The notes beneath the pieces are model-generated. The model was not told where the DNA came from and made no database searches. It saw only the letters and a list, made by a program, of their open reading frames with translations. 59,675 nt of DNA from positions 1 through 59,675 of IMG/VR virus record IMGVR_UViG_3300022752_005293. One strand, written 5' to 3'. Below, piece by piece: positions 1-59,675 of this stretch (position 1 is its first letter; each line of letters begins with the position of its first letter). Origin of the DNA: a virus (lineage: Duplodnaviria > Caudoviricetes). The position numbers and the translations under genes are program-made.

Positions 1-127
1 ATTAGCAGCTAATTCTGTTTATGCTAATGCTTTACAAGCAAACTCAGTTACAGCAGCAACAATAGCAGCCAATTCTATAACTGCTGTACAATTAGCAGCT
101 AATTCTGTTTATGCTAATGCTTTACAA
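1..127 (+). repeat. Exact 37-bp direct repeat (1-37 and 91-127) within a 30-bp-period coding repeat
   Basis: attagcagctaattctgtttatgctaatgctttacaa occurs twice, 90 bp apart. Confidence 0.9.
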
Positions 128-2731
128 TCTAATTCTGTAACTACCGATTCTTTAGCAGCAAATGCTATAACATCTAAACATATTACTGCGAATACTATAA
201 CTGCATCCATGATTGATAGTAGAGGATTAAGTATAAGAGATGCAACAGGAAATCTATTACTTGGCGCGGGGTCTGGATCTTCAGTAATATTATCCAATGC
301 TATTGTAGTTTCTGATAATACTGGAACTTTGCGAACACTTGCTAACGTAGTTACACAATCGAATTCTAGTGCAATACAATTTATAGGCAATTTTGCTAGC
401 AATGCAGCTGCAGATGCAGCATACGGCGGTAGTGCGCCTATTAATTCTGTATATAAGAATACCACTGATAATATTACTTATATAAAACAAAATAATGGTA
501 CTTGGACACAATTTTTATCAAATGGTGCTACAGGGTCGTCGTCATTTACCGCAGCAATATACCAACAAAGTGCCACAGCTCCTAGTGCGCCATCGGGTGG
601 CTCTTATAATTTTAGTACAAATACTTTAACTCCCCCAGCTGGTTGGTCAATATCCCCTCCAGCTACAACCACCACCCCAACCTACGTTGCAACTTACACT
701 TTTGTGGGCACAGGAACAGTGACAGGGGGTACTTACAATACACCTATTGTTTTTGCGGAACAAAGATCTGACGGCAAAACATATTTTTTAGGTGTAGTAT
801 ATCTTCAACAGTCTGCCGCACCGAGTACTCCTACAGCAGGTACCGGATCATTTAATTTTAGTACAAATACTTTAACTGCTCCGGCTGGTTGGTCAATATC
901 CCAGCCTTCGGCAGCAACAACACCCACGTGGTTTTCGTTTTTTCAGTTTTTTACCACAAATATAAATTCTACTGTGACGGCAGGCACTTGGTCAGCTCCC
1001 GCAAAACTTACTCAGTTGGGCGCCGATGGTGCAGCTGGTGCAAGGGGAAATTATAAAATAGCAAAGGCAGTGTCTTCTTCTACTTGGTCAGATGCTGCAG
1101 CAGATACTGCTATTACAGAATTAGGGCTAACGAAGGTAATTAGAGATGAAGTAACATTATTTAATACTTCTACTAATTTTTCTGATACTAGATTTTGGAC
1201 TGGTTCAGCTTGGTCGACAGTGTCAGCTTACATTAATGGAGGTTTAGTTGTAAATGGCACAATTTCAGCCAATCAATTAGCAGCAGATTCAGTGAATGCG
1301 TCAAAAATACAAGCAGGTGCTATTACTACGGATAAAATGACGGCCGGATCTATAAATGGAGATAGAATTTGCGCTGGAACACTTACTGCTGACAAAATAA
1401 CTTCAGGAACTGCATGTACAGCAGATGGAAGTTTTGCATTGGGTACTGGCGCTTCTATTTGTATAGGCGGATGCAATTTTCCAGCCCAAGCTACTTTTAC
1501 AAATAGTAATAATAATAAATTTACTGGCGCATTTGATTCATCTGCGTGCGCGTTCACACTTGTTGCTGCAAATAGATCAGGCGCTACTGCATCAGGTGTG
1601 CCTTTTGCTTATGGTAAATCTTTGGGTTCAAGTTATAATGGATTATGGAAATCATTAGGAATATTTGGTGATTGTTCTGTAGGAATTACTGCAGTACAAT
1701 ATAATAGTTCAGGAAGTGGACTTACATGTTTTATCGGTGCACAAGGAACAGAAACAAATACATTTATGTATGGTGCATACGGTGCTGCATTAAATACATC
1801 TTCTTTTGCAAGATCGTATGGTTATTCAGGTTTATTTGATGGGACTAATTCATATGGAGGAAGATTCGCTACTCAAATATCTAATGGCATATATAATGTT
1901 CTAACAGATATCTCTCTTTGTAGTTCTGCCTGCAGAGAAGGATTAAGATCAACTGTTAGATGGCCATCGTCAACAACTAAATTGGCTGAGGCAGTTTTAG
2001 CCGTGGATACAGGAACCACGGGATTAGGTAGATACGGAGCAGGAATAGCTCATTATAATTCTTCAGGTGGTGCTTGTTCGGGAGTATTCATAGCAACAGC
2101 TGGCGGGCACTCCATTTATACGTTAGCAGGTACTTTGGGCCCCTTTACAGCATCACATGATGCTTATTTAGGATTAGATATAGAACCCGAACCAGGCGAT
2201 ATCATGGTTGATATAGAAGTAGTGGCTAAAAAATCCATAAGTGATACATTAACGAAGGTTGCTTTATCCTCTTCGCCCAATCAAAAATCTGTAATTGGTG
2301 TTTATACTCATACTATAGATCAAAGTAATCCAAATACGATTCCTGCAGCAGTGACAGTGTATACTATACAAGAAATTGAAGCAGTAACTGCAGAAAGAAT
2401 AGACATGATTACAGGCGAAACTATTACTGAGACAATAATACCAGCTTCAACTAATTCTATTCCTACTCTAGATCCCAATATCGCAGAAATACATTTAAAT
2501 AGTAAGTATATCAATATTAATTCAATAGGTGAAGGGCAATTAAATGTCTGCGGAGAAAATGGTAATATAGAAATAGGCGATTTAATTACCACATCCTCTA
2601 TTCCCGGAAAAGGAATGAAACAATCCGACGACATCATTAGAAACTACACAGTGGGCAAGGCCAGAGAGGCAGTTATCTTTTCCTCACCCGAACAAGTCAA
2701 ACAAATAGCAGTAATCTATTATTGCGGTTAA
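2..2731 (+). CDS. Long tail fibre / receptor-binding protein, 5'-truncated by the window edge; C-terminal intramolecular chaperone (peptidase G2-like) domain
   Basis: Frame is open from position 2 (LAANSVYANA-LQANSVTAAT... 10-aa repeats) into the 209..2731 ORF; S/T/G/A-rich; C-terminal GPFTASHD...NSIGEGQLNVCGENGNIEIGDLITTSSIPGKGMKQ motif typical of autocleaving fibre chaperones; lies just upstream of neck genes. Confidence 0.75.
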   Translation, partial: LAANSVYANALQANSVTAATIAANSITAVQLAANSVYANALQSNSVTTDSLAANAITSKHITANTITASMIDSRGLSIRDATGNLLLGAGSGSSVILSNAIVVSDNTGTLRTLANVVTQSNSSAIQFIGNFASNAAADAAYGGSAPINSVYKNTTDNITYIKQNNGTWTQFLSNGATGSSSFTAAIYQQSATAPSAPSGGSYNFSTNTLTPPAGWSISPPATTTTPTYVATYTFVGTGTVTGGTYNTPIVFAEQRSDGKTYFLGVVYLQQSAAPSTPTAGTGSFNFSTNTLTAPAGWSISQPSAATTPTWFSFFQFFTTNINSTVTAGTWSAPAKLTQLGADGAAGARGNYKIAKAVSSSTWSDAAADTAITELGLTKVIRDEVTLFNTSTNFSDTRFWTGSAWSTVSAYINGGLVVNGTISANQLAADSVNASKIQAGAITTDKMTAGSINGDRICAGTLTADKITSGTACTADGSFALGTGASICIGGCNFPAQATFTNSNNNKFTGAFDSSACAFTLVAANRSGATASGVPFAYGKSLGSSYNGLWKSLGIFGDCSVGITAVQYNSSGSGLTCFIGAQGTETNTFMYGAYGAALNTSSFARSYGYSGLFDGTNSYGGRFATQISNGIYNVLTDISLCSSACREGLRSTVRWPSSTTKLAEAVLAVDTGTTGLGRYGAGIAHYNSSGGACSGVFIATAGGHSIYTLAGTLGPFTASHDAYLGLDIEPEPGDIMVDIEVVAKKSISDTLTKVALSSSPNQKSVIGVYTHTIDQSNPNTIPAAVTVYTIQEIEAVTAERIDMITGETITETIIPASTNSIPTLDPNIAEIHLNSKYININSIGEGQLNVCGENGNIEIGDLITTSSIPGKGMKQSDDIIRNYTVGKAREAVIFSSPEQVKQIAVIYYCG
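608..901 (+). repeat. Internal domain duplication in tail fibre (246-bp / 82-aa period)
   Basis: aattttagtacaaatactttaact at 608-631 and 854-877, both followed by gctggttggtcaatatcc; protein NFSTNTLTxPAGWSIS twice. Confidence 0.85.
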
Positions 2732-2732
2732 A

Positions 2733-3062
2733 ATGGCAGCAACAAAAAATTTAGCTATCGATCAGGGAACTACATTTTCAGATTTTATACTTTATAAAGA
2801 TAAAACTAAAAATGTAATAGATATAACTGGGCTTACTCCAAGAGCCAGTATGAGAAGATCATATTATAGCGCAAATGCTATTACCTTTACTACTATTATT
2901 AATAGTAATAGTGGCGGAAATGTAAATATATCCTTATCTGCTTTTCAAACTGCTAATCTCAAAATAGGTAGATATGTTTATGATGTAGAGTTATTTAATA
3001 CTAATGTAGTATATAGAATACAAGAAGGCATTATAACAGTATTTCCAGAGGTAACAAAATAA
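2733..3062 (+). CDS. Conserved virion structural protein (BppU/LtfC-like Ig-fold) preceding neck genes
   Basis: IDQGTTF...GRYVYDVEL...RIQEGIITVFPEVT pattern, position upstream of gp13. Confidence 0.6.
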   Translation: MAATKNLAIDQGTTFSDFILYKDKTKNVIDITGLTPRASMRRSYYSANAITFTTIINSNSGGNVNISLSAFQTANLKIGRYVYDVELFNTNVVYRIQEGIITVFPEVTK

Positions 3063-3805
3063 TGGCCAAAGTAACTACCAGAGAAGGGCTTAAAGATTAT
3101 TGCTTAAGAGCTCTAGGGCATCCAGTAATTGAAATAAACGTAGATGACGATCAAGTCGAAGATCGTATCGATGAATCATTTCAATTCTATAGAGAATATC
3201 ATTATGATGCCGTTGAATTAGTATATCTTAAGCATCAATTTACTGCTGAAGATATTACAAATCAGTATATAAGCACCAGTGATTTAATCGTAGGTGTAAA
3301 TAGAATTCTTCCTTTAACTAACAGAACTAGGGGAATGAATATATTTGATATTAGATATCAAATACTTATAAATGATTTGTATAGTCTTATGTCTACTGAT
3401 CTAATTTATTATACTCAAGTTAAAATGGAACTTGAACTTATAAATCAATTATTAGTGGGCACTAAACCTGTTAGATTTAATAGACATATTAATCGTTTAT
3501 ACATAGATTGGGATTGGGAAGCAGATATAGCAGCGGAAGATTATGCAATTGTTGAATGCTATAGAATACTTGATCCAAATACGTATACTGATGTGTATGA
3601 TGACTATTTTCTAAAAAAGTATACCACAGCATTAATTAAAAGACAATGGGGAGTAAATCTTAAGAAGTTTTCCGGATTACAACTTCCTGGCGGAGTTATG
3701 CTTAATGGAGATACAATTTATCAAGAAGCAATAGGAGAAATAAAGGCTATTGAGGATGAAATGCAATCTAGATTTGAATTGCCAGTAGATATGTTTGTGG
3801 GCTAA
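3062..3805 (+). CDS. gp13: Neck protein gp13
   Basis: LKDYCLRALGHPVIEINVDDDQVEDRID, KRQWGVNLKKF, LPGGVMLNG motifs; synteny. Confidence 0.93.
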   Translation: MAKVTTREGLKDYCLRALGHPVIEINVDDDQVEDRIDESFQFYREYHYDAVELVYLKHQFTAEDITNQYISTSDLIVGVNRILPLTNRTRGMNIFDIRYQILINDLYSLMSTDLIYYTQVKMELELINQLLVGTKPVRFNRHINRLYIDWDWEADIAAEDYAIVECYRILDPNTYTDVYDDYFLKKYTTALIKRQWGVNLKKFSGLQLPGGVMLNGDTIYQEAIGEIKAIEDEMQSRFELPVDMFVG

Positions 3806-3826
3806 TTATCATTCAGGCTTATAGCA

Positions 3827-3855
3827 ATAATAACATCTGGTCTATAGAAAGTCAA
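3827..3855 (-). promoter_or_regulatory. Candidate sigma70-type promoter on the minus strand (antisense to gp13)
   Basis: Reverse complement reads TTGACT-17 nt-TATTAT with TGn extended -10, filling the gp13/gp14 intergenic gap. Confidence 0.55.
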
Positions 3856-3864
3856 TAGAAAAGA

Positions 3865-4614
3865 ATGACTACAGTTAATCCATATTTTCAATCTGGCATC
3901 CCAATGGGACGCAGATCTGAGCAGCTTTTGATTGAAGATTTAATAATCGAAAGTATGAAAATTTATGGTTTTGAAACTTATTATATACCTAGAAAAACGG
4001 TTAACGAAGATATTATTTTGGGTGAGGATCCACTGCAAAAATTTGACTATGCCTACCCCATAGAAATGTATTTGGAAAATGTTATGGGGTTTGAAGGTGA
4101 TGGTGAGTTATTAACTAAGTTTGGTTTAGAGTTAAGAGACACTGCGAGATTTGTTGTAGCTAGAAGAAGATGGGCTGAAGTCGCTGGCAGATTTGGTAAT
4201 ACTTTAATTGAAACAAGACCTGCTGAAGGCGATCTTATTTATTTTCCTTTAACTAAATCTTTTTTTGAAATACGTAAAGTAAGTGGACAGGATCCTTTTT
4301 TTCAGTTAGGTAAACTCTACGTATTTAAAATGGATTGTGAAATATTTCAATTTTCTGAAGAAAGATTTGATACCGGGATTGAAGAAATTGATGAATTACT
4401 TGATGATAAAAGACTTGATCTTGAGTTATATAAATTCCTTAAAGAAGATGGTAGTGAATTATTATTGGAATACTATTCAGAATCTTCATTAATGTTGGAA
4501 GATTATTCAACCGTAGTAAAAGATAAAGCAGCAGACAATGATGATTTTGATGCAAATATCAACGATATTTTAGATTTTACTGAAAGAAATCCCTTCGGCG
4601 AGATATACAGATAA
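3865..4614 (+). CDS. gp14: Neck protein gp14
   Basis: EQLLIEDLIIESMKIYG, KFGLELRD, RPAEGDLIYFPL, DFTERNPFGE. Confidence 0.93.
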   Translation: MTTVNPYFQSGIPMGRRSEQLLIEDLIIESMKIYGFETYYIPRKTVNEDIILGEDPLQKFDYAYPIEMYLENVMGFEGDGELLTKFGLELRDTARFVVARRRWAEVAGRFGNTLIETRPAEGDLIYFPLTKSFFEIRKVSGQDPFFQLGKLYVFKMDCEIFQFSEERFDTGIEEIDELLDDKRLDLELYKFLKEDGSELLLEYYSESSLMLEDYSTVVKDKAADNDDFDANINDILDFTERNPFGEIYR

Positions 4615-5363
4615 TGTTAGATCAAAAATTTTATTGGGGGACTATTAGAAAATCTATTGTTGCTTTTGGTAATATGTTTAATAATATTACCATAGATAGA
4701 TTGGATGAAAATGGAAATATAGTTCAAACTATAAGAGTACCTTTATCTTATGCCCCAAAACAAAAGTTTATTCAAAGAATAACACAGCAACCAAATATAG
4801 ATGATCAAAATATAGAAGTGTATTTGCCTAGAATGTCTTTTGAAATGATGGGGCTACGATATGATCCTAATAGAAAAATTAGTCCAATTCAACAAAATCG
4901 TGCTATAAATTCTTCTACCACTGCTTTAGCTCAATATGCACCAACGCCTTACAATATAGAAATAAGTTTATATGTATATTCTAAAAATCAAGATGATGGA
5001 TTGCAAATAGTAGAACAAATATTACCATATTTTAATCCAGATTATAACTTAACATTAAAAGCAATATCCACTTTAAATATAAAAAACGATCTTCCAATTT
5101 TACTTGAGAATATCATATATGATGATCAATATGAGGGAGATTTGAGACAAAGAAGATCTATTATTTGGACATTTAATTTTTTGATGAAATTAAATTTTTA
5201 TGGTCCTATAAACAAACAAGGGGTAATCAAACGAGTAATAGCCGATACATTTACAGATAAAGCTCTTACTCAGAAACAACAAACTTATACGGTACAAGTT
5301 GATCCATTATCAGCAACACCTGAGGATGATTTTAATTTTAACGAATCTTTTGAAGATTTCTAA
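4614..5363 (+). CDS. gp15: Tail sheath stabiliser / tail terminator gp15
   Basis: IRKSIVAFGNMFNNI, VPLSYAPKQKF, LPRMSFEM, QIVEQILPYFNP. Confidence 0.93.
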   Translation: MLDQKFYWGTIRKSIVAFGNMFNNITIDRLDENGNIVQTIRVPLSYAPKQKFIQRITQQPNIDDQNIEVYLPRMSFEMMGLRYDPNRKISPIQQNRAINSSTTALAQYAPTPYNIEISLYVYSKNQDDGLQIVEQILPYFNPDYNLTLKAISTLNIKNDLPILLENIIYDDQYEGDLRQRRSIIWTFNFLMKLNFYGPINKQGVIKRVIADTFTDKALTQKQQTYTVQVDPLSATPEDDFNFNESFEDF

Positions 5364-5761
5364 TGAGTAGTATTCCTGAATTAAATAAATTATTTAACAT
5401 TGAAAAAACTAAAAGCGATGAAATGCCTTTAGTTTTGCCTTCAACTAAAATTGAAATGGATAAAGAAGATGACTATCAATTGGCTAGAAATACTTTGCGT
5501 AAATTAATTTTTAAGGGCGAAGATACCCTAGATGAAATGATAAATTTGGCTAAAAATTCTGAACATCCAAGAACATATGAAGTTGCTGGCCAATTAATAA
5601 AAACTATGTCTGATGTAGCAAAAGATCTTATGGTTTTACAAAAGCAAGTAAAAGAATTATCTGTAGATAATGATAAACCTTCTATAGGTACTCAAAATAA
5701 TGTAGTTTTTGCAGGATCTACCGCAGAATTAATGAAACTACTTAAAAAAAATAATGAATAA
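5363..5761 (+). CDS. gp16: Terminase small subunit gp16
   Basis: DDYQLARNTL, SEHPRTYEVAGQLIK, VFAGSTAELMKLLK. Confidence 0.92.
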   Translation: MSSIPELNKLFNIEKTKSDEMPLVLPSTKIEMDKEDDYQLARNTLRKLIFKGEDTLDEMINLAKNSEHPRTYEVAGQLIKTMSDVAKDLMVLQKQVKELSVDNDKPSIGTQNNVVFAGSTAELMKLLKKNNE

Positions 5762-7451
5762 ACGAATAGCTTATAATGGTAACCCTAATCTTAAACAGAT
5801 AGGAACAGTTATCAACTATTCCCCAGAACAAGTACAGGAAATAATAAAGTGTTCTCAAAATCCTATATACTTTATTGAAACTTATTGTATGATTGTTTCA
5901 TTAGATAATGGCCTTGTGCATTTTAAACTTTATGATTGTCAAAAAGAAAAAGTGGAAGTAATACTAAATAATCGTAAAGTTATACTTATGGAAGGCAGAC
6001 AACAAGGAAAAACTATTACTGCTGCTGCTTGTATTCTTTGGTATACCTTATTTCAAGAATCAAAAACTGTTGCAATATTGGCTAATAAATCCTCAGCTGC
6101 AAGAGAGGTACTGCATAGATATCAGGTAATGTATGAAGCTTTGCCTTTATGGATGCAACAAGGTGTAAAGACTTTTAATAAAGGTGATATAGAATTAGAA
6201 AACGGGTCAAGAATTTTTACTGCTGCAACTAGTATGTCTGGTATTCGAGGTAAATCTGTGAATTGGTTATATATTGACGAAGCAGCAATTATTCCTAACA
6301 ATGTTGCTGAAGAATTTTTCACTTCAGTTTATCCAACGATCTCTGCAGGTGAAACTACAAAAATTCTTCTTACTTCCACTCCCTTTGGTTATAATCATTT
6401 TTGGAAATTTTGGAATGACGCCGAACAAAATATAAATGGATTTAAATCTTTATTTGTACCTTATTGGAAAATACCAGGCAGAACAGAGGAATGGGCTAAC
6501 CAACAAAAAGCATTATTGGGTGAACTAAAATTTAATCAAGAAGTACTATGTAAATTTTTGGGATCATCAAATACACTAATTTCTCCAGATGCTATTTCAA
6601 GAATGTCACCGTTGCCCTATATCTTTGAAAATGAAGGATTAGATGTTATTGAGGAACCAATTATTGGGTTATTTAATGATAAAGGCGAAATAGTAAGAAA
6701 ACCGCATACTTATGTTATTTCTGCTGATACATCTAGAGGAGTGGGTGGCGATTATTCTGCATTTACTGTTATAGATGTGACAGAATATCCATTTAGAATA
6801 GTTGCCAAATATAGAAATAATAAAATAAGTCCCATTTTATATGCAACAATACTATATAAAGTTGCAAGAGACTATAATGATGCTTTTTGTTTAGTAGAAA
6901 CTAATGATATAGGACAACAAGTAGTTGATTCTTTATATACTGATTTAGAATATGAAAATATTTTTGCAACAGCTAGTGGTAAATCTAGGCAGTTTTTGTC
7001 AGGAGGATTTGGCACTGGTACAACTCTAGGATTAAGGACAACTACACAAGTTAAAAGACTTGGCTGTTCTTTGTTTAAAAATTTAGTAGAAAATCAAAAG
7101 TTGATAATAACCGATAAAGACATTATATCTGAGATTTCCACGTTTACTGAACAGAGGGGGTCTTTCAAAGCTGATGAAGGATATCATGATGATTTAGTAA
7201 TGTCATTAATTATATTTTCTTGGGCAACTAATGAATTATATTTTAAGGAATTAACTAATTCTAATCTTAGATTAGCTTTGTATGAGCAACAGACTAAACA
7301 AATTGAGGAAAATCTTACTCCGTTTGGTATAGTTAATACAGGTATTCCTGAAGAAGTAAGGCCAGAAAAAATAAATGATGATATTTGGTTTAATCTGAAT
7401 CCAACCGAAGCGATGGAAAAGATGCGAAGAAAAATGCTTGAAAATGTCTAA
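5754..7451 (+). CDS. gp17: Terminase large subunit gp17
   Basis: Walker A GRQQGKT, Walker B LYIDEAA, nuclease ADTSRGVGGDYS and HDDLVM. Confidence 0.96.
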   Translation: MNKRIAYNGNPNLKQIGTVINYSPEQVQEIIKCSQNPIYFIETYCMIVSLDNGLVHFKLYDCQKEKVEVILNNRKVILMEGRQQGKTITAAACILWYTLFQESKTVAILANKSSAAREVLHRYQVMYEALPLWMQQGVKTFNKGDIELENGSRIFTAATSMSGIRGKSVNWLYIDEAAIIPNNVAEEFFTSVYPTISAGETTKILLTSTPFGYNHFWKFWNDAEQNINGFKSLFVPYWKIPGRTEEWANQQKALLGELKFNQEVLCKFLGSSNTLISPDAISRMSPLPYIFENEGLDVIEEPIIGLFNDKGEIVRKPHTYVISADTSRGVGGDYSAFTVIDVTEYPFRIVAKYRNNKISPILYATILYKVARDYNDAFCLVETNDIGQQVVDSLYTDLEYENIFATASGKSRQFLSGGFGTGTTLGLRTTTQVKRLGCSLFKNLVENQKLIITDKDIISEISTFTEQRGSFKADEGYHDDLVMSLIIFSWATNELYFKELTNSNLRLALYEQQTKQIEENLTPFGIVNTGIPEEVRPEKINDDIWFNLNPTEAMEKMRRKMLENV

Positions 7452-7462
7452 AAGCCATTATT

Positions 7463-7470
7463 TATAAATA
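7463..7470 (+). promoter_or_regulatory. T4-type late promoter (gp55-dependent) upstream of gp18
   Basis: TATAAATA in intergenic region. Confidence 0.8.
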
Positions 7471-7521
7471 ATTAGTAATCAAATTGTCATGACGACTTCC
7501 AAAAATCTTTAGGAGATTAAG

Positions 7522-9174
7522 ATGGCATTTCAGCTTTCACCGGGTGTTTTAGTAACTGAAAGAGATGACACACTTAGTGTTCCAAGCGTTTCCACAACTG
7601 CCGGTGGATTTGTAGGGAATTTCCAATGGGGTCCTGTTGATCAGGTAACTCAAATAGATTCAGAAAAAACACTAGTTTCGGTTTTTGGTAAACCAACCAC
7701 AAATACGTATATTTCTTTTTTTACTGCTGCTAATTTTTTATCTTATGGTAATAATTTAAAAGTAATAAGAGCAATAAATGGTAGTAGTAAAAACGCAGCA
7801 TCAAATTCAGCAGTCCTAGTAAGAAATGATGATCATTATGATACAGTTTCCTTTACTAATGCAGGTGAATGGGTAGCAAGATATCCGGGAGTACTTGGTA
7901 ATTCTATAAAAGTATCTATGGCAGATGCTAATACTTTTGTTGCGTGGGCATACAAAACTCAGTTTAGTTCAACATCGCCCAATACATCTAGTTATACAAA
8001 CATTTTAGGCGGCAAGTATGATGAATTACATATTATAGTATTAGATTCAAATGGTACTTGGACTGGTGCGGCCGATACTGTTTTAGAAAAATTTTCATTT
8101 TTATCTAAAGCATCTGATGCTAAAGCATTGGATGGATCTTCAAATTATTACAAAACAGTCATTAATAATACATCTAATTATATAAGATGGGCTAATCATA
8201 CAGCCAACACAAATAATTGGGGAAATGTTTCTGCAGGTACTACATTTGCCAATTTAGCAACTAATATTACTATGACATTAAATGGGGGATCTGATTTTTC
8301 ATCCAATATTGCTGCTATTTTAAATGGATATACAGTTTTATCTAATGATGAATTGTATGATGTAAATTTAATACCAACTGGAGATCTTGATGCAGCCAAT
8401 ATTTCATTTGTAATTAATAATGTTGCAGAAGTAAGAAAAGATTGTATGGTTTTTTCGTCTCCTGGTTTTGTAGATACTGTTAATAATACCACAGCTGTCA
8501 CCAATGTAGTAAATTTTAGAAATAGTCTACCAAGTTCATCTTATGCAGTTTTGGATTCTGGTTACAAATATCAGTATGATAGATATAATGATGTCTATCG
8601 TTGGATACCATTAAACGGAGATATAGCAGGATTAACTGCAAGATCAGATTTTGTTGCTGATCCTTGGTTTTCCCCTGCAGGATTTAATAGAGGGCAAATA
8701 AAGAATGTTGTAAAACTAGCATATTCGCCCTCTAAATCTGACAGAGATACCTTATATAGAGCAGGTGTAAATCCTGTAGTAACTTTTCCTGGACAAGGAA
8801 CTGTATTATTTGGCGACAAAACTTTATTAGCAAGACCAAGCGCTTTTGATAGAATTAACGTCCGTAGATTGTTTATTGTGTTGGAAAAAGCAATAGCAAC
8901 AGCAGCTAAATTTCAATTGTTCGAATTTAATGATGCTTTTACTAGAGCACAATTCAGAAATCTAGTTGAACCTTATTTAAGAGATGTACAAGGTCGCCGA
9001 GGTATTACTGACTTTAGAGTAGTTTGTGATGAAACTAACAATACGGGTGAGGTAATAGATCGAAACGAATTTGTAGCAGATATCTATATTAAACCTGCAA
9101 GATCAATTAATTTTGTTCAATTGAATTTTATTGCTACTAGATCAGGAATTTCTTTTGAAGAAATAGGCGCATAA
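7522..9174 (+). CDS. gp18: Contractile tail sheath protein gp18
   Basis: MAFQLSPGVLVTERD, FQWGP, PWFSPAGFNRG, FDRINVRRLF, IKPARSINF. Confidence 0.96.
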   Translation: MAFQLSPGVLVTERDDTLSVPSVSTTAGGFVGNFQWGPVDQVTQIDSEKTLVSVFGKPTTNTYISFFTAANFLSYGNNLKVIRAINGSSKNAASNSAVLVRNDDHYDTVSFTNAGEWVARYPGVLGNSIKVSMADANTFVAWAYKTQFSSTSPNTSSYTNILGGKYDELHIIVLDSNGTWTGAADTVLEKFSFLSKASDAKALDGSSNYYKTVINNTSNYIRWANHTANTNNWGNVSAGTTFANLATNITMTLNGGSDFSSNIAAILNGYTVLSNDELYDVNLIPTGDLDAANISFVINNVAEVRKDCMVFSSPGFVDTVNNTTAVTNVVNFRNSLPSSSYAVLDSGYKYQYDRYNDVYRWIPLNGDIAGLTARSDFVADPWFSPAGFNRGQIKNVVKLAYSPSKSDRDTLYRAGVNPVVTFPGQGTVLFGDKTLLARPSAFDRINVRRLFIVLEKAIATAAKFQLFEFNDAFTRAQFRNLVEPYLRDVQGRRGITDFRVVCDETNNTGEVIDRNEFVADIYIKPARSINFVQLNFIATRSGISFEEIGA

Positions 9175-9190
9175 ATTAAGGGAGTAATGG

Positions 9191-9772
9191 ATGACAACCG
9201 CATTTAATGTAGATAGATTTAAGTCTGCGCTTACTAATGGGGGCGCTAGACCAAATCAATTCGCAGTTCAGCTAAGTTTCCCTACGTATGTTACGGGGGC
9301 AGCTGCAGCAGTAGCTAGAGCTCCCTTTCTTGTTACAGCAGCAGAACTTCCCGGGCAAACAATGGGACTAGTAAATGTATTTTATAGAGGTAGAGATGTT
9401 AAACTTTCAGGTGATAGAACTTTTGCCGGATTTACTATAAATGTTATAAATGATTCTGATTTTTCTATTCGAAGTGCTATTGAGCAATGGATAAATGGAA
9501 TGGATAATCTTATTAATAAAACTGGTAAATTGAATCCTGCAGAATACCAAAGAGATATGTTTGTTTATCAACTAGATAGAAATGGCAATGTTCTTAAACA
9601 GTATATACTTCAAGGGGCATTTCCAACAATTTTAAGTCCTGTTGGATTAAATTTTGGAGCCAACGATACTATTTCTGAATTTACAGTGACGTTTGAATAT
9701 CAAACTTTTACAGTATCCGCAAATCCATTAAATTCTATAATTGATATTGCCACTACACCTTTTGGAACATAA
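9191..9772 (+). CDS. gp19: Tail tube protein gp19
   Basis: GGARPNQFAV, AELPG, YRGRDVKLSGDRTF, VYQLDRNG, GAFPT. Confidence 0.94.
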   Translation: MTTAFNVDRFKSALTNGGARPNQFAVQLSFPTYVTGAAAAVARAPFLVTAAELPGQTMGLVNVFYRGRDVKLSGDRTFAGFTINVINDSDFSIRSAIEQWINGMDNLINKTGKLNPAEYQRDMFVYQLDRNGNVLKQYILQGAFPTILSPVGLNFGANDTISEFTVTFEYQTFTVSANPLNSIIDIATTPFGT

Positions 9773-9778
9773 TAAAAT

Positions 9779-11302
9779 ATGGCACTTTCGTTATTTGGTT
9801 TTACAATTTCTCGTAATGAAGTAAACGATTTAGGAACAAAAGCTCAATCCTTTATAAATCCCGAATCTGAGGATGGAGCTGCAACAGTATCAGGTGCAGG
9901 GTATTATGGTACATACGTAGATTTAGATGCATCCTCTAAATCTGAGGCAGAGCTTATTACAAGATATAGAGAAGCAGCTTTGTATGCTGATGCTTCAACT
10001 GCAGTTGACGAAATAGTAACTGAGGCAATAGCTGCCACAGATAACGAAGATCCTGTAACAATTAATTTAGATAATTCAGACTTGCCTGAAAATATAAAAG
10101 ATTCTATTAAAATAGAATTTCAAGAAGTACTTAGATTACTAAACTTTAATTATAAAGGTTATGATTGGTTTAGGCAATGGTATATTGATGGAAGAATATA
10201 TTTTCAAAAAGTTATTGATATTACGAATCCAAAACGAGGTATTTTAGAATTAAGAAATATTGATCCTAGGAAAATAAGAAAAATTAGAAAAATAGATAAA
10301 CAAAAGGATCAAAAAACAGGCGTAGATTTAATAAAGAAAATTGAGGAATTTTTTATCTACAATGATAAAGGTATAAATTATAATCCTCAATATTCTATGG
10401 CGTCTGTATCCAATCAAGTAATAAAATTATCTTTAGATTCTATTACTTTTGTACCTTCTGGATTAATGGATTTAGAAAAGAATGTAGTTTTAGGTTACAT
10501 GCATAAAGCTGTGAAACCCATTAATCAACTTAAAATGATGGAAGATGCTCTAGTTATTTACAGAATTTCGAGAGCACCAGAAAGAAGAATATTTTATATA
10601 GATGTTGGCAATTTACCTAAAATAAAGGCCGAGCAATATCTTAAAGATGTGATGGCCAGATATAGAAATAAAATTGTGTATGATTCCAATACTGGTGAAA
10701 TAAGAGATGATAGAAAATTTTTATCAATGCTTGAGGATTTTTGGCTTCCTCGTAGAGAGGGGGGCAGAGGAACAGAAATTACAACTTTGCCTGGCGGAGA
10801 AAATTTAGGACAAATTGAAGATATAAATTATTTTCAACAAAAGGTATATCAATCGTTAAATGTGCCAGTATCTAGAATGCAACCTCAAAATGGTTTTCAA
10901 TTTGGTAGAGCCGAAGAAATTACTAGAGATGAATTAAAATTTGCTAAATTTGTTTCAAGATTACGTAAAAAATTTAATGAATTATTTTTAGATGTTTTAA
11001 AAACTAATTTGATTCTTAAAGGTGTTATCACTGATGCGGATTGGAATGTTATAAGTGAAAAACTTCAAGTAAAATATGCGCAGGATCAATATTTCTATGA
11101 AATGAAGGAAGCAGAAAATCTTCGTAATAGAATGGATATTTTAAATCAGGTAACACCCTTTGTTGGTACTTATTTTAGTAAATTATTTGTTATGAAAAAT
11201 ATATTAAAAATGAATGATGATGATATACGAAGAATTGAGGGAGAAATACAATCAGAAACATCCTCATCTCAAACAATAAATAATACTGCGACTCAACAAT
11301 AG
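9779..11302 (+). CDS. gp20: Portal protein gp20
   Basis: YRISRAPERRIFYIDVGNLPKIKAEQY, EDFWLPRREGGRGTEITTLPGG, EITRDELKF. Confidence 0.97.
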   Translation: MALSLFGFTISRNEVNDLGTKAQSFINPESEDGAATVSGAGYYGTYVDLDASSKSEAELITRYREAALYADASTAVDEIVTEAIAATDNEDPVTINLDNSDLPENIKDSIKIEFQEVLRLLNFNYKGYDWFRQWYIDGRIYFQKVIDITNPKRGILELRNIDPRKIRKIRKIDKQKDQKTGVDLIKKIEEFFIYNDKGINYNPQYSMASVSNQVIKLSLDSITFVPSGLMDLEKNVVLGYMHKAVKPINQLKMMEDALVIYRISRAPERRIFYIDVGNLPKIKAEQYLKDVMARYRNKIVYDSNTGEIRDDRKFLSMLEDFWLPRREGGRGTEITTLPGGENLGQIEDINYFQQKVYQSLNVPVSRMQPQNGFQFGRAEEITRDELKFAKFVSRLRKKFNELFLDVLKTNLILKGVITDADWNVISEKLQVKYAQDQYFYEMKEAENLRNRMDILNQVTPFVGTYFSKLFVMKNILKMNDDDIRRIEGEIQSETSSSQTINNTATQQ

Positions 11303-11311
11303 GAATATAAT

Positions 11312-11485
11312 ATGGAACAATCTGAAGTAATTAAACATATGGTAAATGATATTTTAACTGATAAAGCATCAGATGCTATGGAAAAATTTAATTCTTTAAT
11401 GGCAGTAAAAATTAGTGATGCTTTAGATAATAAAAGACAAGATTTAGCTAGTAATCTTTATACAGGTAAACAGGAAACAGAATGA
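11312..11485 (+). CDS. Small prohead core protein (gp67-like), 57 aa, missing from the ORF track
   Basis: ATG at 11312 after AGGA; MEQSEVIKHMVNDILTDKASDAMEKFNSLMAVKISDALDNKRQDLASNLY...; stop overlaps next ATG; gp67 position after portal. Confidence 0.65.
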   Translation: MEQSEVIKHMVNDILTDKASDAMEKFNSLMAVKISDALDNKRQDLASNLYTGKQETE

Positions 11486-11673
11486 AAAACTTTTCTTTTT
11501 TAAGAGAAGAAGCTTTACTAGAAAAACTTAAAGCTTCTGATTCTACAAGCAAGTGGATAAGTGATTTTGTACATAGCGATAATCCTAAATTTGCTGGAAA
11601 AAGTAAAAAAGAAAGAATTCGTATGGCTTTAGGTGCCAAGTATGCTATTATGCGAAAGAATAATGAGGTATAG
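11482..11673 (+). CDS. Small basic head-region protein (gp68 position), function unknown
   Basis: ATGA-coupled to upstream gene; WISDFVHSDNPKFAGKSKKERIRMALGA. Confidence 0.55.
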   Translation: MKNFSFLREEALLEKLKASDSTSKWISDFVHSDNPKFAGKSKKERIRMALGAKYAIMRKNNEV

Positions 11674-11675
11674 GA

Positions 11676-12080
11676 ATGGCAATTACTAAATTTATAATAA
11701 AAAAAGTACGCCAACAAGCTATTGTAAAGTTTGTTGGTGATGGTACTGCTAACGTTGATTTAGTTGCTGATCTAAAGTTATCTGACGAAACTGTTACTGA
11801 TGTTGCCAATACTGTAAGAGTAACTATTAATTCAGTAGTCTTTTCAAACAGTAACGCCTCCACACCTATTACTATTGCGAGAGATGCTAATACTGTAATG
11901 CAGTTATTTGGAAACGATAACTGGTCATTTTCCCAACAATTCGGTTTCGTAGATAATGAATCTGCAGGATCTAATATAAAAGTTACATTGCCAGTATCCT
12001 CTACTTTATATCTAGGATTAACAAAACAAGGATTTAAAGAAACTAATAACCAAGAACTTAAAGATTACCAGAAAAGATAA
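11676..12080 (+). CDS. Hypothetical head-region protein
   Basis: Tightly packed ORF with AGGA RBS between core genes and gp21. Confidence 0.6.
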   Translation: MAITKFIIKKVRQQAIVKFVGDGTANVDLVADLKLSDETVTDVANTVRVTINSVVFSNSNASTPITIARDANTVMQLFGNDNWSFSQQFGFVDNESAGSNIKVTLPVSSTLYLGLTKQGFKETNNQELKDYQKR

Positions 12081-12081
12081 A

Positions 12082-12732
12082 ATGAAACTAATTACTGAAG
12101 TCACCCAGGATTTAAATTATTTGACAGAAGAGTCAAATGGTAAAAAGAATGTCTTCATAGAAGGTATCTTTATGCAGGCAAATAAGCAAAATCGCAATGG
12201 AAGAATTTATCCAATGCCTGTAATGGAAAAAGAAGTACAAAGATATCAAGGCCTTATAGACCAAAAACGCTCACTTGGTGAACTTGGACATCCTTCTAAT
12301 CCAACAATTAATCTTAACACAGTGTCACATTTGATAAGTGAATTAAAATTTGATGGTACTAACGTTATTGGTAAAGCTAAAATTTTAGAAACACCAATGG
12401 GCAAGATTGCTAAAAATTTTATAGAAGAAGGCGTAATGCTTGGTGTTTCATCTAGAGGTTTAGGTTCTTTAAAAGAAAAAAATGGTGTCATGGAAGTTCA
12501 AGATGATTTTCATTTAGCTACCGTAGATATAGTAGCTGATCCTTCTGCCCCCGAAGCTTTTGTTCAAGGTATAATGGAGAACGTAGATTGGATTTGCGAA
12601 AATGGCGTATGGAAATCTAGACAAATAGAAGAAACCAAAAAACAAATAAAAGAAACAAAACGAAAAGATTTAGATCGAGTAAAGATTGAAATCTTTGAAA
12701 AATTTGTTCATATGTTGTCTAGGCAACCATAA
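12082..12732 (+). CDS. gp21: Prohead protease gp21
   Basis: IEGIFMQA, NRNGRIYP, LGELGHP, GVSSRGLGS, DIVADPSAPEAFV. Confidence 0.96.
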   Translation: MKLITEVTQDLNYLTEESNGKKNVFIEGIFMQANKQNRNGRIYPMPVMEKEVQRYQGLIDQKRSLGELGHPSNPTINLNTVSHLISELKFDGTNVIGKAKILETPMGKIAKNFIEEGVMLGVSSRGLGSLKEKNGVMEVQDDFHLATVDIVADPSAPEAFVQGIMENVDWICENGVWKSRQIEETKKQIKETKRKDLDRVKIEIFEKFVHMLSRQP

Positions 12733-12733
12733 T

Positions 12734-12741
12734 TATAAATA
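12734..12741 (+). promoter_or_regulatory. T4-type late promoter upstream of gp22
   Basis: TATAAATA. Confidence 0.8.
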
Positions 12742-12772
12742 ATTGAGTAAATTTCCATTTAGGAGACAATAA

Positions 12773-13891
12773 ATGTCAGTAGAAAGTAAAATCAAAGAAT
12801 TGCTTGAGCGTGTAGAAGCTAAAGCAACTTTTAACGAAACTGATAAAATGGGCGCAGATACCGTTAAAAAGGATTCGACCTTGAGTCCTGCTAATCCAGG
12901 GGATGTTTCTCAGCCAATGCAGGGTTCGTCAGAGAAGGCTTCATTTGAAACAAGAGAAGGCGAAAAAGATGAAAATCAAGTAGCACAAGTAACTGCTACT
13001 ACTCCTAAAGCTACTCCGCCCCAAGGCAAGGGCCCAGGCCAAGCGACAAATTTTAATACAGTTAAAGATTTGACTGCATCAGCTACTGGCAAAAATCCAA
13101 CAGGTAACCAATCTATGATGGAAGAAGAAGAAGATTCCGATGATGTAGAAATTGAATCTATAGATTTATCCCCAATTTTTGGTGAAGATCTTTCTGAAGA
13201 ATTTAAATCTAAAGCTACTGCAATTTTTGAGGCTGCAGTTATTGCCCGAGTAAATCATGAGATGGAAAGGATTGCCGAACAATTAGAATCTAAATATGAA
13301 GAAGATTTTGCTGAACTAAGAGAAGGTATGGTTGATAAAATTGATTCATATCTTAACTATGTTGTTGAACAATGGATGGAAAGTAATGAATTGGCTATAG
13401 AATCTGGTCTTCGCACAGAGATAGCTGAAGATTTTATTAGTGGACTTAAAAATTTATTTAAAGAACATTACGTAGATGTTCCTGAAGAGAAATATGATGT
13501 TATTGGTGAGTTACAAGCTAAAGCCGAAGATTTAGAACAAAAACTTGATGAAGCTATTAATACCAATGTAGAATTGAGTTCTGAGCTTATTAAGTTAACT
13601 CGAAAATCTATTTTAGAAGATTTGTCAAAAGATTTGGCTGATACAGAAACAGCTAAATTGCATAAGTTAGTAGAAGGCATTGCCTTTGATGATGTAGACA
13701 TTTATAGCGAAAAAGTCCGCGTGATCAAGGAAAATTATTTTCCAAAAAGCAAAGCTACAATAACTGAAGCTACAACAAGTCAGACTTTAGTTGAAGATAC
13801 ATCAGATGTAACAGAGAATACTTTAGTTGAATCGACAGGTATAGTCGCAGCTTATGCGCAAGCACTTTCAAGAACAATTAAACGTGCTTAA
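12773..13891 (+). CDS. gp22: Prohead scaffold protein gp22
   Basis: LSEEFKSKATAIFEAAV, IDSYLNYVVEQW, IKENYF; acidic coiled coil between gp21 and gp23. Confidence 0.93.
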   Translation: MSVESKIKELLERVEAKATFNETDKMGADTVKKDSTLSPANPGDVSQPMQGSSEKASFETREGEKDENQVAQVTATTPKATPPQGKGPGQATNFNTVKDLTASATGKNPTGNQSMMEEEEDSDDVEIESIDLSPIFGEDLSEEFKSKATAIFEAAVIARVNHEMERIAEQLESKYEEDFAELREGMVDKIDSYLNYVVEQWMESNELAIESGLRTEIAEDFISGLKNLFKEHYVDVPEEKYDVIGELQAKAEDLEQKLDEAINTNVELSSELIKLTRKSILEDLSKDLADTETAKLHKLVEGIAFDDVDIYSEKVRVIKENYFPKSKATITEATTSQTLVEDTSDVTENTLVESTGIVAAYAQALSRTIKRA

Positions 13892-13926
13892 CAACAAAAT
13901 AAAAAAAGGTTCGTAAGGAGAACAAA

Positions 13927-15222
13927 ATGTTTTTATCCGAAAATTTACAACAAAAGTGGTCAGCAATTCTGGATCATCCGGAGCTTCCACAAATTAAAGA
14001 TTCCTATAAAAGAGCAGTCACATCTGTTCTTTTAGAGAATCAAGAAAGAGCTTTACGCGAAGAACGTCAAGCTCTTTTTGAGACACCCACTAATAATATT
14101 GCTCAGGATACTGCAGCAATACAAAAATATGATCCAATTATGATTGGTTTAGTTCGCCGTGCTATGCCTAATTTAATGGCATATGATATTTGCGGCGTTC
14201 AGCCAATGACAGGCCCAACAGGCTTGATCTTTGCTATGCGATCAATGTATGGTGGTTCAGGTGACACTCGTTCCAATACGACTACTCGTGTTGAAGCTTT
14301 GTACAATGAAGCAAATACAAGTTTTTCTGGTGCAACAGGCCATACTGGATCAATCGCCAATATTTTAGGCGGATATGCTACAGGATCTGCAAATACTTTA
14401 GCTGCAGTTGAAGCGGCACAAGATTTTGCTGAAATGTCTTTTGCGATAGATAAAACAACAGTTACTGCTAAATCACGTGCATTAAAGGCTGAGTATACTG
14501 TTGAACTGGCACAAGACTTGAAGGCAATCCATGGACTAGATGCTGAAGCAGAACTTTCAAATATTCTATCACAGGAATTTATGTTTGAAATTAATCGTGA
14601 AATCGTACGTTTAATCTATAAAGTATCTAAGCCAGGGTCACCAGCTACAGCAAGTGCTGGCACATTTGACCTAGACGTTGATTCAAATGGTCGTTGGTCT
14701 GTAGAACGTTTTAAAGGCCTTTTATTTAATATTGAACGTGATGCCAATCACATTGCTCAAGATACTCGTAGAGGAAAAGGTAACTTCATTGTATGTTCAG
14801 CAGACGTAGCATCTGCATTGGCAATGTCTGGTGTCTTAGACTATGCCCCTGCCCTAGCTTCAAATGCTAATCTAAACGTTGATGACACAGGCAACACTTT
14901 TGCTGGTGTTCTTAATGGGCGTTATCGTGTTTACATTGATCCTTATACAGGCAACTTGGGTGCAAGTAATCAGTTTTACCTTGTAGGATATAAAGGTGTA
15001 AGCCCATATGATGCAGGTATTTTCTACTGCCCTTATGTTCCATTACAAATGGTTCGTGCAATAGACCCCAATAGCTTCCAGCCAAAAATTGGCTTTAAGA
15101 CTCGTTATGGTTTAATTGCAAATCCATATGTAGTAACTTCAACGGGCACTAATGATGCTGATACTTTCACCGCAGATCGTAATCAGTATTATCGTAAAAC
15201 TCGTGTAGTGAATCTTATGTAA
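13927..15222 (+). CDS. gp23: Major capsid protein gp23
   Basis: LVRRAMPNLMAYDICGVQPMTGPTGLIFAMR, KSRALKAEYTVELAQDLKAIHGLDAE, FQPKIGFKTRYG. Confidence 0.98.
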   Translation: MFLSENLQQKWSAILDHPELPQIKDSYKRAVTSVLLENQERALREERQALFETPTNNIAQDTAAIQKYDPIMIGLVRRAMPNLMAYDICGVQPMTGPTGLIFAMRSMYGGSGDTRSNTTTRVEALYNEANTSFSGATGHTGSIANILGGYATGSANTLAAVEAAQDFAEMSFAIDKTTVTAKSRALKAEYTVELAQDLKAIHGLDAEAELSNILSQEFMFEINREIVRLIYKVSKPGSPATASAGTFDLDVDSNGRWSVERFKGLLFNIERDANHIAQDTRRGKGNFIVCSADVASALAMSGVLDYAPALASNANLNVDDTGNTFAGVLNGRYRVYIDPYTGNLGASNQFYLVGYKGVSPYDAGIFYCPYVPLQMVRAIDPNSFQPKIGFKTRYGLIANPYVVTSTGTNDADTFTADRNQYYRKTRVVNLM

Positions 15223-15246
15223 TAATAACCGGCATAGATCGGGATT

Positions 15247-15273
15247 AGGGGGATTTTAAATCCCCCTTTTTTT
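15247..15273 (+). terminator. Intrinsic terminator after gp23
   Basis: agggggattt-t-aaatccccct hairpin followed by a T run. Confidence 0.85.
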
Positions 15274-15276
15274 CTT

Positions 15277-15284
15277 TATAAATA
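15277..15284 (+). promoter_or_regulatory. T4-type late promoter upstream of gp3
   Basis: TATAAATA immediately after the terminator. Confidence 0.8.
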
Positions 15285-15299
15285 TTATGGAGGGTATTT

Positions 15300-15887
15300 A
15301 TGGCATATACATCAAATTTAAACATATTACAAGCATCATATACGTCTAATAGGCCTACTACCTATGATTTTCTTAGACCAAACGCTTTTAGATTTACTAT
15401 AAAAGATTTGCCAAATACTTCCTATACCTGTCAATCTGCTAATCTTCCCGGTTTAGCATTGGGTTTTGCACAACAACCTACACCTTTTATAGATATACCA
15501 ACGGTAGGAGACAAATTAGTATATGGCGATTTTACTATAAGATTTTTAATTTCCGAAGATATGTCTAATTATCTTGAATTATACACATGGTTAGTAGCTT
15601 TAGGATTTCCCCAAAGACATGCGCAGTTTTCAGAATTTGTTTTGAAAAAAATAAATAGATTTCCGTTTGTTGTTAATTCTATTGGCCAATCTACTGCTTT
15701 GGCATACTCGGATGGAATTTTAACTATTTTAGACTCGACAAACAATCCTAAAACTAATATAATATTCAAAGAGTTATTCCCAATATCTTTGGAAGCGTTA
15801 GATTTTGAAATTGCATCCCAGACAGTAGAATATTTCACAGCAATCGCAGCATTCAAATATAAATTATTTGAAGTAGAACAACTTTAA
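15300..15887 (+). CDS. gp3: Tail completion / tube terminator protein gp3
   Basis: FLRPNAFRF, CQSANLPG, GDKLVYGDFTIRFLISEDMSNYLE, FKELFPISL; follows gp23. Confidence 0.88.
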   Translation: MAYTSNLNILQASYTSNRPTTYDFLRPNAFRFTIKDLPNTSYTCQSANLPGLALGFAQQPTPFIDIPTVGDKLVYGDFTIRFLISEDMSNYLELYTWLVALGFPQRHAQFSEFVLKKINRFPFVVNSIGQSTALAYSDGILTILDSTNNPKTNIIFKELFPISLEALDFEIASQTVEYFTAIAAFKYKLFEVEQL

Positions 15888-15902
15888 TATTTTGGAGTTA
15901 TA

Positions 15903-16784
15903 ATGGCAATAAAATTGGATCCAACAAAAATCAAACCACCAACTTTAAAAACACAAGAAGATGTGACGACACCGCCACAATCAGGCAAATTAGAGATTCG
16001 TCTTGATGATCTTCGTAAGGAAAGAATCTTTGTAGCGACACCTTGCTATGGTGGTATGCTAAATGAAGCATATTTTCGATCGGTAATTAAACTACTAACT
16101 TTTTGTAATCAGCATCAAATTCCATTAGCATTTGGAACTATTGCTAATGAGTCATTAGTTACTAGAGCTCGTAATGTATTATTGGCATATTTTTTACAGA
16201 GTAATTTTACTCGTTTAATGTTTATAGATGCAGATATTGAATTTCAAGTAGAAGATGTACTAAAATTAGTTGCACATAATAAAGATGTAGCAGTTGGCGC
16301 ATATCCCAAGAAAGGTGTTAATTGGGATCGTATCAGAGACTCGGTAAGAGGAGAACCGACAAAAGAATTCTCAGCAAATCAAGTAGCAGCATTCGGATCT
16401 GATTATGCTATTAATTTCAAATTTATTAATAGAGATGCAAAACAAATAGCTATAGAAAATGGATTAATTAGATTGCACGATGGAGCAACAGGTTTTATGA
16501 TGATCAAGCGAGATGCTATCGATAAGATGATCAAAGCATATCCAGAGCTCAAATATAATAATGATTTAAATACACCTCCAGAACTTAGTGATTTCTTTTA
16601 TGCTATGTTCGATACTATGATTGATCCTAAAGACAAACGATATCTATCTGAGGATTATACCTTTAGTCGTAGATGGCAAGATATAGGTGGAGATATTTGG
16701 TTAGATCCTACCATATCTTTAAACCATTATGGCACATTTAATTTTATGGGCAATCCTGCGCAGATTATACAAATACAATCTTAA
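15903..16784 (+). CDS. GT-A fold glycosyltransferase-like protein
   Basis: IFVATPCYGG, NESLVTRARN, LMFIDADI (DxD), TGFMMIKR, LSEDYTF. Confidence 0.7.
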   Translation: MAIKLDPTKIKPPTLKTQEDVTTPPQSGKLEIRLDDLRKERIFVATPCYGGMLNEAYFRSVIKLLTFCNQHQIPLAFGTIANESLVTRARNVLLAYFLQSNFTRLMFIDADIEFQVEDVLKLVAHNKDVAVGAYPKKGVNWDRIRDSVRGEPTKEFSANQVAAFGSDYAINFKFINRDAKQIAIENGLIRLHDGATGFMMIKRDAIDKMIKAYPELKYNNDLNTPPELSDFFYAMFDTMIDPKDKRYLSEDYTFSRRWQDIGGDIWLDPTISLNHYGTFNFMGNPAQIIQIQS

Positions 16785-16787
16785 ACT

Positions 16788-17228
16788 ATGAAATTAAGTG
16801 ATCTTCAGGAAATGTGGGCTGAGGATTGCAAGATCGATGAAGCAAATCTTGGAAGAGAATCAGCTCGCACTCCGCTACTTCATGCCAAATATATTAACTA
16901 TCTTTCTTCTACAAGACTTAATCTTAGAAAAGCAGAATCAGATTATTTAAATTGTAGAAGAAAGAAGTATCGTTATTATAGAGGAGAAATGTCGAAAAGC
17001 GAACTCGAGGAAGAGGGCTGGAATCAATGGCAAGGAACTAAACCTTTAAAAAATGAAATAGATGAGTTTCTTCAGGGAGATGCTGATTTACTTTCTTTAC
17101 AAGATAAAGTAGAATACTTTAAAACTGTTTTATATCAATTGGAAGCAATTATTAGATCATTGAATAGTAGAACTTGGGACATAAAAAATACCATCGAATT
17201 TATGAAATTTACTAATGGATTAATGTGA
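16788..17228 (+). CDS. uvsY: Recombination mediator UvsY
   Basis: LQEMWAEDCKID, PLLHAKY, YYRGE, SRTWDIKNTIEFMKF; precedes uvsW. Confidence 0.9.
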   Translation: MKLSDLQEMWAEDCKIDEANLGRESARTPLLHAKYINYLSSTRLNLRKAESDYLNCRRKKYRYYRGEMSKSELEEEGWNQWQGTKPLKNEIDEFLQGDADLLSLQDKVEYFKTVLYQLEAIIRSLNSRTWDIKNTIEFMKFTNGLM

Positions 17229-18712
17229 TGCCCGATATAACTATAAGAAAGAAAAATGAGGTTTATCTCCTCATTGATAGTGATCCCTCAATACTTCAAG
17301 AAATTTATGATTACTTTTCATTTGATGTTCCTGGGGCCAAATTTCATCCTTTGTATAGATCTAAAGTTTGGGACGGCAAAGTACATTTATTTTCAATGTT
17401 TACTAAAGAATTGTATGTTGGATTGTCAGATTATGTAAAAAAATTTGCAGAAGAAAGAGAATACATTGTTGATGAAACTAATTATAAAAAATCATATGAC
17501 TATGTTACTTTAGAAGAAGTAAAAGCTTTTTGTGAATCCTTAAATATATCATCCAAAGGACAATCTATTCAAATACGAGAGTATCAAATAGATGCAGTCT
17601 ATCAGGCAATTGTTAACGGAAGACGCTTATTACTATCGCCAACTGGTTCTGGAAAATCTCTTATTATTTACTGCTTAATACGTTGGCATGAAAAATATGG
17701 GAGACGACAACTTATACTTGTGCCTACAACAAGTCTTGTAGAACAGATGTACTCAGATTTCCAAGATTACTCAGGATTTAATGGTTGGAAAACATCTGAA
17801 AACTGTCATAGAATTTATGGTGGACATGAAAAGTCTAATTTATACAATGTTGTTATTAGTACTTGGCAGTCAATCTACAAACTTCCCAAGACATTTTTCT
17901 TCGAATTTCAAGTTATTTATGGCGATGAAGCCCATCTCTTTAAGGCAAAATCACTAACCAGCATACTTAATAAATGTACAACTGCAGCTTTTAGAATCGG
18001 AACAACCGGTACTTTAGATGGCACTAAAACTCATAGGTTGGTTCTCGAAGGATTATTTGGTTCTGTATATAAAGTTACTTCAACTAAAAAATTAATGACA
18101 GATAAAACTTTAGCAGATTTACAAATTTATAGTATTGTTTTGGAATATCCAGATGAGATTAGAAAAGCAGTAAAACATTTTGAATACCAGCAAGAAATGG
18201 ATTTTATAGTATCATATAATGAAAGAAATAAATTTATAAGAAATCTTGCATTGGATCAAAAAGGTAATACTTTGGTATTGTTTCAGTACGTAGAAAAACA
18301 TGGTAAGATTCTTCATGATATGATTTCAGATAAAGCACAAGATAGACAAGTATTTTTTGTGTATGGTGGCACTGATACAGAGCAACGAGAAATGATAAGA
18401 CAACTAACGGAAAAAGAAAATAATGCTATTATAGTAGCCTCGGTCGGGACATTTTCTACAGGGATAAATATCAAAAAATTACATAATATTATTTTTGCCT
18501 CCCCGTCTAAATCTAGAATTAGAAATCTTCAATCTATTGGTAGGGGATTAAGAACAAGTGAAGAAAAAGATAAGTGTAATCTTTATGATATAGGTGATGA
18601 TTTGTCTTGGAAATCAAAAAAGAATTATACTTTACTTCATATGATAGAAAGAATAAAGATTTATAATGATGAGCATTTTGATTACAAATTAATAAAGGTT
18701 CCTATCAAATGA
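17228..18712 (+). CDS. uvsW: DNA helicase UvsW (SF2)
   Basis: WDGK, SPTGSGKS, GDEAH, GTTGTL, FSTGINI, LQSIGRGLR. Confidence 0.95.
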   Translation: MPDITIRKKNEVYLLIDSDPSILQEIYDYFSFDVPGAKFHPLYRSKVWDGKVHLFSMFTKELYVGLSDYVKKFAEEREYIVDETNYKKSYDYVTLEEVKAFCESLNISSKGQSIQIREYQIDAVYQAIVNGRRLLLSPTGSGKSLIIYCLIRWHEKYGRRQLILVPTTSLVEQMYSDFQDYSGFNGWKTSENCHRIYGGHEKSNLYNVVISTWQSIYKLPKTFFFEFQVIYGDEAHLFKAKSLTSILNKCTTAAFRIGTTGTLDGTKTHRLVLEGLFGSVYKVTSTKKLMTDKTLADLQIYSIVLEYPDEIRKAVKHFEYQQEMDFIVSYNERNKFIRNLALDQKGNTLVLFQYVEKHGKILHDMISDKAQDRQVFFVYGGTDTEQREMIRQLTEKENNAIIVASVGTFSTGINIKKLHNIIFASPSKSRIRNLQSIGRGLRTSEEKDKCNLYDIGDDLSWKSKKNYTLLHMIERIKIYNDEHFDYKLIKVPIK

Positions 18713-19161
18713 AAGATAACTTAGTATTCCATTACAAACTACTAAAATTAATTAATGGCGAAAGTATAGTATGTTCTACCGATGATAACTGCGAAAATCT
18801 TAGAAGCAAATCTAGTATCCACGTTTGTGATCCTGTTTTAGTTATTCCTTTTAGAGTTCCTCGAGGTATGAATATTGCGGAAACATATATTATGACACCT
18901 TGGATTTCTATAAGTGAAGAAATAATATTTGAAATCCCAACAGAACAAATTATTGTAGCTGTGGATTTGAAACACAATTTTAAAGAAAATTATATAAGTT
19001 ATGTTGAAGCACAAAATAAAACTGAAGATTTAGTACAACAAGATAAAGAAGTAATGCTAAAACATCTTCTTAATAGTTTGGGGAACAATAGTGATGAAGA
19101 AATCGAAGATAGTAGCGGGGACAAACCAATCCTTGTCCCAGGATCAAGATCAGTCCATTGA
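18709..19161 (+). CDS. Conserved hypothetical protein (possible Sm-like fold) between uvsW and gp55
   Basis: YKLLKLINGESIV...DPVLV...MTPWI; ATGA-coupled; conserved T4-like position. Confidence 0.6.
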   Translation: MKDNLVFHYKLLKLINGESIVCSTDDNCENLRSKSSIHVCDPVLVIPFRVPRGMNIAETYIMTPWISISEEIIFEIPTEQIIVAVDLKHNFKENYISYVEAQNKTEDLVQQDKEVMLKHLLNSLGNNSDEEIEDSSGDKPILVPGSRSVH

Positions 19162-19708
19162 AATACCTCGTTCATCTCATTATGTAGATAACAAGAAATT
19201 TCTACAGGCATTAATAGATTATAAAGTTTTAGTAGATCGGGCCCTTGTAGAAGGGAACCCGCAACCACAGGTTCCAAACTATATAGGTGAATGTTTTATA
19301 AAGATTGCTACGCATTTATCTTATAAGTCTAATTTCATAAATTATACGTTTAAAGATGACATGATAAGTGATGGAATAGAAAATTGTTTAACTGCTGTTG
19401 CTAAATTTGATCCATCTAGATCATCTAATCCTTTTGCATACTATACTCAAATAATTTATTTTGCTTTTATTCGCAGAATTCAAAAAGAAAAAAAGCAACA
19501 GGCCACCAAATATAGAATGATAGAAAATATTGATATTGATCAGATAATATCCCAAGAGCATGGTAATGAAGAATTTAATAATCAATTTATGGAATATGTA
19601 AAAAAACAACTTGATCAAATCGATATAGAAAAACGGGTAATTCAATTCCCGAAAAAGAACAAATTAGCTGAAGAAAATTTGAATAATGCTCTTGATTTAG
19701 ATGAATAG
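19091..19708 (+). CDS. gp55: Late-transcription sigma factor gp55
   Basis: HYVDNKKF, YIGECFIKIATHLSYKSNFINYT, DMISDGIENC, NPFAYYTQIIYFAFIRRIQKEKKQ; exact start uncertain. Confidence 0.95.
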   Translation: MMKKSKIVAGTNQSLSQDQDQSIEIPRSSHYVDNKKFLQALIDYKVLVDRALVEGNPQPQVPNYIGECFIKIATHLSYKSNFINYTFKDDMISDGIENCLTAVAKFDPSRSSNPFAYYTQIIYFAFIRRIQKEKKQQATKYRMIENIDIDQIISQEHGNEEFNNQFMEYVKKQLDQIDIEKRVIQFPKKNKLAEENLNNALDLDE

Positions 19709-19721
19709 TTTACTATATAAT
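19692..19721 (+). promoter_or_regulatory. sigma70-type promoter upstream of queE
   Basis: TTGATT-18 nt-TATAAT. Confidence 0.55.
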
Positions 19722-19746
19722 ATGAGTATTGTTATAAGGATATCTT

Positions 19747-20592
19747 ATGTCTAAATTAAAAGTAAGTGAATTATTTTATAGTATTCAAGGTGAGGGGCGT
19801 TATATGGGCGTTCCTAGTATATTTTTAAGAACGTTTGGTTGTAATTTCACTTGTGATGGTTTTGGTATGCTTAAGGGGGAAAAATCAAATGAACGAAATA
19901 TCATTGCCATAAATGCGAATCATTACAAAGATTATAAATCTTTGCCGCTTGTTACTACAGGTTGCGATAGTTATGCTAGTTGGGATGTTCGGTTTAAGCA
20001 TCTTAGCCCTCTGCTTACTATTGATCGCATTGTTGACGCCATTCTACGTATGCTACCTCGTGGTAGGTGGGCAAGTGAGCATCTTGTTATCACAGGGGGT
20101 GAACCGCTTCTTGGCTGGCAAAAATCATACCCTACGCTTTTATCGCACTCGGGCATGGTCGATCTACAAGAACTTACGTTCGAGACCAACGGAACACAAG
20201 AACTAATACCTGAATTTTCTGAGTACTTAAAGATACACTGGCGCAAAGGTTGGGATCGTCTTACTTTTAGTATTAGTCCCAAGCTAAGTGTTAGCGGCGA
20301 AAAATGGGATGATGCTATTAAACCAGAAATTATTCTTCAGTATGAAGAACATGGTTATGCCTATTTAAAATTCGTTGTAGCCAATGAAATCGATGTTGCT
20401 GAAGCAGAAATGGCAGTTGAGTGCTACAGAGATCATGGATTTAAGGGTCCAGTATATTTAATGCCTGTCGGTGGGGTAGAATCGGTATATGCTATGAACA
20501 ATAAGAATGTAGCATTGATGGCAATGAAAAAAGGATGGCGTTATTCTGATAGGCTTCAGGTGCCATTGTTTAAAAATGAATGGGGAACATAA
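19747..20592 (+). CDS. queE: 7-carboxy-7-deazaguanine synthase (radical SAM)
   Basis: ELFYSIQGEG, FLRTFGCNFTC...GCDS, VITGGEPLL, FETNGT, SISPKL, RLQV; next to folE. Confidence 0.9.
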   Translation: MSKLKVSELFYSIQGEGRYMGVPSIFLRTFGCNFTCDGFGMLKGEKSNERNIIAINANHYKDYKSLPLVTTGCDSYASWDVRFKHLSPLLTIDRIVDAILRMLPRGRWASEHLVITGGEPLLGWQKSYPTLLSHSGMVDLQELTFETNGTQELIPEFSEYLKIHWRKGWDRLTFSISPKLSVSGEKWDDAIKPEIILQYEEHGYAYLKFVVANEIDVAEAEMAVECYRDHGFKGPVYLMPVGGVESVYAMNNKNVALMAMKKGWRYSDRLQVPLFKNEWGT

Positions 20593-20792
20593 TGAAAATT
20601 ATAGATAGAGACGATTTTAAAATGTATGTTCTTATAGGTGAATGCAAGGCACCCAACGAATTAAAAATTATTCATTTTATAAGAGAAGAACTTGACAAAG
20701 ATGAAAATATTATAATTAGAAATACATATGAATTTTTTATGAAAAAAAATGAGATAAAAAAATTAGCGAAAGTATTGAATGACTACAAATAA
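20592..20792 (+). CDS. Small hypothetical protein
   Basis: ATG overlaps queE stop; 66 aa; no recognisable motif. Confidence 0.5.
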   Translation: MKIIDRDDFKMYVLIGECKAPNELKIIHFIREELDKDENIIIRNTYEFFMKKNEIKKLAKVLNDYK

Positions 20793-21528
20793 ATTAGTTG
20801 AAGAAGCGCCTTATCATCCTGGTTACGAATGTGCAGTATTTAGTGATCCCGTGGGTCGTCCCATGAGTCTAGTGATTCGAGAAAGATTAAAGGAAAGCAA
20901 TTCTAGATTTTTTGCCAATGACAATATCTCCGAATTTATTGAAAACGAAGATGAAATAGATGCGCTTGTTGAAGAAGTAGCAGAAAAATTTCAAGGTGTT
21001 CTTCACTCATTGGTGATTGACACTCACAATGATCACAACACGCAGGATACTGCACGTCGTGTGGCTAAGATGTTTGTGAAAGAAACTTTCAAAGGTCGTT
21101 ATGCTAGTCCACCCAAGGTAACTGCATTTCCGAATGTAACTGAATACGATGAGTTGTATGTTACTGGCCCAATTACAATTAGGAGTACCTGTGCCCATCA
21201 TTTTCAAAACATTGTTGGTAAAGCCTATATTGGCGTATTTCCGGGGAAGAATGTTATCGGTCTTAGTAAATTTAATCGTATCACGGATTGGATCGCCTCT
21301 CGTCCGCAGATTCAGGAAGAAATGACTGTTCAGATTGCTGATGCTATTGAAAGTGAAACGCAGGCCGATGGTGTTGCTGTATTAGTGCAAGCTGAACATC
21401 ATTGCATGACTCACAGAGGAGTTAAAGAACATGAGTCGGACATGACTACCTCTGTCATGAGAGGGGCATTTAGAAATGATCCTCATCTTAAACAAGAATT
21501 TTTCAGTATTATTCATAAAATGAAATGA
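20779..21528 (+). CDS. folE: GTP cyclohydrolase I
   Basis: TARRVAKM, RSTCAHHF, IGLSKFNR, RPQIQE, EHHCMTHRGV, MTTSVMRGAF. Confidence 0.96.
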   Translation: MTTNKLVEEAPYHPGYECAVFSDPVGRPMSLVIRERLKESNSRFFANDNISEFIENEDEIDALVEEVAEKFQGVLHSLVIDTHNDHNTQDTARRVAKMFVKETFKGRYASPPKVTAFPNVTEYDELYVTGPITIRSTCAHHFQNIVGKAYIGVFPGKNVIGLSKFNRITDWIASRPQIQEEMTVQIADAIESETQADGVAVLVQAEHHCMTHRGVKEHESDMTTSVMRGAFRNDPHLKQEFFSIIHKMK

Positions 21529-21875
21529 CAGCTTATCAGTTATTAATAGCAAATACTACTTTTTTAATTTTTATTTTAATAGTCTATAGACATAGCACAT
21601 TTGCAGCAATAAAAGATTGTTATGCTATGTGGTTTAAAAAAGAGTATTGGACCGATTATAATATAGTGGAATTTTTAAGCTGGGCAGCAAAGGCAATTAT
21701 TATTATTCCCGGGTTAATATTTGGTATAAGTATTTGGTGGTTATATTTTTTAACTTTATTTACAAGTTTGACTTTAATATGGGCGAGCAATAAAAAGTTG
21801 TTGCCGACACTTGTTGGGTTTAATACAATATGGGTTTGGATAAGTAGTATGGTTTTATCTAAAAATTTGTTTTAA
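21525..21875 (+). CDS. Small multi-pass membrane protein, unknown function
   Basis: Three to four hydrophobic stretches; ATGA-coupled to folE. Confidence 0.6.
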   Translation: MTAYQLLIANTTFLIFILIVYRHSTFAAIKDCYAMWFKKEYWTDYNIVEFLSWAAKAIIIIPGLIFGISIWWLYFLTLFTSLTLIWASNKKLLPTLVGFNTIWVWISSMVLSKNLF

Positions 21876-21876
21876 T

Positions 21877-23247
21877 ATGAAAATCTTTAGTAAAAGAATA
21901 GCATTTTGTATTAGTGATCAACATACTATTCCTCATGGAGGCCTCGGGCAATTTGCAAAAAGCTTTGTTGAGACTTTCACTCCAATGGGATTTAAGATAG
22001 ATATTATTTGTGATAAATCTCCTTCTAATTTGGATTTTAAAAGAAGCCTTATTGAATCTGGTGCTTCGTTTATTTACCCATCAGAGCCTATTACTTATAG
22101 TAAACATAGTAAAATCTTTATGTTTGAGGATTCTTACAATTTTGAAAAGATGATTAATTTTAGAGATGCTATGATGCAGGCTCTAAATACTAATTTATAC
22201 GACACTATCATTTGTAATACTTTAGAATCATTTCCTGCAGTGCATTCTTTAAGTTTGCAGAAATCAATACAAGTTATTTACTATACTCATAATGAAAGTA
22301 TGGTTTTCCTAGATGATAGAACTTGGAGAAATGAATTTTCTCATTCATTTAATAATTTTTTCAATGTTCTTCTTTCTTGCAGTAATATTCAAGTAGGCAC
22401 TCAAACAGAAAGAAATAAAATGGAGTTATTAAACAATAGAATACCTGCTTATCTATTACCCATTCCTATGACAGAAAAATCTTTATTGAATAAGCATATC
22501 AAATCTCGTGAAGGTGTTCTATGGATCGGTAGATGGGAACCTAGAAAAAATCCTGAAGAATTTATAAGAGTGATACAAGAAACGAAACTACCAGCAAAGG
22601 TAATTACCAACACCAATGGTGCCAAAAAATTTGAACAAGCATTAACAGAGATTTGCGCAGATTTTCAAATTAAAATAGGCGTCTACGGTAAGGAAAAAGT
22701 TGACTTTCTCACATCTGCCAGAGTAGCATATAATCCTGCAATTAGAGAATCTTTTGGTTTGGCATTTTATGAAACTGCTGGCCATATGCCAACCGTCGTT
22801 CTAGAAAATATGAGTTGGATAAAGAATTTTCCGTCTGAATACTATTATTCCACCACTAAAAAAGATGCATCAGAAAAAATCAAAACTTTATATGAAATAA
22901 TGGTGGATGGAACATATCATTATGAAAAACATATACTTGATAAAATAATTCAAAATAATCAAGAAGGCATACAAAGATGGGTGGATATGTTTGATAATTT
23001 TATACCTTCTAAATCTGATAGTGATAGGGCAAGAATAAATCAAGAGCGAACCGTTTGTTACAAAGATTTTATAAAAGGCTTAAACAGAAAAGATTTATCT
23101 ATAGATGATATCAAATCTGTATTGACAAACAAGCATAAGTATAATACAATTTATACTAATGACAATACTTATCTCTCTAAAGACAAAAACTTTATACCAA
23201 ACGAAAAGACAAACGAGTCTGCAAGTCTCGAGGATTTATTTGCATGA
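21877..23247 (+). CDS. GT-B (GT4-like) glycosyltransferase with C-terminal SLEDLFA peptide
   Basis: HGGLGQF near N-terminus, LWIGRWEPRKNPE, ESFGLAFYE (Ex7E) motif. Confidence 0.8.
   Translation: MKIFSKRIAFCISDQHTIPHGGLGQFAKSFVETFTPMGFKIDIICDKSPSNLDFKRSLIESGASFIYPSEPITYSKHSKIFMFEDSYNFEKMINFRDAMMQALNTNLYDTIICNTLESFPAVHSLSLQKSIQVIYYTHNESMVFLDDRTWRNEFSHSFNNFFNVLLSCSNIQVGTQTERNKMELLNNRIPAYLLPIPMTEKSLLNKHIKSREGVLWIGRWEPRKNPEEFIRVIQETKLPAKVITNTNGAKKFEQALTEICADFQIKIGVYGKEKVDFLTSARVAYNPAIRESFGLAFYETAGHMPTVVLENMSWIKNFPSEYYYSTTKKDASEKIKTLYEIMVDGTYHYEKHILDKIIQNNQEGIQRWVDMFDNFIPSKSDSDRARINQERTVCYKDFIKGLNRKDLSIDDIKSVLTNKHKYNTIYTNDNTYLSKDKNFIPNEKTNESASLEDLFA
23122..23150 (+). promoter_or_regulatory. Internal sigma70-type promoter for the DpdA-like gene
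   Basis: TTGACA-17 nt-TACAAT inside the 3' end of the GT gene, ~95 nt before the next ATG. Confidence 0.55.
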
Positions 23248-24530
23248 GTAAAATATTTGAGTATTCTATTTCCGGGCCTGCGTACTTACGCTTAGGAGCT
23301 GAACAATGTAATGATCCAGAAACATTGGAAATGATAAAAAGTATGATTTTGAAGACATGTCATAATCAAAATAATCATACACTTTCTTTACTATATAATG
23401 GATTTACGGAAAAGAATTTTGGTGAAAAATTACAAAAGTATAGACCCGCCATTAAACAGATTCATGCTGACTCCGGCGGATTGCAAATTATTACTAGGGG
23501 ATTAAAAAATACTCCAGAGCTGAGAGAAAAGGTTTATACTAACCAGGGCACATATGCGGATATTGGTATGGCTTTCGATGAGATTCCGGTTAAAGCAACT
23601 CAAGACGGCAGATCATCTAAGATTGATACGAAGCGTAGATATTTTGATAGAGAAAATTTTGAAGATTATGCTACACAAACTGGCAAAAATGTTAGAGCAC
23701 AAATAGAGAAATTTGCTGAACTAAAATCTAACTGTAGACCTTTTGTGATTATGCATGGAGCATCTCACGATACATATCAGCATTGGGCAGAAACAATTCT
23801 TCGAGAAGTTTCAGAACCATTGCATGATAAGATTGGTGGTGTAGCCATGGGATCAGCGGCCCTAGGCATGGGTCAGTTAGAAGATGTAAAGAGAGCATTT
23901 TATGTTACCCTTATGCCTTTCAGTAGACCTTTTCATCTACATGTATTAGGTGTCGGCGCATTACGACGTATGTTGCCTTATCTTTTATTTAGCCAAACAG
24001 GATTGTATGATGGAATTGATATCTCATATGATTCTACCACACATTCTATGTCACTTGATAATGGTTTATTCTATTTTTCTCACTATAAGAAGTCGCCAGG
24101 ATCTGCATATGGAGGTACATCAGTTAAGATGGGGAGAGAATACTCCAACATCTATAGAACAGTTACAGAAGAAATCAATTTAGTATGCGGGACAGAGTAT
24201 GCCCCTGAAGAATATCATAAATTAATGAACAAACAAGTTACTGCTTATATAGAAGAAGGTGGCAAATTCATTGATATTATGCGAGCAAGACTTGCCTTTA
24301 TTCTTACCAATATTCACAATTTTACTAAAGATGTTTCAGAACTTACGCAATCAAAAGAACAATTTTTAAAATTTGCAAGAGAAAAAGATTGCGAAAATGA
24401 ATACGCTACATTATTTGATGTTAAAAATTTAGATGATTTTTTACACTGGGAAAAACACGTAGGTTGTCATATGGATTCAGAATCTGTTGCAGATAAACCA
24501 CCTTCATCACTAGAGGAATTATTCGCATGA
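23244..24530 (+). CDS. dpdA: DpdA-like DNA-guanine transglycosylase (TGT fold)
   Basis: HADSGGLQ (TGT DSGGxQ), AFDEIP, GGVAMG, HLHVLGVG, SYDSTTH; context of folE/queD/queE. Confidence 0.78.
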   Translation: MSKIFEYSISGPAYLRLGAEQCNDPETLEMIKSMILKTCHNQNNHTLSLLYNGFTEKNFGEKLQKYRPAIKQIHADSGGLQIITRGLKNTPELREKVYTNQGTYADIGMAFDEIPVKATQDGRSSKIDTKRRYFDRENFEDYATQTGKNVRAQIEKFAELKSNCRPFVIMHGASHDTYQHWAETILREVSEPLHDKIGGVAMGSAALGMGQLEDVKRAFYVTLMPFSRPFHLHVLGVGALRRMLPYLLFSQTGLYDGIDISYDSTTHSMSLDNGLFYFSHYKKSPGSAYGGTSVKMGREYSNIYRTVTEEINLVCGTEYAPEEYHKLMNKQVTAYIEEGGKFIDIMRARLAFILTNIHNFTKDVSELTQSKEQFLKFAREKDCENEYATLFDVKNLDDFLHWEKHVGCHMDSESVADKPPSSLEELFA

Positions 24531-24907
24531 TAGTTAAACAAGACGTTCGTCCACGCACTGAAACATTTATAAAAGTGCGAACAGAATTTGAGGGGTATCA
24601 TAGATATCCTATTGCAAGTCAAATTGATTCCCGTATTGCCTTTCTTGAAAATGAACATAGGCATATGTTTAAGGTTGAGGTCAAGATTTCTGTATCTCAC
24701 CTTGATAGAGAATTGGAATTCTTTTTAGTTAAATGGGCATTGCAAGATTTTATCAAAGGCGGCGATATGAATCACAAGTCTTGTGAAATGATTGCCATGG
24801 ATTTATTAAATGGTTTTTTAAGACCTTCATTTGGTGAAAGATATTACGAGATTGTAGTATCAGAAGATGGTGAGTCTGATGGCATTGTTGAATACTTTCC
24901 GGGATAA
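24527..24907 (+). CDS. QueD/PTPS paralogue with LxxxHRHxF motif (DpdL-like putative CDG decarboxylase)
   Basis: FEGYHRYP, FLENEHRHMF, DRELEFF, SCEMIA, VSEDGE. Confidence 0.72.
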   Translation: MIVKQDVRPRTETFIKVRTEFEGYHRYPIASQIDSRIAFLENEHRHMFKVEVKISVSHLDRELEFFLVKWALQDFIKGGDMNHKSCEMIAMDLLNGFLRPSFGERYYEIVVSEDGESDGIVEYFPG

Positions 24908-24909
24908 TT

Positions 24910-26079
24910 ATGCGTAAATTGTGGTATTGCGGATTAGAGCCGTATGAGGGCAGATACACTTTACAGCTTCAGCGATGGAGCGAGGCGGTATTTAAGCGAC
25001 GGGGTATTAATTACGAAGTAATTCATGGTGAATTATTAGATACATCTAAGTCTATCGTAACAGGTCAAGTATTAGATGCACATGGTCGCAGTTATTATTC
25101 TTTGACACAAATGGCTAAACTTGTAGCGAAGATGAAAGCGGGTGAAGTAACTTGGGAAGACGGAATCTTTTTTGAGGATATGTTTACTCCTGGCATGGAA
25201 GCATTGCCCTACATAATGGATCAAACAACTACAGAGTTTAGGCCTCAAATTTGGGTTAGATGTTTAGCGCAGACAATTGATCCTGATGACTTTCTGCACG
25301 TATGGGATATGCAAGACTGGATGCGCAATTATGAACATATGATAAATCATTTTGTAACAGGTGTATTAGCATCAAATGAGGAAATGGTTGCTCATATGAA
25401 AATTGCAGGCTGGAATGTTCCGATCTATAATATTTCTGGTCTAGCTTTTGGTAAAGAGGAAGTGCAATCCCGAGTGCCTGTTAGAAAAGATTTTTATGAT
25501 AGGAAAAGGCGTGTTTGCTTTGCTGCAAGATTCGATCAGGAAAAACAACCTGGGTTTTTCATGGATTTAGTCGAGAGAGTAACAGATTATACTAATACTG
25601 AATTCTGTGTATTATCCGGTGGACCATTACGTAGTAATGATGATGGGTATTTAGAACGTGCTAGAAATTTAGAAGCTCAAGGTAAATTAAAAATTTATGA
25701 GAATCTAAAGAAGAATGAGTATTATGAAATTCTAGCAGATAGCAGAGTTTTATTTAATTGTGCACTGCAGGATTGGGTATCAAATACAGCTTCGGAAGCA
25801 GATGCACTGGGAACGAATTGTTTATATCCTGCCTATAGAAGTTTTCCAGAATCTTTTGCTAATGATTCAGAATGTTTATATATTCCTTGGTCAATGGAAG
25901 ATGCTGAGGCAAAGTTGGTTCATTTACTTAATAATCCAAGAACAAAACTTGGTAAACTGTCAGATTGGACTAATGGCACTATTGATCGTTGTATAGATAT
26001 TATGAATAATCGGACAAACGAACAATGGTATAGAGGCAATAATAGGTATCGCAATCATGTCCCAGAATCTAAATTCTAA
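24910..26079 (+). CDS. GT-B glycosyltransferase-like protein
   Basis: VCFAARFDQEKQP, LFNCALQDWVSNTASEADALG, LYPAYRSFPE resemble the GT-B nucleotide-binding domain. Confidence 0.7.
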   Translation: MRKLWYCGLEPYEGRYTLQLQRWSEAVFKRRGINYEVIHGELLDTSKSIVTGQVLDAHGRSYYSLTQMAKLVAKMKAGEVTWEDGIFFEDMFTPGMEALPYIMDQTTTEFRPQIWVRCLAQTIDPDDFLHVWDMQDWMRNYEHMINHFVTGVLASNEEMVAHMKIAGWNVPIYNISGLAFGKEEVQSRVPVRKDFYDRKRRVCFAARFDQEKQPGFFMDLVERVTDYTNTEFCVLSGGPLRSNDDGYLERARNLEAQGKLKIYENLKKNEYYEILADSRVLFNCALQDWVSNTASEADALGTNCLYPAYRSFPESFANDSECLYIPWSMEDAEAKLVHLLNNPRTKLGKLSDWTNGTIDRCIDIMNNRTNEQWYRGNNRYRNHVPESKF

Positions 26080-27049
26080 AAATATAGTAGTCACAGGTGC
26101 TGCTGGTTATATCGGTGGTATTACTTGTATTGAATTAAAACGTAAAGATTATAACGTCTTTGGAATAGATAGAAGACATACTCCTCATCTTGATAATTAC
26201 TATGATGAGTTTTATAACGGTGATTTTACTGATTACGAATCTTTTTTACTTATTAAAAGAACAAAGCCTGCAGCTATTATTCATTGTGCCGGTACAAGTT
26301 TAGTTGGTCCTAGTTTTGATATACCTGGAATTTATTTTAATAATAATGTCGCTAGAACCAATTTATTACTTAATTTTATTAAAGAAGAAATTCCTAGTAC
26401 AAAATTTATATTTAGTAGTAGTGCTGCTGTTTATGGCAATTGGTCTAATTATCCATATAGGGAATTCAACGATACTATTCCTGTATCACCGTATGGTGAA
26501 TCCAAATTAATGGTAGAAAAAATTTTAAACTGGTATAGACAAGCTTATAATTTAAACTATGTTTCATTGAGATATTTTAATGCTTGCGGAGCAGATCAAG
26601 AATCTTTACATGGACAAGAACCGGGATCTTCCCATATATTTGCTAAATTGTTTGATTCAGCTTTAAACGATACACCTTTTACTCTAAATGGCGCGAACTA
26701 TTGTACTAAAGATAATACATGTATAAGAGATTATATTCATGTTTCGGATATAGCAGATGCACATATAAAATGTATAGATAGTGATACATCAGGTATATAT
26801 AATTTAGGTACATTTAAAAGCACATCTAATCTAGAATGTTTAGATTATGTTGAACAGTGTCTAAATAAAGAAATTGTAGTTAATGTGGTACCTGCAAGAA
26901 AAGGTGACCCTGCTATTCTTATAGCAGATCCTAGCAAATTTAGATTAACTACAGGTTGGACAGCATGGAGAACTATGCCAATGGTTGTAAGCCATTTGAA
27001 GGAATGGTATCAATCTAATACTTTTAAAAATTATAATAAGCGGTCTTAA
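26057..27049 (+). CDS. galE: UDP-glucose 4-epimerase
   Basis: VTGAAGYIG, FSSSAAVYG, SPYGESK, LRYFNACGA, TCIRDYIHV, RKGDPAILIAD. Confidence 0.9.
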   Translation: MSQNLNSKNIVVTGAAGYIGGITCIELKRKDYNVFGIDRRHTPHLDNYYDEFYNGDFTDYESFLLIKRTKPAAIIHCAGTSLVGPSFDIPGIYFNNNVARTNLLLNFIKEEIPSTKFIFSSSAAVYGNWSNYPYREFNDTIPVSPYGESKLMVEKILNWYRQAYNLNYVSLRYFNACGADQESLHGQEPGSSHIFAKLFDSALNDTPFTLNGANYCTKDNTCIRDYIHVSDIADAHIKCIDSDTSGIYNLGTFKSTSNLECLDYVEQCLNKEIVVNVVPARKGDPAILIADPSKFRLTTGWTAWRTMPMVVSHLKEWYQSNTFKNYNKRS

Positions 27050-27082
27050 GACGCTCATCCCGCTTTATAAATTCTGCGTGTC
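27038..27082 (+). promoter_or_regulatory. Candidate structured RNA leader of queD
   Basis: AAGCGG(27038-43)/CCGCTT(27060-65) stem, loop ACGC complementary to downstream GCGT(27076-79), A-rich linker. Confidence 0.4.
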
Positions 27083-27108
27083 ATCAAACTTACTCAAAGA
27101 GGCAAGAG

Positions 27109-27615
27109 ATGGCTTTTATAAATTTACCGCATCCCTACAAATACGTTAGTACAAAAGAATACCATGATGCTTTCCCATGCGCTTATAGACAATGGAGAGC
27201 AGATAGTCACTGTAATATGATTCATGGTTATAGTTTTAGTATGAAGTTTTATTTCGGGACAGATAACTTAGATGTTCGTAACTGGGCAGCTGATTATGGT
27301 GGTCTCAAAGAACTAAAGAAAATTCTTGAGAATCAATTTGATCACACTTTATTAGTTGCTGAAGATGACCCTGAATTAGAAACATTTAGATTATTACAAG
27401 AAAAGAAAATGGCCAAGCTAACTATTCTACCTCGTTTAGGATGTGAAGGTTTGGCTGATATGCTTTATAAGTATGTCAATGGTGTTTATATACCGGATAT
27501 GTGGGGCCCAGGTGAAGCAGAAAGACTATGGTGTTTTAGAGTTGAAGTCAGAGAAACACAATCTAATATGGCTTACAGAGAAGGCCATAGACACTGGAAC
27601 GAGGTATTATTATAA
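27109..27615 (+). CDS. queD: 6-carboxy-5,6,7,8-tetrahydropterin synthase
   Basis: SHCNMIHGYS, DYGGLKELK, FDHTLL, GCEGLA, VEVRET. Confidence 0.88.
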   Translation: MAFINLPHPYKYVSTKEYHDAFPCAYRQWRADSHCNMIHGYSFSMKFYFGTDNLDVRNWAADYGGLKELKKILENQFDHTLLVAEDDPELETFRLLQEKKMAKLTILPRLGCEGLADMLYKYVNGVYIPDMWGPGEAERLWCFRVEVRETQSNMAYREGHRHWNEVLL

Positions 27616-27617
27616 CA

Positions 27618-28199
27618 ATGCTTAAAGTTTATAAAAATCTTATTTCGCAGAACACCGCAGATTCTATCTATCATTCTTTGATGTCATTCATTATAAATGA
27701 TAGCCAACATTATTTTGAGTTTAGCAATTCTGCTACAAATAATAAGTCTTGGGGCTACATGAATTTACCTGAAACTTATCTAGAAATAGATAGAATAAAA
27801 AGTTTCGTAGAAAAAGATTTTGGTGACGAATATGAATTTACTCACACTTATTCTAGAATATACCCTGCTGGGGGTATTTTAAATCCTCATATAGATAGAG
27901 AGGGTCTGGATTTAACATTGACACTTAATGTTCATAGTGATGTAAATAATCCATGGCCAATTCTTTTTTCTAAAAAAACATTTGACACGGTATTAAATGA
28001 TATACATATATACACTGTCGGTGACTCTGAATCATACGAATTGTTTAAAGAATATACTAAAGATTTTGAAAGTGTAATTTTAAACGAAGGCGATGGTGCT
28101 TGCTGTACTAGAGATGTACCTCATTGGAGAGAACCCTTCAATGTAAAATTTGAGGGAGAGCATTATGGGCAAGTATTTTATCACTGGAAACGTAAATGA
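27618..28199 (+). CDS. 2OG-Fe(II) oxygenase superfamily protein
   Basis: YSRIY...LNPHIDR (HxD), GDG, PHWREPF, QVFYHW. Confidence 0.75.
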   Translation: MLKVYKNLISQNTADSIYHSLMSFIINDSQHYFEFSNSATNNKSWGYMNLPETYLEIDRIKSFVEKDFGDEYEFTHTYSRIYPAGGILNPHIDREGLDLTLTLNVHSDVNNPWPILFSKKTFDTVLNDIHIYTVGDSESYELFKEYTKDFESVILNEGDGACCTRDVPHWREPFNVKFEGEHYGQVFYHWKRK

Positions 28200-28350
28200 A
28201 AATTTTATTAAGGCAACTCAGTGGAGATAAAATATGAATAATAAAGATCGAATAGAATTTTGAATAAAAAATAACTGATAATAGAAATCACTCAAAAACG
28301 CAAGTTATAAATTAAAAACGAAATAAAAAATTAATGGAGACACCTTCTAA
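28196..28350 (+). pseudogene. Probable decayed gene remnants
   Basis: ATGA-coupled ATGAAAATTTTATTAAGGCAACTCA resembling the gp47 5' end, then GGAG-ATG NNKDRIEF* and broken-frame LK.RKL..LKNEIKKL. Confidence 0.35.
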
Positions 28351-28389
28351 CTCTGCGATGTGGATGAATAATATCAAAAAATAGCTTTT

Positions 28390-28397
28390 TATAAATA
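28390..28397 (+). promoter_or_regulatory. T4-type late promoter of HNH endonuclease gene
   Basis: TATAAATA 37 nt before ATG 28434, with AGGAG RBS. Confidence 0.7.
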
Positions 28398-28433
28398 ATC
28401 ATTGAACACACCGAATATATTTAGGAGTTGTCA

Positions 28434-29099
28434 ATGATAAAAAATAAATACTATATCTGGTATTTTAATCTTATAGAAAAAGCAAAAAAAAGAAATAATT
28501 TACAAGAATATGAAACACATCATATAATACCTAGATTTGCAGGTGGTTTAGATGATGATAATAATTTAGTACGTTTATCCTACAGAGAGCATTACATTTG
28601 TCATAAGATACTAACTAAATTATACGCGGGGCCTTTAAAGGCAAAAGCATTTTTGTCATTACATAGAATGTGTTTTGCTAAAAAGTATGGTTCACCTTCT
28701 AAATTATATGAACAATTTAGAAAAGAATTTATTAAGCATTTAAAAGAATATCATCCTTCTAGATTAAATCCTGAATCTTGGTCTCAAACTTGTAAAATAA
28801 ATGCTAAAAAACAATGGCAAAATAACGAAGAAAGAAGAAAAAACTTTTCTGATAAAATGAAATCTCTTTGGAAAGAGGGAAAAATTACGCCAGAAATGTC
28901 AAGAAAAAATGGTAAACATAATAAGTTTGGTATTTTAAATCACAAAACTATAGAAATAGAATATAAAGGAAAAATATATTATGGTTATAGAGAATTAGAA
29001 GAAGCGACAGGAGTAACTGGATATCTATATATAAAATATTACAAACATGGGATAGATCCTGAATCTAGAATAGGTAAGAATGGCCCTGTTCCTAAATAA
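28434..29099 (+). mobile_element. Free-standing HNH homing endonuclease
   Basis: YETHHIIPRFAGGLDDDNNLVRLSYREHYICHKIL HNH motif plus basic C-terminal DNA-binding region; inserted upstream of gp47. Confidence 0.85.
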
Positions 29100-29128
29100 C
29101 TTAAGATTATATCTTGAAAGGAGGTCGT

Positions 29129-30176
29129 ATGAAGATTTGTCTTTTAGGCGACACGCATTTTCGGTGTTAGAAATGATTCTAAAACATTTCATAATTATTA
29201 TAAAAAATTCTACAATCTATTCTTTGAATATGTAGATAACAACGAAATTGAAAATATTATTCAACTGGGTGATTTATTTGATAGAAGAAAATACATAAAT
29301 TTTTTAACATTATCTGAATCAAAAAAATATTTCTTTGATAAAATTGAGGATAGAAGTATTCGTCTAGTCTCCTTACTCGGTAATCATGATATTTTTTGGA
29401 AAGAAAGTTTATCAGTCAATTCACCTGATCTATTACTTGAAAACTATAACTATATTGAAATAGTTAGAAAACCGAGTACCATTAAAATACATAATACAGA
29501 CATAGATATTATTCCTTGGATTTGTAAGGAAAACGAAGAAGAGGTTTTTGAATTCGTAACTAATTCCAAATCCAAAGTATGTATGGGGCACTTTGAACTA
29601 TCTGGGTTTGAGATGATGAAAGGAATCCCTAAGTATGATGGCATTGACGGTAAATTCTTAAGCAATTATACTAAGGTTTTTAGTGGGCATTATCATACAG
29701 CATCATCAAAGGGTAATATAACTTATCTCGGCACACCTTATGAATTGACGTGGTCTGATTATAAGGATCCAAAAGGGTTTTACGTTTTCGATACAGAGAC
29801 TAATGAAGTAGAATTTATTAAAAATCCATTTTCTATGTATGAGAAAATTTACTATAATGATGAAGAGCAATTAGAAATAGATTATAATAATTTTGAGGAA
29901 AAATTCTTAAAAGTTATTGTTGTCAATAAAACCGATTATTCTAAATTTGATACTTTGATAGACAATCTCTATAAGATAAACCCCGCCGAGATAAAAATTA
30001 TCGAGGATATGTCTGAATTTGAAAGTTCATCTGTTGATGATAATTTAAATCTAGAAGATACTATGACATTACTATCTGAGTATGTGGATGGCATTGAAAC
30101 AGATGCAGACAAAGTAAAATTAAAAACTCTACTCAGAGAATTATATGTCGAAGCACATGACTATGAGGAAACATGA
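29129..30176 (+). CDS. gp47: Recombination endonuclease subunit gp47 (Mre11/SbcD-like), interrupted by a +1 frameshift at codon 11
   Basis: AAGGAGG RBS, MKICLLGDTHF then TAG at 29168; +1 frame continues stop-free GVRNDS...QLGDLFDRRK...LGNHD...GHFEL...FSGHYH (348 aa if corrected). Confidence 0.9.
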
Positions 30177-31885
30177 TTCACTTTAAAACTATTCGCTGGC
30201 GTAATTTTTTATCAACAGGAAATCAGTTTACAGAAGTATCATTAAATAAATATCATACCACATTAGTAATAGGTGAGAATGGTGCCGGCAAGAGTACTAT
30301 TCTTGATGCTATTTGTTTCGGCTTGTTTGGTAAAGCGTTTAGAAATATTAATAAGCCTCAACTTGTAAATTCGATTAATCAAAAAAATTGTACTGTCGAA
30401 ATTGAATTTAGTATTGGGAAAAAAGAATATAAAATTATACGAGGTATGAGACCAGGCATATTTGAAATATATCAAGATAATATTCTATTGAATCAAGATG
30501 CAGCTGTAAAAGATTATCAAAAGTATTTCGAAGATAAGATTTTGAAGCTTAATTTTAAATCTTTTACTCAGATTGTTATACTTGGATCAGCTTCCTTTAC
30601 TCCTTTCATGCAATTAGCACAGGGAATACGAAGAGAAGTAATAGAGGATATCTTAGATATTCAAATTTTTAGTGTAATGAATACTATATTGAAAACTCGT
30701 ATAACTGAAATGCGAGATAAAATAAGAGAAATAGATTCCAAAATAGAAATAGGAAAACAAAAAGTTAAGTTGCAACAAGATTATATTAAACAACTAGAAA
30801 ATGATCTTAAGAAAAGAAATGAAGATATACAATTTAAAATTGATAAAGCCTACGAAGATATCCAACTCCTTGAAGAAGAGAATAACCAAATCACGGGACA
30901 ATACAACATTCTCTCGAATTCGGTTAAAGATGATAACGAGATCAATACCAGAAGAAATGAGATGGCATCTCTTTACAAATCATTGCAAGCAAGAATTAAA
31001 AAAGTTGAAAGTGATATCTTATTCTACGAAGAACATGACTCATGCCCGACTTGTTCTCAAATTATACCTACAGAACTTAAAACTATTACAATCGGCAAAC
31101 ATACTCACAAAAAAGAAGAAATCGGTAATGCAGTTAATACGCTCTACAACAAAATGCAAGAGGTTGAAAATAGAGCTAATGAAATCATTGAAACAAAACA
31201 GCAAATCGTTACACTACAAACAAGTATCACAGAAACAAACGCAAAAATTATTGCACAACAAAAATATATAAAAGCGTTACAATCAGAAACTAAAGATGAA
31301 GCTGATTCAAAAGACAGTTTGACTAATGCCAAGGGGGCACTCAAAGATATTGCCAAAGAAGTAGTATCAATCTCAGAAAGTAAAAGTAAACTCAAAGAAG
31401 ACTCGTATTATTTTGACGCCGCTTCCACACTACTCAAAGATACTGGAATAAAGACTAGAATTATAAAACAATACCTGCCAGTTATTAATAAATTAGTAAA
31501 TAAATACCTAACAGCAATGGACTTTTTTGTTTCATTTGAATTAGATGAAGCATTCAATGAAACAATTAAATCAAGACATAGAGATGACTTTAGTTATGCA
31601 TCATTCTCTGAAGGGGAAAAACAAAGAATAGATTTGGCATTACTATTCACTTGGAGAACTATTGCCAAGATGAAAAATAGTGCCGCTACCAATCTATTAT
31701 TATTGGATGAAGTATTTGATTCCAGTCTTGATTCCAACGGTACTGAATTTGTGATGAATTTACTTAATACATTAGGTGAAGATGTAAATGTGTTTGTGAT
31801 CTCACATAAAGGAGATCAATTGCTAGATAAATTTAAGAATCAAATTCGTTTTGAAAAATATCAAAATTTTTCTAGGATAGTGTAA
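30173..31885 (+). CDS. gp46: Recombination endonuclease subunit gp46 (Rad50/SbcC-like ATPase)
   Basis: GENGAGKST, CPTC zinc hook, FSEGEKQRIDL, LLLDEVFDSSLD, VISH. Confidence 0.96.
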   Translation: MIHFKTIRWRNFLSTGNQFTEVSLNKYHTTLVIGENGAGKSTILDAICFGLFGKAFRNINKPQLVNSINQKNCTVEIEFSIGKKEYKIIRGMRPGIFEIYQDNILLNQDAAVKDYQKYFEDKILKLNFKSFTQIVILGSASFTPFMQLAQGIRREVIEDILDIQIFSVMNTILKTRITEMRDKIREIDSKIEIGKQKVKLQQDYIKQLENDLKKRNEDIQFKIDKAYEDIQLLEEENNQITGQYNILSNSVKDDNEINTRRNEMASLYKSLQARIKKVESDILFYEEHDSCPTCSQIIPTELKTITIGKHTHKKEEIGNAVNTLYNKMQEVENRANEIIETKQQIVTLQTSITETNAKIIAQQKYIKALQSETKDEADSKDSLTNAKGALKDIAKEVVSISESKSKLKEDSYYFDAASTLLKDTGIKTRIIKQYLPVINKLVNKYLTAMDFFVSFELDEAFNETIKSRHRDDFSYASFSEGEKQRIDLALLFTWRTIAKMKNSAATNLLLLDEVFDSSLDSNGTEFVMNLLNTLGEDVNVFVISHKGDQLLDKFKNQIRFEKYQNFSRIV

Positions 31886-32439
31886 TGTTCATTATTAGAA
31901 AAGATCAATTAAAACTTGTAGACCCATCTGATTGTCTGTTAAAAAAGAAACCAGAACCTTATTTGTTTGATAAAGACGGTGACCCCCAATATCTCATAAA
32001 TGTTTTATTTGATAAAATGCATGAATTTGGAGGTATAGGATTAAGCGCAAATCAAGTAGGTATGGATAAAAGAATGTTTGTTATGGGCGGTGATAAATCT
32101 TTAGCTGTTTTTAATCCAGTAATTTTAGAATATCATACGGATACAGAATCTTTTAAAGAAGGGTGTCTAACCTATCCTGGTCTGTTTCTTAATATAACTA
32201 GACCTAAATCAATAAAGGTAAAGTTTCAAGATAAATTGGGCAATAATGTATTTGAGGAGTTTATAGGGTTAACAGCTAGAGTTTTCCAGCATGAATATGA
32301 ACACATGGAAGGAAAGAATTTTACTGAAAATGTTTCCAAATTAAAATTAGATCTAGCCAAAAAAAGATACGATAATCTAAAGAAAAAAATAATAAAAAAA
32401 CACGCAGTAAAAACTATGATAAATGCGATTAATAATTAG
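31885..32439 (+). CDS. def: Peptide deformylase
   Basis: GIGLSANQVG, EGCLT, QHEYEHMEG motifs. Confidence 0.92.
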   Translation: MFIIRKDQLKLVDPSDCLLKKKPEPYLFDKDGDPQYLINVLFDKMHEFGGIGLSANQVGMDKRMFVMGGDKSLAVFNPVILEYHTDTESFKEGCLTYPGLFLNITRPKSIKVKFQDKLGNNVFEEFIGLTARVFQHEYEHMEGKNFTENVSKLKLDLAKKRYDNLKKKIIKKHAVKTMINAINN

Positions 32440-32459
32440 TAAAATAATTTAGAAAAATA

Positions 32460-32488
32460 TTGACATCTGTTACTTTACAATATATAAT
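32460..32488 (+). promoter_or_regulatory. Consensus sigma70 (early) promoter
   Basis: TTGACA-17 nt-TATAAT with A/T-rich upstream element. Confidence 0.88.
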
Positions 32489-32511
32489 AAAGTATATTGT
32501 AAGGAGTCGTT

Positions 32512-34683
32512 ATGTCCATAAGTAATATTGCCAATCCAAAATCTATCTTAGCTAAGCTTTTGGCTCAAGAAAATCTTTTTGTAGAACATCGCAAGGTTTC
32601 GACAGCATCCTTTGATCCAAAAAACAGAATTCTTACTTTGCCTACGTGGAAAGAAATGAATTCTGATCTGTATGACCTACTAGTAGGTCATGAAGTAGGG
32701 CATGCTTGGTATACTCCCCCGGTTGGCTGGCACAATGCTATTGAGGAAAAAGGAAAAGGATTTAAATCATTCCTTAATGTTGTTGAAGATGCTCGTATTG
32801 AGAAATTTATTAAAAATAAATATCCTGGTCTCCGAGCACCCTTTTATAGAGCATACAAGGGGTTATTTGATACCAATTTCTTTGGCGTGGAAGAAATAGA
32901 TTTAGATGAACTGCCCTTAATTGATAGATTAAATTTACATTTTAAGATTGGTTCCTTTCTAAATGTTCCTTTTGATTCTAATGAATATTATTTCATAGAT
33001 AAAATGAAACTGTTAGAAACCTGGGATGATGTATATAATCTAGCTTTAGAATTATATTCTTTTCATAAAGAAAATCCTACAAAAACTGAATTTGATGATT
33101 TGTATACTGAAGCCCCATCTCGTTTTAACGAGGAAGGTGATTCTATAGATGATGAATACGAAGATGATTTTGGTACAAAAGCAAGTCTTAGCAACGATGA
33201 AGATCCTGAGTCTATTACCGACAGATGCTTTAGAGAAAAAGAATTATCCCTATTGTCGGATGATATGCAACCAAATGTGTATGTAAATTTACCCAAAGCT
33301 GTACCATCTAAATTTATAATCAAATACAACGATTTATTTAATCAAATAGATTTCTCGTTGTGGGATAATTATGAATCCCATATAAAAAATACTCCGTATT
33401 ACGAAGATTGTCAACAAAATGAATTTATTCAAAAAGAATTAAATTTATTGAATAAATCTGTATTAGTACAAGAATACAGAGATAAAAATATGAAGTTTAT
33501 TATGTATTTAGTTAAGGAATTTGAATTAAAAAGAAATGCTGCTCAATTCATGCGAGCAAGTATTTCTAAAACTGGAGAGCTTGATACAAATAAAGTATGG
33601 TCTTACAAGTTAAAAGATGATCTCTTCAAGAGAGTAACAAAGTTACCTAACGGAAAAAATCATGGCATGGTTATGTTTGTGGATTGGTCTGGTTCTATGA
33701 CAGATAATCTGACTAATACTTTAGAACAAACTCTTGTACTTGCAGATTTTTGTAAAAAAGTAAGTATTCCCTTTGAAGTATTTGCATTTTCGGATACTAA
33801 TGCTGTTAGAAAAATGATGGTTTCTCTTAAACCAATTACTGAATTTAACGATTTCTCTAAACGAGATAAAGATTTGGGATTGTCTGGTAGACAATTTGCT
33901 TTATTGAATATTTTATCAAGTAAAATGACAAAGACAGAATATAGAAATGCACAAATTCGTTTACTGCAGTATGCGAAGTTAATGGATTCCGGTTTTAGGA
34001 GATCCGACAATTTATCTTTCGGTGTTAGGTCATTTATCAATCAAGTTAGAAATAGTAGTATTCCCTCAATTTTAAGTTTAGGGGGCACTCCATTAAATGA
34101 AACTATTCTAGTAGCTAACTATTATGTGCCAGATTTTAAAAAGTTGAATAAGTTAGATGTTGTAAATACTATTATCTTAACTGACGGAGAAGGAGTTAAT
34201 ACTCCATACTACATTATGGGAGGGAAATTAGTTCATTTTGGAGGATCAAAATCAAATACTTATAATTTGATTATAAAGGATACAGAATCCGGATTAACAA
34301 CAGTATCTAAACCAAATGAGCCTATTACCGCAGCATTACTAAGAATGCTAAAAATTAGATCGGACACTAATCTTATTGGTTATTATATTTCCAATTATTC
34401 TATTAGATCAACTTCAGTTAGACTTGCAAATGAGTATGGACATAATATTGATGCAGATGAAGTTTCAAGACAAGCGAAAAAATTTAAACATTATTGTTTA
34501 GAAAATACTGGCTATGACAAATATTTTGTTGTTCAAAATAAAGATATGGAAATAAAGGATTCAACTATTTTAGTAAGCACTGATGCAAGTAAACGAGAAT
34601 ATTTAAAAGCATTTTTATTAAATCAAAAGAATAAAATTTTAAATAGAGTTCTTTTGAATAAATTTGTAGATCAAATTGCTTGA
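32512..34683 (+). CDS. CobT-like VWA-domain protein with N-terminal HExxH metallopeptidase-like domain
   Basis: GHEVGHA, NVVEDARIE; MIDAS DWSGS, GGTPL, ILTDGE; partner of downstream AAA+. Confidence 0.8.
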   Translation: MSISNIANPKSILAKLLAQENLFVEHRKVSTASFDPKNRILTLPTWKEMNSDLYDLLVGHEVGHAWYTPPVGWHNAIEEKGKGFKSFLNVVEDARIEKFIKNKYPGLRAPFYRAYKGLFDTNFFGVEEIDLDELPLIDRLNLHFKIGSFLNVPFDSNEYYFIDKMKLLETWDDVYNLALELYSFHKENPTKTEFDDLYTEAPSRFNEEGDSIDDEYEDDFGTKASLSNDEDPESITDRCFREKELSLLSDDMQPNVYVNLPKAVPSKFIIKYNDLFNQIDFSLWDNYESHIKNTPYYEDCQQNEFIQKELNLLNKSVLVQEYRDKNMKFIMYLVKEFELKRNAAQFMRASISKTGELDTNKVWSYKLKDDLFKRVTKLPNGKNHGMVMFVDWSGSMTDNLTNTLEQTLVLADFCKKVSIPFEVFAFSDTNAVRKMMVSLKPITEFNDFSKRDKDLGLSGRQFALLNILSSKMTKTEYRNAQIRLLQYAKLMDSGFRRSDNLSFGVRSFINQVRNSSIPSILSLGGTPLNETILVANYYVPDFKKLNKLDVVNTIILTDGEGVNTPYYIMGGKLVHFGGSKSNTYNLIIKDTESGLTTVSKPNEPITAALLRMLKIRSDTNLIGYYISNYSIRSTSVRLANEYGHNIDADEVSRQAKKFKHYCLENTGYDKYFVVQNKDMEIKDSTILVSTDASKREYLKAFLLNQKNKILNRVLLNKFVDQIA

Positions 34684-34708
34684 AATAAAATACTAAATAC
34701 TTTATAAT
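34680..34708 (+). promoter_or_regulatory. sigma70-type promoter upstream of CobS-like gene
   Basis: TTGAAA-17 nt-TATAAT, AAGGAG RBS follows. Confidence 0.7.
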
Positions 34709-34727
34709 TTATTAAAGGAGCTATATT

Positions 34728-35900
34728 ATGAAAATTACTGATCTTCAAAAGAAACAGATTGTATCTGAACTTAAAAGTATTTTTGGTAAATCTGTATCTC
34801 GTAAAACCCTTATTTCACATTTTAAAGATAAAAATCTTGCTATTCCTAATTGGCTAGTAAATGGTATTCAATATCGTTTAGATAGAGGTCTTATAAATCT
34901 AGAACATGATAATCTTATGCCTGAACAGAATAATATCGTAGAAACGCAATCCGAAACTATTGCTATGCAAGCACAAGTTGTTCCATTGCGCCAAAAGAAA
35001 CTACTTACGGAAGTAGGAGATCTTGTCCCGTCAAAAGATGAAACTTATGTTCCTTTTGGTTATTTTAAAGATTTAGAATCCATTATTAAATCTAAAATTT
35101 TTTATCCTCAGTTTATTACTGGTCTTACGGGTAACGGAAAGACTACTATGGTAGAACAAGTATGCGCTAAGTTAAAACGAGAATGCATTCGTGTCAATGT
35201 TAGTATTGAAACAGATGAGGATGACCTGGTGGGGGGATCAACTCTAATTGATGGCAATGTTACATTTCGTGAGGGCCCTGTAATCACTGCTATGCGAAGA
35301 GGAGCTATCTTACTCATTGATGAGATCGATAGAGGCAGCAACAAGCTAATGTGTATTCAAGGTATCCTAGAGGGCAAACCGTACTTTGTAAAGAAAACAG
35401 GCGAAGTTATTACTGGTGTACCAGGATTTAATGTTATCGCAACAGCCAATACAAAAGGTAGGGGCACAGATGATGGCAAGTATATTGCAGCACAAATCCT
35501 TGATGAAGCTTTTCTTGAGCGTTTCCCCATTACTGTAGAACAAGAGTATCCTTCTTCTATTGTTGAACGTAAAATTATTATAAATAACATGAATGTTATG
35601 GAATGCACGGATGAAGATTTTGCAGACAAATTAGTAAATTGGGCTGAAATCATTCGTAAAACATTCTTAGAAGGTGCTATTGATGAAATTATTTCTACTC
35701 GACGCCTTGTTCATATTGTAAAAGCATATTCTGTTTTTAAGGATAGGCAGAAAGCTATTAATTTGTGTATTAATCGTTTTGATTTAGATACTAAACTAGC
35801 TTTTCTTGATCTTTATCAAAAAATGGATCTGCCTAAAGATCAACAAGTGATCGAGCAATCAACTCCTGAGAACAAAGTTGAGGAAGAAATTCCATTTTAA
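34728..35900 (+). CDS. CobS/MoxR-like AAA+ ATPase
   Basis: GLTGNGKT, ETDEDDLVG, LLIDEID, ATANTKGRG, LDEAFLERF, ISTRRL. Confidence 0.9.
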   Translation: MKITDLQKKQIVSELKSIFGKSVSRKTLISHFKDKNLAIPNWLVNGIQYRLDRGLINLEHDNLMPEQNNIVETQSETIAMQAQVVPLRQKKLLTEVGDLVPSKDETYVPFGYFKDLESIIKSKIFYPQFITGLTGNGKTTMVEQVCAKLKRECIRVNVSIETDEDDLVGGSTLIDGNVTFREGPVITAMRRGAILLIDEIDRGSNKLMCIQGILEGKPYFVKKTGEVITGVPGFNVIATANTKGRGTDDGKYIAAQILDEAFLERFPITVEQEYPSSIVERKIIINNMNVMECTDEDFADKLVNWAEIIRKTFLEGAIDEIISTRRLVHIVKAYSVFKDRQKAINLCINRFDLDTKLAFLDLYQKMDLPKDQQVIEQSTPENKVEEEIPF

Positions 35901-35908
35901 GGAATTAA

Positions 35909-36664
35909 ATGTTTGTACTAGATAATTTTGTTGTAATGGAATCAATGTATGGTAAATTTATAATCCCAAGACATTATACTCCAGGTCCCCCTACTCCGGA
36001 TCCAGCATCTACTATGCTTCGTACTGGAAAAACACATATTGAGGACGAGGTGCAAAATATTTTATATCTCGTTTCTCAATTACCAGACAATTCTATAGTT
36101 GTAGATGGTGGTGCAAATATGGGATTTTTTACTATCCCTGTTGCCCAAGCTTTGAAGAATAAAGGTGGCAAAATTATTTCTTTTGAACCGCAAAGGCAAA
36201 TTTATTATGCCCTTTGCGGTTCTTGTGCCTTAAATGAATTAGAAAATGTCTTTGTTCAAAATTTAGGTTTAGGTGAATCACAATCTATTGCTGAAGTATC
36301 AGATATTGATTACAGTGATAAAGTTGATTTTGGTATGGTCACTTTATCAGATAATGTCACTAAGAAAGAGCATGCTTTCTTAAGCAACAAAACTGTAAAA
36401 GTAATAACTTTAGACTCTATGGAGCTACCTAGTTTAGAATTTTTAAAGTTAGATGTGGAGGGGTATGAATGCCAAGCATTAAGGGGCGGATTAAAAACAT
36501 TAGAAAAATTTAGACCTATTATATGGATTGAGTATAACATGGCGGGCGAGAATAATATAAAAGAAGTTCTAAAGAGTGTGCAAAAATACAAATTTTTAAA
36601 AGTAGATTGGCAGAATATGCTTTGCATACCAGAAGAACTATGCAGTAGGTATAATATTAAATGA
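35909..36664 (+). CDS. FkbM-family SAM-dependent methyltransferase
   Basis: VDGGANMGFF, SFEPQ, FLKLDVEGYE. Confidence 0.88.
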   Translation: MFVLDNFVVMESMYGKFIIPRHYTPGPPTPDPASTMLRTGKTHIEDEVQNILYLVSQLPDNSIVVDGGANMGFFTIPVAQALKNKGGKIISFEPQRQIYYALCGSCALNELENVFVQNLGLGESQSIAEVSDIDYSDKVDFGMVTLSDNVTKKEHAFLSNKTVKVITLDSMELPSLEFLKLDVEGYECQALRGGLKTLEKFRPIIWIEYNMAGENNIKEVLKSVQKYKFLKVDWQNMLCIPEELCSRYNIK

Positions 36665-37446
36665 CCTCTTTAGTTCTTCATACGCATACTGGGCTCGGAG
36701 ATCATTTAATAACTAATGGTATGACTCATGCATTTGCTGAAAGATATGATAAGGTATACGTGATACATTTAAAAATGTTTACCGAATCTATTCAAGCTTT
36801 ATACAAGGGCTTTGATAAAATAGAAACAGTAGCTTTTCCAGATAAGGATATTAATTTATATCAAAGAGATAAAATTGCAGAATTAGCCAAAGACACTAAC
36901 TCAGAATTGATAAGTATCGCCGATCCATTTTTATATTATCCGAAAAGATTAGTATTAAATAAAGATAATGAACCGGTATTTATACATACTGCAATTAATT
37001 TTGATAGACAGTTTTATGAACTGGCAGGCATGCATTTTTCAATTAGATATGATATGTGTAAAATACCAAATAGCACTCAAAGATCAAAAGAAATACTCAT
37101 GGATCTAACTAAAGGACAAGATTTTAGATTAATTCATAATACGAGTAGTCAATCTAGTACTGGGTATCCTGTTAATATAGATATGGATTCACCTTTTACA
37201 AACCTGCCTACAATAGAAATTAGACCTGGTATTTCTAATAATATTTTTGATTTTGTGGATTTGATAAAAAATGCAAAGGAAATCCATACGGTAGGCAGTT
37301 TTTTTCATAATTTAGTAGATTGTATGACGGATAAAACGTCTGCTAGACTAGTATTTCATAATATTATGATGAAACACGAAACACAAATTAATTGCTTTTG
37401 GAATAATAATAGATGGTTGCAGATAGATTATAACAATAAATATTAA
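36661..37446 (+). CDS. Hypothetical glycosyltransferase-like protein
   Basis: HTHTGLGDHL, FDRQFY, IKNAKEIHTVGSFF resemble GT9/GT-B-like signatures; sugar island context. Confidence 0.5.
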   Translation: MTSLVLHTHTGLGDHLITNGMTHAFAERYDKVYVIHLKMFTESIQALYKGFDKIETVAFPDKDINLYQRDKIAELAKDTNSELISIADPFLYYPKRLVLNKDNEPVFIHTAINFDRQFYELAGMHFSIRYDMCKIPNSTQRSKEILMDLTKGQDFRLIHNTSSQSSTGYPVNIDMDSPFTNLPTIEIRPGISNNIFDFVDLIKNAKEIHTVGSFFHNLVDCMTDKTSARLVFHNIMMKHETQINCFWNNNRWLQIDYNNKY

Positions 37447-37460
37447 TTTAATGGATTATT

Positions 37461-38462
37461 ATGAAACGTGCGTTGATTACAGGAATAACCGGGCAGGATG
37501 GATCTTATCTTGCCGAACTACTTCTTAATAAAGATTATGAAGTGCATGGTATAGTAAGAAGATCTTCCAGTTTCAATACCAAAAGGCTAGATCACATCTA
37601 CCATAATAAAAATTTAAAACTTCACTATGGTGATGTGACTGATTCGTTGTCCTTAATAACTCTATTGAAAACACATAACTTTAATGAAATTTATAATCTT
37701 GCAGCACAGAGTCATGTAAAAGTTTCTTTTGATACACCAGAGTATACTGGGCAAGTTGATGCTATTGGCACACTTAGAATATTAGAAAGTGCTCGTTTGT
37801 TGAATTTACCCTGCAGGATTTATCAAGCATCTACTTCAGAACTTTTTGGATTAGTTCAAGAAGTACCTCAAAAAGAAACAACGCCTTTCTATCCTAGATC
37901 TCCATATGGTGTAGCAAAATTATATGCATATTGGATAGTAAAAAATTATAGAGAAGCATATAATATGTTTGTCTGTTCTGGTATTTTATTCAATCATGAG
38001 TCGCCCAGAAGAGGTAACACATTTGTTACGCAAAAAATAGTTCAGGGTCTTAAAGCTATAAAAGAGAGCAAAACAGATAGACCAGTTATGATGGGCAATC
38101 TCAATGCTATGAGAGATTGGGGGCATGCCAAAGATTATGTTGATGCTATGTGGTTGATGCTGCAGCAAAATAACCCCGAAGATTATGTAATAGCTACTGG
38201 CAAAATGTATTCTGTTAGATTTTTTGCGGAATTGGCTGCTTCATATTTTAATATGGAAATAGAATGGCAGGGAGAAGGCCTAGATGAAATTGGAATTGAT
38301 AAAATATCTGGCAGAACGGTGATTGCTGTAGATAAAAAATATTTTAGACCTGCAGAAGTAGATCAGTTATTAGGTGATGCATCTAAAGCGAGACTATGCC
38401 TAGGATGGCAACCTAGATATGATATTTATTCTTTAGTTGAGGATATGTGTATAAATGGATAA
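37461..38462 (+). CDS. gmd: GDP-mannose 4,6-dehydratase
   Basis: [69 protein letters not shown]. Confidence 0.97.
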
Positions 38463-39372
38463 AAATAGCAGAATTTATGTAGCAGGTCACAACGGTTTAG
38501 TTGGGTCTGCCTTAGTCAGGGCTTTAGCAGTTCAGGGATATAAACATATCATTATGTCTGATAGCAGAGCAACTAATCTAATTAACAGATCAGAAGTTGA
38601 TCGTTTTTTCAATTGGAATAGACCTGAATATGTTTTTCTTGCTGCAGCAAAGGTAGGAGGAATACTTGATAATAGTATAAAGCCAGCAGAATACATTTAT
38701 AATAATTTGATGATTCAATGTAATGTGATAGATGCTGCATATAATTATGGGGTCAAAAAATTATTATTTCTTGGCTCATCTTGCATATACCCTAAACTTG
38801 CCAATCAACCAATAACAGAAGATCAATTACTATCCAGTTACTTGGAACCCACAAATGAAAGTTATGCTTTGGCAAAAATTGCGGGATTAAAGATGTGTCA
38901 AGCATATAATAAACAATATAAAACCAATTTTATATCTTGTATGCCCACTAATTTGTATGGACCAAAAGATAATTTCAATCCTCTTTCTAGCCATGTTGTT
39001 CCTGGACTAATTAGTAAATTTTTATCTGATACTGATGAGGTAGTTTGTTTTGGCGATGGTTCACCAAAGCGAGAATTATTGTATATAGATGATATGGCGG
39101 ATGCTTGTATATTTTTGATGAATAACTATAATGAAAATCAAACTATAAACATTGGTACGGGTGAGGATATTTCAATAAAAGAATTAGCGATTATTATAAA
39201 AGAGCTTACTAATTATAATGGTAATATTGTATGGGATACAACTAAACCAAATGGCACTCCTCGTAAGGTTTTAGATGTATCGAGAATTCATAATCTAGGT
39301 TGGAAACATAAAACTTCTTTAAGAGAGGGGTTAATGAAAACTATACAGTGGTATAGGGAAAATAAACTATGA
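38455..39372 (+). CDS. fcl: GDP-L-fucose synthase-like epimerase/reductase (Fcl/WcaG; may act as ColC)
   Basis: [50 protein letters not shown]. Confidence 0.92.
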
Positions 39373-40544
39373 GAAAGAAATGGCCCTTGATGGGAGAATC
39401 TATTACTTTAGGTGATAGATTAAAAATGGCTTTATTCTGCCTTAGAGCTAAAAGATTTACATATGGAGATAATTTAAAAGCATTTGAGCAAGAATGGAAC
39501 GAATGGTTGTCACCAAATAACAATTCTATAAATTCTTTATACGTGTCCAGTGGCAGCACTGCTAATTTTTTATTAGTTGCTGCGATAATGGATTTGTTTA
39601 ATATTAAATCAGGAGATAAAATTTTATTACCTGCATGCACCTGGATGACTAATGTTTCCCCGGCATTGCAGTTAGGATTGACTCCTGTCTTCTGCGATGT
39701 TAATCTACAAAATTACAGTTTTGATCTAGATAATGCTAAACAGATAGCAAAAAAACATAAAGATATAAAACTTATTTTCGTAACACATTTGCTAGGATTT
39801 TCTGGAGATAATGAAAAGTTATCTGAAATTTTTCCCAATGCTTTAATTATAGATGATGTTTGTGAATCGCATGGATGTATAAGCCCGGATTTAACCAAAA
39901 GAGGATCTAATTCGTTAGGGGCCACCTTTAGTTTTTATTTTGGACATCATATGTCTACAGTTGAAGGAGGTATGATAACTACTAACAACTTAGAATTATA
40001 TGATTTAATGAGAATGAAAAGAAGTCATGGTTTGGCTAGAGAATCTACAAGGTTTGACTATTATAAGAATAAGTATTCTGATATAGATCCTCAGTTTTTG
40101 TTTATAACAGATGGTTATAATTTTAGAAACCATGAGATTCCTGCAGTTTTGGGCAGATCGCAATTGAAACGACTGGATAGTATGATTTTAATTCGTAGAA
40201 GAAATTATTCTTTATATTGTAAGTTAATAGAACAATTTTCAAATTTGTTTTATTCTCATGCATTTGAAAAAACAAATAGTAGTTTTTGTTTTCCTTTTAT
40301 TTGTAAAAATGCTGAAATTAGAAATAAACTAAGAATTTTATTAACAGAAAATAATATAGAACACCGACCTATTGTTGCAGGAAATCTTTTATCTCAACCG
40401 TTTCTTCAAGGACATAAAATAGAAACCTCTAAAAAGATTGCTAATGCTGAAATTATTCACAGGCAAGGAATATATATAGGAAACAATCATTTTGTCTCTG
40501 AACAAGATATGGCATTCTTGGGTGAACTATTTAGTAAAATATGA
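39369..40544 (+). CDS. PLP-dependent DegT-family enzyme, ColD/WbdK-like GDP-4-keto-6-deoxymannose 3-dehydratase
   Basis: SSGSTANF, DDVCESHG, FSFYFGHHMSTVEGG (His in place of the Schiff-base Lys), GYNFR, RPIVAGN. Confidence 0.78.
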   Translation: MRKKWPLMGESITLGDRLKMALFCLRAKRFTYGDNLKAFEQEWNEWLSPNNNSINSLYVSSGSTANFLLVAAIMDLFNIKSGDKILLPACTWMTNVSPALQLGLTPVFCDVNLQNYSFDLDNAKQIAKKHKDIKLIFVTHLLGFSGDNEKLSEIFPNALIIDDVCESHGCISPDLTKRGSNSLGATFSFYFGHHMSTVEGGMITTNNLELYDLMRMKRSHGLARESTRFDYYKNKYSDIDPQFLFITDGYNFRNHEIPAVLGRSQLKRLDSMILIRRRNYSLYCKLIEQFSNLFYSHAFEKTNSSFCFPFICKNAEIRNKLRILLTENNIEHRPIVAGNLLSQPFLQGHKIETSKKIANAEIIHRQGIYIGNNHFVSEQDMAFLGELFSKI

Positions 40545-41413
40545 AAAAACTTAAATTAGGGTTTACTGACACTCATGACCATTTAGCTAGATTTTTTTAT
40601 TCTATACTTTCCACTCGGTATGTAATAGAAGTAGATAATATTAATCCGGATTATCTAATTTTTGGTGATAATAATTTTGGCAATAACAATCTTAGATATG
40701 ATAAGAATAAAGTAACTAAGATTTTTTACACTGGTGAAAATCAAAGACCAGAAAATTATGATTGTCATTATGCTATTTCATTTGATCATGTCTATGAGCC
40801 ATGGCATTATAGATTACCATTATTTGTAATCTATATGTGGGCATGGAAATATATTCATAACATGAATTATGATATGGATTACATTTTACGCGATTTGGAT
40901 GTAACAGAAAAAACATCATTCTCCTCTTTTGTAGTTTCTAATCCTAATTGTCAAGAAAGAAATGATTTTTTTAAAATGCTAAATGACTATAAAACTGTAG
41001 ATAGTGGGGGTAGATTATTCAATAATATACAAGTAAAGCTAGATGGAGAACAAAGTAAAATAGACTTTTTATCTTCGCGAAAGTTTAATATTTGCTTTGA
41101 ACCTTATAAATATCCAGGATATACTACAGAAAAAATAGTACATGCTTTTTATGCTGGAACTATTCCTATTTACTGGGGCAATGAATTGGTGACATCTGAT
41201 TTTAATAATGATTCTTTTATTAATGTTCATGATTTTGATTCTTTTGATTCTGCCATGGACTACATAATAAAAGTAGATAATGATAAAAAACTTTATAATG
41301 AAATAGTGAAGGCCCCAAAATTCATTAACAATATTCCTCCATCTTATTTAATTTTAGATAATTTTTTAAATTGGTTTGATGCTGTGGTATACAATAAAAT
41401 TTTACAACGATGA
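40541..41413 (+). CDS. GT10-family alpha-1,3-fucosyltransferase-like protein
   Basis: FYTGENQRP, YRLPL, FVVSNP, KFNICFEP..YPGYTTEKIVHAFYAGTIPIYWG. Confidence 0.85.
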   Translation: MKKLKLGFTDTHDHLARFFYSILSTRYVIEVDNINPDYLIFGDNNFGNNNLRYDKNKVTKIFYTGENQRPENYDCHYAISFDHVYEPWHYRLPLFVIYMWAWKYIHNMNYDMDYILRDLDVTEKTSFSSFVVSNPNCQERNDFFKMLNDYKTVDSGGRLFNNIQVKLDGEQSKIDFLSSRKFNICFEPYKYPGYTTEKIVHAFYAGTIPIYWGNELVTSDFNNDSFINVHDFDSFDSAMDYIIKVDNDKKLYNEIVKAPKFINNIPPSYLILDNFLNWFDAVVYNKILQR

Positions 41414-42117
41414 AAATACAAACTTTTATATTCAATTGGAATGGACAATATAACAAAACCTTAGACAAGAAAGACCAGCTTAAGGCCATTGGTGTTGATC
41501 CCATCATTATTAATAGTGATGAAGCATTTTATCTAGATGATTGGCACAATATTGGCGAAAAAGCTTATTTTACTGCACAGTTTATGAAAGCATTAGAGTT
41601 GTTTGACGGAGATGCTTTATTCCATATACAAGGCGATGCAAGTTACGAACGTTGGGCAGATCTTATAGATGATGCGAAAAAATATTATAAAGAATATAAT
41701 TGGGGTATATACGCTCCTAATATTGATTATACTTGGTATGTAGCATCTAAAACAGATTTAGATATGTTTACTATAGACGAGACTCCCCTTAAAATGGTGG
41801 CTACACCTGATTGCACTTGTTGGTTTATACATAAGAATATAATTGATGAGGCAAATAATCGTAAAGTAAACTTTGCGCCATATAAATGGGGTTGGAGCTT
41901 TGACTTAGTATATTCTGCTTTATCTCATATGATGAAACGCCCAGTATTAAGAGATTATTCTCATACAGTACAACATCCGCTCGGCACAAACTATGCTAAA
42001 GATGAGGCCGAAAAAGAAATGATGGATTTGTATAAGTCTTTACCTAAGGATATACAAGAAGCCTTTTACTATATCAAATCTGATAAAGATAGTCTGGCAA
42101 AATACTACGCAGAATGA
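41410..42117 (+). CDS. Hypothetical glycosyltransferase-like protein
   Basis: FHIQGDA, GIYAP, DCTCWF, WGWSFD, VLRDY..VQHP; context only. Confidence 0.45.
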   Translation: MKIQTFIFNWNGQYNKTLDKKDQLKAIGVDPIIINSDEAFYLDDWHNIGEKAYFTAQFMKALELFDGDALFHIQGDASYERWADLIDDAKKYYKEYNWGIYAPNIDYTWYVASKTDLDMFTIDETPLKMVATPDCTCWFIHKNIIDEANNRKVNFAPYKWGWSFDLVYSALSHMMKRPVLRDYSHTVQHPLGTNYAKDEAEKEMMDLYKSLPKDIQEAFYYIKSDKDSLAKYYAE

Positions 42118-43046
42118 GAATAGATTACATTACAGCTAATGATAAAATAGGCGAAATCATTTGTAAAGGTGAGCCAGCAAGTATATTAAGATTGGACAAT
42201 ACTGCAGGTTTTATTGTACAGTTAAAACTAAAAAATGAATCTCCCCCATCTGAGCATTTCAACGAATCTACATTAATACAAGGCGGAATTCATCCCCACG
42301 ATCCTGCCTATTATTGGGACGTAATATTACCCGAAATTATAAAAGTAATGCATCAGGCTGATATATTAGGTATTACAGATGTAACTGATACTTTTAATAA
42401 TTGTGTGCCCGAAGATCATGTTGTAATAAAGGAATTTAAGAATCAACCAATATTTGGAGGTAATTCTATTTTAGTTATGGATCCTGGCGGATTACTGGGT
42501 TACGCTAAAGAATTTTTTGGAATACCCGAAGCTATTAATCCATGGACAGCAAAACTAAAGAATAAAAAAGTTTTAGTTATTTCCACTCATGCTGAATCTA
42601 TTAAATATCAATATAATAAATTAGATAAAATTTGGGGGAATAAAAGAGAAGTTATAGCGCCATTTGAATTGGCAGGAGTTATTAGAAGCCCTTATCATCC
42701 TTTAATGGATAACAGACAATATCCTAATTGTAATCATTGGGGAGATACTGTAAATTATATAATGAAAGAAATTGAAAAATATGATTTTGATGTTCTTTTG
42801 GCAGGTGCTTCTACATCCTCGGTATTTTATGCTCAGCATGCAAAAGAATTGGGAAAGATAGGGATACAAACTGGGGGAGTGGTTCAATTAATGTTCGGTA
42901 TTTTGGGATACAGATGGACAAAGGTTCTCGGGTATAGTCAATGGAACAAAATGTATAATGAACATTGGATTTATCCTTTAGAAATAGATGAAGCCCAAAA
43001 TAGAAAGAAAAACATGCATTTAGAAACAAATTTTGCTTATTGGTAA
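42114..43046 (+). CDS. Hypothetical protein, possible GT-D/DUF1792-like glycosyltransferase
   Basis: NPWTAKLKNKKVLVIS, DFDVLLAGA, GIQTGGVVQLMFGILGYRW. Confidence 0.5.
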   Translation: MRIDYITANDKIGEIICKGEPASILRLDNTAGFIVQLKLKNESPPSEHFNESTLIQGGIHPHDPAYYWDVILPEIIKVMHQADILGITDVTDTFNNCVPEDHVVIKEFKNQPIFGGNSILVMDPGGLLGYAKEFFGIPEAINPWTAKLKNKKVLVISTHAESIKYQYNKLDKIWGNKREVIAPFELAGVIRSPYHPLMDNRQYPNCNHWGDTVNYIMKEIEKYDFDVLLAGASTSSVFYAQHAKELGKIGIQTGGVVQLMFGILGYRWTKVLGYSQWNKMYNEHWIYPLEIDEAQNRKKNMHLETNFAYW

Positions 43047-43047
43047 T

Positions 43048-44367
43048 ATGAAACAAGAAATTATTAATAGTGTATCTAATTTTATTAAAAATAAATTAGA
43101 AAACAAAAAATGGGAAGCAGGCAAAGATTTTGTAAACTATGCTGGTCCATTTTTTAATGAAAAAGAATATGAATCCGTCATGGATACTTTATTAGATGGA
43201 TGGTTAGTAATGGGTAATAAGTGTTTAGAATTTGAGCGTAATTTTCCTAAGCATTTTGGCAAATCCTATGGCATTTTAACTAACTCTGGTTCCAGTTCTA
43301 ATTTATTAATGTTGTCTTCCCTTACTTCTAAAAGAGGATACAACCTTTCCAAGGGAACTAAAGTATTGGTTCCCGTAGCTGGATTTCCCACTACATTTAA
43401 TCCTATTATACAAATAGGGTTTGAGCCAGTATTTTTAGATATAGAATTGGATACTCTTAATCTAGATTTAACCAAGACAGAAGATCTAATTAAAAAACAT
43501 AATATTAAAGTTATTACTTTTGCGCATGTTTTAGGGAACCCTCCCAATATGCGATGGGTAATGGAACTAGTTAAAAGATATGATTTGTTATTACTAGAGG
43601 ATTGTTGTGATGCTTTAGGAACAACATATGATGGTAACCCTCTCGGATCATTTGGTATTATGGCTACTTGTAGTTTCTATCCTGCTCATCATATAACTAT
43701 GGGCGAGGGTGGTTATGTTGCTTGTAATACATATGAACAGGAAGTAATACTTAGATCATTTAGAGAATGGGGGAGGGGTTGTTATTGTGTCGGACCTGAA
43801 GCAAATAAATTACAATGCGGTACTTGTGGTAAAAGGTTCAGTGAATGGATTCCTAGTCTTAAAGATCAAATCTTTGATCACAAATATGTGTATGATGAGA
43901 TAGGATACAATTTGAAACCTATTGAAATGCAAGGCGCTATAGGAATAGTGCAACTTACTAAATTAGATGAGATACATTCATTAAGAAAAAGAAATTATAA
44001 ATTAATGTTTGAAATTTATAGTAAGTATGAAGAATATTTTCATTTGCCTAGAGCCCAAGAAAATAGTGATCCTAGTTGGTTTGCTTTCCCTTTAACTATT
44101 AGAAAAGGCGCGCCCTTTAATAGAAATGATATAGTAGATTATTTGGAAACCAATCTAATTCAAACCAGACCATATTTTGCAGGCAATCTATTATTGCAAC
44201 CTGCATATTCGCATCTAATGAATGCAGAAGATGCTAAGAAAGAATTTCCTATAGCAACCTTTGTTATGCAGAATACTTTCTTTCATGGAACCAGCCCAGT
44301 TATAACTCCAGAGCAGATAAATTATATTGGGTATACCGTAGATAATTTTATGAGTTTATTTAAATGA
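43048..44367 (+). CDS. rfbH: RfbH/DdhC-like NDP-4-keto-6-deoxyglucose 3-dehydrase
   Basis: TNSGSSSNL, AGFPTT, EDCCDALG, SFYPAHHITMGEGG, WGRGCYC...CGTCG (Fe-S), DHKYVY..IGYNLK. Confidence 0.88.
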   Translation: MKQEIINSVSNFIKNKLENKKWEAGKDFVNYAGPFFNEKEYESVMDTLLDGWLVMGNKCLEFERNFPKHFGKSYGILTNSGSSSNLLMLSSLTSKRGYNLSKGTKVLVPVAGFPTTFNPIIQIGFEPVFLDIELDTLNLDLTKTEDLIKKHNIKVITFAHVLGNPPNMRWVMELVKRYDLLLLEDCCDALGTTYDGNPLGSFGIMATCSFYPAHHITMGEGGYVACNTYEQEVILRSFREWGRGCYCVGPEANKLQCGTCGKRFSEWIPSLKDQIFDHKYVYDEIGYNLKPIEMQGAIGIVQLTKLDEIHSLRKRNYKLMFEIYSKYEEYFHLPRAQENSDPSWFAFPLTIRKGAPFNRNDIVDYLETNLIQTRPYFAGNLLLQPAYSHLMNAEDAKKEFPIATFVMQNTFFHGTSPVITPEQINYIGYTVDNFMSLFK

Positions 44368-44374
44368 GGATTTT

Positions 44375-45172
44375 ATGAATACTAAAGAAAAATTAATGTT
44401 AGATATTTTAAAACGAGGAAAACAAGAATTCGGATTTTGTGCAGTAAAGGCAGAGTTCGAGGCAGAAGGAACCAGAGTCGATGAATTATTACGCTTGGTT
44501 GAAATTGCTCGTAGAGCTGATCTCAAGATTGGATTGAAGATCGGCGGGTGCGAAGCCATACGTGATCTTTTAGAAATTAAACAAATAGGTGTTGACTACA
44601 TAATTGCACCGATGGTAGAAACTCCCTATGCTCTGTGGAAATTTGTTGATGCTAAAAATAGAATTTTTACGAAAGAGGAACAACGGGATATAAAGTTTTT
44701 GACTAATCTCGAAACTATTACTGGTTTTAATAATTTGGCGAGTTTAGTAGAACAGGCTTGTATGCAGGATGGCTTGGATGGTTTAGTATTTGGTCGTGTT
44801 GATTATGCTATGAGTATGGGTCGTAATGGACGCGAGGATATCAATAATACTGATATTACAAAGGCAGTTATAGAAACTGCAAACGCTTGTAAAGCCGCTA
44901 AATTAGAGTTGGTTATGGGAGGGGGAATTAGTAAAGACGCGATTCCTGCAGTAAGACAAGTTCAAAAAGTACATCTTGATCGTTATGAAACTCGAAAAAT
45001 TATTTTCAATGGGGATGCTATTAAATTAAGTACAGCGGATAAAGCTCTTATTTCGGCTGTAGAGTTTGAATTGTTGTGGTTGAAAAATAAACGAGATTAT
45101 TACGAGGCAATCTTTACCGAAGACGATAAACGTATTAATATGCTGGAAACAAGATGGAAAAATTTGGTTTGA
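44375..45172 (+). CDS. HpcH/HpaI aldolase / citrate-lyase family protein
   Basis: KAEFEAEG, KIGGCEA, IIAPMVET, NLETITG, FGRVD. Confidence 0.7.
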   Translation: MNTKEKLMLDILKRGKQEFGFCAVKAEFEAEGTRVDELLRLVEIARRADLKIGLKIGGCEAIRDLLEIKQIGVDYIIAPMVETPYALWKFVDAKNRIFTKEEQRDIKFLTNLETITGFNNLASLVEQACMQDGLDGLVFGRVDYAMSMGRNGREDINNTDITKAVIETANACKAAKLELVMGGGISKDAIPAVRQVQKVHLDRYETRKIIFNGDAIKLSTADKALISAVEFELLWLKNKRDYYEAIFTEDDKRINMLETRWKNLV

Positions 45173-45879
45173 TAACCAATAAAAAAAGAGTATTAGTCAC
45201 AGGATGCACTCGAGGTATAGGTTATTCCATATGTGAAAAATATAAAGAGATGAATTACTATGTTGTAGGAATAGCAAGACAAGAAAATTATAATTCAAGT
45301 TTAGACGAATATTATAATTGTGATCTTTCTGATATGCATGCTGTTTTGAATCTATGTTTAAAATTAAAAAATTTAGATATAGATATCATTATTAATAATG
45401 CGGGCATTAATCCCATAAATGATTTTTGTAATATTCCTGTAGAAGAATTCATGAAAGTACAACAAGTTAATTTTTTGTCTCCTTTTTGTATTTTACAGGC
45501 TTGTATTCCGCATATGCTAGAAAAAAAATGGGGTAGAATAGTTAACATTGGATCAGTTTGGAGTAAGAAAAGTAAAAAAGGGCGTGCTAGTTATTCTTCA
45601 AGTAAATTCGCACTTGATGGGATGACATTATCTATTGCTAATGAATTTGCAGATAAAGATATACTTTGTAATATTGTATCTCCGGGATTTATAGATACTA
45701 ATATGACTTGGAAAAATTTAGGTATTCAAGGTGTAGAAGAAATTTTACAAACTGTCCCTATTAGAAGATTAGCTAAAATACAAGAAATAAGTGAACTAGT
45801 TTATTATCTAGGTAGTGATAAAAATACCTACATTACTGGACAGAATATTTCTATAGACGGAGGATTCACGCGTGCTTGA
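45154..45879 (+). CDS. Short-chain dehydrogenase/reductase
   Basis: VTGCTRGIG, INNAGI, YSSSK (YxxxK), SPGFIDT, ITGQNISIDGG. Confidence 0.9.
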   Translation: MEKFGLITNKKRVLVTGCTRGIGYSICEKYKEMNYYVVGIARQENYNSSLDEYYNCDLSDMHAVLNLCLKLKNLDIDIIINNAGINPINDFCNIPVEEFMKVQQVNFLSPFCILQACIPHMLEKKWGRIVNIGSVWSKKSKKGRASYSSSKFALDGMTLSIANEFADKDILCNIVSPGFIDTNMTWKNLGIQGVEEILQTVPIRRLAKIQEISELVYYLGSDKNTYITGQNISIDGGFTRA

Positions 45880-46885
45880 TATTATTGTGAAAAGTTTCTA
45901 TGGCGATTATAATGTGAACTTTAATAAAAACATAGAAGTTTCAAAATTAGGCTCACATTTTATAGTAGATGAAAAAGTTTGTGAGATATACAAATTGGAT
46001 TATTTGCCAAATTTAATAAAAATTAATGCCATAGAAAAATCTAAATCTTTTTCAAATATTGAAAAAATTTTAAATAATTTAATAGATTTAAAATTAAAAA
46101 AAAACAGTATCCTTGTTGGGATAGGTGGGGGAATAATACAAGACATAACTAGTTTTATTAGTTCTATTTGGATGAGAGGAATACATTGGAATTATATACC
46201 AACAACTTTATTATCTCAGGCAGATAGTTGTATAGGTAGTAAAAGTAGTATTAATCTCAATAATGTAAAAAATGTTATTGGAACATTCTTTCCTCCGAAG
46301 AATATCTATATATGTAATTATTTTTTAGGTACTTTATCCGATGCCGATATAAAATCTGGTATTGGGGAAATTTTAAAATTATTGATTATAAACGGCGATA
46401 ACATAGAATATGATGATATAAGGCATAATTTAGATAAATATATTATTAAAGCTTTACTGATAAAAAAACATTTTATAGAAATAGATGAGCATGATAAAGG
46501 AATAAGACAATTACTAAATTATGGGCATTGTTTTGGACATGCTTTAGAATCAGCTTGTAATTTTAAATTGCCACATGGAATAGCAGTAAGTATTGGAATG
46601 AATATTGCTAATCACATGTCATTACAATTGAAAATGCTTTCTTATGAAAAATATGAAAAAATAAATAAAATTTTAGTTAAAAACTACAATGATTTTTCGG
46701 GATTAGTTTTTAACGAAAAAAAATTTATTTACTCGTTAAATAACGATAAAAAGAATTCAATAGATTTTCTGAGATTAATACATCTTACTAATGATGAAGT
46801 AGTTAAGACTAATATAGAAAACAATAAAAAAACTCTTGAAAAAATTTTTAATTCATTTTCACAACTTAAATTTAGACTAGAATAA
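45872..46885 (+). CDS. 3-dehydroquinate synthase-like sugar-phosphate cyclase
   Basis: GIGGGIIQD, IPTTLLSQADSCIGSKSSIN, LNYGHCFGHALES, LPHGIAV. Confidence 0.85.
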   Translation: MLDIIVKSFYGDYNVNFNKNIEVSKLGSHFIVDEKVCEIYKLDYLPNLIKINAIEKSKSFSNIEKILNNLIDLKLKKNSILVGIGGGIIQDITSFISSIWMRGIHWNYIPTTLLSQADSCIGSKSSINLNNVKNVIGTFFPPKNIYICNYFLGTLSDADIKSGIGEILKLLIINGDNIEYDDIRHNLDKYIIKALLIKKHFIEIDEHDKGIRQLLNYGHCFGHALESACNFKLPHGIAVSIGMNIANHMSLQLKMLSYEKYEKINKILVKNYNDFSGLVFNEKKFIYSLNNDKKNSIDFLRLIHLTNDEVVKTNIENNKKTLEKIFNSFSQLKFRLE

Positions 46886-46887
46886 TT

Positions 46888-48678
46888 ATGAGAGTATGCG
46901 ATTATATTGCAAATAAGTTATCCTCTTTAGGAATAACTGAGGTTTATGGACTTGTTGGAGGGAGTACTGCTGGTTTGAACGATGGATTTATAAGTCATTC
47001 AAATATTAATTTTATAGGGTTTCATCATGAACAAGGTGCAGGACATGCTGCAGTAGGTGCTGCTAGAACTACTAATAAATTAAGTGTATGTAATGTTACT
47101 GCTGGTTGTGGTGTAACTAACGTATTAACTAGCTTACTTAACGCTTTCGATGAAAGTGCTCCAGTATTGTTTTTGAGTGGTAACACGAGTATTAGTAATC
47201 AAGCTAAATATATCAATAAGAATAAGAATATAAGACTTAGAAAATATGGTATTCAAGATTTAGATTGTGTGTCCTTAGTAAAAGATTTATGTAAATTTTC
47301 CATAGCAATAGAAAATGCAAACGAAGTACCATCTGCATTATTTAAAGCTATATCTATAGCTAACGAAGGTAGACCTGGTCCTGTTTGGATAGATATTCCA
47401 GGAAATTTACAAACTGCAATTATAAGTGATTTTGTTTATGATGATAGTATAGATAATCACAAAACTATTAATCGTGAAAAAGAAATAGAAATAAGTTTTG
47501 ATGAAGTATTGAAATCGAAAAGGCCTTTGGTGGTAGCAGGCAATGGTATTAACCTATCCAATTCTAGATCTCTTTTCAAAGATTTTTTATTAAAATATAA
47601 AATTCCATTTGTGACCACATTTTTATCTAGAGATTTAATAGATTATAATAACGATTTAAATTTAGGTATGATAGGCATTAAAGGCAATAGGTCTGCGAAT
47701 TTTGCAATGCAAAATTCGGATTGTTTGTTAATTCTCGGATGTTCTATGAATGTAACTCATATAGGTTACGATTCTAAAAGTTTTAGTCAGGGAAGTAAAA
47801 AAATAATGATAGATATAGATGAAAGTGAATTAAAGAAGGACATATTTGATATAGATTACCCCTTGCAAGTATGTATAAATACATACTTAAGACATGTGAA
47901 TAGTATACAGGCTGATAGCAATTTCGACGATTGGAATAATAAATGTATTCATTGGAAAAATTTATGGCCAATATATAATGAAACTTTACACAGATCAGAT
48001 AAGGGAGGAATCAATCTTTATGAAATCGTAGAAAGTATTAACAGAAATATGAAATCAAAAGATTGCTTTATTGTTGATGCTGGCCAGCCTTGTTACATAT
48101 TATCTACTAATGGAAAATTTAAAGAAAATTGTAGATATATGGCTCAATCAGCCCAAGGCGATATGGGATATGCTTTGCCTGCAAGTGTCGGAGTACATTT
48201 TGCGGATAAATCATTGAATGTAGTTATAGTTATAGGTGAAGGTAGTTTTTTTACTAATATGCAAGAACTTGCGGTTATTAAAAAATTTAATATTCCGGTT
48301 AAAATTTTTGTAATTAATAATGATGGTTATCTTAGTATTAAACAAACGCAGAATAAATTTTTTGAGGGAAGACAATGGGCAGTTAGTAATTCTACGGGAT
48401 TATATTTCGCAGATTTGAAAAAAATAGCAGATGCATTTGAATTAAACTATATAAAGATAGAGAATAATAAAGAATTAGATTCCTTGATGCCTATTATTCT
48501 TAGAAGCGAGGAGCCTATAATAGTAGAATTTATTTCACAAAAGGAATTAGATGTTTTGCCTGCACAAGCTTTGAAACCGGATGGTTCACAGGGCGCGCTT
48601 CATGATATGATACCTTTTCTTTCTGAGGATGTTCTAAAACAAGAAATGATATATGAATATAGTTATACTGGGAAGTAA
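46888..48678 (+). CDS. ThDP-dependent enzyme (acetolactate-synthase family, YerE-like)
   Basis: HHEQGAGHAA, GRPGPVWIDIP, GDMGYALPAS, GEGSFFTNMQEL...INNDGYLSI. Confidence 0.85.
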   Translation: MRVCDYIANKLSSLGITEVYGLVGGSTAGLNDGFISHSNINFIGFHHEQGAGHAAVGAARTTNKLSVCNVTAGCGVTNVLTSLLNAFDESAPVLFLSGNTSISNQAKYINKNKNIRLRKYGIQDLDCVSLVKDLCKFSIAIENANEVPSALFKAISIANEGRPGPVWIDIPGNLQTAIISDFVYDDSIDNHKTINREKEIEISFDEVLKSKRPLVVAGNGINLSNSRSLFKDFLLKYKIPFVTTFLSRDLIDYNNDLNLGMIGIKGNRSANFAMQNSDCLLILGCSMNVTHIGYDSKSFSQGSKKIMIDIDESELKKDIFDIDYPLQVCINTYLRHVNSIQADSNFDDWNNKCIHWKNLWPIYNETLHRSDKGGINLYEIVESINRNMKSKDCFIVDAGQPCYILSTNGKFKENCRYMAQSAQGDMGYALPASVGVHFADKSLNVVIVIGEGSFFTNMQELAVIKKFNIPVKIFVINNDGYLSIKQTQNKFFEGRQWAVSNSTGLYFADLKKIADAFELNYIKIENNKELDSLMPIILRSEEPIIVEFISQKELDVLPAQALKPDGSQGALHDMIPFLSEDVLKQEMIYEYSYTGK

Positions 48679-49444
48679 TGGATTTATTGGTAAAAGTTTG
48701 GCTAAATATTTTTCTAACTTTAATCTTTATCTTTTAAACAGAAACAATATAGATTTACTAGATTTTTATTCAGTTAATAATTACTTAAAATTTAATAAAA
48801 TAGATATTGTAATTAATGCTGCGGCCATTATGACTGAGAAAAATCTTTTAAAGGATACTAGAAACAACTTAGGAATTTTTATAAATTTTTATCTTAATAG
48901 AAATTATTTTAAAAAATTTATCAATTTGTCTTCTGCTTCCGAATATGATAGAAATAACAATATAGATAAATTTGAAGAAAATAAAATATTTGATGTATTA
49001 CCTAATGATAGCTATGGTTTCGGTTTAAATATTAATAGTAAATTATCATATGATACTAAAAATTTTTTTAATTTAAGAATTTTTAATTGTTTTGGTAAAA
49101 ATGAATTGTCTTCTAGAATTTTTCCAAGAATTTTAAATCATGACACTATTACCATATCAAACGATAGATTTTTTGATTATTTTTTTATTAAAGATTTATG
49201 TACAGTAATAGAATATTTAATTTTATATGATTGTGTATATAAAGATATTAATGCGGTTTATATGGAGAAAATATTAATAAGTGAAGCAGTCAATTTATTT
49301 TGCGAAATACATAAATTAAAAAGGAAAATAGTTATAGATAGTACTAGTAATCTTAACTATACGGGGTGTGGAAAAAAATTAAATAGTTTAAATTTAAATT
49401 TGATAGGTTTGAAAGAAGGATTGAAAAGGTATTTTGATGAATAA
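48653..49444 (+). CDS. NAD-dependent epimerase/reductase (YerF-like candidate)
   Basis: ILGSNGFIG, INAAA, SSASEY, LRIFNCFG, FFDYFFIKD. Confidence 0.75.
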   Translation: MNIVILGSNGFIGKSLAKYFSNFNLYLLNRNNIDLLDFYSVNNYLKFNKIDIVINAAAIMTEKNLLKDTRNNLGIFINFYLNRNYFKKFINLSSASEYDRNNNIDKFEENKIFDVLPNDSYGFGLNINSKLSYDTKNFFNLRIFNCFGKNELSSRIFPRILNHDTITISNDRFFDYFFIKDLCTVIEYLILYDCVYKDINAVYMEKILISEAVNLFCEIHKLKRKIVIDSTSNLNYTGCGKKLNSLNLNLIGLKEGLKRYFDE

Positions 49445-50390
49445 AGTTGTGTATGTTACGGGATGCCTAGGATTTATAGGGTATCACGTTACTAAAAAAT
49501 GTTTAGAAAAAGGTTATTATGTCTTTGGTATAGATAAATGCACGTATGCTTCTAATATTAATCTACTTAATGATCTAAAACAATATGGCAATCAATTTAG
49601 ATTTGAAGTACTAGATATTAATGACATTACTAGATTATATGATTGTGATTATGTAATAAATACTGCCGCAGAAACACATGTAGATAATAGTATAGAGAGC
49701 TCAGATGTGTTTCTTAAAAGTAATGTAAACGGTGTCCATAGATTACTTGAATTAATCAAATCTAAACCCAAATCAATACGACCTATTTTATTACACTTTA
49801 GTACAGATGAAGTATATGGTGATCTAGAACTAGGATCGCATACCGAAAAGGATTTGCTATTACCGAGCAATCCGTATTCTGCTACTAAGGCTGCTGCAGA
49901 TATGTTAATTATGGCATGGGCCAGAACTTATCAGATTCCATATATTATAGTTAGGCCAACAAACAATTACGGTATCGGACAGTATGTAGAAAAGTTTATA
50001 CCAAAGGCAATTAAGAATTTGAGCCTCGGCAAAAAAATAGTGATGCATGATAAAGGATTACCTAAAAGAACTTGGCTTCATGTTTCCGATACGGCAGAAG
50101 CTATAATAACTATTATACATAAAAATGTAGTTAATGAAATTTATAATATTTCTGGCAATACAGAAAGACAAAATATAGATGTTGCTCAGAATTTACTTAA
50201 TATTTTTTATCAAAAACAATCTTATACACTAAATGATAATTTTGATTTTTCCGAAGTAAGACCCGGGCAGGACGTAAGATATTCAATAGATGATAAAAAA
50301 TTGAAAGAATTGGGATGGGAACCAAAAGCTAATTTTAACGAAGAATTAAAAACAATTGTTCAATGGTATAAAGAGAGATTTATTTGGTAA
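49437..50390 (+). CDS. rmlB: dTDP-glucose 4,6-dehydratase
   Basis: VTGCLGFIG, AAETHVDNSI, HFSTDEVYG, PSNPYSATKAAAD, TNNYG, RPGQDVRY. Confidence 0.9.
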   Translation: MNKVVYVTGCLGFIGYHVTKKCLEKGYYVFGIDKCTYASNINLLNDLKQYGNQFRFEVLDINDITRLYDCDYVINTAAETHVDNSIESSDVFLKSNVNGVHRLLELIKSKPKSIRPILLHFSTDEVYGDLELGSHTEKDLLLPSNPYSATKAAADMLIMAWARTYQIPYIIVRPTNNYGIGQYVEKFIPKAIKNLSLGKKIVMHDKGLPKRTWLHVSDTAEAIITIIHKNVVNEIYNISGNTERQNIDVAQNLLNIFYQKQSYTLNDNFDFSEVRPGQDVRYSIDDKKLKELGWEPKANFNEELKTIVQWYKERFIW

Positions 50391-51085
50391 TGAATAAAAT
50401 ATTTTCAACTAGTGTTTATGGCAATAATCCTAGATATATTATCGGCGCACATAGACAATATGAGCTTGCAAAAAAATATTATTCTGATTGGGAATTTAGA
50501 TTATATGTGGATAATAAATCTAATTATACTGATCTTAAAGATGCTAATATTATAGAAGTACCGGATTCTAGTCATGGTGTTTTCTGGAGATTTCTTCCTC
50601 TTTTCGAGAATGAAGAAAATATAACTATAGTTAGAGATGCTGACGGCAGGATTACTCTAAGAGAACAAATGGCGGTAAGTGAATGGATGGATTCTTATAA
50701 AATTTTTCACATTTATAGAGACCATGAGGCTCATTATCAATTTCCTATTGTAGCATGCGCATTTGGTCTTAAAGGTAAATTGCCCAATGAATTATTGGAA
50801 GTAATGAAGTATTTTATGTTTAATACAAATTACTATACTAATGATCAGGTATATCTTAGAGATTATATCTATCCTTTTATTCAAAATAATGTTATGATAC
50901 ACAGTATGTATCGGGGCTGGTTTGGAGAAACAAGAAATAGATTAAAAAATAGATATTCTTTTTGTGGCAATGGATATGATGAAAACGATATGCCCATATA
51001 TGCGGCATCTATGGCGGAAATGTCTAACGATCATATGTCTAGATTAACCGAGGCTGATAAATTTGATGAAGGTATTTTGAAATGA
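50390..51085 (+). CDS. Hypothetical glycosyltransferase-like protein
   Basis: SVYGNNPRY, FWRFLP, IVRDADGR (DxD), RDH..H, DQVYL. Confidence 0.55.
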   Translation: MNKIFSTSVYGNNPRYIIGAHRQYELAKKYYSDWEFRLYVDNKSNYTDLKDANIIEVPDSSHGVFWRFLPLFENEENITIVRDADGRITLREQMAVSEWMDSYKIFHIYRDHEAHYQFPIVACAFGLKGKLPNELLEVMKYFMFNTNYYTNDQVYLRDYIYPFIQNNVMIHSMYRGWFGETRNRLKNRYSFCGNGYDENDMPIYAASMAEMSNDHMSRLTEADKFDEGILK

Positions 51086-51891
51086 AAACGTATTTTATAT
51101 TACCCATCTTTAATAAAGAAGATCTAATACATGATGTTCTAGAAGGCATTGTCAATAGTGTATCAGGTGAGTATAAAGTAATTACTATCTTAGATGGTTG
51201 TATTGATAAAAGCGAATCCATTCTTTTAGAGTTTATAGACAAAAATAATTTAAAGGATAAATTTGATATTCTTTTAATGCATGATGTGCATGAAATAACT
51301 TGCCTTAATTATGGACTAACACATATAAAACTATTACGCCCCGAACCCGAAGATATTGTTATTACTGTACAAGATGATGTTGTAATACAAGAAAAAAATT
51401 TGGATACTTATCTATTTAGTGTTTGGAATACTATACCTGAGTTGGGATATCTTTCTTTAAGACTAGGTTGTGATATTAATTCAAACAACCAAACCATCTT
51501 AGAAAGCAACTTTGTTGAATCTGAATTTGGTCATTGGAAACAAATAGGTAGAACAGATTTTCAAATATTGAATCATTATGATTTCGAAGAAACAGAAGTT
51601 GCTATTAGAAGTCCTGCAGTAACAAAATGGAAAAGACACATGGAGATTGGATTTTACGATTCAGCTTTAGCCCCATGTGGTTTTGATTGCCATGATTTTA
51701 GTATCAGAATGAAGGAAAATGGATATAAAAATGGCGTATTATCTATATCGTTTAAAAGCGATGTAGATTGGGGATCCATGAGATCTAAACCAATGACAAA
51801 AGTTAATTCGATATATGGTAGAGTATATGAAGTAAACAAACAATACTTAGCGAATAAACATAAAAAATATTTTGAGAAAAAGAATGTCTAA
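51082..51891 (+). CDS. GT2-family glycosyltransferase
   Basis: ILPIFNKE, ILDGCIDKS, VQDD, GFDCHDFS. Confidence 0.75.
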   Translation: MKTYFILPIFNKEDLIHDVLEGIVNSVSGEYKVITILDGCIDKSESILLEFIDKNNLKDKFDILLMHDVHEITCLNYGLTHIKLLRPEPEDIVITVQDDVVIQEKNLDTYLFSVWNTIPELGYLSLRLGCDINSNNQTILESNFVESEFGHWKQIGRTDFQILNHYDFEETEVAIRSPAVTKWKRHMEIGFYDSALAPCGFDCHDFSIRMKENGYKNGVLSISFKSDVDWGSMRSKPMTKVNSIYGRVYEVNKQYLANKHKKYFEKKNV

Positions 51892-52594
51892 GGTAACTAT
51901 TATTACTGCTACTACCGGCTCTCAATTATTGAAACAAAATCTTCAGTCAGTTATAAATCAGACATATAAAAATGTTCAGCATCTTATAGTTGTCGATGGA
52001 CAACATCATAAAGAAAATGCATTAAAATACTTGGTAAAACAAGATGTTATAGTTTTGCCATATGCTACAGGTATTCAACAGTATAATGGGCATAGAATAT
52101 ATGGTGGATGCACATATTTTGCTGAGGGAGATTATATTATGTTTCTAGATGAGGACAATTGGCTTGAACCGAATCATGTAGAAAGTCTTATTGAAATATC
52201 AGATAAGAATTCTTTTTCATGTTCGTTGAGAAAAATAGTAAGTCAAGAGGGCAGTTATATTTGTAATGATGATTGCGAAAATTTAGGAAATTGGCAATCT
52301 GTTCTCGGTGATTATTTTGTTGATGTAAATTGTTTTTTTCTACCAAAACTATTGGCTTTACAACTCTCACCTTTATGGTACAAAAGAGCTAGACATTCTG
52401 ATGATCAACCTGAGGTGGATAGAGCATTGACTTCTGCTCTAAAAGATAATAATATTAGATGTAATGTTTCAGGCAAATATACTGTTAATTATAGAGTAGG
52501 TAATAGAAACGATTCAGTACAAGGTACATTTTTTCTTCGAGGAAATGAATTAATGAAGCAAAAATATGATGGGGTATATCCGTGGCGAAAATAG
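51884..52594 (+). CDS. GT2-family glycosyltransferase
   Basis: VTIITATTG, SVINQTY, HLIVVDG, MFLDEDNWLEPNHVESL. Confidence 0.8.
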   Translation: MSKVTIITATTGSQLLKQNLQSVINQTYKNVQHLIVVDGQHHKENALKYLVKQDVIVLPYATGIQQYNGHRIYGGCTYFAEGDYIMFLDEDNWLEPNHVESLIEISDKNSFSCSLRKIVSQEGSYICNDDCENLGNWQSVLGDYFVDVNCFFLPKLLALQLSPLWYKRARHSDDQPEVDRALTSALKDNNIRCNVSGKYTVNYRVGNRNDSVQGTFFLRGNELMKQKYDGVYPWRK

Positions 52595-52893
52595 AATACA
52601 AGTATAATGAAAAGTCTTTACTTAAAGAATTGCAAGATTACATCGACGAAACCTATTCACAACATTATTCCCAAGGAAAAATTCAAACTACAGAATTTAT
52701 AATTGATATGGGTGATGGTATACCACACACCAGAGGAAATATAATTAAGTATGCCCAAAGATATGGCAAAAAAGAAGGAAGAAATAGGAAAGATATACTA
52801 AAGGTGTTACACTATGCTTTAATTATGCTGTATGTGCATGATTTAGAAACAAGTAGTAAAGAGGTAATAGAAACAATTTATCATCCTGTATGA
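52582..52893 (+). CDS. DUF3310/SaV-like small conserved phage protein
   Basis: YIDETYSQHY, GNIIKYAQRYGKK, DILKVLHYA. Confidence 0.75.
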   Translation: MAKIEYKYNEKSLLKELQDYIDETYSQHYSQGKIQTTEFIIDMGDGIPHTRGNIIKYAQRYGKKEGRNRKDILKVLHYALIMLYVHDLETSSKEVIETIYHPV

Positions 52894-52900
52894 GGTTATT

Positions 52901-53557
52901 ATGCAAATAAGTAAAGAAACAATTGAAGTTTTGAAAAATTTTGCAAGTATTAATAGTAATATTCTTATTCGCAAGGGAAAAAATCTTGCTACTATTAGTA
53001 CGGCAAAAAATATTTTTGCCAAAGCCAATGTAGCTGAAGATTTTCCTATAGAAGTTCCAATATATGATTTAAATTCCTTATTGGCATTATTAACTTTAAT
53101 GGAAAATCAAAATGTAGAATTTGGGGATAAATCTTTAACTATTTCCAAAGATGGCGGAAAATTTGAATATTTTTATTCTAATGCAGGTGTAATAGTAGCA
53201 GCACCAGATAAATCAATTGAATTAGATAATCATTTTCAGTTTAAATTAACGGCTGAGGATGTTCAAATGATTATAAAGGCTGCAGCAATCACATCCGCTC
53301 CCACAATTTCAGTAACTTGTAAGCATCAACAAGTAGTACTTACTATTGGTGACAAGAAAAATGATACTGCTAATACTTATAAGAAAACTATTGGACCTGG
53401 GCTAGAAGATTTTGAATGTCATATGGCAGTGGAAAATTTTAAGATTATACCTGATGCTTATACTGTAACTATTTCTAAAAAGAAATTTATGCATTTTAAG
53501 CATGAAACAAAATCCGTTGAATATTTCATTGCAATGGAACCAGATTCGGTGGTGTAA
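52901..53557 (+). CDS. gp45: DNA polymerase sliding clamp gp45
   Basis: MQISKETIEVLKNFASINSNIL, IYDLNSLL, NFKIIPDAYTV, YFIAME. Confidence 0.94.
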   Translation: MQISKETIEVLKNFASINSNILIRKGKNLATISTAKNIFAKANVAEDFPIEVPIYDLNSLLALLTLMENQNVEFGDKSLTISKDGGKFEYFYSNAGVIVAAPDKSIELDNHFQFKLTAEDVQMIIKAAAITSAPTISVTCKHQQVVLTIGDKKNDTANTYKKTIGPGLEDFECHMAVENFKIIPDAYTVTISKKKFMHFKHETKSVEYFIAMEPDSVV

Positions 53558-54315
53558 TGTTCACTGAAAATAATGATAATTCTATAATGATAGCTACGCC
53601 CATGTATAATGGGCAATGTTATTTTGGCTATGTAAGTAGCCTAATTCAAAATGTTATAGATCTTCGAACTAATAACGTTGGTGCTTATTGGATGTTTATT
53701 CCCAATGAAAGCCTTATTACTAGGGGAAGAAATTATGCAGTAAATTATTTTTTGAAATCTGAATGTACTCACTTAATGTTTATAGATTCAGATATTATAT
53801 TTCCTCCCAATAGTATTAGACAATTGCTTTATGCGGATAAGGATATCATTTGTGCACCTTATCCAAAAAAATTTATTGATTGGGAAAATATTAATAACAT
53901 TGTAAAACATAACAAAGATAAAGATTTGCCTGATTTACGTAAATTTGGCGCGTCATATGTTATAAATTACATAGATAACAATAATCCTCCTATACCTGAC
54001 GAAAAAGGTATTGTGGAAGTAGCGCATTCCGGTACAGGATTTATGCTTATTAAAAGAAAAGTATTTGAAGATCTAGAATCAAGTATGGGAAGAGCCCGCG
54101 CTTCAAATTTTGGAAGATTTAATGAATGGTATACTGAATTCTTTAAAACAGTTATAGGACATGATGGTGTTTTTTATTCTGAAGATTGGTTTTTTTGTGA
54201 GGAATATAGAAAATTGGGAGGCAAGGTGCATTTGATACCAAGTATCAAATTAGATCACATAGGTAATTATATTTATTCTGGGGATATTTTAGCTACCGGT
54301 GCTAATGTAACTTAA
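53557..54315 (+). CDS. GT-A fold glycosyltransferase-like protein (paralogue of 15903..16784)
   Basis: IMIATPMYNG, NESLITRGRN, LMFIDSDI, TGFMLIKR, YSEDWFFC. Confidence 0.7.
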   Translation: MFTENNDNSIMIATPMYNGQCYFGYVSSLIQNVIDLRTNNVGAYWMFIPNESLITRGRNYAVNYFLKSECTHLMFIDSDIIFPPNSIRQLLYADKDIICAPYPKKFIDWENINNIVKHNKDKDLPDLRKFGASYVINYIDNNNPPIPDEKGIVEVAHSGTGFMLIKRKVFEDLESSMGRARASNFGRFNEWYTEFFKTVIGHDGVFYSEDWFFCEEYRKLGGKVHLIPSIKLDHIGNYIYSGDILATGANVT

Positions 54316-54331
54316 TTATTTTGGGGTTATT

Positions 54332-55273
54332 ATGGAAGTTCGTGAAGATCAATTTTTGTGGGTTGAAAGATATCGTCCTCGTAAATTAACTGATTGTATT
54401 TTGCCCGCTGATCAGAAAAAAATTTTTGAGGAAATGATAAGTAAAGGTGAGATTCAAAATATGTTATTGTGTGGTTCAGCTGGTGTAGGCAAAACCACTG
54501 TAGCTAGGGCATTATGTGAGGAATTAGAAACAGATTATATAGTAATTAATGGTTCAGAAGAATCTGGAATTGATATTCTTAGAACTAAGATCAAACAGTT
54601 TGCATCCACAGTATCATTCAGTGGCAAAACAAAAGTTGTAATTTTAGATGAAGCAGATTATCTAAATCCCAATTCTACTCAACCTGCATTAAGAGCCTTT
54701 ATAGAGGAGTTCTCGGCTAATTGCAGATTTATTTTTACTTGTAACTTTAAAAATAGAATTATTCCTCCTCTTCATTCTAGATGTACTGTTATTGAATTTA
54801 AACTAGCAAAAGATGATAAGCCAAAGCTAGCTGCCAAGTTCTTTAAAAGAGTAAACGAAATTCTAAAACTAGAACAGATTGAATTTGATTCTAAAGTTGT
54901 AGCAAAAGTTATCGAGAAGCATTTTCCAGATTATCGTCGTATTTTAAATGAAATACAGCGTTATTCAGTATCTGGAAAAATTGATGAGGGCATTTTAGTT
55001 AATATGAGTGAAGCCAATATGGCTGATCTTTTTGCTTCTCTTAAAGACAAAGACTGGAAAAGAATGCGAAATTGGGTTGTAAATAATCTTGATAATGATC
55101 CTACAACAGTTATAAGAAAAGTATACGATAATTTAACAGATCAAGTTGTTCAAGTGCCTCAATTAATACTAATATTGGCAGATTATCAATATAAAAGTGC
55201 TTTTTGTGCTGATCAAGAAATAAATTTAGTAGCATGTCTTACTGAAATAATGGCATCTGTAGAATTTAAATGA
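54332..55273 (+). CDS. gp44: Clamp loader large subunit gp44
   Basis: LWVERYRP, GSAGVGKTT, VILDEAD, FIFTCN, PLHSRC, FPDYRR. Confidence 0.96.
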   Translation: MEVREDQFLWVERYRPRKLTDCILPADQKKIFEEMISKGEIQNMLLCGSAGVGKTTVARALCEELETDYIVINGSEESGIDILRTKIKQFASTVSFSGKTKVVILDEADYLNPNSTQPALRAFIEEFSANCRFIFTCNFKNRIIPPLHSRCTVIEFKLAKDDKPKLAAKFFKRVNEILKLEQIEFDSKVVAKVIEKHFPDYRRILNEIQRYSVSGKIDEGILVNMSEANMADLFASLKDKDWKRMRNWVVNNLDNDPTTVIRKVYDNLTDQVVQVPQLILILADYQYKSAFCADQEINLVACLTEIMASVEFK

Positions 55274-55539
55274 AGCTTCGTGTTGCAGGAATAAATTATA
55301 GTATAGAATATGTATCCTCAGAAGATTTAAATGGATTACTTGGTATAGCAGATTTTAATAATCAAAAAATTAAAATTAATAACAATGCTACAGAATCAAC
55401 ACAACATATAGCAATTATTCATGAAATAATTCATATTTTAGATAGATCGTATAATATCAAATTGACTGAGGATCAAGTTATTTATCTTGCACAAGCTATT
55501 GTAGCTTTGGTAAACGAAAATCCGGAGTTTAAAATATGA
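55270..55539 (+). CDS. Small HExxH zincin-like hypothetical protein
   Basis: IIHEIIH motif followed by TEDQV; ATGA-coupled. Confidence 0.6.
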   Translation: MKLRVAGINYSIEYVSSEDLNGLLGIADFNNQKIKINNNATESTQHIAIIHEIIHILDRSYNIKLTEDQVIYLAQAIVALVNENPEFKI

Positions 55540-56021
55540 TAAAGCCTACAAGAAATAACACATATTCTATACAAGAAAATAAATTATTTGGAGATCCGGT
55601 AGTTAAATATGTGGAAGAAAAATATGATACACCCAAAATTTCACCTTTTGATTTTATAAATGCTATTCATCACACTAAAGAAAATTTAATAGTTGATGAT
55701 TGGTCTGAGAAACAATACAATTCTTTTATTGTAAACAGAGGATTATCGTACGGACAAGATACGATTATACCTGCAAATGAAATGAATTCTAGACCACACT
55801 TGGATAAATTACTTCAATTTTCATTTTTAATAAATATTATTGGATCTAAAAAAAGATTCAATAAATGGTTAAAAGCTGATAAAATTGAAGCGATAGATAT
55901 TGTTCGAGAATACTATGGATATAGCAAAGAAAAAGCTCGTCAAGTACTTCCGCTTCTTAGTGATGAACAAATTGAAACAATAAAAACAAGAATGTATAAA
56001 GGTGGCAGAAATGGCGGATGA
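55536..56021 (+). CDS. gp62: Clamp loader small subunit gp62
   Basis: SPFDFINAI, YNSFIVNRGLS, ANEMN, EYYGYSKEKA, KGG end. Confidence 0.92.
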   Translation: MIKPTRNNTYSIQENKLFGDPVVKYVEEKYDTPKISPFDFINAIHHTKENLIVDDWSEKQYNSFIVNRGLSYGQDTIIPANEMNSRPHLDKLLQFSFLINIIGSKKRFNKWLKADKIEAIDIVREYYGYSKEKARQVLPLLSDEQIETIKTRMYKGGRNGG

Positions 56022-56439
56022 TTTATTTCATATAGATTTCCCTGGATACTCACCATTAGAAGTATCTCTTACACATCCTGACGATTTTTTAAAGGTCAGA
56101 GAAACATTAACTAGAATCGGAGTTGCGTCTAGAAAAGATAAGGTGCTGTATCAGTCTTGTCACATACTTCATAAACAGGGCAGATATTTTATAGTTCATT
56201 TTAAAGAATTATTTGCATTAGATGGAAAACAAGCAGACCTTACTGATAATGATTTGCAACGTAGAAATACTATTGCCAAATTATTGGTAGATTGGGGATT
56301 AATAAAAATTTTAGAACCTAATTTATGTAATGATATAGCTCCTTTATCTCAAATTAAAATAATTGCTTTTAAGGATAAAGATGATTGGGATCTACAAACT
56401 AAATACAATATTGGAAAGAAAAAACAATCTCAGATATAA
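56011..56439 (+). CDS. regA: Translational repressor RegA
   Basis: DDFLKVRETLTRIGVASR, LYQSCHILHKQGRYFIVHFKELFALDG, KYNIG. Confidence 0.97.
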   Translation: MADDLFHIDFPGYSPLEVSLTHPDDFLKVRETLTRIGVASRKDKVLYQSCHILHKQGRYFIVHFKELFALDGKQADLTDNDLQRRNTIAKLLVDWGLIKILEPNLCNDIAPLSQIKIIAFKDKDDWDLQTKYNIGKKKQSQI

Positions 56440-56442
56440 ATA
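56435..56442 (+). promoter_or_regulatory. T4-type late promoter upstream of hsp20 leader
   Basis: TATAAATA overlapping regA stop. Confidence 0.7.
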
Positions 56443-56456
56443 ATATGTAGTTATAA

Positions 56457-56523
56457 ACTAGCATGCCAGTGAAGGCTAGTAAAATATTCACTGGTGCTAA
56501 TGCCATATGGGTTAGCATTTTTT
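56457..56523 (+). ncRNA. Candidate structured RNA (H-type pseudoknot plus hairpin) in hsp20 leader
   Basis: ACTAGC/GCTAGT and CCAGTGAA/TTCACTGG interleaved stems, then TGCTAA/TTAGCA hairpin and T6. Confidence 0.55.
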
Positions 56524-56547
56524 AAACTCGCTAAATAGGAGAATTAA

Positions 56548-57039
56548 ATGACATTACTTACTTTAAAAAACGCACCTTTTGATATGATGTTTAAAGACAT
56601 GGATAAGTTTTTAGTTGGATTTGATGAAACTTATAATCGCATGGCTAAATTTCATGATGATTTGACCAAAAATATTCCTAACTATCCTCCATATAATATT
56701 CGTAAGGTTGAAGATAATAGATATGTTATTGAACTGGCGGTCGCTGGTTTCGGAAAATCTGATATTGAGATTTCTATTGAGGATAATAAACTAATTATTT
56801 CTGGTAATGCAAAAGAAGATAATGATAATTTCTTATATAAAGGTATTGCTAATAGAGCATTTACTCGTACATTCTTACTTAATGATCATATAGAAATTAA
56901 TCATGCTGCTATGATAAACGGTATGCTTAAAATTGCTTTAGAAAAAATAATTCCGGAGCATAAGAAGCCTAAAAAAATTGAAGTTAAAGACGGTGATGCT
57001 AAAATTAGTAAAAAAACATTTTTAACAGAGGATGAGTAA
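56548..57039 (+). CDS. hsp20: Small heat-shock protein (Hsp20/IbpA-like)
   Basis: NYPPYNI, IELAVAGF, YKGIANRAFTRTF, NGMLKI, IPEHKKPKKI. Confidence 0.95.
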   Translation: MTLLTLKNAPFDMMFKDMDKFLVGFDETYNRMAKFHDDLTKNIPNYPPYNIRKVEDNRYVIELAVAGFGKSDIEISIEDNKLIISGNAKEDNDNFLYKGIANRAFTRTFLLNDHIEINHAAMINGMLKIALEKIIPEHKKPKKIEVKDGDAKISKKTFLTEDE

Positions 57040-57185
57040 TGCATTCTTTAATTCATATCTTTTTGGATTGGTTAGAGAACAAGTTACATATACCTAACTT
57101 TGCTGAAACTTATCTATCACAAAGTATAGATAGGGCTGATTTTAGTCATAGAGAAAAAATACTTCAACAAAAAGGATTACTATGA
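57039..57185 (+). CDS. Small protein, DUF3563-like (48 aa), missing from the ORF track
   Basis: ATG overlaps hsp20 stop; ETYLSQSIDRADFSHREKILQQKGLL. Confidence 0.55.
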   Translation: MHSLIHIFLDWLENKLHIPNFAETYLSQSIDRADFSHREKILQQKGLL

Positions 57186-57286
57186 AATTTTTAAAAATAA
57201 TTTGGAAATTTCTAGAAGCTATGACTGAAGGACGTAGAATGCGAGTTGATCGTGAAGTTCAAAAATATATTCGCAATATTAGATAA
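57182..57286 (+). CDS. Small hypothetical protein (34 aa)
   Basis: ATGA-coupled; MKFLKIIWKFLEAMTEGRRMRVDREVQKYIRNIR. Confidence 0.45.
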   Translation: MKFLKIIWKFLEAMTEGRRMRVDREVQKYIRNIR

Positions 57287-57449
57287 TTTTAGTAGCTTTG
57301 ATACTATTAATCTGGGGAATTGGTTTGTAAAAATTAGTTCCCTGGATAATCAAATCTTGATTCATACTATTAATATAGTAAGCTTAGAATACGAATTGAA
57401 AATATTTTTAGATGAAAAAGAGGCATTTAATTATTTGGAGAATTTATGA
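57246..57449 (+). CDS. Hypothetical protein
   Basis: ORF track; stop overlaps next ATG; start uncertain. Confidence 0.5.
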   Translation: MIVKFKNIFAILDNFSSFDTINLGNWFVKISSLDNQILIHTINIVSLEYELKIFLDEKEAFNYLENL

Positions 57450-57724
57450 TTAAAGTTGTGAAGCTTGTAACCACTGAAGAAATTGTCGGTGATCTGACTG
57501 ACAAGGGGGAATTTTATTTAATAGAACAACCCTGTGCTGTAATTATTATTCCATCCCAATCAAGTTTGTCTGAGCATCGTATGGGATTAATGCCTTATGC
57601 GGGCTATACTAAAGGGCATCAAATCGAAGTTAAAAAAGATAAAATTGCTTGGGAAGCTGACCCAGCCGAAGAATTATATAATCAATACAATAAGGTATTT
57701 GGTTCAGGCATTCAACTTTTTTAG
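57446..57724 (+). CDS. Conserved small phage protein (possible Sm-like fold)
   Basis: MIKVVKLVTTEEIVG...LMPYA...EELYNQYNKVFGSGI; GGAG RBS. Confidence 0.7.
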   Translation: MIKVVKLVTTEEIVGDLTDKGEFYLIEQPCAVIIIPSQSSLSEHRMGLMPYAGYTKGHQIEVKKDKIAWEADPAEELYNQYNKVFGSGIQLF

Positions 57725-57727
57725 TTT

Positions 57728-58021
57728 ATGAAAAAGAATTTTAATGGTCCTGTAGTTTACTTGGATCCTAAAACATTGTTACCTACATGTAATCCTACAA
57801 TATGTAAAGATAAAATAAAAAGTTTTTATGAAATAAAGGAAACTAATTATAAATGGGTAGGTGGTCCAGTAAAACATAGATTTTATTATTCTATTTGTTC
57901 AGAATGTAATAGAAGAACTATTACTAATTTAGATAAAAAATTGACAGATCAATCTTACAAATCAGGAACTAGAAATCAAGGAATAGATCCTACATTAACT
58001 GAGGAAGAACTAAATGTATAA
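57728..58021 (+). CDS. Hypothetical protein with possible zinc ribbon
   Basis: CxxxxC and CSEC motifs. Confidence 0.55.
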   Translation: MKKNFNGPVVYLDPKTLLPTCNPTICKDKIKSFYEIKETNYKWVGGPVKHRFYYSICSECNRRTITNLDKKLTDQSYKSGTRNQGIDPTLTEEELNV

Positions 58022-58124
58022 AAGAAAAATTGATAAAAGAACAAGACAAGATGGCAGTAAAACTGCCACAATGAATAAACATACCAAACGATCTTTTAAG
58101 AAGTATAGGGGTCAAGGTAAATAA
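58014..58124 (+). CDS. Small basic protein (36 aa) ending KKYRGQGK, missing from the ORF track
   Basis: GAGG RBS; MYKRKIDKRTRQDGSKTATMNKHTKRSFKKYRGQGK. Confidence 0.55.
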   Translation: MYKRKIDKRTRQDGSKTATMNKHTKRSFKKYRGQGK

Positions 58125-58141
58125 TTTATCTTAATTAATGC

Positions 58142-58215
58142 CGCGGGTTGGTGAAAAGGTATCACAGAGGACTCATAATCCTCAGTTTCTAGTTCGAATC
58201 TAGAACCCGCAACCA
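58142..58215 (+). tRNA. tRNA with CAT anticodon (Met/fMet, or Ile2 if lysidine-modified), CCA encoded
   Basis: Cloverleaf: acceptor CGCGGGT/ACCCGCA, D stem GTGA/TCAC, anticodon arm GAGGA-CTCATAA-TCCTC, T arm TCTAG-TTCGAAT-CTAGA, 3' ACCA. Confidence 0.93.
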
Positions 58216-58309
58216 CTTTCAAATTTTGCAGATAGATTCTGCAATATCTTTATTCCCCATAAAAAAATAAGGCGCGTACCAGTTTATTAACCAATACGCG
58301 ACTAATATA

Positions 58310-58924
58310 TCAATCCAAACTAATTGGTTTAATTGCTGGTTTTCCAATAGGTCGACTTCCAGATGAAGATGGTGAAGAAGAAAAGTTATTATTGGGCATA
58401 AAATCATTACTAATATTGGTATCTCGCATTTGGGAATCAGACATTGAAATTGGGGAAGGACCTATGGGTCTTGTGTGTAATCCAATCGATTTGTTCTGCC
58501 CATTCATTGCATTGGCTTGGGCTGCTGCTCCAGCCATTGCTGCTTCTTTACCTGAACCTGCTAGCATAATGCCAGACAAAGTACCACATAAAAATGTAGC
58601 AACAGGAATAATTAATTCAAAGAATTTTTGATCTATTGGGCTTATAGCATTTAAGGGTTGCGTGACAAACATGATACTATAAAGAACAGTAAAAACAATC
58701 CCAATAAGAGTGAGCGCCAAACAGACTCCGATAATGAATTTAAGACGAACCATAAGTTCGTTTTCAGTATACCTTTCTCCAGGTTTAGATCTTGTTTCCG
58801 ATCTGTGCGCATATTTTTCTTCCTTGTAAGGAGTAGATTTTTTATCTATATTGTTTATTTTGGGAGAGGTAGTTTGAGTATTTTCATTCAAATCAGGATT
58901 TTTAAATAAATCTTTTATACTCAT
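58310..58924 (-). CDS. Membrane protein with two TM segments and low-complexity tail
   Basis: FIIGVCLALTLIGIVFTVLYSIMF and LIIPVATFLCGTLSGIML hydrophobic stretches. Confidence 0.65.
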   Translation of the reverse strand: MSIKDLFKNPDLNENTQTTSPKINNIDKKSTPYKEEKYAHRSETRSKPGERYTENELMVRLKFIIGVCLALTLIGIVFTVLYSIMFVTQPLNAISPIDQKFFELIIPVATFLCGTLSGIMLAGSGKEAAMAGAAAQANAMNGQNKSIGLHTRPIGPSPISMSDSQMRDTNISNDFMPNNNFSSSPSSSGSRPIGKPAIKPISLD

Positions 58925-59154
58925 CTATTAGTTCCTTTACATTCAGCACAACTATTTTTATTGGGGCTAGAATATGATGCTACACCTTCCTGCCCTTTAA
59001 ATATATGTTCTGGGCAATCTCTAGATACTTCGCAGTATGGTTTTTTACAATAATCCTTTTCCCAATTATCTGGATTTTGACAAGGATATCTATATCTAGA
59101 ATCGCAACCAAATAAAATTAACGATATTATAATCATTAGAGTAGATTTAAACAT
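58921..59154 (-). CDS. Small Cys-rich lipoprotein
   Basis: Signal peptide with lipobox LFGC; RYRYPCQNPDNW; several further Cys. Confidence 0.65.
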   Translation of the reverse strand: MFKSTLMIIISLILFGCDSRYRYPCQNPDNWEKDYCKKPYCEVSRDCPEHIFKGQEGVASYSSPNKNSCAECKGTNR

Positions 59155-59165
59155 GATATTAAATT

Positions 59166-59537
59166 TTAAGTAATATTAATCGGATTAATTCTTGGTTTGA
59201 TTGTTTTAACATCTATTGTCTCCTTGGGTTTATTTATATATTTGTCAAAAATAGCATTGCCTACCCAAGCAGCCATATATCCCATAAAGTACCATTCACT
59301 AAATTTATTCTCAAGTATAAGATACACAAATCCCCAGGTACTAACTATCCATGCTCCAAATCTAGAAAATTTTTTCTCATCTATTTTATTATTTACACAG
59401 ATCAAATCTTTCAAATCAATATTATTTTTACTATCTTTATGCCATATGTATAATAAAAAAATTAAAAAAACAACAACCATTATTAATACAATACTCATAG
59501 CTATTTGAGTAGTATTTAAAGACAACCAATTTATCAT
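59166..59537 (-). CDS. Membrane protein (holin-like candidate)
   Basis: Three hydrophobic segments, basic C-terminus. Confidence 0.5.
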   Translation of the reverse strand: MINWLSLNTTQIAMSIVLIMVVVFLIFLLYIWHKDSKNNIDLKDLICVNNKIDEKKFSRFGAWIVSTWGFVYLILENKFSEWYFMGYMAAWVGNAIFDKYINKPKETIDVKTIKPRINPINIT

Positions 59538-59674
59538 TTGTTTGCTAATGGATTATCTAGTGCCTTCTTCAATTTTTCATCCATGTCTTTCTCAAGGCGT
59601 TTCATTTTAGCATCTATATCTTTGTTGTTTGAAGCTATAGCTTTGCTGTTTTCTGCTGCCATGCGATTCATTTC
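59534..59674 (-). CDS. 3' end of a coiled-coil protein, truncated by window edge
   Basis: Open frame EMNRMAAENSKAIASNNKDIDAKMKRLEKDMDEKLKKALDNPLANK*; TGA overlaps next ATG. Confidence 0.6.
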   Translation of the reverse strand, partial: EMNRMAAENSKAIASNNKDIDAKMKRLEKDMDEKLKKALDNPLANK

Positions 59675-59675
59675 T

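What the first reader, a model, noticed from the sequence alone, without database searches (positions are those of the whole stretch)
21877..24530. Glycosyltransferase and DpdA-like transglycosylase both end in a sliding-clamp-type peptide (SLEDLFA / SLEELFA)
Seen: two adjacent, otherwise unrelated proteins end in ...ESASLEDLFA (stop 23247) and ...PPSSLEELFA (stop 24530), each after a flexible linker; the codons differ, so it looks like protein-level selection rather than a DNA duplication. Known: T4-type gp43, gp55 and gp33 bind the gp45 clamp through a C-terminal (S/T)LxxL(F/Y)-type peptide, and gp45 is encoded in this window. Inference: both enzymes ride the clamp behind the replisome, so this GT4-like enzyme acts on DNA with DpdA, not on a surface glycan. 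That would be a replication-coupled 'base exchange plus glycosylation' machine.
Basis: partly seen in the sequence, partly recalled or inferred. Interest (0 to 1): 0.92.

Follow-up and report, generated by a model that had tools for sequence, protein, structure and literature searches.

The report
Clamp-binding tails on phage DNA-modifying enzymes
Two neighbouring enzymes of a T4-like phage, one that swaps guanine in DNA for a 7-deazaguanine and one that transfers a sugar, end in the same short peptide that related phages' DNA polymerases carry for gripping the sliding clamp, which suggests that DNA modification is physically tied to freshly replicated DNA.

Summary
ORF 21877..23247 is a GT4-type GT-B glycosyltransferase ("GT1") and ends ...SLEDLFA. 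ORF 23244..24530 has a TGT fold, belongs to the DpdA2 family, and ends ...SLEELFA. Both tails follow a variable, low-confidence linker.

The tail is kept in 114 of 120 listed DpdA homologues and 106 of 120 listed GT1 homologues. It is also kept in 78 of 78 related viral loci. The window's own gp43 is not in the 59.7-kb assembly. In four long relatives, gp43 ends ...TLEGLFS/G.

In a complete 202.7-kb relative, 3 of 451 ORFs end in the motif: GT1, DpdA and gp43. Tail variants track the polymerase tail of the same genome across lineages. A gp45 trimer plus GT1 tail model passed its controls, 0.61 against 0.01.

The genes lie in a FolE-QueE-QueD-DpdL operon with a second GT and a sugar epimerase/dehydratase. 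Three complete relatives have no QueC.

Clamp tethering is well supported in silico. DNA glycosylation by GT1 is inferred, and its acceptor is unknown. I found no paper linking DpdA to a clamp.

The parts
21877..23247 (+). GT1: GT-B (GT4-like, retaining type) glycosyltransferase. Catalytic body about residues 1-373, small extra domain about 380-435, disordered linker, then the C-terminal tail.
   Evidence: The AF2 model has mean pLDDT 90.5. Top Foldseek PDB hits are GT4 enzymes: sucrose-phosphate synthase 6kih (E 2.2e-11), BshA, MshA. Pfam hits fall below the curated cut-off, at 16.4 bits against 26.4 and 28.5. E291-x7-E299 is invariant in 48 sequences.
23182..23223 (+). GT1 linker (residues 436-449), variable in length and sequence.
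   Evidence: High entropy and 15-96% column occupancy at residues 442-450. pLDDT is below 50 for 447-449.
23224..23244 (+). GT1 C-terminal tail SLEDLFA (residues 450-456), a putative gp45-binding peptide.
   Evidence: F455 is invariant and L454 is kept in 96% of 48 homologues. 106 of 120 listed homologues end in the motif. In the complex model, residues 447-452 and 454-455 contact gp45.
23244..24530 (+). DpdA2-family DNA 7-deazaguanine transglycosylase homologue (TGT fold) with a C-terminal tail.
   Evidence: The AF2 model has pLDDT 91.2. The top 16 Foldseek hits are tRNA-guanine transglycosylase, best E 4.2e-9. tblastn matches phage nt-1 at 35.5% over residues 4-273, E 3e-44. It matches 71 phage records in all. 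It matches phrog_10773 at E 5.5e-95.
24474..24506 (+). DpdA linker (residues about 411-421).
   Evidence: Entropy of 2-3.2 bits at residues 413-421. The last pLDDT blocks are 77 and 56.
24507..24527 (+). DpdA C-terminal tail SLEELFA (residues 422-428), a putative gp45-binding peptide.
   Evidence: L423 and F427 are invariant in 54 sequences. 114 of 120 listed homologues end in the motif.
52901..53557 (+). gp45 sliding clamp, the proposed receptor of both tails.
   Evidence: Pfam gp45-slide_C at E 1.7e-9. 3416 representative homologues at E<=0.001. Modelled contact residues are 32, 35-39, 102, 104, 106-107, 175-176, 179, 194-196 and 209-214.
54332..56021 (+). Clamp loader: gp44 (54332-55273) and gp62 (55536-56021), with a small ORF between them.
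   Evidence: Pfam AAA, DNA_pol3_delta2 and Gp44_lid. phrog_225 'clamp loader' at E 5.6e-40.
19747..21528 (+). QueE (19747-20592), a 70-aa ORF, and FolE (20779-21528), which make the 7-deazaguanine precursor.
   Evidence: FolE matches Pfam GTP_cyclohydroI at E 6.2e-51. The QueE tail ...VPLFKNEWGT is identical to that of the annotated QueE of BUCT-ZZ01. Its Radical_SAM hit is weak.
21525..21875 (+). 116-aa hydrophobic protein of unknown role inside the operon.
   Evidence: ORF listed. No Pfam or PHROG hit.
24527..24907 (+). DpdL-type QueD paralogue, proposed in the literature to be a CDG decarboxylase. The motif LENEHRHMF lies at 24644-24670.
   Evidence: The sequence carries the LxxxHRHxF signature that PMC10516641 section 16 gives for DpdL. 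It matches phrog_17812 at E 1.2e-20.
24910..26079 (+). GT2: a second GT-B glycosyltransferase, with no clamp tail.
   Evidence: Pfam Glycos_transf_1 at 26.0 bits, just under the 26.4 cut-off. It is homologous to the ORF next to DpdA in ACP17 (E 8e-12) and in BUDD (E 8e-17).
26057..27615 (+). NAD-dependent sugar epimerase/dehydratase (26057-27049) and QueD/PTPS (27109-27615).
   Evidence: Pfam Epimerase at E 7.3e-47 and PTPS at E 7e-15.

Best explanation
The window comes from a T4-like myophage. It carries one tightly packed operon for a 7-deazaguanine DNA modification: QueE, FolE, a small membrane protein, GT1, DpdA, DpdL, GT2, a sugar epimerase/dehydratase, and QueD.

GT1 and DpdA each end in a short acidic-hydrophobic peptide, [ST]-L-E-x-L-F-x, on a flexible linker. 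In this lineage the replicative polymerase gp43 carries the same kind of peptide at its C-terminus. In T4 and RB69 that peptide docks into the hydrophobic pocket on the C-face of the gp45 sliding clamp.

The most likely mechanism runs as follows. Clamps loaded on replicating phage DNA, or left behind on it, recruit DpdA. DpdA exchanges guanine for a 7-deazaguanine base. That base is probably the QueE product CDG or its DpdL product, since three complete relatives have no QueC. The clamps also recruit GT1, which adds a sugar to the DNA, most plausibly on or next to the inserted base.

**Shown here**
- The tails exist.
- They are conserved.
- In a complete relative they are exclusive to gp43, DpdA and GT1.
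- They co-vary with the polymerase tail.
- DpdA has a TGT fold and GT1 a GT4 fold.
- The operon has the context described.

**Supported by a model only**
- The tail docks on gp45.

**Inferred**
- The enzymes work on clamp-bound DNA.
- GT1's substrate is DNA.
- The identity of the base and of the sugar.
For: 1. **Polymerase of relatives.** gp43 of 4 of 4 long relatives with a PolB match ends ...ATLEGLFS/G. A fifth record, 59% complete, had no PolB.
2. **Exclusivity.** In the complete relative G002 (202,665 bp, terminal repeats), 3 of 451 ORFs end in the motif: GT1, DpdA and gp43. The shuffle null gave 0.015 hits.
3. **Conservation.** The motif ends 114 of 120 listed DpdA homologues and 106 of 120 listed GT1 homologues. 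In 78 IMG/VR loci the only motif-ending ORFs are these two. 68 loci have both, and 10 have one.
4. **Co-variation across cultured phages.**
   - BUCT-ZZ01: pol TLDDFFS, DpdA SLDSFFD, GT1 SLEDFFND.
   - ACP17: pol SLDDLFE, DpdA TLDELFE.
   - BUDD: pol SLESLFG, DpdA SLEELFG.
   - Moby: pol SLEDLFGW, DpdA SLDDLFG.
   - The true same-genome pairing scores best of 120 permutations by BLOSUM62, and 4 of 120 reach it by identity.
   - In a jumbo clade, pol ends ...TFDDLFSFG and GT1 ends ...GLSLFEGL...INLFDFA or ...ESLFSW. Both carry the longer tail style.
5. **Complex model.** For gp45 x3 plus GT1 376-456, ipSAE was 0.61, 0.59 and 0.61, against a best control of 0.01. That mark was reached by 58 of 80 solved complexes and 2 of 110 mismatched pairs. 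The runs agree in at least 36% of contacts, and partner pLDDT is at least 36. The contacts are tail residues 447-452 and 454-455.
6. **Internal controls.** At least five other GT-like ORFs in the window lack the tail. So does the distant GT1 homologue of BUDD that is not in a deazaguanine cluster.
7. **Literature.** T4 gp43, gp33 and gp55 bind gp45 through interchangeable acidic-hydrophobic C-termini (PMC2988020, passages read).
8. **Gene context.** The overlapping or abutting gene ends FolE/membrane protein, GT1/DpdA and DpdA/DpdL, with GT2 three bases after DpdL, point to co-expression. No QueC was found in 0 of 3 complete relatives, and no ThyA/hydroxymethylase-family gene in 0 of 3. The deazaguanine is therefore the only evident non-canonical base pathway.
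Against: - **No own gp43.** The window's own gp43 is absent from the 59.7-kb assembly. The polymerase comparison rests on relatives whose DpdA is 70-82% identical.
- **No measurement.** Nothing was measured. The complex pass may reflect the model's memory of the solved RB69 clamp-peptide complex. The tool's own text warns of this, and the partner's fold confidence is low, pLDDT 37-39.
- **gp55 differs.** In this clade gp55 ends in a different acidic-hydrophobic tail...NALDLDE here, and NPLDLDD, IDLLT or VDFFP in relatives. The strict motif is not shared by every expected clamp client.
- **Tail-less DpdA2 works.** The only characterised DpdA2 proteins are those of nt-1 and VH7D. nt-1, and KVP40 of the same group, have no such tail. 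The nt-1 and VH7D enzymes insert bases in E. coli without a phage clamp (PMC10516641). The tail is therefore not needed for catalysis.
- **pf16 exception.** The pf16 DpdA tail is degenerate (TLDLMCA), although its pol ends SLEDFFS.
- **GT1 as a DNA enzyme is weak.** Pfam scores are below cut-off. No T4 DNA glucosyltransferase appears in the rows shown by Foldseek, and the neighbours act on small molecules and glycans. dDG and dCDG offer no ordinary hydroxyl acceptor.
- **Jumbo clade.** Tailed GT1 occurs there with no detectable DpdA2, 0 of 5 records. Two neighbouring ORFs I tested are not DpdA.
- **A structural protein has the tail too.** A gp26-like baseplate hub protein ends in a similar tail in three lineages. 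The tail type may therefore not mean 'DNA enzyme'.
Confidence: 0.62

Rival explanations
1. Both tails bind gp45, but GT1 does not glycosylate DNA. It is held at the replication site for another reason. It might glycosylate the free deazaguanine or pterin-type precursor that is channelled to DpdA. It might modify a replisome protein. It might act as a non-DNA partner of DpdA.
For: GT1's closest solved folds act on small molecules. They include a cyanobacterial tetrahydrobiopterin glucosyltransferase at ranks 31 and 34. FolE and PTPS-type enzymes are in the same operon. dDG and dCDG offer no ordinary hydroxyl acceptor (established chemistry; the bases are named in PMC10516641). The jumbo clade has GT1 with FolE/QueD/QueE but no detectable DpdA2.
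Against: A clamp tether only makes sense for work on or at DNA. A soluble small-molecule enzyme gains little from it. GT1 carries the polymerase-type tail, while the second GT and the epimerase in the same operon do not. A ~55-residue extra domain precedes the tail.
Confidence: 0.2
2. The shared tail is not a clamp peptide. It is a signal for something else common to gp43, DpdA, GT1 and the gp26-like hub protein. Candidates are a chaperone, a protease, a membrane-associated assembly site, or mutual association.
For: A baseplate hub (gp26-like) protein ends in GLETFFA (BUCT-ZZ01), GLDDFFV (ACP17) or GLQNFFV (G002). gp55 of this clade does not use the strict motif. No binding has been measured.
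Against: The motif is the C-terminus of the replicative polymerase in every T4-like genome examined, 15 of 15 PolB reading frames. For T4 and RB69 that C-terminus is the experimentally defined clamp-binding peptide (PMC2988020). The complex model places exactly these residues in the gp45 pocket, and all controls scored 0.01 or less.
Confidence: 0.08
3. The resemblance is chance or a remnant of a local DNA duplication, with no function.
For: 22 of 33 bases are identical in the last 11 codons of the two genes.
Against: The tail persists in homologues down to about 40% identity (DpdA) and 47% identity (GT1), while the linker before it varies. The chance expectation is 0.015-0.08 hits per proteome.
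Confidence: 0.01

Closest known systems
C-terminal clamp-binding peptides of T4/RB69 gp43, gp33 and gp55
   Same: An extreme C-terminal, acidic-hydrophobic peptide on a variable linker. The peptides are interchangeable between clients. They dock on the C-face pocket of gp45 (PMC2988020, passages; 'LDFL motif' in PMC9690074, passages). Here the tail equals the gp43 tail of relatives.
   Different: The clients here are a DNA base-exchange enzyme and a glycosyltransferase, not a polymerase or transcription factors. I found no paper reporting that.
DNMT1-PCNA (PIP-box tethering of a DNA methyltransferase to the eukaryotic clamp)
   Same: A DNA-modifying enzyme is recruited to newly replicated DNA by a short clamp-binding motif (PMC9690074, passage).
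   Different: The clamp, the motif and the chemistry all differ: methyl transfer there, base exchange and glycosylation here. The two are not homologous.
DpdA2 of Vibrio phages nt-1 and VH7D (DNA 7-deazaguanine transglycosylase)
   Same: Sequence homology (nt-1: 35.5% over residues 4-273, E 3e-44). TGT fold. The gene sits next to folE and que genes.
   Different: nt-1 and KVP40 proteins lack the tail. They sit with QueC, ArcS or QueF pathways. The paper reports modification of less than 0.1% of G for DpdA2 (PMC10516641). The window protein sits with DpdL, two GTs and no QueC.
[quoted passage not shown]
   Same: The gene set is FolE, QueD, QueE, DpdA and a QueD paralogue with LxxxHRHxF, without QueC (PMC10516641 section 16). 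The ACP17 DpdA also carries the polymerase-type tail.
   Different: phiST uses DpdA3. The GT partners and the clamp tail are not mentioned in the sections and passages of that paper that I read. Its supplements were not available to me.
T4 alpha- and beta-glucosyltransferases (DNA hmC glucosylation)
   Same: Phage GT-B enzymes that glycosylate a modified base after replication. Their GT-B fold is recalled, not checked in any call. PMC13216743 was seen only as a search listing and abstract start.
   Different: They do not appear among the Foldseek rows shown for GT1. No hydroxymethylase-family gene was found in 0 of 3 complete relatives. I recall no clamp tail on the T4 enzymes, and I did not check this.

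Membership tests
gp45 clamp-binding C-terminal peptide (T4 gp43/gp33/gp55 type) | Lies at the extreme C-terminus and is acidic-hydrophobic | tested here: met
   ...SLEDLFA and ...SLEELFA sit directly before the stop codons.
gp45 clamp-binding C-terminal peptide (T4 gp43/gp33/gp55 type) | Same motif as the replicative polymerase of the same phage | tested here: inconclusive
   The window's own gp43 is not in the assembly. The feature is met in 4 of 4 long relatives. It is also met in BUCT-ZZ01, ACP17, BUDD and Moby. It is not met in pf16, and the DpdA of KVP40 and nt-1 has no tail.
gp45 clamp-binding C-terminal peptide (T4 gp43/gp33/gp55 type) | Conserved peptide on a variable flexible linker | tested here: met
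   Entropy and occupancy profile. pLDDT drops. 114 of 120 and 106 of 120 homologues keep the motif.
gp45 clamp-binding C-terminal peptide (T4 gp43/gp33/gp55 type) | Cognate gp45 clamp and loader are encoded | tested here: met
   gp45 at 52901-53557, gp44 and gp62.
gp45 clamp-binding C-terminal peptide (T4 gp43/gp33/gp55 type) | Physical binding to gp45 | not testable with these tools
   Only a model exists: ipSAE 0.61 against a best control of 0.01, with the contacts on the tail. The pass may come from likeness to a solved complex.
DpdA (DNA 7-deazaguanine transglycosylase), DpdA2 subfamily | TGT (TIM-barrel) fold | tested here: met
   The top 16 Foldseek PDB hits are tRNA-guanine transglycosylase, E 4.2e-9, TM 0.52-0.61. 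Pfam TGT does not hit, and it also misses the orthologue in G002.
DpdA (DNA 7-deazaguanine transglycosylase), DpdA2 subfamily | Sequence homology to an experimentally characterised DpdA2 | tested here: met
   The nt-1 ORF between folE and exsB/queC matches at 35.5% identity, E 3e-44. The paper's accession YP_008125322 could not be mapped to AGN30173.2 with these tools.
DpdA (DNA 7-deazaguanine transglycosylase), DpdA2 subfamily | Catalytic aspartates of the TGT superfamily | tested here: inconclusive
   D76-S-G-G, F111-D112-E113 and Y262-D263-S-T are invariant in 54 sequences. Equating them with the TGT catalytic motifs is from recall. It was not checked by superposition.
DpdA (DNA 7-deazaguanine transglycosylase), DpdA2 subfamily | Clusters with 7-deazaguanine synthesis genes | tested here: met
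   QueE, FolE, DpdL and QueD lie within 19747-27615.
GT4-type retaining GT-B glycosyltransferase | Two-Rossmann GT-B fold close to GT4 members | tested here: met
   Foldseek hits 6kih, 3mbo, 3c4q and 6tvp at E about 1e-10 to 2e-11.
GT4-type retaining GT-B glycosyltransferase | Reaches Pfam Glycos_transf_1 / Glyco_transf_4 gathering scores | tested here: not met
   16.4 bits against cut-offs of 26.4 and 28.5. 10 of the 120 listed homologues carry a precomputed PF00534 hit.
GT4-type retaining GT-B glycosyltransferase | E-x7-E motif in the C-terminal domain (motif recalled) | tested here: met
   E291 and E299 are invariant in 48 sequences.
DNA glycosyltransferase (acts on a base in DNA) | Demonstrated or structurally evident DNA acceptor | not testable with these tools
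   There is only indirect evidence: the clamp-type tail, the operon context, and no hydroxymethylase-family gene in 0 of 3 relatives. An Atlas search of the extra domain returned nothing.
DpdL (QueD paralogue, proposed CDG decarboxylase) | LxxxHRHxF in place of QueD's CxxxHGH | tested here: met
   L40-E-N-E-H-R-H-M-F48 in ORF 24527-24907. The signature is from PMC10516641 section 16.

The most novel reading that the evidence does not exclude
T4-like phages of several lineages may make a so far undescribed glycosylated 7-deazaguanine in their DNA. The lineages are this freshwater clade, the cultured Synechococcus phage BUCT-ZZ01, and partly ACP17, BUDD and a 335-525 kb jumbo clade.

The modification would be installed by enzymes that ride the gp45 sliding clamp. 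DpdA would exchange G for a QueE/DpdL-derived base right behind the fork. GT1 would then add a sugar to it, through unusual C-, N- or acyl-glycoside chemistry or on a hydroxylated deazaguanine not yet known. GT2 and the epimerase/dehydratase would supply or extend the sugar.

Clamp tethering would also explain two published observations. Tail-less DpdA2 enzymes modify less than 0.1% of G. ACP17 DpdA plus DpdL gave no product in E. coli, which lacks gp45.
Probability: 0.35. Interest if true: 0.92.

Novelty: new variant of a known kind. Interest (0 to 1): 0.8.

Why it matters
How post-replicative base-exchange enzymes manage to modify a large share of a fast-replicating phage genome is an open question. 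The DpdA literature I read treats insertion as a free post-replication event and reports very different efficiencies between subfamilies (PMC10516641).

A clamp-binding tail on DpdA gives a concrete and cheaply testable mechanism: recruitment to clamp-marked new DNA. This is the phage counterpart of DNMT1-PCNA.

The finding also enlarges the known client list of the gp45 'tool-belt' beyond replication, ligation and late transcription.

It flags GT1, GT2 and the epimerase as candidates for a new sugar-bearing deazaguanine modification. Such a modification would matter for restriction and CRISPR evasion, and for sequencing artefacts in environmental phage DNA.

A cultured relative, BUCT-ZZ01 on Synechococcus elongatus PCC 7942, has the whole module. 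The idea can therefore be tested directly.

Tried and rejected
- **Own polymerase.** The assembly G000 is only the window. No open frame at its end is a polymerase. Relatives were used instead.
- **Nucleotide search.** A search of the phage collection gave only one weak hit.
- **Sequence-only recognition of DpdA as TGT.** All three routes failed, and fold comparison was needed.
  - Pfam found nothing.
  - phmmer and a 54-sequence profile against PDB sequences found nothing.
  - The Pfam TGT model also misses the orthologue in G002. Its silence on the jumbo records therefore says nothing.
- **DpdA2 in the jumbo clade.** The A3 profile found it in 0 of 5 records. Two unknown ORFs next to GT1 there are not DpdA, with hhalign probabilities of 8% and 0.3%. 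Whether these phages have another DpdA type is open.
- **Window ORF 3062-3805.** I suspected it was the gp26-like hub. It is not: BLASTP E 2.0 and no tblastn hit.
- **GT1 versus GT2.** They are not detectably related in sequence, E 0.09.
- **GT1 extra domain.** An Atlas search of residues 374-440 gave no usable hit.
- **Supplements.** Supplementary Data S1 and S12 of PMC10516641 list which phages carry DpdL and DpdA, and may already include relatives of this phage or note the neighbouring GTs.
- **Coverage of the homologue lists.** Only 120 of 751 DpdA hits and 120 of 922 GT1 hits were listed and examined. The tails of the rest are unknown.
- **Subsets used for alignments.** A1 used 48 of the 120 GT1 hits. 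A3 used 53 of the 120 DpdA hits plus the window protein. A2 used 101 of 150 listed gp45 representatives, chosen by length 208-235 aa, plus the window protein.
- **Permutation test.** It used one genome per lineage, 5 in all. I left out G001, G003 and G004 as near-duplicates of G002. I left out pf16, KVP40 and nt-1 because their DpdA has a degenerate tail or none. Including them would weaken the test.

Full report
**What is in the sequence**

One search shows two adjacent + strand ORFs. ORF 21877..23247 (456 aa) ends ...NESASLEDLFA. ORF 23244..24530 (428 aa) ends ...KPPSSLEELFA. The stop of the first overlaps the start of the second.

All long ORFs of the window lie on the + strand, and GC content is about 0.27-0.39. 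With the pattern L[DE]x[LFM]F plus 0-2 residues at the C-terminus, these two are the only hits among 103 ORFs of at least 50 aa. Shuffling the last 30 residues 200 times gave a mean of 0.015 hits per proteome.

The last 11 codons share 22 of 33 bases.

**What the two proteins are**

GT1 gets only sub-threshold Pfam hits: Glycos_transf_1 and Glyco_transf_4, 16.4 bits each. It has no PHROG hit.

An AF2 model built on 48 homologues is confident, with mean pLDDT 90.5. It shows:
- a GT-B body, residues 1-373;
- a small extra domain, about residues 380-435;
- a disordered linker, and then the tail.

Foldseek places it among GT4 retaining enzymes: sucrose-phosphate synthase 6kih (E 2.2e-11), BshA, MshA and GlgM. 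A tetrahydrobiopterin glucosyltransferase sits at ranks 31 and 34. E291-x7-E299 is invariant. The E-x7-E motif is recalled as a GT4 signature.

The second protein has no Pfam hit, but it matches phrog_10773 at E 5.5e-95. By tblastn it matches 71 phage records, all T4-like groups. Some of the matched ORFs are annotated as queuine tRNA-ribosyltransferase. It matches the nt-1 ORF between folE and exsB at 35.5% identity, E 3e-44.

Phage nt-1 is where the DpdA2 subfamily was defined and shown to insert preQ0 into DNA (PMC6884629, passages; PMC10516641, passages). The AF2 model has pLDDT 91.2. Its 16 best PDB neighbours are all tRNA-guanine transglycosylase, E 4.2e-9.

**The surroundings**

| Feature | Coordinates | Evidence |
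|---|---|---|
| UvsY | 16788-17228 | |
| UvsW | 17228-18712 | |
| gp55 | 19094-19708 | |
| QueE | 19747-20592 | |
| FolE | 20779-21528 | |
| 116-aa hydrophobic ORF | 21525-21875 | |
| GT1 | 21877-23247 | above |
| DpdA | 23244-24530 | above |
| QueD paralogue (DpdL type) | 24527-24907 | |
| GT2 | 24910-26079 | |
| NAD-dependent sugar epimerase/dehydratase | 26057-27049 | |
| QueD/PTPS | 27109-27615 | |
| gp45 | 52901-53557 | |
| gp44 | 54332-55273 | |
| gp62 | 55536-56021 | |
| RegA | 56011-56439 | |

The QueD paralogue carries LENEHRHMF. This is the LxxxHRHxF signature that PMC10516641 section 16 gives for DpdL, its proposed CDG decarboxylase.

Three complete relatives have no QueC match, 0 of 3, and no thymidylate-synthase/hydroxymethylase-family match, 0 of 3. 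The pathway therefore probably stops at CDG or its DpdL product. No hydroxymethyl-pyrimidine route is evident.

**Conservation of the tails**

Of 751 DpdA hits, the best 120 were listed, at 93-40% identity. 114 of the 120 end in the motif. The six misses are:
- two truncated fragments;
- four variants: TLVDLFS, DTMELF, DTLELF and SLGEFFFA.

Of 922 GT1 hits, the best 120 were listed, at 100-47% identity. 106 end in the motif. The other 14 end in tails such as GLNLFEGL, LSLFDGWN and NLFDFD.

In 78 related IMG/VR loci, the only + strand ORFs of at least 80 aa that end in xL[DE]x[LFM]F are GT1 and DpdA. 68 loci have both. 10 have one, and at least seven of those ten are visibly cut at a locus end.

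Column statistics show a high-entropy, indel-rich linker followed by invariant L..LF.

**Comparison with the polymerase**

The assembly is only the window, so the phage's own gp43 cannot be read.

In four long relatives, whose DpdA is 70-82% identical, the PolB frame ends ...KPQATLEGLFS or ...LFG. A fifth record, 59% complete, had no PolB.

I fetched the complete relative G002 (202,665 bp, terminal repeats) whole. 3 of its 451 ORFs end in the motif: GT1, DpdA and gp43.

Tails in cultured phages:

| Phage | gp43 (pol) | DpdA | GT1 |
|---|---|---|---|
| BUCT-ZZ01 | TLDDFFS | SLDSFFD | SLEDFFND |
| ACP17 | SLDDLFE | TLDELFE | – |
| BUDD | SLESLFG | SLEELFG | – |
| Moby | SLEDLFGW | SLDDLFG | – |
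| pf16 | SLEDFFS | TLDLMCA (degenerate) | – |
| KVP40, nt-1 | TLESFFG | no such tail | – |

The LF-to-FF switch in all three BUCT-ZZ01 proteins suggests co-evolution with one pocket. So do the matching last residues in ACP17 and BUDD. For five lineages, the true same-genome pairing is the best of 120 permutations by BLOSUM62, and 4 of 120 reach it by identity.

A jumbo clade (335-525 kb records) has polymerase tails ...TFDDLFSFG or ...LFSLA. Its GT1 tails are ...GLSLFEGL...GLGLFELV...INLFDFA...ESLFSW and ...EELFAW. Both proteins have shifted to a longer tail style.

**Negative controls**

- At least five other GT-like ORFs in the window lack the tail: GT2, a GT10 fucosyltransferase, a GT-D-like ORF, an Anp1-like ORF and a GT2-family ORF.
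- The distant GT1 homologue of BUDD lies outside any deazaguanine cluster and also lacks it.

**Complex model**

I folded a gp45 trimer (alignment of 102 rows) with GT1 residues 376-456 (alignment of 47 rows). The ipSAE scores were 0.61, 0.59 and 0.61, against a best control of 0.01.

The tool states that this mark was reached by 58 of 80 solved complexes and by 2 of 110 mismatched pairs. The runs agree in at least 36% of contacts. The partner's pLDDT is at least 36, so its own fold is uncertain.

The confident contacts are GT1 447-452 and 454-455, that is ESASLE and LF. They touch gp45 residues 32, 35-39, 102-107, 175-179, 194-196 and 209-214.

A clamp-peptide complex of RB69 has been solved (PMC2988020, passage). 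The pass may therefore show likeness rather than prove that this copy binds.

**What is known**

T4 gp43, gp33 and gp55 bind gp45 through highly similar, interchangeable acidic-hydrophobic C-termini (PMC2988020, passages). PMC9690074 calls the gp33/gp55 version an LDFL motif and describes DNMT1-PCNA as clamp-assisted DNA methylation (passages).

I ran two full-text searches:
- 'DpdA' plus 'sliding clamp' gave 2 papers, neither on this topic judging by their titles and abstracts.
- 'sliding clamp', 'DNA modification', 'phage' and 'clamp-binding motif', at least 3 of the 4 terms, returned 70 papers, of which 15 were listed. Of those I opened only PMC7824862 and PMC9690074, reading passages.

Neither search turned up a report of a clamp motif on a phage DNA-modification enzyme. 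A search for '7-deazaguanine', 'glycosyltransferase' and 'phage' gave 37 papers, of which 20 were listed. None reports a glycosylated deazaguanine, judging by titles and abstracts. This covers only the held library.

**Points against, or left open**

- gp55 of this clade ends ...NALDLDE, and relatives end NPLDLDD, IDLLT or VDFFP. This is related to the GT1/DpdA/gp43 motif but not identical to it.
- The tail-less DpdA2 of nt-1 and the DpdA2 of VH7D work in E. coli. The tail must therefore be a targeting device, not a catalytic part.
- ACP17 DpdA plus DpdL gave no product in E. coli (PMC10516641 section 16). This fits a need for phage partners but does not prove it.
- In the jumbo clade, GT1 sits with GT2, FolE, QueD, QueE and an epimerase. 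No DpdA2-type gene was found, 0 of 5 records.
- GT2, not GT1, is the glycosyltransferase that travels with DpdA and DpdL in ACP17 and BUDD.
- A gp26-like baseplate hub protein ends GLETFFA in BUCT-ZZ01, GLDDFFV in ACP17 and GLQNFFV in G002. I cannot explain this.

**Verdict**

The claim that GT1 glycosylates DNA as part of one machine with DpdA is the most economical reading of a polymerase-type tail on a catalytically intact GT inside a deazaguanine operon. It remains an inference, and the acceptor chemistry is unknown.

The kind of thing is known: a clamp client peptide. The clients are new. I rate it a new variant of a known kind and of high interest, because it is widespread and directly testable in cultured phages.

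Noticed in passing
L113:7844-8554 (BUCT-ZZ01), L126:12633-13394 (ACP17), G002 74428-75120 (- strand): A gp26-like baseplate hub protein (phrog_150, E 2e-54 and 3e-51) ends in a polymerase-like tail in three lineages: GLETFFA, GLDDFFV and GLQNFFV. The G002 ORF is homologous to the other two (E 9e-43 and 1e-23). No homologue was found in the window.
   Followed up: partly
window 24527-24907: A QueD paralogue carries the DpdL signature LENEHRHMF. Three complete relatives have no QueC. The base inserted is therefore probably CDG or 7-deazaguanine, not preQ0.
   Followed up: partly
window 24910-26079; L002:7272-8300; L003:1809-2966: A second glycosyltransferase (GT2, no clamp tail) is conserved next to DpdA in this clade, BUCT-ZZ01, ACP17 (E 8e-12) and BUDD (E 8e-17). 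In those records it is annotated only as hypothetical.
   Followed up: partly
window 35909-52594: A 17-kb sugar/glycan island lies between the recombination genes and gp45. It contains an FkbM methyltransferase, GDP-mannose 4,6-dehydratase, several epimerases, two DegT aminotransferases, a GT10 fucosyltransferase, a GT-D-like ORF, an HpcH aldolase, an SDR, a DHQ-synthase-like ORF, a TPP enzyme and a GT2-family ORF. None has the tail.
   Followed up: partly
window 19094-19708: The late sigma factor gp55 ends ...NALDLDE. Relatives show NPLDLDD, IDLLT or VDFFP. This is an acidic-hydrophobic tail distinct from the gp43/GT1/DpdA motif.
   Followed up: partly
L136:10754-11671; L132:11647-12225: In jumbo-phage relatives, two more ORFs near the GT1 cluster end in polymerase-like tails. 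One is a 305-aa NUMOD3-containing ORF ending ALFSTLFELT. The other is a 192-aa ORF with no Pfam hit, ending STFLDLFEIG.
   Followed up: partly
L018, L021, L022 (between GT1 and DpdA); window 28434-29099: Three relatives carry an insertion of about 1 kb between GT1 and DpdA. The window has a homing-endonuclease-like ORF (phrog_655, E 3.7e-31) downstream of the cluster.
   Followed up: no
L001:2748-3209 (BUCT-ZZ01): The BUCT-ZZ01 deazaguanine cluster contains an ORF annotated as xanthine-guanine phosphoribosyltransferase, between QueE and QueD. This hints at a base-to-nucleotide route alongside DpdA.
   Followed up: no
G009 (524,565-bp viral record): L191 and L194: Two separate PolB frames (907 and 895 aa) with nearly identical tails lie about 490 kb apart in one record. 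This may be a concatenated or duplicated assembly.
   Followed up: no
window 27618-28199 and 21525-21875: A 193-aa ORF beside QueD matches a PHROG labelled ferrochelatase (E 5e-18). A 116-aa hydrophobic ORF with no family hit sits between FolE and GT1. The role of both in the operon is unknown.
   Followed up: no
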